NCBI GenBank assembly: GCA_046484145.1
Contig: JAWOBS010000308.1
Coordinates: 1-33,277, forward strand
Source: Bacteroidales bacterium
GTDB taxonomy: Bacteria > Bacteroidota > Bacteroidia > Bacteroidales > UBA7960
DNA: 33,277 nt
Direction of reading: 5' to 3'
Under the pieces are notes generated by a model. It was not told the DNA's origin, searched no databases, and was given only the letters and a program-made list of their open reading frames with translations. A program made the position numbers and the translations under genes. Of the stretch, positions 1 through 33,277 are shown piece after piece (positions within the stretch are counted from its first letter, which is position 1; every line of letters starts with the position of its first letter).

Positions 1-795
1 TTTTTAGTAACAGGAATGTTAATACCACTTATTGTTCCGGTTACCACACCTTTGTGGATGATTGCTTTAGCAACAATATTTGCCGTTATAATCGGAAAAG
101 AAGTCTTTGGTGGCACAGGTATGAATATTGTTAACCCGGCTTTACTTGCCAGGGCGTTCTTATTTTTCTCATATCCGGCATATTTTTCCGGCGAAGTTTA
201 CATTTATACAACTCTTCAGGAAGGTCAGCATTTGATTGACGGGTTTTCAGGGGCCACTCCTCTTGCTTTTGGTGCTTTAGCTGCCGGTGGACAAATGACT
301 TTTGCCGAACTAAATGCATCTTTGCCTTCAATAATGGAAATGTTTATTGGCAATATACCGGGCGTAATCGGAGAAACTTCAACCCTTGCAATCCTATTAG
401 GTGCGATATTTCTTGTCGGAACCGGTATCGGCAGCCTCAGGATAATGCTCTCTGTGGTTATTGGCGCCTTATTCATGGGAGGAGTATTTAATATTTTTGC
501 TGTAAATCCGTTTATGGAAATACCTGCATATTATCACTTAATGCTTGGCGGTTTTGCTTTTGGAGCAGTCTTTATGGCAACCGACCCTGTGTCAGCTGCT
601 CAAACAGGCACAGGTAAGTACATATATGGGTTTTTGATAGGTGTAATTACAATGCTTATCAGGGTGCTTAATCCTGCTTACCCGGAAGGTGTAATGCTTG
701 CTATTTTGTTAATGAACATTTTTGCTCCCCTGATTGATCATTATGTTATACAGGCAAACATAAAACGTCGAATGAATAGATTGAAAACTACATAG
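1..795 (+). CDS. nqrB: Na+-translocating NADH:quinone oxidoreductase subunit B (5'-truncated by window edge)
   Basis: Frame is open from base 1 ([10 protein letters not shown]...). Motifs [20 protein letters not shown]-attachment [21 protein letters not shown] and [12 protein letters not shown] are present. First gene of a B-C-D-E-F series. Confidence 0.96.
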
Positions 796-832
796 ATAAA
801 AACATAGTGTTAACTTTTGAAAATAATTGACC

Positions 833-1528
833 ATGTATAGTAATCGATATATATTTCTTTATGCCAGTGCAATGGTTATTATTGTAGCTGTTCTTCTTTC
901 CACAGCTGCAACATTGCTAAGGCCTTTTCAGGAAAGAAATGTTCGTATTGAAAAAATGCAAAACATCCTTGCTTCAATGAATGTTGAATCAACAAAAAGT
1001 AATGCTGATGAAGTTTTTCAAAAATTCATCATTGAAACCAAGGTAGTAAATCACCTTGGAGAAGATGTTGAAGGGGATGCTTTTGAAATTGACCTTATGG
1101 AAGAAAATCGCAAGGATATTACAGAAAGAAGGTTGCCATTATACATCGCAGAAATTGAAACAGATACTGTTTATGTAATTCCTATGCATGGTTCCGGATT
1201 ATGGGGGCCTATATGGGGCTATATTAGCCTGAAGTCAGATCTGAACACTATATTAGGTGCAAATTTTGATCATGAATCAGAAACTCCCGGCTTAGGAGCT
1301 GAAATATCGCAACCGTCATTTGAGAGTCAATTTGCAGGTAAGGAAATCTATGATAATTCAGGAAACTATAAGTCGGTGCAGACTAAAAGAGGTGGAGCTC
1401 CGGATGATGACCCACATGCAGTTGATGCAATTTCAGGAGGAACTATTACCTCTAATGGCCTCAATGAAATGATAGATGAAGGCCTTAAAGTTTATGAACC
1501 ATTTTTCAAAAAACTCAAAGATATATGA
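833..1528 (+). CDS. nqrC: Na+-NQR subunit C (FMN-binding)
   Basis: N-terminal TM helix, GxGLWGPIWG, ETPGLGAEI and flavinylation motif DAISGGTITS. ATG at 833 is preferred over the TTG at 827. Confidence 0.95.
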   Translation: MYSNRYIFLYASAMVIIVAVLLSTAATLLRPFQERNVRIEKMQNILASMNVESTKSNADEVFQKFIIETKVVNHLGEDVEGDAFEIDLMEENRKDITERRLPLYIAEIETDTVYVIPMHGSGLWGPIWGYISLKSDLNTILGANFDHESETPGLGAEISQPSFESQFAGKEIYDNSGNYKSVQTKRGGAPDDDPHAVDAISGGTITSNGLNEMIDEGLKVYEPFFKKLKDI

Positions 1529-2187
1529 GTCAGTCAAACAACAATTCAGCAAAAGAACCTTTATTCTCATTAAAGAATAAAAAACTATTAACAAATCCTT
1601 TAGGAAAAAATAATCCTATTACAGTCCAGGTACTAGGCATTTGTTCGGTTTTGGCAATTACTGTCCAGGTAAAAACATCACTTGTGATGGCAATATCTGT
1701 TTTGGTAGTAATGGCACTTGCAAATGTAATTATATCACTACTAAGGAACACAATTCCGCCAAGGATAAGGATAATTGTGCAATTGGTTGTTATTTCCAGC
1801 CTGGTGATAATTGTTGACCAGACGTTAAAAGCATTCGTATATGATGTCAGCCGACAGTTATCTGTTTTTGTGGGCTTAATTATCACGAATTGCATTATTA
1901 TGGGCCGCCTTGAAGCTTTTGCATTAAGCAATAAAGTATGGCCGTCTTTTCTTGATGGTATTGGAAATGCCGCAGGATATGGCGCTATATTACTTACCGT
2001 AGGCATCGTAAGGGAAGTGTTTGGAGCAGGTTCTTTTATGGGACAGCAGATTGTTCCACAATGGTTTTACGACATAGGTTATGAGAATAACGGACTAATG
2101 ATATTGCCTCCAATGGCATTATTTACTGTTGGAGTTATTATATGGATACATCGTTCACGTGACAAAGAACTTATTGATGTAAGTTAA
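1525..2187 (+). CDS. nqrD: Na+-NQR subunit D
   Basis: NPITVQVLGICS and VGLIITNCIIMGRLEAFA (conserved Fe-ligand Cys). ATGA overlap with the nqrC stop. Confidence 0.95.
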   Translation: MSQSNNNSAKEPLFSLKNKKLLTNPLGKNNPITVQVLGICSVLAITVQVKTSLVMAISVLVVMALANVIISLLRNTIPPRIRIIVQLVVISSLVIIVDQTLKAFVYDVSRQLSVFVGLIITNCIIMGRLEAFALSNKVWPSFLDGIGNAAGYGAILLTVGIVREVFGAGSFMGQQIVPQWFYDIGYENNGLMILPPMALFTVGVIIWIHRSRDKELIDVS

Positions 2188-2207
2188 ACGCTTTTAAATT
2201 ATTGGCT

Positions 2208-2825
2208 ATGATTGATTATGTAAATATTTTTGTGAGGTCAATTTTTATTGACAACCTCGTTCTGGCATACTTTCTGGGTATGTGCTCGTATCTTGCGGTA
2301 TCAAGAACAATTAATACATCAACAGGGCTCGGAATTGCCGTAATCTTTGTTCTTGGAATTACAGTTCCTGTTAATTATCTCCTTGAGAATTATGTGCTGG
2401 ATAAAGGTGCTTTAGCATGGCTGGGGCCCCAATTTGCTGATGTTAATCTCAGTTTTCTAACATTCATTATGTTCATTTCAATTATTGCTGCAATGGTTCA
2501 GCTTGTTGAAATGATAATTGAGAAATTCAGCCCTACACTTTACAGCAACCTGGGTATCTTCCTGCCCCTGATAGCTGTGAACTGCGCGATTTTAGGAGGT
2601 TCGTTGTTTATGCAACAAAGAAACTTTGAAAATATTGGAGAAGCTGCAACTTTTGGAGTTGGGTCAGGAATAGGTTTTTTCCTGGCTATTGTTGGAATAG
2701 CAGCAATAAGGGAGAAGATCAGGTATTCTAATGTGCCGGCACCACTCAGAGGACTGGGTATTACCTTTATAATAACAGGGCTTATGGGTATTGCTTTTAT
2801 GAGTTTTATGGGAATTCAATTATAA
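2208..2825 (+). CDS. nqrE: Na+-NQR subunit E
   Basis: FLGMCSYLAVS, GIFLPLIAVNCAILG and LRGLGITFI. ATG at 2208 (the track starts at TTG 2202). Confidence 0.95.
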   Translation: MIDYVNIFVRSIFIDNLVLAYFLGMCSYLAVSRTINTSTGLGIAVIFVLGITVPVNYLLENYVLDKGALAWLGPQFADVNLSFLTFIMFISIIAAMVQLVEMIIEKFSPTLYSNLGIFLPLIAVNCAILGGSLFMQQRNFENIGEAATFGVGSGIGFFLAIVGIAAIREKIRYSNVPAPLRGLGITFIITGLMGIAFMSFMGIQL

Positions 2826-2910
2826 TAAGTGTAAAATATTGATTCTTAATACTAATAAGGAAACTATAGAAAAAGATAATAGTTATATTGATTAATATAA
2901 ATTTCAAAAC

Positions 2911-4170
2911 ATGATACTGCTCGGAATAGGTAGCTTTGGAGTAATAGGAATAAGCATCTTAATATTTTTTGTGGTAATGCTGCTATTAATTGTTTTGTTG
3001 CTTTATGCAAGGGCAAAACTGATTCCTAGTGGCTCTGTGAAAATCACTATCAATGACGAAAAAGAATTGGAAGTTGAATCCGGTTCAACTTTGCTCACAA
3101 CTTTAGCCAATAATTCAATATATCTGCCTAGTGCTTGTGGAGGTGGAGGGACATGCGCCATGTGTAAATGCCAGGTTTTTTCAGGTGCAGGTGACATTCT
3201 GCCTACAGAAGTAGGTTATTTTACCAGGAAAGAAATTCAGGAAGACTGGAGATTAAGCTGCCAGGTTAAGGTAAGGAATGATCTTGAGATTGGAATTCCT
3301 AAAGAAATATTCGGCATTAAAAAATGGGAATGCGAAGTTGTATCAAATAAAAACGTTGCTACTTTCATTAAGGAATTTGTTGTTAAATTGCCCGAAGGAG
3401 AAAAACTTGATTTTAAATCCGGAGGATATATCCAGGTTGATGTTCCGTCTTGTGAGGTTGATTATAAGGATATTGAAGTTGACAAAGAATTTAAGGAGGA
3501 TTGGGATAAGTTTAATATGTGGGAACTTACGATGAAAAATCCTGAACCTATTTTCAGAGCATATTCAATGGCAAACCACCCGGCAGAAGGAAATATTATT
3601 AAGCTAAATGTAAGAATTGCCACACCTCCCTGGGATCCTAAGAAGAATCAGTTCATGAATGTTAATCCGGGAATATGCTCATCATATATCTTTTCATTAA
3701 AGCCGGGTGATAAAGTAACTATTTCAGGGCCTTATGGTGAGTTTTTTATTAAAGATACTGATAAGGAAATGGTTTACATTGGAGGAGGAGCAGGCATGGC
3801 TCCATTACGCTCACATATATTCCATTTATTCCACACTCTGAAAACTGACAGGAAGGTTTCCTTTTGGTACGGAGCAAGATCAAAAAGGGAAGTTTTTTAT
3901 GAAGAGGATTTTCGTAAGATAGAAAAGAAATTCCCAAACTTTAAGTTTAATATAGCCTTATCCGAGCCTTTGCCCGAAGATAACTGGGATGGATATACCG
4001 GTTTTATCCACCAGGTTGTACTTGAGAATTATCTTAGTAAGCACGAAGAGCCCGAAGAAGTTGAATACTATATTTGCGGGCCTCCGATTATGAATGACGC
4101 TGTGCTGAATATGCTTGACAATCTGGGTGTTCCCGAGGAAAACATTGATATGGATGATTTTGGAAGCTAG
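2911..4170 (+). CDS. nqrF: Na+-NQR subunit F (2Fe-2S/FAD NADH-oxidising subunit)
   Basis: N-terminal TM helix, [12 protein letters not shown]...RLSCQ 2Fe-2S motif, [21 protein letters not shown] and C-terminal DDFG. Confidence 0.97.
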
Positions 4171-4230
4171 AATAAACCAATGCTATAATTATCATCAATT
4201 ATTAAAACTTATTTGTTATAACATCACTTA

Positions 4231-5121
4231 ATGATTAATACCAGAAAGAAATCTGCACAAAAAGTAACATGGTTAGGTTTTTTTGCCAATGTAATTTTGA
4301 TGGCATTCAAGCTTTTGGCCGGTATTTTGGGACGAAGTACTGCTATGATTGCCGACTCCATTCACTCTCTCAGTGATTTTGCTACTGATCTTGTTGTTGT
4401 GGGGAGCCTAAGCGTATCATCAAAACCTCGAGATAAAAATCATAAATACGGCCATGGTAAAGTTGAAACTCTCGCAGCAGCCTTTATCGGAATTGTGCTT
4501 TTTGGCGTTGCTATCGGTATATGCTATTCCGGTATTGTTAAAATTATCAATCACTTAAGTGGCGATTTAATACAAAGGCCGGGTTTGCTGGCATTATATG
4601 CTGCAGTGTTTTCCATTGTTGTTAAAGAATTTCTTTATCATTACACATATAAAGTCGGGAAAAAAATTAACAGCAAAGTTGTGATTGCAAATGCCTGGCA
4701 TCACAGAAGTGACGTGTTATCTTCTTTTGGAACATTATTAGGAATTGCAGGTGCAATTTTTCTCGGTGAGAAATGGGTTATCCTTGATCCAATAGCAGCA
4801 ATAATTGTTAGTTTCTTTATATTTAGAGTGGCTTTCCAAATTTCCAGGGAAGCTCTTCTTGAGCTGATTGAAACTTCACTGCCAAAAAATAGTGAATCCG
4901 ATATATTAAAAATAGCATCAAGTATAAAAGGCGTCCATAATCCACATGAGTTAAAAACCAGGAAAATTGGAAATGCTGTTGCCATTGACCTGCATATATA
5001 TGTGGATGCAACATTAAATGTCAGAGAGGCACACGATATTACAGTTGAACTGGAAAAAGCTCTTCTGGATGAATACGGAGAAGAAACTTATATATCAATT
5101 CATCCTGAACCTCTGGATTAA
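4231..5121 (+). CDS. Cation diffusion facilitator (CDF, FieF/MamM-like) metal transporter
   Basis: TM2 ADSIHSLSD, HxYGHGKVE, TM5 AWHHRSD and C-terminal dimerisation domain (DLHI..., EAHDI, IHPEP). Confidence 0.92.
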   Translation: MINTRKKSAQKVTWLGFFANVILMAFKLLAGILGRSTAMIADSIHSLSDFATDLVVVGSLSVSSKPRDKNHKYGHGKVETLAAAFIGIVLFGVAIGICYSGIVKIINHLSGDLIQRPGLLALYAAVFSIVVKEFLYHYTYKVGKKINSKVVIANAWHHRSDVLSSFGTLLGIAGAIFLGEKWVILDPIAAIIVSFFIFRVAFQISREALLELIETSLPKNSESDILKIASSIKGVHNPHELKTRKIGNAVAIDLHIYVDATLNVREAHDITVELEKALLDEYGEETYISIHPEPLD

Positions 5122-5230
5122 AGGTAACTCAATAACTTATTTTTATTTATACATAAGAGTCATACTATTTTTACCAAACAATTAATTAAAAATAGAGATT
5201 TCGTTTTAGCAATTTTAAACATTTTAGCAA

Positions 5231-6250
5231 ATGAAAAAAGCAATTTACTACATTTTATTTTTTACTATAATTATATCCGGCATAGCATCATGTAATAATT
5301 CAGGAGAGTCATTGAAAAGTGTTATTATCAGGGGTAATATCTTTGGAACCATATACTCTGTCACATATTATTCTACAGATGGAGAAAATCTAAAGGAAGA
5401 AATAGATAGCATTTTTAATGATTTTAATAACACCCTTTCATATTATAATCCAAATTCTTTAATTTCAAGAATAAACAGAAATGAGACAAGTACTCCTGAT
5501 GATTATTTCCTGCGCGTTTATAATCGTTCATCTGAAATATCAAAAGAAACGAATGGAGATTTTGATGTAACTGTTTCACCTTTAGTTAATATATGGGGTT
5601 TTGGCTTTGAGAATAAAGCTGAAGTCACAAAGTATAAAATTGATTCTATTTTAGATTTTGTTGGTTACCAGAAGGCACGAATCAAGGATGGTAAACTTGT
5701 TAAAGATGATGAACGTATCAGTTTTGATTTTAATGCAATAGCAAAAGGCTACGCCGCTGATGTTATTGGGGAGTTTTTATTAAGCAGGGGTATTGAAATA
5801 TTTTTAGTTGAAATAGGTGGCGACCTTGTGACCAAAGGCTTGAAGCCGGGTAATAAAAAGTGGAAAATTGGCATTGAAAAACCTGCACAAAATTATGATG
5901 ATCCCCAGGATTGGCAATATTTAATAGAAATACATGATCAGGCAGTTGCAACTTCCGGTAATTATCGCAGGTATTATGAGGAGGATGGCCTAAGGTATTC
6001 ACACACTATAGATCCCCAAACCGGGTATCCTGTAAAGCATAACTTGTTAAGTGCAACAGTAATAGCAGATGATGCATTAACTGCAGATGCATTCGCAACT
6101 GCTTTTATGGTTATGGGGCTTGAAGAGGCGATCGAATTCACTAATAGTAAAGATAATATTGAAGCTTTTTTTATATATTCGGCCGGTGAAGATTTGCTGG
6201 AAACATATACTTCTGAAGGGATAGAAATAATAAACAGGAATGATTTATAA
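5231..6250 (+). CDS. apbE: FAD:protein FMN transferase ApbE (lipoprotein)
   Basis: Lipobox IASC, FDVTVSPLVNIWGFG, AIAKGY, EIGGD, ATSGNY, HTIDPQTG and ADAFATA. Located downstream of the nqr operon, whose B and C subunits it flavinylates. Confidence 0.95.
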   Translation: MKKAIYYILFFTIIISGIASCNNSGESLKSVIIRGNIFGTIYSVTYYSTDGENLKEEIDSIFNDFNNTLSYYNPNSLISRINRNETSTPDDYFLRVYNRSSEISKETNGDFDVTVSPLVNIWGFGFENKAEVTKYKIDSILDFVGYQKARIKDGKLVKDDERISFDFNAIAKGYAADVIGEFLLSRGIEIFLVEIGGDLVTKGLKPGNKKWKIGIEKPAQNYDDPQDWQYLIEIHDQAVATSGNYRRYYEEDGLRYSHTIDPQTGYPVKHNLLSATVIADDALTADAFATAFMVMGLEEAIEFTNSKDNIEAFFIYSAGEDLLETYTSEGIEIINRNDL

Positions 6251-6301
6251 CTCAAAGAAAGCTATGCAATATCTTTTTTCAGAATGAAAAATTATAAAAG
6301 C

Positions 6302-6499
6302 TTAGCTGCTTGCATCCTGATTTTTACATTCAGTTGCTTCATTGCCTTTGCATGAACAAGGTATTTTTTTTCCTGTCTTAGGGTCTATCGTACTGCCGCA
6401 TTCTTTCTTAAAAGAACCACCAGGCAACAAAAACATTTTAATTGCAATGCCTCCTATTGCTATTGCAATTAAAATGATAGCTAAAATAAAAACTTGCAT
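6302..6499 (-). CDS. Small single-TM Cys-rich protein, NqrM-like (putative Na+-NQR maturation factor)
   Basis: 65 aa with an N-terminal hydrophobic helix followed by four Cys (KECGS, PCSC, TEC). Adjacent to apbE and preceded by its own TAnnTTTG box. Confidence 0.65.
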   Translation of the reverse strand: MQVFILAIILIAIAIGGIAIKMFLLPGGSFKKECGSTIDPKTGKKIPCSCKGNEATECKNQDASS

Positions 6500-6530
6500 A
6501 GAAATCTCGGTTTATTATTTATGAGGCTAA

Positions 6531-6538
6531 CAAAGTTA
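6531..6538 (-). promoter_or_regulatory. Bacteroidota sigma-A -7 element (TAACTTTG) upstream of the NqrM-like gene
   Basis: Plus-strand CAAAGTTA matches TAnnTTTG on the minus strand about 30 nt before the ATG at 6499. No clear -33 TTTG was seen. Confidence 0.55.
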
Positions 6539-6540
6539 AG

Positions 6541-6951
6541 CTACTTTATGTTCATTGTGTTAAGATAGTTGCCCATTGCTTTATCAGACCTACTAATATG
6601 ATCAAACAACCATTCTTTTAAGAATTTGAAAGTTTCTATGCTTACAAATCTCTCTCCCTGTTCTGCTTTCTCAGCTAAAGAATCTAATTGTGCAATTAGA
6701 TTCTCATGCTCTTTTTTATGTGTATTATATTGCGGATAATTTGTTGCCAGCATTTTCCTTTCTTCTGCACTGAAATGATAGTTTGTATAATCTTTTAACT
6801 CTTTAAAAACTTTTTCTAATACTTCCTGGCCTTTTCCGTCCATCATTTTTTGGTGAAAAAGATTTATCAGGTCAACAAGATTTTTGTGATGCTGATCAAA
6901 CTCATCAACATTAATACTGTATAGTGTTGGATGCCATTTTATAAAACTCAT
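6541..6951 (-). CDS. Bacteriohemerythrin (single domain)
   Basis: W...YS...FDQHH, HFSAEE, HKKEH and WLFDHISRSD give the full di-iron ligand set. Confidence 0.93.
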   Translation of the reverse strand: MSFIKWHPTLYSINVDEFDQHHKNLVDLINLFHQKMMDGKGQEVLEKVFKELKDYTNYHFSAEERKMLATNYPQYNTHKKEHENLIAQLDSLAEKAEQGERFVSIETFKFLKEWLFDHISRSDKAMGNYLNTMNIK

Positions 6952-6968
6952 AACTAAAACTTTTAATT

Positions 6969-7376
6969 TTATTTTAAACCTCTTTTTATAAAAAATGAAG
7001 AATAACGCTTATCAACTCCCTTAATATGATCTGTCAACCACTTCTTAATAAAATTGAATGTCTCTATCGTAATCTCTTTTGATCCGGTTTTATTCTTTTC
7101 AATTAATTCATCCAATTGCTTAATTAAATCTTTGTGCTTTTGTTTATGGTCAAAATACTCAAGATAGCCATATTTAGCCATATCAAGCTCTTCCTCCCTG
7201 AAGTGATATTGAGTATAATCCTTTAATTCATTTAAAATGCCTCCCAGCAATTCTTTGCCTTTACCTTGCATCATAGATTCATGAAGGTTGTTTATAAGGT
7301 CAATAATTTTTTTATGATGATTATCAAACTTGTCTATTTCAACAGAATAGCTTTGATTCCAATTAAACAGTGCCAT
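6969..7376 (-). CDS. Bacteriohemerythrin (single domain), tandem paralog
   Basis: W...YSV...FDNHH, HFREEE, HKQKH and WLTDHIKGVDKRY. Confidence 0.93.
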   Translation of the reverse strand: MALFNWNQSYSVEIDKFDNHHKKIIDLINNLHESMMQGKGKELLGGILNELKDYTQYHFREEELDMAKYGYLEYFDHKQKHKDLIKQLDELIEKNKTGSKEITIETFNFIKKWLTDHIKGVDKRYSSFFIKRGLK

Positions 7377-7394
7377 AATTATAATTTTATTTTA

Positions 7395-7425
7395 CAAAAA
7401 TAAAATAAAACAATATAAGAAGCAA
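7395..7425 (-). promoter_or_regulatory. Putative sigma-A promoter for the hemerythrin pair (TTG-N20-TATTTTTG)
   Basis: Plus-strand CAAAAATA at 7395-7402 and CAA at 7423-7425 fit the Bacteroidota -7/-33 spacing. Confidence 0.5.
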
Positions 7426-7485
7426 TCAAATACTTAAATATGCAATATATTTATTTGTGTTAAATATGATTTGATAAGATTTTAA

Positions 7486-9867
7486 TTAAAACTCCATTCC
7501 AATCATTGTTATATCATCAATTTGCCCGAAGCTTCTTGATTCCGGTGGATTCATCCAGTTATCGAGGGCATCTTCTATTATATTTTTTTGATTATTGATT
7601 GATTCATTGGCTGTTTGGGCTAAAATTGTTTTAAGATTTTTAGACATAAATTTTCTTCCCTGTGGCCCCCCAAATTGATCAACAAGTCCATCGCTAAATA
7701 AATAAATTCTATCACCTTTATTTAATTCGATTTTATGACAGGTAAAATCTTTCATTTTCGGGCTAATTGCCAGTGTCATATTATCTCCTTTAGTAACATC
7801 CACCATTTTTGTAATATCTTCAAATTCTTTGTTTTTATTATCCTTTCTGATAATCCATAATGGTATTCCGGCACCGGCCCAAAAACATTGATTTGTTTTA
7901 GTATTAATAGATAACAGGCTCATATCCATACCGTCTTTTTGCGAGTCTTTCTTTGAAGTTTGGTCAAGTGCTTCGATAACAGTTTCTCTCATTATTTTAA
8001 GAACCTGTGCGGGGTCACTAACCTCTTTTTTCCTGGCGATTTCATTTAGATAGCTAACTCCGAGCATACTCATAAAAGCTCCCGGCACACCATGTCCGGT
8101 ACAATCAGCTACTGCAACCACCAGCCAATCGTTAATCATAGTAGCCCAGTAAAAATCTCCTGAAACTACATCTTTGGGCCTGAAAATAACAAAATGCTCT
8201 CCAAGTAAATAGTCAGCATAGTTTTCCTTAGGCAAAACTGCTTTTTGAATTCTCCGGGCATATCTTATTGAGTCTTCAATTTTAGTTTTTTGAATTTCAA
8301 TATGGTCTTTTTGTTTAATAACCATATTATGCTGAGCTTCAATTTCATCTTTTTGAGCATGTATTTCTTCGTTTGCTTCAATTAAAAGAGCATTTTTCTC
8401 TGTGATAACTTGATTGCTTTTCTTTTTCTGTTGGTACCCCTTGAATACCAGTAAAACCATTATTGTCATTAAAACTGAGCCTGCAATAAAGAAATTTCTT
8501 TGATTTCTCTGACGTTTATTCTCTAGTTCTTTCTTTTCAATAAGCAGTGACTGTTTTTCTATTTCCTGTTGTTTTTTTTCAGTTTCATATTTTGTTTGCA
8601 TTTCAGCCAGTGCTTTTGTTTTTTCCTCATTAAACATTGAGTCCTTTGTAGCAATATACACCTCTGCAAACTCCAGGGCATCCCTATAATTTCCTGCCTT
8701 TTTATAAATTCGCTTAAGGTTTCCCGCTACATTATTTTGTACTGGTAAGGCTCCAATTTTAAGAGCTAAATCATAAGCATTATGGCCATATTCAAGGGCT
8801 GAGATGATTATTTCTTCCAGCTCACTGCCTGTAGCTTTTTGAGCCATGTCAACATACAATTCTGCTATATTTGTATAAACTATTGCCTGCCCTTGCAAAT
8901 CACCGCTTTCCTCATCGATTTTTAATGCTTTAATATATTCTGCAATAGCTTTATCGTGCTCGTCCTGCTCACGGTAAACATTGCCAATATTTGTATAACT
9001 AGCCGACATTCCTCTCTGATCACCAATCTGCTCTTTTATTTCTAATGATTTTTTGTGATATTCAATTGCCTCATCATACATCTTATTGTCGGAATGAAAA
9101 TTTCCAATATTATTGTACACAACTGATAAGCCTCTGATATCTTCAAGCTCTTCGTATATTTCCTGTGCCTTTAATGAGTAATCTATAGAACTATCAAAAT
9201 TTCCCTGGTTATGATAAATAAGGCCTATATTAGCATAGCTGTCTGCTACACCCTTATGATCACCAAGGCCTTCCCTAATTTTTAAAGATTTTAAAAAATA
9301 ATCAATTGACTTATCATAATTTCCTTGATCAAAATATACTATCCCTATATTGTTAAAAGATCTTGACATACCAATGGAATCCTGAATTGCAATATTCATT
9401 TCAAGAGATTTTTCATAATTTTCAATAGCTAATTTATAATTACCTTGCGTCCTGTATATAATTCCAATATTATTGAATGATCTGGCCATTCCTTCTTTAT
9501 CATCAAACTTTTCTTCTATTGCAAGAGATTTTAAATAGTAACTCATAGCGATATCTACATCTCCCAGCACATGATAAACTATTGCCAAATTACCCATAGC
9601 TAAAGACTTCTCTTCTTCATATTCATTTTCTTCAGCTATTTTAATACTCTTATTATAATAATATATTGCTGAATCCGGAACAAGGTGTTCATAAACATCT
9701 CCTATATCAATGTATAAAACACATCTCTCTCTGTCCTCTTTTACATTGCTTAGTACATTATGAAGTGAATCAAGTTTAGTTTGATCCTGGGAAGCAAGGT
9801 TTAATATGGAAATGTTTAATATAATTATTGCAGTTACAAGCTTAATTATAAATTTATTATGTATCAT
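7486..9867 (-). CDS. Membrane-anchored sensor phosphatase: periplasmic TPR array, TM, coiled coil, SpoIIE/PP2C domain
   Basis: Signal peptide ending LAS-Q and about 40-aa repeats with NNIG cores. TM FFIAGSVLMTIMVLLVF. PP2C motifs VSGDFYW, DCTGHGVPGAFMS, DGMD, FSDG and QIDD. Confidence 0.9.
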   Translation of the reverse strand: MIHNKFIIKLVTAIIILNISILNLASQDQTKLDSLHNVLSNVKEDRERCVLYIDIGDVYEHLVPDSAIYYYNKSIKIAEENEYEEEKSLAMGNLAIVYHVLGDVDIAMSYYLKSLAIEEKFDDKEGMARSFNNIGIIYRTQGNYKLAIENYEKSLEMNIAIQDSIGMSRSFNNIGIVYFDQGNYDKSIDYFLKSLKIREGLGDHKGVADSYANIGLIYHNQGNFDSSIDYSLKAQEIYEELEDIRGLSVVYNNIGNFHSDNKMYDEAIEYHKKSLEIKEQIGDQRGMSASYTNIGNVYREQDEHDKAIAEYIKALKIDEESGDLQGQAIVYTNIAELYVDMAQKATGSELEEIIISALEYGHNAYDLALKIGALPVQNNVAGNLKRIYKKAGNYRDALEFAEVYIATKDSMFNEEKTKALAEMQTKYETEKKQQEIEKQSLLIEKKELENKRQRNQRNFFIAGSVLMTIMVLLVFKGYQQKKKSNQVITEKNALLIEANEEIHAQKDEIEAQHNMVIKQKDHIEIQKTKIEDSIRYARRIQKAVLPKENYADYLLGEHFVIFRPKDVVSGDFYWATMINDWLVVAVADCTGHGVPGAFMSMLGVSYLNEIARKKEVSDPAQVLKIMRETVIEALDQTSKKDSQKDGMDMSLLSINTKTNQCFWAGAGIPLWIIRKDNKNKEFEDITKMVDVTKGDNMTLAISPKMKDFTCHKIELNKGDRIYLFSDGLVDQFGGPQGRKFMSKNLKTILAQTANESINNQKNIIEDALDNWMNPPESRSFGQIDDITMIGMEF

Positions 9868-10049
9868 AGCGGCAAAAAAAATTATAAATTTTGAAAAATA
9901 ATTGTAGAAAATAATCCCATAAAATTAACAGGATTACTATAACTACAAAACAAAGTTTTTCGTAATTTTTCAACCTTTATTTTAATCGGTTGTTTAACAG
10001 CGGGTTGCAATGCAAAAAAAATGAAAGAATTAGGCTTGTACTTATAATT

Positions 10050-12311
10050 CTATTTCAAATTACTGAAAATAATTTCAGAATCGGGGGAAACAATAAAGTA
10101 TTCCATGTTTTCTCCAACTTCATCAAGATATCCGGTTCTGCCAATTAAGCTTATCTCATCACTTGAAATATTAAATACCTTGGTAAGAAAGACGCTGTTT
10201 TCATATAACACGGGAGTAGTTTTTATTACCTCTCCTTCCGGAGAAATTTCAAGCATAACAAAAGACCAGTTTTCTCCCATATTATTTGTTATCTGAGCAT
10301 CATTATTTATTTCATAATGTTGATAATTAAGAAAAGCCAGGTATTTATCTTCTGCTTTAACCACATCAACTAATTGCCCTTTAATTTTTAGTTCAATATC
10401 CCAATTAATGCCTGTTGTATCAGCATGCACAATATTAACAGAAGAAAATGCCCCCGGAATATACCTGTCCTTTTGTCCAAAACCCATTATAGTAATCTGA
10501 TTTATTTCATCAAAACTCAAATAAAAAGGAAAATCTTCAAATCCAGTATCAAGAACATTTAATTTTTCTCCTTCATTATCCAGATGCACTAAGTAATGGT
10601 TTTTAATTAATACTTCCTGTTCAATGTCCATACTATCCAATTCAGTAACCAAAGCATTTCCCGAGATAATGCCCTTAACACCATTTTCATATGCATAAAG
10701 CATTTCAGTTTTATATGAACCTTCATGGTTTGTGCCCATAGTATCGAATTCTTTTAACCACTGAATTTTATTTATATCTGCGATTTTGGCTATAAAAGCT
10801 TTGGATTTATTATTGTCGATATTTACAAATCCACAAGCATATGTTGGCTCGTCATCATGATATGCAATATCGGTTGTCACATATTGTAAAGAGCTAAATT
10901 CCTCGCTATCTTCAGCAACAACATATAAAGGAAGAGATATTCCATTATTATTAGAAGCAAATTTCTGCTCTTGCCTTATCTGTTCTATATTATCAAAATA
11001 GTCCTTTAGATTCAAAAGGTTATTACTAAAATTCTTTCTCAGATAGTCATGTTGCTGAACATAAAAACGCTTTAAACCTTGTTCTCCGCCATAAACATCA
11101 TTAAAAAAATCATTGAATCTTACAACACGTTCCGGTGTAATGGCAATATTAAACTCATCAAGGCGCGTTTTGCTTATATTCAAAGATTTGGCCAGCCTGT
11201 AGTAAAAACGTAGTTTTCTGTTCATCATTTCAGCAGTAGAATCAGCAGGGGAATTAATCTGATTTTTGCTTAGCAGCAGGTATTGCTGTTTTGCTTCAAG
11301 GTATCTGAAAAGTTCACGAATAAGCGAATTATTATCATACCTCCCAATTCTATAAAGAAAGAATTCATCATAAACCTCTAGTTTCGTTTCCTCATCAACA
11401 TAATCCAGCCTGTTAATCAGCTTTGCATTGTTTGAAAACAACTTTTGCACCTTATTCACTTCCTCTCTTAGCGTGATAATTTCATCGGTATATGTTTGTA
11501 TAAAATCATCAGTCCATTTTTCATAATTCCACAAATAGAAAGTATCTAGCAAGAAATTGCTATTTGTAAGTCCGTCTAATCTAAAAGTTTGAATATCACG
11601 CAAAAAGTATACTTGTTCTTTTTTATCAGAAAAAAAGCTTTTACGAAAAGCTTTGTAGTTTTCAAATTCCTCCAGGCTACTGTTAAAATTACTTTTCAGG
11701 CTCTCAAGTAATCTAAGCAGATCATCATCTGTTTGCAAATAAACTTCATTAAGGTTGTCGTAATTTTGGTTTATGTCATTGAATATGCGCACACAGGTAT
11801 TATAATGATCTTTTGATTTTTCAAAAGTTGTAAATAGATTTAAAACAGAATCTTTGTAATTTTTGCAGTATTCAATTCTTTCAAGTGTATAATTGATAAC
11901 ATCTTCATTATTCAGCCTTTTACCTGAAGCCTCAATAGGAATATTTTTATAATATTCTCTGTTTCTTCTTACCTCTGCGTTCTCAAGATAGGCAGGGAAC
12001 AACTGATAGTAAAGAACTGCATTAGATGCCCAGTGATTAATATGCTCGATATCCTGCAATGGATCGAGACCTGTAAAAATCTCTTCACAAACATTTCCCA
12101 ACTGGATGTATGTATTAGCAAACTGTGGATTCTGTGATTGATAATTAAAAAGCCTGTAAAACGCCTGTTCTTTAGTTAATTTATCTAGCTCCTCAATTAA
12201 ATCTCCATAATTAATCTTTTGTGCTTTTAATCCAAGGGCAAAAAACACAAACAAAATGGCAAGTAGCGGCCATAATGAATTTGTTTTTATATTGACACGA
12301 ATCTTTTTCAT
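10050..12311 (-). CDS. Exported hypothetical protein (helical N-terminal region, beta-rich C-terminal region)
   Basis: 753-aa ORF with a Sec signal peptide ending LKA-Q, 37 bp downstream of the OmpA gene on the same strand. No family recognised. Confidence 0.8.
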   Translation of the reverse strand: MKKIRVNIKTNSLWPLLAILFVFFALGLKAQKINYGDLIEELDKLTKEQAFYRLFNYQSQNPQFANTYIQLGNVCEEIFTGLDPLQDIEHINHWASNAVLYYQLFPAYLENAEVRRNREYYKNIPIEASGKRLNNEDVINYTLERIEYCKNYKDSVLNLFTTFEKSKDHYNTCVRIFNDINQNYDNLNEVYLQTDDDLLRLLESLKSNFNSSLEEFENYKAFRKSFFSDKKEQVYFLRDIQTFRLDGLTNSNFLLDTFYLWNYEKWTDDFIQTYTDEIITLREEVNKVQKLFSNNAKLINRLDYVDEETKLEVYDEFFLYRIGRYDNNSLIRELFRYLEAKQQYLLLSKNQINSPADSTAEMMNRKLRFYYRLAKSLNISKTRLDEFNIAITPERVVRFNDFFNDVYGGEQGLKRFYVQQHDYLRKNFSNNLLNLKDYFDNIEQIRQEQKFASNNNGISLPLYVVAEDSEEFSSLQYVTTDIAYHDDEPTYACGFVNIDNNKSKAFIAKIADINKIQWLKEFDTMGTNHEGSYKTEMLYAYENGVKGIISGNALVTELDSMDIEQEVLIKNHYLVHLDNEGEKLNVLDTGFEDFPFYLSFDEINQITIMGFGQKDRYIPGAFSSVNIVHADTTGINWDIELKIKGQLVDVVKAEDKYLAFLNYQHYEINNDAQITNNMGENWSFVMLEISPEGEVIKTTPVLYENSVFLTKVFNISSDEISLIGRTGYLDEVGENMEYFIVSPDSEIIFSNLK

Positions 12312-12348
12312 TGCTCAAATTTTGTTTCTAACAAAACGATAAAGTTTA

Positions 12349-14430
12349 TTATTGTACATCCAATATTTTAAATTCTACTCTTCTGTTTAATGCCCTGTTT
12401 TCCTCCGTTGTATTTGGCACCATTGGGTTTCTTAGCCCATAACCTCGTGCAATAATATTATCTTCAGGTACTTCATTATCCAGCAAGTAATTCACTACAG
12501 ATTGTGCTCTGCGCTTAGAGAGCATCATATTATAAGCATCACTGCCAACATCATCTGTATGTGCAGCTATTTCGAGTACGATATTGGGATTAGTAAACAT
12601 GAGGTCAACAACCCGGTCTAACTCTGCAAATGATTCGGAGTTTAGCTCTGCTGAATTTGTTGCAAAATGAATATTATTAAGCCTGATAGTGGTCTCTTTT
12701 TTCAGAGATACCAGGTCAACTTCAACATTTGTTTGTTTCTCTTCTCCTAAGTTAACCACCTGGTTGTGAAACGAATAGCCTTCCGCCCCTTTAATAGTAA
12801 ATTCATATTGGTCACCTTCTCTAAGCATGGCAGTAACTTTACCATCTTTTATATCCTGTGCAGAGAAAAAGATTGTTTCCTCCCTGTTTAAGTTGGTAAT
12901 AAAGACATCTGCATTAACAGCATCTTTGGTTTCGTAGTCGGCAATAGTAATTTCAAATGGTATTTTTATTGGTTCCAGAGGCATATTTCTTTCAAACCTT
13001 GAAAAAACTATATCACCGGAAAGGTTAAATTCAAATTCATTATCCTTAAAACCTGATGCTTTTGCAGCTATTAGATATTTTTGGCCAATGGGTAATCTTA
13101 GAGAGTATTTTCCATTTTCTATTTTTTCTGCCTTTACAATTTTTCTTTTAACATCTGAACTATCTTCAGTTATTATTTCTGCCCAAACCTCAGCTTCGAG
13201 TGGCCTGAATATTTCACCATCATAGACAGAAATAACGAGGTCGGTTTCATCGAAGAGCTCAATAAGCTCAGGCCCGGTGATTTTCTCATCTTCTCTGTAA
13301 TCGAGCTGGAAGCTTGCAAAAGAAAGTCCGGGATTTCTTACATCCACAATATAATTCTTATTATCCAACAAAGGAATCTCGTATATTCCACTCTGACTAT
13401 CAGAATAGTAGTTGCCGATAACTTGCAGTGTTGTTGGGTCAAATACAGTTAGCCCGGCTCTTACAGGCCTTTTTATCGCCTGGTTTATAATTCTGCCCCG
13501 GCTCACAATTGTTTTTTCAGGCAAATATTCTTCCTGCAGCTCAAATGAATATATAGATCCTACAGTTTCTCTCCTAATTTCCGCCTCTCTGAGAAAAAAT
13601 AACTTATTGCCGGCTAACCTGGGATTAATATTAGATTCCTCAGAAGCTATATTTGGAATTTTGACAGGAAGCATCCATGAATTTGAATAAATCTCCTTAG
13701 CATAATAAATGTCATAGCTCTCTTTATGATTATCCTGGTCTACAGATGAAAAATAAACAGTTTTTCCGTCATCTGCTACCATAAAACTATGTTCACATGC
13801 TTTGTTTATTGCATCATGCAAGGGAATTGGCGTCTCCCAATCACCTGAAACATTTCTGACAGCTGAATATATAACCTGACAATCTCTTGTTCTTCGGGGT
13901 TTTCTTGCATCTGATTGGGGGTTTCTTCTGGAGAAAAATATTTTTTGTTCCCCGACTGCCATATAAGGGTATAATTCATCAGCATGTGTGTTGATTGTTT
14001 TTTCAAGGCTTATTGGTTCGCTCCAACCTGTCCTGGTTTTATACGAGTAATAAATATCATAACCACCAACTGCATCAGTATAATTTGCATGAAAGTATAT
14101 AATACTTGCATTATAATCAAATGATGGGCCTCCGATATTAGCATTGCCGCCACCATAGTTATTAACTGAATTTATTGGAACCGGATCGCTCCAGGAACCT
14201 CTTAATAACCTTGTTTCAAACATTTGATCACGGCCATTATGTTCAACAATTATCACCATATAATCAGCGGAGTTGTTAATTGAAAAGCTCTTTATAGTAT
14301 TCCAATTTACAAATAATTCCGGCGATGGTTCTGTTTGGGCATCTACAACTTTTATAAGGGTGAAAACCATTAAAACCGGAAACAATAATGACAACTTTAC
14401 TAAAAAAGATATTTGCTTATTCCGGGCCAT
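12349..14430 (-). CDS. OmpA-family peptidoglycan-binding protein with PD40 propeller and carboxypeptidase-regulatory-like Ig domains (PorE-like architecture)
   Basis: Signal peptide VDA-Q. PD40-type motifs (GGYDIYYS, WSEP, DGKTVYFSS). C-terminal OmpA domain LNNIHF...AHTDDVGSDAYNMMLSKRRAQSV...NRRVEF. Confidence 0.9.
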   Translation of the reverse strand: MARNKQISFLVKLSLLFPVLMVFTLIKVVDAQTEPSPELFVNWNTIKSFSINNSADYMVIIVEHNGRDQMFETRLLRGSWSDPVPINSVNNYGGGNANIGGPSFDYNASIIYFHANYTDAVGGYDIYYSYKTRTGWSEPISLEKTINTHADELYPYMAVGEQKIFFSRRNPQSDARKPRRTRDCQVIYSAVRNVSGDWETPIPLHDAINKACEHSFMVADDGKTVYFSSVDQDNHKESYDIYYAKEIYSNSWMLPVKIPNIASEESNINPRLAGNKLFFLREAEIRRETVGSIYSFELQEEYLPEKTIVSRGRIINQAIKRPVRAGLTVFDPTTLQVIGNYYSDSQSGIYEIPLLDNKNYIVDVRNPGLSFASFQLDYREDEKITGPELIELFDETDLVISVYDGEIFRPLEAEVWAEIITEDSSDVKRKIVKAEKIENGKYSLRLPIGQKYLIAAKASGFKDNEFEFNLSGDIVFSRFERNMPLEPIKIPFEITIADYETKDAVNADVFITNLNREETIFFSAQDIKDGKVTAMLREGDQYEFTIKGAEGYSFHNQVVNLGEEKQTNVEVDLVSLKKETTIRLNNIHFATNSAELNSESFAELDRVVDLMFTNPNIVLEIAAHTDDVGSDAYNMMLSKRRAQSVVNYLLDNEVPEDNIIARGYGLRNPMVPNTTEENRALNRRVEFKILDVQ

Positions 14431-14482
14431 ATTTAGTAGTATTGTACTTTTTCTCTAATAGAAACAGATATGATTTTATTAG

Positions 14483-14490
14483 CAAATTTA
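14483..14490 (-). promoter_or_regulatory. -7 element (TAAATTTG) for the leftward OmpA/hypothetical/phosphatase arm
   Basis: Plus-strand CAAATTTA about 50 nt upstream of the ATG at 14430. Confidence 0.45.
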
Positions 14491-14641
14491 TAATATAAAT
14501 CCCGTAAAAGTATATATAATTCATTTTTTATAAGAAATAAAACGTAAAATAACTATATAGCAATCAAAAAAGCCTTTTAATAAATAAAGTTTTTAGTCAA
14601 CTTTTAATGAAAAAAGAATTAATTTAGCATAAACATTTGAG

Positions 14642-14649
14642 TATTTTTG
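14642..14649 (+). promoter_or_regulatory. -7 element (TATTTTTG) for the rightward CHAT arm
   Basis: TAnnTTTG match 38 nt upstream of the ATG at 14688. Confidence 0.5.
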
Positions 14650-14687
14650 TTGCTGACAGGCTTTATATAACACATATTATCAAATAA

Positions 14688-17600
14688 ATGAAAATATTAA
14701 AAATTCATATTTATCTTGCACTAATTTTTGTATTTCAAGTATTATATTCAACAAGTACTTATTCAAATAATTCCGGTTGTAATTTTCAGGATACGCAGGA
14801 AATTCAGAAAATACTTGAAAAAGCAAAATCTTTTGAATCAACAAATGCCGACAGTGCATTTTATTACTATTCTATATTAATACCAAAGGATATTTTTGAA
14901 CAAGATATTTTTAATAATTGGAAAAAGGACTCAGGCCAATCTGAAAAGTATTATACCGCAATTGCTTTAACTGAATCAGGCCTGATTTATTTAAGAAAAG
15001 ATGATGTTTTTAATGGGGAGCAATATTTAAAAAAATCTTTAGTCATAGCTGATATTATTGAAGAGTTTCGCCTTGCTGTTTATGCTTCAAACAACCTTGC
15101 TGTTTTCTTTGCAGAAAGAAAAAACTATTTCAAAGCCATCGAATATTTTGAGATTTCACTTGCTTATAATAAAAAGCTTGCAGATACCGATGGAATTATA
15201 TACTGTAAAGGAAATCTTGGTGCCTTGTACGGAAATATGGGAAATTATTATGCTGCAGCACATTATTATGAAAAGCTGTTGGAACTGCAGCAAAAATCAA
15301 ACATTCCTATAGAAACCGTTAATGAAATAATTAATATAGCGATGCTTTATACCAAACTTAATGAGGCAGAAAAGGCTATAGTATATTGGGAAAAATCACT
15401 GGAAGAGAGTATCAAAAGAGATGAAACTGAGTTTTTAAGTTTAATATATTCCAATCTTGGTTCAAACTATTACGACAAAGAAGAATACGAAAAAGCCTAC
15501 CGTAATTATTTAAAATATCTGGAAATCAGCAAGCTGGCAGGCAACAAAAACAATGAGGTGCTGGCATTGAACAATATAGCTATTATTGAATACACTCTTG
15601 GCAAGTATCATGAATGTATTGAAAGCTGGGAAAAAGTCATTGAGCTGGCCAAAGAAACCGGGCAAGGTCAAATGATCTTTGATGGATTATTAAATCTCAG
15701 TAATATATACTCACAACTTGGAGAGGTGGAAAAATCTCTTAGTTATTATAATCAATACCTGGATATGGGCAGGCAGGTTAATGATCCTGAACTTATAGCC
15801 AAGGCTAACTTAAGTATTGGGGAAGTTTTGATGCAGGCACAAAATTACCCTGAATCGAGAGAATATTTTAAGAAAGCACATGAAGATTATATAACGATGG
15901 GCAATTTTTCTGAAGCTGCCAAGATAAATAATATCATTGCCGGAACATATGCAAGCGAAAACAATATGGTTAAGGCCATAGAATTTTTCAACAAAAACAT
16001 AGACTCCGCGGAGATGAAAGATAGCATGCTAATTGCAGAATCTCATCAAGGATTAGCTGATCTGTTTCGTCAGAACAGGCAATTTGGGCAGGCAATCAAA
16101 AACTATGAAATTGCCCTGTCTATCTATAGGGAAAAACGCCAATTAAACAGGGCTGCATCATGTTTAAATGCACTTGCTAGTGTCCAGGAAGTATATGGTG
16201 ATCTGCCAAAAGCTATTGACCTGTATGAGGAAGCACTTGACTTTGCAGTTGAGATGGGAAACAAAGAAGCAGAGGCTGCTATTTACAATAATATTGGTGT
16301 TGTGTTCAGACAATTGGGAGATTTGCTTAAAGCAGAAAATTCATATTTGAAAGCAACGGTTATATATGAGCAACTTGATAATAAGGATGCGATTGCATAC
16401 TGTTATAACAATCTGGGCGTAATTTATGAAATTGCCGGTGATTATGAAACTGCCAGTGATTATTATCAAAAATCATTTAATATAAAGTTTAACACTAATG
16501 ACAGGAAGGGATTGGCTGCAAGCTTGTTAAATATGGGAAATATCTACAGGTTTCAGGGAGATTTTGAGAATGCTCTGGATTATTATTATCAATCACTTGA
16601 TATATATGAAGAATTAAATGATCAACATGGAATCGCTGTTGTTTTAGCAAGCTTATCAGCTTTAAAAATAGAAACCGGAGAATTTAATGTTGCTATAGGC
16701 CTGGCCGAAAAAAGCAGGGCTATTTCAGAGCAGTATGGCTACCTGAATACTTTAAGGGAGTCATACAGGCAACTTGCATGGGCTCAAAACAAAACTGACA
16801 ATGAGGAAAAAGCGGAACATTACTACCTGAAAGTAATCGAAATGAATCACGATGAGATTACAAGAAACTTTTCTATTCTTTCAGAAAGCGAGAAAGAGAA
16901 GTTTTTTGAAACCGTAGCTGAGGATTTCGAGCGTTTTAATGCATTCGCACTTGAACGTCAGAAAAATAATCCTGAAATTACCGGAGAGGTATATGATAAC
17001 TTATTAAGAAACAAAGGATTATTGCTCAAGTCAAGCACTGCAATGAGAAATGCTGTTTTAAGCAGTGGCGATGAGGAATTAGTGAAAAGTTTCAATAACT
17101 GGATAAGATTAAAACAGGAAATCGCAGAACAATACACTCTGTCTGCTGATGAAAGAAGTGACAATATAAAACAAATGGAAGAAGAGGCAAATGACCTTGA
17201 AAGATTTTTGGTCAGAAACTCAAATGAATTTAGCGAATTTGAACAAAGCCTTGCAGTATCATGGCAGCAAGTAAAACAAAATTTAAAACCTAATGAAGCC
17301 GCCATTGAGTTTACTCATTTCAAAAACTCAAATGATGAAATACTTTATTGCGCATTAATTCTAAAACCGGAAAGAGATTACCCTGAGATGATACCACTTT
17401 TTGATGAAGTGCTGCTTGAAGAGACTACAAACCGGTTTTCAGGTAACAACTATCAGTATATTAGCCAGATATATGGCGAAAGACATTCTGCCTTATCAAG
17501 CTTATATGAATTAATTTGGCGGCCATTAGAAGGTTATCTTCACTATGCTGACAGAATATATCTCTCTCCATCCGGCTTATTGCATAAAATTGCCTTTTCT

Positions 17601-18455
17601 GCTATAAGCGAAGACCGTGATCATTTTTTAATTGATGATTTTGAAATCTATAATCTGAGTACCACAGCAAATGTTGGATCTGATGTAACTATCAATATTA
17701 ACAATGATATTAATTTTTCTTTATTTGGAGGTATTGATTATACAGTTGACTCTGATGATGAATCATGGAGTTATTTGCCGGGAACATTAAGTGAAGTCAA
17801 TAATATAAAAAGTATTGTTAAGCCAATAATAGATAACACTACAGCTAAGACCGGCATTAAAGCTACTGAAGAAAATTTTAAAGAATTGGCCGTAAACAGC
17901 CAAATTTTACACATTGCTACTCACGGTTTCTTTTTTCCCGATCCTGCAACATTGCAAGAAATAGTTACCACGGAAGTTAAGTACGAAGAAGTAATTTTCA
18001 GGGCTGGCAGCCCCGGTTTTGGCCACCGAAACTTCGTTAGCAATAGCAATCCTCTTATGAGATCAGGCTTGGTATTTGCAGGTGTTAATGATTATTGGTC
18101 AGGTAAGAAAGAAATAAAAGATGATGATGGAGTACTGACTGCTTTGGAGGTTATAAATATTGACATGAGAAGAAACCAGCTGGTTGTAATGTCTGCCTGT
18201 GAAACCGGACTTGGAGATATTAAAGGTAGTGAAGGCGTTTATGGATTGCAAAGAGCTTTTAAAATGGCTGGCACAAAACATATGATAATGAGCCTGTGGA
18301 AAGTCCCGGACAAAGAAACAGCAGAATTCATGGAAACTTTTTACAAATTATTACTTGAAGAAAATGACCTGTATCATGCATTTTTGGAAACTCAAAGAAA
18401 GATGAGAGCATTATATGATCCGTTTTATTGGGCAGCCTTTGTTCTTATTAAGTAA
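14688..18455 (+). CDS. TPR-CHAT (caspase/HetF-like, clan CD) cysteine protease with N-terminal signal-like sequence
   Basis: Long array of about 40-aa TPRs. CHAT motifs SPSGLLHKIAF, LPGTLSEV, ILHIATHGFF (His codon 17922-17924), SGLVFAG, VVMSACETGLG (Cys codon 18198-18200), SLWKVPD and PFYWAAFVL. Confidence 0.93.
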   Translation: MKILKIHIYLALIFVFQVLYSTSTYSNNSGCNFQDTQEIQKILEKAKSFESTNADSAFYYYSILIPKDIFEQDIFNNWKKDSGQSEKYYTAIALTESGLIYLRKDDVFNGEQYLKKSLVIADIIEEFRLAVYASNNLAVFFAERKNYFKAIEYFEISLAYNKKLADTDGIIYCKGNLGALYGNMGNYYAAAHYYEKLLELQQKSNIPIETVNEIINIAMLYTKLNEAEKAIVYWEKSLEESIKRDETEFLSLIYSNLGSNYYDKEEYEKAYRNYLKYLEISKLAGNKNNEVLALNNIAIIEYTLGKYHECIESWEKVIELAKETGQGQMIFDGLLNLSNIYSQLGEVEKSLSYYNQYLDMGRQVNDPELIAKANLSIGEVLMQAQNYPESREYFKKAHEDYITMGNFSEAAKINNIIAGTYASENNMVKAIEFFNKNIDSAEMKDSMLIAESHQGLADLFRQNRQFGQAIKNYEIALSIYREKRQLNRAASCLNALASVQEVYGDLPKAIDLYEEALDFAVEMGNKEAEAAIYNNIGVVFRQLGDLLKAENSYLKATVIYEQLDNKDAIAYCYNNLGVIYEIAGDYETASDYYQKSFNIKFNTNDRKGLAASLLNMGNIYRFQGDFENALDYYYQSLDIYEELNDQHGIAVVLASLSALKIETGEFNVAIGLAEKSRAISEQYGYLNTLRESYRQLAWAQNKTDNEEKAEHYYLKVIEMNHDEITRNFSILSESEKEKFFETVAEDFERFNAFALERQKNNPEITGEVYDNLLRNKGLLLKSSTAMRNAVLSSGDEELVKSFNNWIRLKQEIAEQYTLSADERSDNIKQMEEEANDLERFLVRNSNEFSEFEQSLAVSWQQVKQNLKPNEAAIEFTHFKNSNDEILYCALILKPERDYPEMIPLFDEVLLEETTNRFSGNNYQYISQIYGERHSALSSLYELIWRPLEGYLHYADRIYLSPSGLLHKIAFSAISEDRDHFLIDDFEIYNLSTTANVGSDVTININNDINFSLFGGIDYTVDSDDESWSYLPGTLSEVNNIKSIVKPIIDNTTAKTGIKATEENFKELAVNSQILHIATHGFFFPDPATLQEIVTTEVKYEEVIFRAGSPGFGHRNFVSNSNPLMRSGLVFAGVNDYWSGKKEIKDDDGVLTALEVINIDMRRNQLVVMSACETGLGDIKGSEGVYGLQRAFKMAGTKHMIMSLWKVPDKETAEFMETFYKLLLEENDLYHAFLETQRKMRALYDPFYWAAFVLIK

Positions 18456-18540
18456 TTTTTTTTGTTTTTTTAGGATTTTATTATACAAATTTGTACATTT
18501 ATCATCGCAAAACATTAATAATCATAAAAATAGAAGCATT

Positions 18541-19344
18541 ATGAAAGCATTAATAAATATTTTTTTTAGTGTAATTTTTATTACAGCATTACTTAGCACT
18601 TCGCAAATATCTGCACAGGATTATCAAACAATTAGGGTAAATGGGACAATATTATTAGAGAAAAATAATGCAATGTTGGAAAGAGGCACTATATTTAATG
18701 AAGAAGATAATCTTATTTTTAGAACCTATAATTCAATCGCCACAGTCATCAATCCTCAAAAAGGAAGATTTGTTTTAAGGCCGGATAATACAGACCTGGC
18801 ATATGCTAAAGCCAGCTATACGCCTGCAATGAGTAATATCAGCTCCAGGAGTTCAGAGCTTATGACTGTTCTCGACATGAAAAATCACTTTAAAGGGAAG
18901 TATGTGATTTTCGATGAGATAAATCTGAAAATTAACGAAGATGCTTTCCCTATGGATGAAGAAAATTTCTTCTATATTCAATATGTTTATGATGGCGAAA
19001 GAATAAACAAGCAGCTGCCTCACAATGAAGATCAGCTTTTATTAATTAAAGAAGAAATTTACAAAATCGATGGTGAGCCAATCAGTAAAGATGATGTATC
19101 TGAAATGGAAGTTTGGTACATGCAAAGAGATAAGGGTAACAAAAGCACTTTAATTGGCAATTTTGAACCTGTTCTCATTGATAATGAAGAATTAGTGAGT
19201 GAAATAGGTATTATTTTTGAAGTTTATAAAGATAAAACCTGGGAAGAAAAGCTTAATGAAGCATTATCTTTTATGAATGAGTTTTATGGCACTCCAAACA
19301 GGGATAGTCTTGAAGAATGGATAAAAGAAAATATTGAGATATAA
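18541..19344 (+). CDS. Exported hypothetical protein (267 aa)
   Basis: ATG at 18541 gives a clean signal peptide MKALINIFFSVIFITALLSTSQISA-Q. The track start at 18415 overlaps the CHAT gene and is unlikely. Confidence 0.8.
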   Translation: MKALINIFFSVIFITALLSTSQISAQDYQTIRVNGTILLEKNNAMLERGTIFNEEDNLIFRTYNSIATVINPQKGRFVLRPDNTDLAYAKASYTPAMSNISSRSSELMTVLDMKNHFKGKYVIFDEINLKINEDAFPMDEENFFYIQYVYDGERINKQLPHNEDQLLLIKEEIYKIDGEPISKDDVSEMEVWYMQRDKGNKSTLIGNFEPVLIDNEELVSEIGIIFEVYKDKTWEEKLNEALSFMNEFYGTPNRDSLEEWIKENIEI

Positions 19345-19381
19345 AGTATAACCTCAATTAATACCGTCCAAATAGTTTTTT

Positions 19382-22300
19382 ATGTTAAAATTATTTTACA
19401 CACTGTCCATTTTTTTGATTTGGACATTGAATATTTTTGCTGTTTCTTCAGAAGAAAAGCCTCTTGCAAAGCATTACGAAAGACAGCCATTTAAAAATTT
19501 TACTCAAAGAGAGTATGGTGATACCTGTAGTGCCCAAAACTGGGCAATCACCGAAGATGCTCATGGCGTTCTATACTTTGGTAACGCATACAGAGTGTTG
19601 CAATATGATGGTGAAGCATGGAATACCTCACGAATTCCCCTTCACGGTGTATACGTCACAGCTCTTATGGAAGGTAGAGACAAAAACATTTATGTAGGTG
19701 CAAATGGAGAATTCGGCTTTTTAAAGCCAAATAGTATTGGAAAGCTTGAGTATGTTTCTTTATCTGATTCCCTTGAAATTGAAGATTCTTTTTTTAGCAA
19801 TGTATGGAGAATCTATAATTATGACGAACAAGTTTTGTTTTTTTCCCAGGAAAAGATTTTCCTTTGGGATGGTTCTCAAATTAAAACTATTGAGCCCGAA
19901 ACATCTTTCCACCTGGCATTTGTAGTGAACGGAATTTTGTACGCCAGGCAAAGAGAAATAGGCCTGATGAAATACAATGGCAATGCTTTTGAGCTTTTAA
20001 AAAATGGAGAAATTTTTAGTGATTATGGAATTTTTGGAATTTTTCCCGGAGATGATAATGAAGATTTTCTTTTAGTAAGCCAGGAAATAGGGCTATTTAA
20101 GTATTCTCCAATTAGCTCTAAAGGTATAGTTTCTCAAGACAGTCCTTACACCAGGTTTTTAAACAAAGCACAGATAATTGGTGGAATAAAATTGCATAAT
20201 GGCCTTTTTGCTCTAAATACTCTTAATAATGGCGTGATTATAATTAATTCCGAAGGGGATATAACTCAAATTATAGATCAAAATACCGGATTGCCCGGCA
20301 ATGAGGTTAAGCAAGTGTACCAGGACCGTAATAATAATCTCTGGATGAGTTTGAATAGTGGAATCAGCATGCTAAATTACAATACGGGAATAGCAGTTTA
20401 TGATTATAATACCGGTCTTTGGGGTACGCCACAATCTGCTGTATTACATGAAAATCAATTATATGCCGGCACATCTATAGGGCTGTTCAAAAAGATTGTT
20501 TATCCTGACGATAAGGTTTTTAAACATTTTAAACAAATTGGTGATATTAACCTTGACGTAGAAAAAATGATTTCTGTCAGGGATAACTTAATTATTGGCT
20601 CTCCTGATGGATTATTTGTTTGGAACAACAGAACTGGCTTAAAACAAATAGATGATATTGATGCCTCTAGTATTTATTTTTCAGAAGAAAAAGAACTTCT
20701 TATTGCCCTGGGTGAAAATGGCCTTTTTATTTATACAACAAAACCAAAAATACGGCAGTTAGCTTCATACAGAGAACTTTCTTCCGCAAATTCGTTGAAC
20801 ATTCAGGAAGTAACATCTGATAATGAATTACTCGAACTATGGATAGGTACATTAAACGAAGGTGCGTGGAATGTTATTATTAAACCCGACTTCACTTATG
20901 AACTTGATATTTATCTCGGACAGCAAACAGGCTTGGGACAAACCTGGGTAAGGCCTTTTAAATATGATGATGAGGTATTGTTTGGTGTATCCTCTGGCTT
21001 AATGAAGTTTCTAAGAGACTCAACTGCGCAAACAAGTGACTCTACTGGAGAAAAACGCAAACTCGGATATTTTGATTATGTTGATATTCCGGGAGTTGAC
21101 TCTGTATCTGTTTTATTTGTTTCCCAGGATCATAACAGGACATGGGCTTCTTTTGACAATAAGATATATTATGGAAAAGATTTCAACAATCTGAAGCACA
21201 GGCCTTTTAATGTAATCAATGCCGGCCGGATTTTTAATATTTTTCCTTTGGATTCGGCAGTGGTATGGTTAGCAGCAGATGATGGATTAATTAAAGTCAA
21301 TACATTATGGCGTGATGATTATACTCAGAATCCTTTAATCAGCTTCAGGAAAATTCTTACAACAAATGATTCTGTTATTTTTTATTCTCCGGAAAGGATA
21401 GAACCAGAAAGAATTATTTCATTGCCATACTCTTCAAACAGAATAGTATTTGAATTTGCATCGCCCTTTTATGAAAATGGGAATAAAGCAAAATATTCAT
21501 TTTGGTTGGAAGGCTTCGAAGAACGCTGGTCTGAATGGTCAGAAAGTAATTTTAAAGATTATATTAACCTGCGTGAAGGAGAATATACTTTTTTTGTGAA
21601 AGCAAAAGATATTTATGATAATGAAAGTGAAGCCATTTCTTTCGTGTTTAGAATTATGCCTCCATGGTACAGAACTTCCTGGGCATATGTCGGTTATGGA
21701 TTATTAGCGATACTGATAATTTTTGGCATAGTTAAGTTAAGCTTAATGAGGCTTAAAGCAAAAAATATTCAGCTTGAAAAAATCATTGAAAAGCGAACTG
21801 AAGAGATAAGAGCGCAAAAAGACGAAATATCAAGACAACACAAACTTGTTGTACGGCAAAAAGAAGAGATAACAAGCAGCATCAGATATGCCAGCCGTAT
21901 TCAGAATGCACTGGTTCCTGATGAAGAATTCCTGAAATCTTATATTCCCGAAAGTTTTATATTCTGGATTCCCAGGGATATTGTAAGTGGAGATTTTTAC
22001 TGGGTGAAAGTTAGTGAGCCATATATTTCAATAGTAGCAGCAGACTGCACAGGGCATGGCGTGCCGGGTGCATTCATGAGTATGTTGGGTATAGCCTTTC
22101 TGAATGAATTAGCCTTGAGAGAAGAGCCCGGCAAAGTTTCTTCTGTGCTTGAGCAATTGCGCGGGAAGATAAAAACCACTTTAGGACAAACAGGTAACCG
22201 CTCTGAACAAAAAGACGGAATGGATCTGGCCTTTTGCACAATAAACATGGAAACTAATACCTTGTATTATGCCGGTGCCAATAACCCATTATACCTCATA

Positions 22301-22618
22301 CGTAATAATGAAATTATTGAATACAAAGCAACAAGAAATCCTATTGGAATACATCACCGTGAAAAGGCATTTGAAACTCACACTATAGATTTAAAAAAGG
22401 ATGATGTTATTTATTTGTTTTCTGATGGCTACAGGGATCAGTTTGGTGGCGACAAAGGGCTTTGCATGGGGAAAAATGCATTCAGGGAGCTGCTTTTAGA
22501 AATTCACAATATGCCGGTCCTGAAACAAAAAGATATTCTGGAACAAAGACTGAAAGGATGGATGAGAGATGAGTACTTTCAGATTGATGACATACTCATT
22601 GTTGGTTTGAAAATCTAA
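19382..22618 (+). CDS. Membrane sensor phosphatase: two-component-regulator beta-propellers, Y_Y_Y domain, TM, SpoIIE/PP2C domain
   Basis: Propeller repeats (QNWAITEDAHGVLYFG, QDRNNNLWM) and Y_Y_Y domain (YSFWLEGFEERWSEW...YINLREGEYTFFVKAKD). PPWYRTSWAY followed by TM. PP2C motifs VSGDFYW, DCTGHGVPGAFMS, DGMD, FSDG and QIDD. Confidence 0.92.
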   Translation: MLKLFYTLSIFLIWTLNIFAVSSEEKPLAKHYERQPFKNFTQREYGDTCSAQNWAITEDAHGVLYFGNAYRVLQYDGEAWNTSRIPLHGVYVTALMEGRDKNIYVGANGEFGFLKPNSIGKLEYVSLSDSLEIEDSFFSNVWRIYNYDEQVLFFSQEKIFLWDGSQIKTIEPETSFHLAFVVNGILYARQREIGLMKYNGNAFELLKNGEIFSDYGIFGIFPGDDNEDFLLVSQEIGLFKYSPISSKGIVSQDSPYTRFLNKAQIIGGIKLHNGLFALNTLNNGVIIINSEGDITQIIDQNTGLPGNEVKQVYQDRNNNLWMSLNSGISMLNYNTGIAVYDYNTGLWGTPQSAVLHENQLYAGTSIGLFKKIVYPDDKVFKHFKQIGDINLDVEKMISVRDNLIIGSPDGLFVWNNRTGLKQIDDIDASSIYFSEEKELLIALGENGLFIYTTKPKIRQLASYRELSSANSLNIQEVTSDNELLELWIGTLNEGAWNVIIKPDFTYELDIYLGQQTGLGQTWVRPFKYDDEVLFGVSSGLMKFLRDSTAQTSDSTGEKRKLGYFDYVDIPGVDSVSVLFVSQDHNRTWASFDNKIYYGKDFNNLKHRPFNVINAGRIFNIFPLDSAVVWLAADDGLIKVNTLWRDDYTQNPLISFRKILTTNDSVIFYSPERIEPERIISLPYSSNRIVFEFASPFYENGNKAKYSFWLEGFEERWSEWSESNFKDYINLREGEYTFFVKAKDIYDNESEAISFVFRIMPPWYRTSWAYVGYGLLAILIIFGIVKLSLMRLKAKNIQLEKIIEKRTEEIRAQKDEISRQHKLVVRQKEEITSSIRYASRIQNALVPDEEFLKSYIPESFIFWIPRDIVSGDFYWVKVSEPYISIVAADCTGHGVPGAFMSMLGIAFLNELALREEPGKVSSVLEQLRGKIKTTLGQTGNRSEQKDGMDLAFCTINMETNTLYYAGANNPLYLIRNNEIIEYKATRNPIGIHHREKAFETHTIDLKKDDVIYLFSDGYRDQFGGDKGLCMGKNAFRELLLEIHNMPVLKQKDILEQRLKGWMRDEYFQIDDILIVGLKI

Positions 22619-22624
22619 TTTCTT

Positions 22625-23395
22625 TTATGATCTCATCTTAAACCAGGAAATAATTATTGAAGTTGCTATTGCGGCATTTAATGATTCCGGCTGATATCCA
22701 GGATTATTGATAAAGGCAGGAATAGTTATTTTAGAAGTAATATATTTTTGTAGTTCTTTTGAAATGCCTTTTGATTCATTACCAATAACCAATAAGCACT
22801 CTTTTGGCGGTTTGGTCTCAGAAAGCTTTTCTCCATCAAGTGATGCACCGTAAACCGGTATTGAAAATTTTGCTGCCACAGTATTAAAAAAATCACTTAG
22901 CTCAGTATGAATAACATTTAACCTGAGAAATGAGCCCATTGTTGACTGTATAACTTTTGGGTTGTATAGCTCAACTGTATCATCGGAACAAACAATATTA
23001 CGTACTCCAAACCAGTCAGCAGTTCTGATTATTGTACCAAGATTACCGGCATCCTGGATATTATCAAGGACAATTGTAATATTAGCTTTTAAGTCAATAT
23101 CCTTTGGATTAATTGTTTGAGATCTAGCAACAATAAGTGCATTGTTAGGAGTTTTTAAAGCGCTGATCCGCGAAAGCTCCTTCTCTGTTATTTCATATAC
23201 ACAATCTTTACCACTGAGTAAAGTTTCATTATTTTCAATCCAATGCTTCAAGGCATAAATACCTTTAATACCATAATTACTTTGCAGCAATTCACGACAA
23301 ATTTTATCACCCTCGGCAATAAACAGGCTTTGTTCCTTCCTGTTAATTTTTCTATGTAAAGCCTTAATGCTTTTTATTGTTGCACTTGTTAGCAT
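22625..23395 (-). CDS. TrmH/SpoU family RNA 2'-O-methyltransferase
   Basis: LDNIQDAGNLGTIIRTADWFG, VIGNESKGIS and ESLNAAIA SPOUT motifs. Confidence 0.93.
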   Translation of the reverse strand: MLTSATIKSIKALHRKINRKEQSLFIAEGDKICRELLQSNYGIKGIYALKHWIENNETLLSGKDCVYEITEKELSRISALKTPNNALIVARSQTINPKDIDLKANITIVLDNIQDAGNLGTIIRTADWFGVRNIVCSDDTVELYNPKVIQSTMGSFLRLNVIHTELSDFFNTVAAKFSIPVYGASLDGEKLSETKPPKECLLVIGNESKGISKELQKYITSKITIPAFINNPGYQPESLNAAIATSIIISWFKMRS

Positions 23396-23411
23396 AGTTA
23401 TGGATTAACTT

Positions 23412-23475
23412 TTATAAAAAAACTCTTACAAAAGTACAAAGCTTTGATTAATGCTTTATATTCTGTAAGAGTTTT
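23412..23475 (-). terminator. Long imperfect hairpin plus U-tract; likely terminator of rpsF-rpsR-rplI, overlapping a -7 box (TACTTTTG, 23429-23436) for the TrmH gene
   Basis: AAAACTCTTACA (23419-23430) and TGTAAGAGTTTT (23464-23475) are perfect reverse complements, extendable inward with mismatches. The plus-strand A-run reads as a U-tract on the minus strand. Confidence 0.6.
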
Positions 23476-23519
23476 ATCTATGAAAAATGAAAAGCTTTTT
23501 TCCAGTTCAAACTGAAAAC

Positions 23520-23969
23520 TTATTCACCTACAACTTCAAAATTAATTTCAGCTTTGATTTCTTTATGCAGGTTAATAGTAGCTGTGTATGTTCCAATTTC
23601 TTTCACGGTATCTCCATCAAGCATAATTTTCTTACGGTCAACCTCAATATCAAATTGATTCTTAATAGCTTCTGCTATTTGAAGAGAAGTAACTGATCCA
23701 AAAATCTTTCCTGATGTACCGGTTTTTGCACCAATTTTTACATTAATACCTTGTAATTTATCAGCTAAAGCCTGGGCTTCTTTTCGGATTTTATCCTCTT
23801 TAAAAGCTCTTTGCTTAATTGTTTCTGCTAGTTTTTTCTTTTCAGAACTAATAGCCAAAATTGCCAATCCTTTTGGGATGAGGTAATTACGAGCATAACC
23901 CGGCTTTACATCAATTATATCGTCTTTATATCCTAAATTGCGGATATCTTCTTTTAAAATAATTTCCAT
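23520..23969 (-). CDS. rplI: 50S ribosomal protein bL9
   Basis: MEIILKEDIRNLG...VKPGYARNYLIP and GKIFGSVT. Confidence 0.98.
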   Translation of the reverse strand: MEIILKEDIRNLGYKDDIIDVKPGYARNYLIPKGLAILAISSEKKKLAETIKQRAFKEDKIRKEAQALADKLQGINVKIGAKTGTSGKIFGSVTSLQIAEAIKNQFDIEVDRKKIMLDGDTVKEIGTYTATINLHKEIKAEINFEVVGE

Positions 23970-23981
23970 TTTTTATCTCCT

Positions 23982-24254
23982 TTATTTTAACAAGTCTGCA
24001 ACGAATGGTAATATTGCAAGATGTCTTGCTCTTTTTATAGCTTTTGATACTTTATGTTGGTATTTTACTGAAGTACCTGTGAGACGACGAGGTAAAATTT
24101 TGCCTTGTTCGTTTACGAATTTTAATAAGAAATTCGCATCTTTATAGTCTATATACTTAATACCGGATTTTTTGAACCGGCAATATTTCTTTTTTTTGAT
24201 ATCAACAGCGATAGGTGCCAGATATCTGATTTCTGAGTTTTGAGGACTTGCCAT
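23982..24254 (-). CDS. rpsR: 30S ribosomal protein bS18
   Basis: KKKKYCRF...IDYKD...[10 protein letters not shown]...AIKRAR, with a Bacteroidota-type N-terminus (EIRYL). Confidence 0.98.
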
Positions 24255-24279
24255 AATATCTCCTTTTTATTTTATTAAA

Positions 24280-24633
24280 TTATGATTCCTGAGTTTTTGC
24301 AGCTTCTTTTTCTCTTTTTCTCTTTTCATTATATGCAACAGCATGTTTGTCTAGAGAAACGGTTAAGAAACGCATAATGCGCTCATCGCGTTTTAATTCA
24401 ACTTCATATTCAGCTATAAGCTGGCCTTCGGCTTTGAAGTTAATCAGGTGATAAAAACCTGTTGATTTTTTCTGAATCGGGTAGGCAAGTTTGCGCAGAC
24501 CCCAGTGCTCTTCGAACACTATTTCGGCGCCCTTCTCTTTAAGATAGGTCTGAAACTTACTTACCGCTTCCTTCATCTGTTCATCAGACAAAACGGGAGT
24601 CATAATGAAAACGGTTTCGTAGTGATTTAACAT
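24280..24633 (-). CDS. rpsF: 30S ribosomal protein bS6
   Basis: [25 protein letters not shown] and DERIMRFL. Confidence 0.98.
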
Positions 24634-24677
24634 TTTATTGTTTTTTTGTTAATAAAAATTTATTTAAAAACGGAGCG

Positions 24678-24685
24678 CAAAGATA
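24678..24685 (-). promoter_or_regulatory. -7 element (TATCTTTG) of the rpsF operon
   Basis: Minus strand reads TATCTTTGCGCTCCG about 45 nt upstream of the rpsF ATG, the typical Bacteroidota housekeeping promoter context. Confidence 0.7.
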
Positions 24686-24745
24686 GGAAAATAAATTTAT
24701 ATGAAAAAATAATCCTTACTTTTACTGCAAAATTTGTTACAACAT

Positions 24746-25639
24746 ATGGCTAATACTGATAACAAGCCTGCATTAATTGACTGGCTGACCTTAATATTTC
24801 TAATGTTTGTATGGGGCAGCTCATTTATTTTTATAAAAAAGGGCTTAATAGCTTTTTCTCCTTTGCAAGTAGGAGCTTTGCGTGTTGGTTTATCTTTTAT
24901 AGTATTGCTCCCCTTCACAATATCCAGATTGAAGAGAGTAGAAAAGGGAGATATTAAGTTTTTCATTTTAGCAGGTTTGCTGGGAAACGGGATTCCTGCA
25001 TTTTTATTTGCAATAGCACAAACCCGCCTCGATAGTTTTATGGCAGGAATATTAAACTCTCTTACTCCTGTGTTTACCCTGGTAGTTGGAATATTGTTTT
25101 TTGGTATCCGTGCCAGGTGGTTCAATATTCTTGGTGTTTTCATAGGGCTTATTGGTGCTGTTGGCTTATTATGGTCATCATCCAACGGTAATATTTCTCT
25201 CAATATCTTTTACTCCCTTGCAGTTATAGCAGCCACGATTTGTTATGCCTTTAATATGAATATTGTCAAAAGATTTTTATCCAAATATGATACTGTGACA
25301 ATTGTATCAGTTGCTTTCTTGTTTATTGGTATTCCTGCACTGATATTTATTTTTACATTTACCGACTTTCTGATGGTAATGCAAGCAGGCAATCAATCAT
25401 GGATCAGCCTCGGATACATTGTTATCCTGGCTTTTGTTGGCACATCATTAGCCGTTATTTTGAACGTAAGAATTATTAAACGTACATCAGCAGTTTTTGC
25501 TTCCAGTGTTACATATCTCATGCCTTTAGTCTCTATTATGTGGGGCGTCTTGGACGGAGAAGCCTTCCTGTTAATATTTATTCTTTGGATAATTGTAATT
25601 CTCGGTGGAGTATATATGGCTAACAGGAGAGGAGTTTAA
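24746..25639 (+). CDS. DMT/EamA family transporter
   Basis: About 10 TM helices, WGSSFIFIK, AGILNSLTP and SVTYLMP. ATG at 24746. Confidence 0.92.
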   Translation: MANTDNKPALIDWLTLIFLMFVWGSSFIFIKKGLIAFSPLQVGALRVGLSFIVLLPFTISRLKRVEKGDIKFFILAGLLGNGIPAFLFAIAQTRLDSFMAGILNSLTPVFTLVVGILFFGIRARWFNILGVFIGLIGAVGLLWSSSNGNISLNIFYSLAVIAATICYAFNMNIVKRFLSKYDTVTIVSVAFLFIGIPALIFIFTFTDFLMVMQAGNQSWISLGYIVILAFVGTSLAVILNVRIIKRTSAVFASSVTYLMPLVSIMWGVLDGEAFLLIFILWIIVILGGVYMANRRGV

Positions 25640-25678
25640 TATAACTTACCGGGAAGTTGAATTAAACTTAAAGTCATA

Positions 25679-25885
25679 TCAACCTCCGCTGATTAAATGT
25701 ATTACATTAACCTTATCGCCATCTATTATTACTGCTTCTTCGTAATCTTCAGGCTTAACAACATTGCCGTTTATTTTTACAACTAAGAATTTAAATGTAA
25801 AGTTCTTAATGTCCAGCAATTCTCTTACTGTCATTTGCTCTTTACCTGGGAATTCTTCATTCCTGTTGTTAAGTGTAATCTTCAT
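25679..25885 (-). CDS. thiS: ThiS/MoaD-family sulfur carrier (ubiquitin-like) protein
   Basis: 68 aa beta-grasp pattern (MKITLNN..., VVKINGNVV, DGDKVNVI) ending in Gly-Gly. The pathway assignment is uncertain. Confidence 0.8.
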   Translation of the reverse strand: MKITLNNRNEEFPGKEQMTVRELLDIKNFTFKFLVVKINGNVVKPEDYEEAVIIDGDKVNVIHLISGG

Positions 25886-25890
25886 AAAAA

Positions 25891-26406
25891 TTAAAATATT
25901 TTCCGGGCTTCAGTTTTTAGAAAATCCAACGCCTTTTTTGTTGCCAAACGGTCAACACTCATATCAAGTACTTTTTTGCTAAGGTCTGCTGAGTTTGAAT
26001 CTTCTTCTAATTGCCCGGCAGAAGTGTTGATTTGTCTTATCATTTCCTCTTTGGCCTTTTTTACCATTTCCCAGGCTTTATTGGATACATATAATTGTTG
26101 CGAAAGATTATGGTCATATTCCTCCCTTATGGTATGAATAAGGATTTGGTGAAATTGTGTTGCAGACAAACCCGCTTTGTGAGTTCTTATTACCAGGTTA
26201 GCAGGAGATATTCTTTCCAGAAACAGGATTATCCTTTCATATGCCTGTAACCTGACCGGCAAAGAAACTTTTCTCTGTTCTTCCAGCATTGTTAAATGCC
26301 TTTTTTTTAATTCATTCTGAAAGAATTCCCTTAATAGAAAATATGATGTCGCAAAGACAATTCCCGCAACTAAAATTATAGTGAGTAAGTTATATACATT
26401 TATCAT
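25891..26406 (-). CDS. Conserved Bacteroidota hypothetical membrane protein
   Basis: N-terminal TM, then LPVRLQAYERIILFLERISP...IREEYDHNLSQQLYVS...W, a pattern I recognise from Bacteroidota hypotheticals. A -7 box TATTTTTG lies at 26439-26446. Confidence 0.82.
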   Translation of the reverse strand: MINVYNLLTIILVAGIVFATSYFLLREFFQNELKKRHLTMLEEQRKVSLPVRLQAYERIILFLERISPANLVIRTHKAGLSATQFHQILIHTIREEYDHNLSQQLYVSNKAWEMVKKAKEEMIRQINTSAGQLEEDSNSADLSKKVLDMSVDRLATKKALDFLKTEARKIF

Positions 26407-26466
26407 GATTTTTTTCTTTTAATAAGATATCAGGTTTGCAAAAATACACAATATCTAATGATTTGA

Positions 26467-26664
26467 AAATGTTTTCTTGACAATCTTAAGCTGCGAATCA
26501 ATTTGCATTACCGGGATCATCACCTGGTTTTAACAGAAGATTTTCTTCTCTCAGAAATGCCTCATGCATTTGATGTTTCCGGCTTACCGGAAGATAAATA
26601 TATACTGCATATTTTATATGAGGATGATCCTTTACACGTGCAGCAAATTTTAATTAAAAGGTAA
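26467..26664 (+). pseudogene. Probable remnant of a T9SS type-A C-terminal sorting domain
   Basis: Stop-free frame translating ...LRINLHYRDHHLVLTEDFLLSEMPHAFDVSGLPEDKYILHILYEDDPLHVQQILIKR*. It resembles the DxSxLxxGxYxL...KxxxK CTD pattern and has no upstream gene body. Confidence 0.5.
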
Positions 26665-26747
26665 TGTGGTTGGTTGTGTAATAAAAAAGAGACTACTTTT
26701 ATCCTTTTAACTTCCCTTTATTTTTATTCAAAATAAGTATATTTTGC

Positions 26748-26755
26748 TAATTTTG
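26748..26755 (+). promoter_or_regulatory. -7 element (TAATTTTG) upstream of the aminotransferase
   Basis: TAnnTTTG match about 70 nt before the ATG at 26828. Confidence 0.45.
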
Positions 26756-26827
26756 CTTTTTCAGTATTATAAACTGCAAAAAATCAAAACATTAATTATT
26801 ATTTCATATAAAAATATATAAATTGTT

Positions 26828-28021
26828 ATGACAATCTTATCAAATAGAATTAATCTTTTAGGTGAATCAGAAACATTAGCAATGGCAAAAAAAAGCCGGG
26901 AGCTAAAAGAAAAAGGATATGATGTGATAAATTTAAGTCTCGGAGAACCGGACTTCAACACTCCTGATCGTATTAAAGAAGCAGCGAAAAAGGCTATTGA
27001 CGACAATTATACTTTTTATACACCGGTAAATGGCTATCTCGAAGCAAGGCAAGCGGTAAGCAAAAAGCTTAAACGTGATAATGGCCTTGATTATTCCGCT
27101 GACCAGATAGTTCTAACAACAGGTGGTAAGCAAGCTATAGCAAATACTGTGTTGTGCCTTGTAAATCCGGGCGAAGAGGTTATTATTCCAAAGCCATATT
27201 GGGTAAGTTATCGCCAGATTGTTAAAATGGCAGAAGCTAGTGAAGTGTATTTAGATTCAGATATTTCAACTGATTTTAAAATTACTCCCGAACAGTTAGA
27301 AAAAGCAATTACGCCTAAAACAAAACTGTTTATGTTCTCCAGCCCATGTAATCCTTCCGGTTCAGCTTATACTAAAGATGAACTTGCTGCCCTTGTTAAG
27401 GTGTTTGAAAAGCATCCTCATGTTTATATTTTATCTGATGAAATTTATGAGTATATAAATTTTGACGGCAAGCATGAAAGTATAGCACAGTTTGATTCTG
27501 TGAAAGATCGTGTTATAATTATAAATGGATTGTCAAAAGGTTATGCAATGACAGGGTGGAGGTTAGGCTACTCTGCTTCTAATCTTGAAATTGCAAAAGC
27601 TTGCACCAAGCTGCAGGGGCAATTTACATCCGCAACATGCAGTATTGCGCAAAGAGCAACTATAGAAGCTATGGAGATGAGTCCGGAGGACGTTAAGCCA
27701 ATGCTCGAAAAATTCAGGGAAAGAAGAGACCTTGTACTTGATTTAATGAAAGATATTCCCGGTATCCAAACAAATAAGCCGCAAGGTGCCTTTTATATTT
27801 TTATGGATATAAAAAATTATCTTGGCAAGTCTGATGGGAAAAATACCATGCATACAGCTGAAGACCTTTGTATGTATTTGCTTAATAATGTTTACGTAGC
27901 ATTAGTTTCGGGCGCTGCTTTCGGCTCACCCGATTGTATCAGGTTTTCTTATGCAACATCTAATGATTTACTGATAGAAGCAGTCAGAAGAATTAAGGAA
28001 GGGCTTGCTAAACTAAAATAA
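26828..28021 (+). CDS. aspC: PLP-dependent class I/II aminotransferase (aspartate aminotransferase-like)
   Basis: GEPDF, PYWVSY, SPCNPSG, SDEIY and NGLSKGYAMTGWRLGY (PLP Lys). Confidence 0.88.
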   Translation: MTILSNRINLLGESETLAMAKKSRELKEKGYDVINLSLGEPDFNTPDRIKEAAKKAIDDNYTFYTPVNGYLEARQAVSKKLKRDNGLDYSADQIVLTTGGKQAIANTVLCLVNPGEEVIIPKPYWVSYRQIVKMAEASEVYLDSDISTDFKITPEQLEKAITPKTKLFMFSSPCNPSGSAYTKDELAALVKVFEKHPHVYILSDEIYEYINFDGKHESIAQFDSVKDRVIIINGLSKGYAMTGWRLGYSASNLEIAKACTKLQGQFTSATCSIAQRATIEAMEMSPEDVKPMLEKFRERRDLVLDLMKDIPGIQTNKPQGAFYIFMDIKNYLGKSDGKNTMHTAEDLCMYLLNNVYVALVSGAAFGSPDCIRFSYATSNDLLIEAVRRIKEGLAKLK

Positions 28022-28066
28022 TATCTTTTTTATAAAACGATTTTCTAAAAACAGGGCATAAAAGCA

Positions 28067-29074
28067 ATGAAGGAAGAAAAGCTAAGGCAGATTTTTGATT
28101 CATTTAATTCTAAAAAGATACTTGTTATTGGCGATGTTATGGTTGATTCATATTTGTGGGGAAATGTGAGCAGAATATCACCCGAAGCACCTGTGCCAAT
28201 AGTTGCTGTTAAAAAGCGAGAGAGCCGCCTCGGTGGCGCAGCTAATGTTGCATTGAATATACAGGCAATGGGTGCAATCCCAATTTTGTGCGGATGTGTT
28301 GGAGATGATGACAAAGCTGAGCTGTTTTATAAACTGATGAGCGAGCAGAAATTGCTTAGTGATGGTATTGTAAGAATTAATGGACGACTGACAACTGTTA
28401 AGTTTCGTGTAATTGGCAACAATATGCACATGCTCAGAGTTGATGAGGAGACAGAAGAAAAGCTTAATGAAAAACATACCCTGGCTCTTTTTAAAAAGAT
28501 TGAAGAATTAATCAACACACATGAGCCGGAAGCAATAATTTTTGAGGATTATGACAAAGGGGTTATAAACAGCGGATTGATAAAAATGATTGTTAGCCTT
28601 GCCAATAAAAGAGATATTCCTGTTTGTGTTGATCCTAAAATAGACAATTTTAAATCGTATTCTAATGTAACATTGTTTAAACCAAATCTTAAAGAGCTTA
28701 AGGAAGGTATGAAGCTTGATGTTGATTTTGATAATGTTGAAAACCTGAAAGACGCCTCTGCAAAGCTGCAGAAGGAACTGAACATAAATGTGCTTCTTAC
28801 AACTTTATCTGAAAAAGGAATTTTTTATTCCGAAAAAAAGGATGGTGGATTTACAAGCAATATAATACCTGCTCATAAACGTAATATTTCTGATGTTTCA
28901 GGTGCCGGAGATACAGTTATCAGCGTTGCAGCCCTGTTTTTGGCCGCAAAACAAGATGTTGATATAATTGCAAAAATGTCAAACCTGGCCGGAGGCTTAG
29001 TCTGTGAACATGTTGGGGTTGTCCCGGTAAACAAAGAAAAGTTGTTTCTTGAAGCTGTTAAACTTTTTTCTTAA
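28067..29074 (+). CDS. D-glycero-D-manno-heptose-7-phosphate kinase (stand-alone RfaE/HldE domain I, PfkB family)
   Basis: GDVMVDSY.WG.VSRISPEAPVP, GGAANVA, DYDKG, VDPK and DVSGAGDTV. No fused adenylyltransferase domain. Confidence 0.9.
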   Translation: MKEEKLRQIFDSFNSKKILVIGDVMVDSYLWGNVSRISPEAPVPIVAVKKRESRLGGAANVALNIQAMGAIPILCGCVGDDDKAELFYKLMSEQKLLSDGIVRINGRLTTVKFRVIGNNMHMLRVDEETEEKLNEKHTLALFKKIEELINTHEPEAIIFEDYDKGVINSGLIKMIVSLANKRDIPVCVDPKIDNFKSYSNVTLFKPNLKELKEGMKLDVDFDNVENLKDASAKLQKELNINVLLTTLSEKGIFYSEKKDGGFTSNIIPAHKRNISDVSGAGDTVISVAALFLAAKQDVDIIAKMSNLAGGLVCEHVGVVPVNKEKLFLEAVKLFS

Positions 29075-29246
29075 TAGCCTGTTTTATTATGTGATTTTTT
29101 TTGTGCTGAGTATTTAATTATCAAATAATAAAGAATGATTATTCTGAAATTATTAATTAAAATGGCGGGCTTTTCTTTAATTGCTTTTTTTGTTAAATGA
29201 TTATTATAAAAACAAATTTTACCTGATTCTAGAGAAATTATTGTAA

Positions 29247-29888
29247 ATGCAAGATAAGTATTTTAATCTGCGAAATGAATATACTTTAGGAAGTTTGAAT
29301 ATTGAAGATCTTTCAAAAGACCCTTTAATTCAATTCAAAAACTGGTTTGAAGATGCATTAAAGTTAAAAGTCACTGAGCCGAATGCAATGACTATATCAA
29401 CAATAGGTGCTGACTGCAAACCTTCTTCACGGACTGTCCTGCTAAAAGGTATTGATGATGATGGTTTTGTCTTTTTTACTAATTATAATAGTCGCAAGGC
29501 AACGCAATTAATGGAGAACCCTAATGCTGCTTTAACATTTCTATGGCCGGAAATTCAAAGGCAGGCTCATGTTGAGGGAGTAGTTGAAAAAATATCAGCG
29601 GAGGAATCTGATATATACTTTAATTCCAGGCCAAAAAACAGCCGCATAGGTGCATGGATATCTCCACAAAGTAGCGTAATTGAATCAAGAAAATTTTTGG
29701 AGGAAAAATTTGAGGAATTCAAGAATACTTATTCTGATAAAGAAATAAAACGCCCACAACACTGGGGAGGCTTCAGGCTAATACCGCAAAGAATTGAATT
29801 TTGGCAGGGCAGGGAAAACAGGCTGCACGATAGAATATTATATGAAAAATCCGGAAATACCTGGAAATTATGCAGATTAGCTCCCTGA
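29247..29888 (+). CDS. pdxH: Pyridoxine/pyridoxamine 5'-phosphate oxidase
   Basis: EPNAM, RTVLLK, FFTNYNSRK, YFNSRP and EFWQGRENRLHDR. Confidence 0.96.
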   Translation: MQDKYFNLRNEYTLGSLNIEDLSKDPLIQFKNWFEDALKLKVTEPNAMTISTIGADCKPSSRTVLLKGIDDDGFVFFTNYNSRKATQLMENPNAALTFLWPEIQRQAHVEGVVEKISAEESDIYFNSRPKNSRIGAWISPQSSVIESRKFLEEKFEEFKNTYSDKEIKRPQHWGGFRLIPQRIEFWQGRENRLHDRILYEKSGNTWKLCRLAP

Positions 29889-29927
29889 TAAAATTCTTAC
29901 AGAGAATTATTCCATTTATAAAACAAT

Positions 29928-30647
29928 ATGACAAAAAATACCTCTAAGAAAGATACTGTTAAGCAAATGTTCGACAACATTGCGCCTGTTTATGATTTTA
30001 TGAATCATTTCCTTTCTTTTGGTATTGATAAATTGTGGCGAAAAAAGCTAAGAAGGCTTGTTGCAAAACAAAATCCGGAAACTATCATTGATATTGCCAC
30101 AGGCACCGGTGACCTGGCAATAGAGCTGTCTAAAACTAATGCTAAAAAGATAACAGGAATTGATATTTCCCGGAAAATGCTTGATATTGCAGAGAAAAAG
30201 GTGCTGAAGAGAAAGCTGGCAAAGCGCATATCTTTAAGAAAAGAAGATGGCGAAAATATTAGTTTTAGTCCCGAAAGCTTTGATGCTGCTTCTGTGGCTT
30301 TTGGTATAAGGAACTTTGAGAATATAGAATTAGGCCTGAATGAAGTTTTTAGAATTTTAAAACCCGGTGGTATGTTCTATATTTTGGAATTTGGAATGCC
30401 AAGAAATTGGTTTGTCAGAGGTGTTTACAAGATTTATTTTGTTAAACTTTTGCCCTTTATTGGAAAAATATTCTCAAAGGATAAAAAAGCATATTCTTAC
30501 CTTCCGAAGTCGGTTGAAAAGTTTATCTATGGTGACGAGTTTGTTGACATTTTGAAAAACGCGGGTTTTGAAAATGTCAGATACAGGAAATTATCTATGG
30601 GCATTACATATCTTTATCATGCAACAAAACCAACATCATCACGTTAA
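29928..30647 (+). CDS. menG: Demethylmenaquinone methyltransferase (MenG/UbiE)
   Basis: MFDNIAPVYDFMNHFLSFGIDKLWR, DIATGTGD, AFGIRN, RILKPGG and AYSYLP. Confidence 0.93.
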   Translation: MTKNTSKKDTVKQMFDNIAPVYDFMNHFLSFGIDKLWRKKLRRLVAKQNPETIIDIATGTGDLAIELSKTNAKKITGIDISRKMLDIAEKKVLKRKLAKRISLRKEDGENISFSPESFDAASVAFGIRNFENIELGLNEVFRILKPGGMFYILEFGMPRNWFVRGVYKIYFVKLLPFIGKIFSKDKKAYSYLPKSVEKFIYGDEFVDILKNAGFENVRYRKLSMGITYLYHATKPTSSR

Positions 30648-30704
30648 AATTAAAGCAATATGATAAAGAAATTATCGTTTACTTTTTTTTAATCATAAAT
30701 AAGA

Positions 30705-31454
30705 ATGAAGAGATTTAAAGGTATATATTTGCTTGGGTTGCTTGCTTTGGTGTTGAATACCAATGGTTTTGGACAAGAGTCCAGTTACGTATATCCCAAC
30801 CTTCTTCACTATGATCATAAACCTTACAATTTTGGGTTTTCACTGGGCTTAAATAAAATGAACTTTTCTTTACAATCCAGTGATGATTTTACTTTGCTGG
30901 ATTATGAACTGCAAGACAGGCATGTATTTGATACTTTATATTCTGTTTTGCCACGGCCGGAGTATGGGTTTAATATTGGTATAATATCTAACCTTAAGCT
31001 TGGAAAGCAATGGGATTTGAGGTTGATTCCAACACTTACTTTTGGCGACCGAAACATTGAATACATTGGAGTACGTAATAATGAAACAGTGCGTAAAAAT
31101 CAGAAGATAGAATCTACCCTTATCGATATTCCACTGCATGTTAAATACAAATCTGTCAGAATGGGAAATGCCAGAGTTTATGTAATTGGAGGCGTGAAAT
31201 ACAGCTATGACCTTGCTTCTGCTGAAGATCAGGAGGATTACGAATATCAGATTTTAGCCAAGATCAAAAAAAATGATTTTTTCTATGAATTAGGTGCCGG
31301 GATGGATTATTATTTCTACTATTTTAAGTTTGCAATAGAGATTAAAGCATCTTTCGGGCTTCGTGAAATGCTTGACAGGGATAATACCATTTTTTCAAAC
31401 TCTATTGAACAGCTTAGGTCTCAGATAGTAATGGTATCTTTCTTATTTGAATAG
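30705..31454 (+). CDS. porT: Type IX secretion outer-membrane beta-barrel PorT/SprT
   Basis: Signal peptide, YDHKPYNFGFSLG, DLRLIPTLTFGDR, IESTLIDIPLHVKY, GMDYYFYYFK and terminal FE. Located downstream of menG as in other Bacteroidota. Confidence 0.85.
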   Translation: MKRFKGIYLLGLLALVLNTNGFGQESSYVYPNLLHYDHKPYNFGFSLGLNKMNFSLQSSDDFTLLDYELQDRHVFDTLYSVLPRPEYGFNIGIISNLKLGKQWDLRLIPTLTFGDRNIEYIGVRNNETVRKNQKIESTLIDIPLHVKYKSVRMGNARVYVIGGVKYSYDLASAEDQEDYEYQILAKIKKNDFFYELGAGMDYYFYYFKFAIEIKASFGLREMLDRDNTIFSNSIEQLRSQIVMVSFLFE

Positions 31455-31558
31455 ATATTTATACTTCCAAAATAAATAATAAATAAACAAGATGGCCACA
31501 TTGAATAAATGTTTCATCCGGCATTATTAATAGATATTCTGAAATTTAATATAATACT

Positions 31559-33121
31559 GTGATAAGAGATATTACCATAAGCCTGACTCCGGCGCAGGCT
31601 GCAGAAACAGCGAAGTTTAAGGCTTATGTAGCTAAAAATTTTAATATTCCGGAAGAGCAGCTATTTGAAATTGATATCCTCAAAAAGTCAGTTGATGCGA
31701 GGCAAAAAAGGATTAAAATAATTTTTCAGCTCAGATTATATATTAGCGAGCAAAAGCCTGCCCAAATACCCTTTCTAGCCAAATATAAAAAACCACGTAA
31801 AGAGAAAAGTGTAATAATTATTGGGGCAGGGCCGGCAGGTTTGTTTGCGGCTTTAAAGTGTATCGAAAACAGTATTAAGCCTGTAATATTAGAAAGAGGG
31901 AAAACTGTAAGCGAAAGGAAGCCGGATATTGCTGCTATAAACAGGCCGTCGTCTGCGCACCTGGTCAATAAAAACTCAAATTATTGCTTTGGCGAAGGAG
32001 GTGCAGGAACCTTCTCTGACGGAAAGCTTTATACCAGAAGTAATAAAAAAGGCGATGTTAAGAATATACTACAGATATTAATTGCTCATGGAGCTGATCC
32101 CGGGATAGCCTACGAGGCACATCCTCATATTGGTTCCGATAAACTTCCTCAAATTATTGCCAATATAAGGGAAACAATTATTAATGCCGGTGGAGAAATT
32201 CACTTCAATACAGAAGTCGTTGATCTTGAGATTGAAAATAATGTGATTAGAAGTGTTGTCACTGCAGAAGGTAAGAATTTCACAGGCAATTCATATATAT
32301 TGGCATGCGGACATTCAGCGCATGACACTTATAAAATGTTGATTGCAAAAGGAATACGTTTTGAGCCAAAAGCTTTTGCTGTTGGTGTCAGGGTTGAGCA
32401 TCCACAAGAGCTGATAAATAAAATACAATACAAAACAGATGCTGACAGCAAATATTTGCCCCCGGCAGCATATAAGCTTGTTACACAGGTAAACGGCAGA
32501 GGAGTTTTTTCCTTTTGCATGTGTCCGGGTGGTATTATTGTGCCTGCTGCAAGCAAGCCCGGCGAGTTGGTGCTCAATGGCATGTCAAACTCAAAAAGAA
32601 ATTCCCCGTATGCAAATGCAGGTATTGTTGTAACGATAAACCCTGCTGAATTGACTGATTATGAAAAGTATGGTGTAATGGCCGGACTGGAATTCCAAAA
32701 AAGCATTGAAAGAAAATGCTTTGAAGCTGCAGGATCGAATAATATGGCACCGGCTCAAAGAATGACAGATTTTTGTCAAAACAAAGTGTCAGAAAAGTTA
32801 AATAAAACCTCATATAATCCGGGAGTTATCAGCTTGCCAATTCACGAAATTTTGCCCGGTATTATTGTTAGTTCACTGCAAAAAGCATTTATTGAATTTG
32901 GTAAAAAGATGAAAGGATTTTATACCGAAGAAGCTATGATATTAGCACCGGAATCCCGGACTTCCTCACCGATTAGAATACCAAGGCAGCCCGAAAAATT
33001 TTCTTGTACGGATATAAATAATTTGTATCCCTGTGGTGAAGGAGCAGGTTATGCAGGAGGTATAACATCCTCCGCTATTGATGGAGAAAATTGCGCAAAT
33101 GCTGTTGTTGAAGATTTGTAG
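31559..33121 (+). CDS. Uncharacterised NAD(P)/FAD-dependent oxidoreductase
   Basis: GAGPAG Rossmann motif, GEGGAGTFSDGKL, HPHIGSD, FCMCPGG and GEGAGYAGGI.SSA.DG. GTG start. Confidence 0.9.
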   Translation: MIRDITISLTPAQAAETAKFKAYVAKNFNIPEEQLFEIDILKKSVDARQKRIKIIFQLRLYISEQKPAQIPFLAKYKKPRKEKSVIIIGAGPAGLFAALKCIENSIKPVILERGKTVSERKPDIAAINRPSSAHLVNKNSNYCFGEGGAGTFSDGKLYTRSNKKGDVKNILQILIAHGADPGIAYEAHPHIGSDKLPQIIANIRETIINAGGEIHFNTEVVDLEIENNVIRSVVTAEGKNFTGNSYILACGHSAHDTYKMLIAKGIRFEPKAFAVGVRVEHPQELINKIQYKTDADSKYLPPAAYKLVTQVNGRGVFSFCMCPGGIIVPAASKPGELVLNGMSNSKRNSPYANAGIVVTINPAELTDYEKYGVMAGLEFQKSIERKCFEAAGSNNMAPAQRMTDFCQNKVSEKLNKTSYNPGVISLPIHEILPGIIVSSLQKAFIEFGKKMKGFYTEEAMILAPESRTSSPIRIPRQPEKFSCTDINNLYPCGEGAGYAGGITSSAIDGENCANAVVEDL

Positions 33122-33242
33122 GTAGAGACGTGCCTCTCCGGCACGTCTCAAAATGATAGAACTGGAAGCTTCCGATAGGAACTTCCAGCTTCGGGTTTGC
33201 GTTTTCCAACAACAAAACGGACAAGTCGAGCCATGTCTCTAC
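33122..33242. repeat. GTAG-type REP/REPIN-like composite palindrome
   Basis: GTAG leads into a perfect 10-bp stem GAGACGTGCC/GGCACGTCTC (33125-33149). An inner hairpin CTGGAAG-C-TTCC-GATA-GGAA-CTTCCAG lies at about 33162-33188. An inverted degenerate copy ends GTCTCTAC at 33235-33242. Confidence 0.7.
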
Positions 33243-33277
33243 ATTTAGACCGTTATAGAACATTGAGGCCGGTCAAG

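Follow-up and report, generated by a model that had tools for sequence, protein, structure and literature searches.

A recurring envelope gene cluster of uncultured Bacteroidales encodes an exported CHAT protease between a PorE-like gene pair and a membrane sensor phosphatase

We found that five consecutive genes, g2 to g6 (positions 10050–22618), form a recurring, uncharacterised envelope gene cluster of uncultured Bacteroidales. Two gene pairs, g3–g2 and g5–g6, recur together with an exported clan-CD protease in several independent arrangements, and their clustering is not due to chance. We hold with about even confidence that g2–g6 constitute a composite envelope module, in which two older pairs were joined by the exported protease and signals pass from the cell wall to a phosphatase.

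Table 1. Features of the locus within the window (the whole 33,277-nucleotide stretch of DNA that was analysed)
Feature	Positions	Strand	Length	Description
g1	7486–9867	−	793 aa	Signal-like N terminus, TPR array, one TM segment, SpoIIE/PP2C
g2 (U753)	10050–12311	−	753 aa	Exported; no named family
g3	12349–14430	−		Exported; PorE/CHU_0125-like, OmpA_C
g3/g4 divergent intergenic region	14431–14687		257 bp	
g4	14688–18455	+	1255 aa	Exported TPR-CHAT clan-CD cysteine protease
g5 (U267)	18541–19344	+	267 aa	Exported; unnamed family
g6	19382–22618	+		Signal peptide, Reg_prop/Y_Y_Y, TM, coiled coil, SpoIIE/PP2C

The first-pass annotation had described six contiguous genes, g1 included, between housekeeping regions. 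We recovered all six open reading frames at the coordinates it had assigned, and both flanks consist of housekeeping genes, one with Nqr, ApbE, a CDF transporter and two hemerythrins, the other with SpoU, L9 and S6. The longest reading frame of g5 starts at 18415 and encodes 309 residues; the 267-residue form from 18541 has the length of its closest homologues. Signal-like N termini, which had been claimed for the six products, were seen in all six and are kept across their families (g3, 40 of 45; g2, 42 of 44; g4, 19 of 19; g5, 98 of 100; g6, 21 of 22). The same holds for eight of nine C14-type proteases and their partners, the ninth (L041) having a hydrophobic N terminus just below the threshold. 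An A-Q cleavage context is frequent among these N termini, as in the Q-rule described for Bacteroidetes (PMC5837995). The divergent intergenic region does carry one TAnnTTTG box per strand, as annotated (14483–14490 on the minus strand and 14642–14649 on the plus strand). This motif occurs 36 times in the AT-rich window against 52 expected, which is no enrichment, so the two boxes carry little weight. Four salt-lake metatranscriptome runs from two studies contain short, near-identical contigs covering all six genes; no contig from these runs spans two genes, and the contigs are not proof of transcription.

The g3 and g2 genes are adjacent in 48 of the 49 loci anchored on g2 (one-genome-per-species contigs). 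g2 is single-copy in its genome and has 48 homologues, all annotated as hypothetical and all from metagenomes or MAGs, and searches of Pfam, NCBIfam and PADLOC returned no family match for it. Its model (pLDDT 87.7) consists of a helical N-terminal domain (residues ~35–447) and a C-terminal beta-propeller (~450–753), for which comparison with known structures gave generic propeller matches only (VIA Z ~14). The g3 protein has a conserved N-terminal half (~40–520), CarboxypepD_reg-like repeats and an OmpA_C domain (589–683). In Pfam, OmpA (PF00691) scored 70.5 bits against a cut-off of 27.2, the CarboxypepD_reg match was weak and no TPR was matched; the PD40 label previously given to g3 could not be reproduced, with no PD40 match in Pfam at E ≤ 0.01. 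A profile search of the PDB matched solved OmpA_C domains, PorE (6top) included, at E of 1e-27. Among NCBIfam families, g3 scored 167 bits for CHU_0125 (cut-off 620) and 130.3 bits for PorE (NF052230; cut-off 600), both below cut-off. Its N terminus reads like a site of the signal-peptidase-I type, VDA-QT, with no Cys. In a quick tree of g2 (44 rows), 18 rows form a clade without a nearby protease, g5 or g6, and a genome-wide search for g5 in five genomes of this clade found it in none of the five. The g3–g2 pair therefore has a role without the rest of the block.

Pfam assigned TPR repeats and a CHAT domain (PF12770; 184.4 bits against a cut-off of 24; residues 936–1254) to g4, in which only about 20 hydrophobic N-terminal residues precede the TPR array. 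His1079 and Cys1171, whose motifs we take to be the CHAT catalytic dyad, are conserved in all 28 aligned CHAT proteins (those of 800 residues or more from the loci). A g4-type CHAT gene diverges from g3 in 19 of the 49 g2-anchored loci. A clan-CD protease open reading frame is present in 24 of them, 18 of the CHAT and 6 of the Peptidase_C14 type, and one more locus (L027) has a CHAT fragment. CHAT is replaced by the caspase (Peptidase_C14) domain in nested lineages of the g2 tree. In four loci (L020, L024, L028 and L058), Peptidase_C14 is joined in one protein to the N-terminal half of g3, and WD40-OmpA and then g2 come next, with g5 near g3–g2 in L020, L024 and L058; in L041 and L044, genes for TPR-C14, g5, g3 and g2 all run in one direction, without g6. 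The C14-fusion group is nested within CHAT-bearing rows with 99% SH-aLRT support, and every protease-linked row falls in one of the two main clades of the tree. g5 also adjoins full-length WD40-C14 genes (L079, L089 and L093), a C14 fragment truncated by the contig end (L088) and, in a genome of the same class, CHASE2 and three TPR-C14 genes.

The g5 protein, single-copy in the genome, belongs to a family of 1085 representative clusters (50% identity) at E ≤ 0.001, and no Pfam match was found across 26 family members. Its model (pLDDT 85.6) comprises a small beta domain, an Ig-like sandwich and a three-helix bundle; structural comparison of this model gave no clear relative, and a search for fused forms of g5, a weak test, found none. 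In g6, periplasmic Reg_prop propellers (PF07494; 33.7 bits against 20.4) and Y_Y_Y (PF07495; 44.7 against 26.6) are followed by one TM segment (~783–805), a coiled coil and a SpoIIE/PP2C domain (PF07228; 881–1077); the g6 alignment (A3) contained 19 full-length relatives. SpoIIE scored 78.5 bits in g1 and 75.3 in g6 against a cut-off of 25. The PP2C motifs, presumably metal-binding, are intact as had been claimed: SGD[FY]YW and DC[TS]GHG were present in g1 and in all 23 g6-type proteins, 18 of which have [FM]SDG and 16 DDI. Of the 60 evaluable metagenome loci, namely those having a next open reading frame, 41 have a g6-type Reg_prop/Y_Y_Y–TM–PP2C gene directly after g5 and on its strand; at 70% identity, the g5 sequences of these 41 loci form 18 groups. 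The g6-type gene lies directly upstream of g5 in L071 and L074, and in 11 loci guaA, not a phosphatase, is downstream of g5.

The complete set of five genes is present in 13 genomes and on one metagenome contig (L068). Among 19 CHAT loci, g5 lies beyond the CHAT gene or genes in 16 and is joined by g6 in 13 of those; elsewhere the sequence ends first. The two pairs are mostly found apart: L068 alone of the 80 g5-anchored loci also has g3–g2, and a protease is visible in only 11 of the 80, many of these contigs being short. The lineages that carry the 13 full blocks are related, and these blocks may not all have arisen separately. We consider it unlikely that the locus merely holds two or three independent units that are syntenic in one clade and share no protease-signalling link, with g3–g2 a structural or outer-membrane-integrity pair, g5–g6 a self-contained sensor and the CHAT or C14 enzyme a general periplasmic processing or quality-control protease. 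Consistent with such units, each pair is far commoner alone than jointly, g3 resembles the CHU_0125 ‘outer membrane integrity’ and PorE families, and only related lineages of Bacteroidales have the five-gene form. However, the protease family has been swapped while its place beside g3–g2 was kept, the protease is fused to half of g3 in four loci, and g5 adjoins g3–g2 in L041 and L044, which lack g6, and lies near the pair in L020, L024 and L058. In addition, a g6-type propeller/Y_Y_Y/PAS/PP2C gene lies directly upstream of g2 in L057, and the C14 architectures that g5 adjoins elsewhere are unrelated.

The recurrence did not extend to g1. The first-pass annotation had treated two flanking PP2C sensors as a feature of the system, and the neighbourhood search across related loci bore out the clustering of g2–g6 only: among the 14 CHAT-type loci with a gene downstream of g2, a g1 counterpart follows g2 in a single one, the nearest relative (L011). 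g1 (TPR and SpoIIE in Pfam) is also one of 14 SpoIIE matches in the 2.77-Mb assembly, which encodes many TPR-TM-PP2C and several OmpA paralogues. Because of this single recurrence and these paralogues, we place g1 outside the conserved unit, as a separate TPR-input paralogue that in this lineage happens to stand beside the module. Chance adjacency of members of expanded families, one of the conditions under which the annotation would have failed, suits g1. For g2–g6 it is refuted, since g2 and g5 are single-copy and the g3–g2, g5–g6 and protease adjacencies are repeated over dozens of loci; as an account of the whole locus we regard it as extremely improbable.

The annotation had also linked SpoIIE/RsbU phosphatases to partner switching, and the gene content of the genome gave no support to the RsbU/STAS form of it. 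STAS domains (PF01740 and PF13466) had no matches and PF13581 marginal ones only in this assembly, whose 76.7% completeness leaves room for a missed STAS gene; the assembly contains five SiaC (PF09345) and three SiaB-like DUF6272 (PF19788) matches above cut-offs, including a PP2C/DUF6272/SiaC/TerB-ABC operon (C87). The output of the phosphatase is therefore probably of the SiaABC type. The PP2C domains of g1 and g6 scored best in NCBIfam against SiaA (equivalog NF038263; 158.3 and 181.1 bits), with the C-terminal part only and well short of the cut-off of 700, suggesting a SiaA-type phosphatase domain in proteins that are not SiaA. No SiaB or SiaC gene was found within the window, and none was seen in the related blocks.

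From the gene order and its recurrence, the domains, the export signals and the catalytic residues, we infer which proteins interact, what the protease cuts, which way signals run and what the output is, as follows. The g3 protein would be a PorE-like periplasmic protein bound to peptidoglycan through OmpA_C, and with g2 it may form a scaffold or sensor, anchored to the wall, on which g4 docks and by which it is gated. g6 would act as an inner-membrane sensor whose periplasmic tandem propeller/Y_Y_Y region controls a cytoplasmic SiaA-type PP2C domain, with g5 as a periplasmic co-sensor or modulator. g4 most likely cuts a periplasmic component, g5 or the g6 ectodomain being the best candidates, and a change sensed at the wall could thereby lead to cleavage and altered phosphatase activity. 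The phosphatase probably acts on SiaC-type phosphoproteins encoded elsewhere, with SiaB-like kinases as a counterweight, in a switch that would be SiaABC-style rather than RsbU/STAS. Taken as one complete chain, in which a CHAT or C14 protease on peptidoglycan-anchored g3–g2 cleaves g5 or the g6 ectodomain and so switches the SiaA-type membrane phosphatase, this proposal is tentative, and we put it well below even odds.

The same adjacency data also fit control in the opposite direction, as in LapD–LapG, in which a cysteine protease of the periplasm is functionally coupled to a receptor of the inner membrane that has a cytoplasmic signalling domain. The cytoplasmic state of g6 would then make its periplasmic domain, together with g5, hold or release the protease, which would cut wall-anchored g3 or g2 or a surface protein. 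In its favour, an exported cysteine protease here neighbours a receptor that crosses the membrane once and has a large periplasmic domain. We nevertheless think it quite improbable, as PP2C is an output enzyme, unlike the c-di-GMP-binding LapD; we know of no ligand-sensing role for PP2C domains, and g5–g6 mostly occurs without a nearby protease. LapG is of another protease family and LapD is a sensor of c-di-GMP, and we liken this system to the module by functional layout only, claiming no homology.

Another possibility, which we rate as distinctly doubtful, is that the block senses conflict with phages or competitors at the envelope, the TPR-CHAT or caspase protein serving, as has been proposed for DdvA, as a sensor-protease and the phosphatase relaying the alarm to defence or growth arrest. 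The periplasmic TPR-CHAT protein DdvA is described as controlling a CBASS/CRISPR defence island (PMC11506125). The turnover of protease type would suit this role, as would the patchy distribution of the g2 family (42 of 301 sampled genomes of the order and none of three of the same family) and the position of the block at a junction where a same-family genome carries an Mla-like operon. Against it, PADLOC-DB 2.0 returned only generic TPR, MotB-like ZorB (the OmpA domain) and weak PDC-S39 matches, with none for g2, g5 or g6. The block and its relatives contain no NTPase, nuclease, sigma/anti-sigma pair or mobile-element gene, and the dyad of g4 is complete and the protein lacks a transmembrane anti-sigma part.

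To our knowledge, exported caspase-like proteases are common in Bacteroidota and cyanobacteria, and almost none has a known substrate or role. The module described here supplies such a protease with defined, recurring candidate partners, namely a wall-anchored pair, a periplasmic protein and a sensor phosphatase, so that its role becomes a testable question. It also provides genomic context for the unnamed g5 and g2 families. If the complete chain from wall to phosphatase holds, it would represent a way, not described before, in which proteolysis in Bacteroidota connects the cell wall with a Ser/Thr partner switch, and it would give first functions to both families, one with more than 1000 clusters at 50% identity. 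Our literature searches found no described system or pathway that combines a protease, a wall-anchored pair and a sensor phosphatase. The data further suggest that SiaB/SiaC-type switches, rather than STAS ones, receive the output of the many membrane PP2C sensors in these bacteria.

Each part of the module has relatives among known systems. Bacteroides hybrid two-component sensors have Reg_prop/Y_Y_Y periplasmic domains with kinase, receiver and AraC DNA-binding output. g6 shares their type of periplasmic sensor and single membrane pass, but has a PP2C output and is paired with the small exported g5. PorE of type IX secretion is described as a TPR-WD40-CRD-OmpA_C lipoprotein (PMC12773672, PMC7192894). 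The C-terminal CRD-like repeats and OmpA_C of g3, with 6top among its best profile matches, resemble the PorE and CHU_0125 families, whereas g3 falls below the family cut-offs, lacks the TPR start and the lipoprotein cysteine after the signal sequence, and has g2 and a clan-CD protease as partners instead of type IX secretion genes. The SiaABCD system of Pseudomonas aeruginosa comprises the PP2C phosphatase SiaA, the kinase SiaB, the phosphoprotein SiaC and the cyclase SiaD (bioRxiv 10.1101/674879, PMC8457831). The likeness lies in the PP2C domains of g1 and g6, which match SiaA best, and in the SiaC and SiaB-like genes of the genome, one set of which is in a PP2C operon. By contrast, g6 and g1 have propeller/Y_Y_Y or TPR inputs, the block has no SiaB, SiaC or SiaD gene beside it, and the C87 operon has a TerB-ABC transporter after SiaC in place of a cyclase.

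The nearest known parallel is DdvA, the anti-sigma factor with a periplasmic TPR-CHAT domain of the Myxococcus xanthus DdvA–DdvS pair. It is described as a single-pass transmembrane protein that has a zinc-binding domain in the cytoplasm and whose active site is incomplete, with an ECF sigma factor as output (PMC11506125). g4 does not have this anti-sigma architecture, and the window contains no sigma-factor gene; g4 is instead a separate exported protein with a complete His/Cys dyad, and the membrane protein linked to it is a PP2C phosphatase. What the two have in common is a TPR-CHAT protein outside the cytoplasmic membrane that is proposed to start transmembrane signalling by proteolysis.

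The six open reading frames of the block lie exactly where the first-pass annotation had placed them, and the block as observed stands (see table). The contig (C274) belongs to a 2.77-Mb assembly (G000) of 359 contigs that is 76.7% complete. As described earlier, housekeeping regions enclose the block: Nqr subunits, a CDF transporter, ApbE and two hemerythrins on one flank, and SpoU, L9 and S6 on the other. For g5, the longest open reading frame begins at 18415; the 267-aa form, which begins at 18541, agrees with its homologues. The two arms do diverge from a 257-bp spacer with one TAnnTTTG box on each strand. These boxes add little, because the window holds 36 copies of the motif where chance alone would give 52, and the motif is thus not enriched. 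Promoter and terminator scans gave counts no higher than shuffle level. Pfam gave no match for the PD40 propeller that had been assigned to g3.

Genes of the block and two features of its flanks, with window positions
Feature	Position	Strand	Pfam matches
g1, TPR-PP2C phosphatase	7486-9867	minus	TPR array, SpoIIE
g2, 753-aa exported protein	10050-12311	minus	none
g3, PorE-like OmpA protein	12349-14430	minus	OmpA, weak CarboxypepD_reg
g4, exported TPR-CHAT protease	14688-18455	plus	long TPR array, CHAT
g5, 267-aa exported protein	18541-19344	plus	none
g6, membrane sensor phosphatase	19382-22618	plus	Reg_prop, Y_Y_Y, SpoIIE
Tandem hemerythrin genes (136 and 135 aa), between ApbE and g1	6541-7376	minus	
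DUF7935 gene (171 aa), right-hand housekeeping flank	25891-26406	minus	

Chance adjacency of members of large families had been raised as an alternative, and for the phosphatases the genome does carry many unlinked paralogues. We counted 14 SpoIIE matches, and tblastn with the six proteins returned many TPR-TM-PP2C proteins and several propeller-PP2C and OmpA paralogues. CHAT matches number only two, and both g2 and g5 are single-copy by tblastn. Because the phosphatase paralogues are so numerous, the question turned on recurrence in other genomes. The only other CHAT gene of the genome (contig C291, 8253-11117; locus L158) encodes 954 aa with few TPRs. Around it lie genes for a ricin-type lectin and a family-2 glycosyltransferase, an LPG-synthase-like gene and two unknown genes, and homologues of g2, g3, g5 or PP2C were not found nearby.

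We found 48 g2 homologues, all unnamed and all from Bacteroidota or Bacteroidales metagenome bins. A profile built on 22 of them yielded 49 loci from one-genome-per-species contigs, viewed with up to 10 kb on each side. In 48 of these 49 loci, the gene immediately upstream of g2 is a g3 homologue; in the exception (L057), a g6-type Reg_prop/Y_Y_Y/PAS/SpoIIE gene abuts g2 in its place. In 19 of the 49, a TPR-CHAT gene diverges from g3 as in the window. Beyond the CHAT gene, g5 is present in 16 of these 19 loci (with a second CHAT paralogue intervening in three), and g6 is also present in 13 of the 16; in the remaining CHAT loci, the available DNA stops before the relevant place. One metagenome contig (L068) likewise carries all five genes from g2 to g6. 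A g1 counterpart follows g2 only in the nearest relative (L011, g2 58% identical), one of 14 CHAT-type loci with a downstream gene; in the other such loci, this position is taken by a receiver-sigma54 ATPase, a metallo-beta-lactamase-fold gene or unrelated genes. The earlier interpretation thus stands in part: a conserved and previously undescribed envelope module does exist, with five genes rather than six.

The receiver-sigma54 ATPase, of 388 aa, follows g2 in seven loci (L012, L014, L017, L019, L023, L032 and L035), and no DNA-binding domain was detected in it. A 456-aa receiver-sigma54 ATPase with an HTH_8 domain is divergent from g5-g6 in three metagenome loci (L098, L099 and L112).

Members of the g2 family were found in 42 of the 301 genomes sampled across the order, but in none of three from the window's own family. 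In one of these three (L159; G683:C22:28000-38000), the S6-S18-L9-SpoU and ApbE-CDF-Nqr flanks are kept, and an Mla-like ABC operon (MlaF, STAS-MlaE, an auxiliary lipoprotein and MlaD) replaces the hemerythrins and the six-gene block. Given this alternative content at the same junction and the patchy distribution of g2, the block is an accessory insertion at a variable spot.

The second pair of the module is g5-g6. A word-indexed search found 34 near-length homologues of g5, as far as Crocinitomicaceae, and a full profile search found 1085 representative clusters at E<=0.001, 784 of them at 1e-10 or better. Per genome g5 is rare (2 of 400 sampled Bacteroidota genomes, the window's own aside). 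Scanning metagenomes with the g5 profile gave 80 loci, 60 of which have an open reading frame after the last g5 copy. This is a same-strand g6-type Reg_prop/Y_Y_Y/SpoIIE gene in 41 loci, guaA in 11 and something else in eight. Among the eight, two have a g6-type gene directly upstream of g5 (L071 and L074), three have a WD40-Peptidase_C14 gene beside it (L079, L089 and L093), and in one (L088) it adjoins a C14 fragment truncated at the contig end. The 41 g5 sequences followed by a g6-type gene fall into 18 single-linkage groups at 70% identity, so the pairing does not stem from one recent lineage. In the guaA loci, of Flavobacteriales-like context, two or three g5 copies stand in tandem, flanked by a MerR-family gene on one side and by guaA and a LysM protein on the other, and no phosphatase is present (L085, L095, L102, L104, L107, L111 and L140-L143, among others). 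A weak test for longer or fused g5 forms found none.

Between the two pairs stands the protease. Of the 49 g2-anchored loci, 24 contain a clan-CD protease gene (CHAT or caspase-type Peptidase_C14), 18 of them CHAT and six Peptidase_C14, with a CHAT fragment in one more (L027). Among the 80 g5-anchored loci, many on short contigs, such a gene was seen in 11. Four arrangements are informative, one being the g6-type gene that abuts g2 in L057. Two loci (L041 and L044) have the single-strand order TPR-C14, g5, g3, g2. Four others (L020, L024, L028 and L058) carry a fusion of the g3 N-terminal half (residues ~42-524) with a Peptidase_C14 domain, followed by a WD40-OmpA protein and then g2; three of the four have g5 two genes further on. 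In two distant Bacteroidota genomes, G345 (L063) and G017 (L064; same class), g5 adjoins a CHASE2-domain membrane protein, followed in G017 by three TPR-Peptidase_C14 genes.

We placed these arrangements on a quick IQ-TREE phylogeny of 44 g2 proteins with a midpoint root, leaving out truncated rows (L013, L015, L016, L026, L029 and L050). The tree has two clades. One comprises 18 rows without protease, g5 or g6 nearby; the other, of 26 rows, contains every protease-linked locus (16 CHAT, four fusion, two TPR-C14, one with PP2C upstream and three without, in two of which, L034 and L035, the sequence ends at or inside g3). The C14-fusion group is nested among the CHAT rows (99% SH-aLRT), and thus one clan-CD protease was swapped for another while the neighbours were kept, and once it was joined to one of them by fusion. 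As read from these sequences, the swap and fusion point to a functional tie of the protease with g3-g2, and are the strongest evidence here for one. The two pairs are mostly apart: g3-g2 occurs in just one of the 80 g5 loci (L068), and the search did not find g5 in any of five genomes from the protease-free g2 clade, the same profile having matched in three other genomes. Of g2 to g6, the cultivable Breznakibacter xylanolyticus DSM 6779 (L053) has only g3-g2. The module is a composite in which an interchangeable exported clan-CD protease connects two older pairs.

Export is predicted for these proteins. By a simple test (a basic residue, then a 12-residue hydrophobic stretch), signal-like N termini were found in 40 of 45 g3, 42 of 44 g2, 19 of 19 g4 and 21 of 22 g6 proteins, and in 19 of 19 and 79 of 81 g5 proteins. 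Nine C14-type proteases and partners were also tested, namely six TPR-C14 or WD40-C14 proteins, the fusion and the WD40-OmpA protein of L020, and the TPR-C14 protein of L041. Eight of the nine passed; that of L041, with the N terminus MKKYFLFFLAATFHFNSIQAQ, fell just below threshold. A probable A-Q cleavage site is predicted in g2, g3 and g5, a context that agrees with the Bacteroidetes Q-rule (PMC5837995, PMC10653852). Both g1 and g6 have one more hydrophobic segment, ahead of the PP2C domain, which predicts a periplasmic TPR or propeller part and a cytoplasmic phosphatase. All 28 CHAT sequences compared retain His1079 and Cys1171, and the PP2C motifs SGD[FY]YW and DC[TS]GHG occur in all 23 g6-type proteins and g1.

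The g2 model (pLDDT 87.7) has a domain of long helices (~35-447) and a beta-propeller (~450-753) that resembles propellers generally (VIA Z ~14) and dominated the matches of a wide fold search. Its helical domain gave only weak TPR-like Atlas leads, below the bar, and nothing under E 0.27 in a PDB profile search. The g5 model (pLDDT 85.6) comprises a small beta domain, an Ig-like sandwich and a three-helix bundle. It had no Foldseek match at E<=0.001, a best VIA Z of 6.5 and no convincing solved relative; 26 g5 members had no Pfam match, and no PDB sequence matched. FecR appeared as a g5 relative only in Atlas leads at TM 0.27-0.30, and no family is named. The OmpA domain of g3 is close to solved OmpA_C domains, PorE's among them, and in NCBIfam g3 is nearest to the CHU_0125 and PorE families, far below both cut-offs. 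Complex prediction for the g6 ectodomain (25-765) with g5 (27-267) returned 'no answer' (score 0.00), which speaks neither for nor against binding.

Environmental sequences cover the block. Four salt-lake metatranscriptome runs from two studies contain 150-320-nt contigs that match portions of each of the six genes, with anything from none to about a dozen differences; DNA carry-over is possible for these contigs. None bridges two genes; the uncovered parts and the lack of bridging are uninformative. Near-identical DNA to window 12349-22300 occurs in sediment, freshwater-sediment and microbialite metagenomes (five studies), and small shares of it in salt-lake metatranscriptomes of two further studies.

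The first-pass annotation had linked the phosphatases to RsbU-type partner switching. The STAS form of this switch found no counterpart, as the incomplete assembly (76.7%) gave no STAS, STAS_2 or Pkinase (PF00069) match. The PP2C domains score best in NCBIfam against SiaA, and the genome has five SiaC and three DUF6272 (SiaB-like) genes. A SiaB/SiaC-type output is therefore more likely than a STAS-type one, and we expect the targets of g6 (and g1) to be SiaC-type phosphoproteins with genes elsewhere in the genome. One operon (L156; contig C87, ~2397-9219) encodes a GAF-PAS-PP2C (SpoIIE) protein, DUF6272, SiaC and a 1049-aa TerB-ABC transporter. A homologue of the transporter, 46% identical, lies directly upstream of g5-g6 in L073 (where the two genes ahead of it are neither SiaB- nor SiaC-like), and by clustering ABC genes of the same cluster hold that position in L072 and L075. 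The TerB-ABC transporter may be an output of such a PP2C/SiaC-type switch. In L157 (contig C6, ~4832-9730), a SiaC gene is followed by genes for a TPR-PP2C phosphatase, an OmpA-domain protein (326 aa) and an unknown 569-aa protein, making this a second site in the genome with a TPR-PP2C phosphatase beside an OmpA-domain protein.

The mechanism that we favour, on the basis only of gene order, fusions, export signals and catalytic residues, runs from scaffold to protease to phosphatase. A wall-anchored scaffold would gate the protease, the gated protease would cleave g5 or the g6 ectodomain, and this cleavage would change phosphatase activity.

PADLOC gave nothing system-specific, and searches of the full-text literature, covering main texts, found no account of this gene combination. 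A 2012 survey of prokaryotic caspase homologues describes, in the sections available, N-terminal helices that are possibly signal peptides as well as CHASE2 fusions, and the five-gene cluster does not appear in those sections (PMC3501461). DdvA of Myxococcus xanthus is, per its authors, the sole characterised anti-sigma factor with a TPR-CHAT domain, and signal-induced autoproteolysis is proposed for it (PMC11506125). DdvA is the closest precedent for a TPR-CHAT protein outside the membrane, whereas g4 is exported as a separate protein, has the complete dyad and lacks an anti-sigma part. PorE is closest to g3, and Bacteroides hybrid two-component sensors are closest to the g6 ectodomain. LapD-LapG offers a functional analogy, in which a membrane receptor is coupled to a cysteine protease of the periplasm, and for the output the nearest model is SiaABCD.
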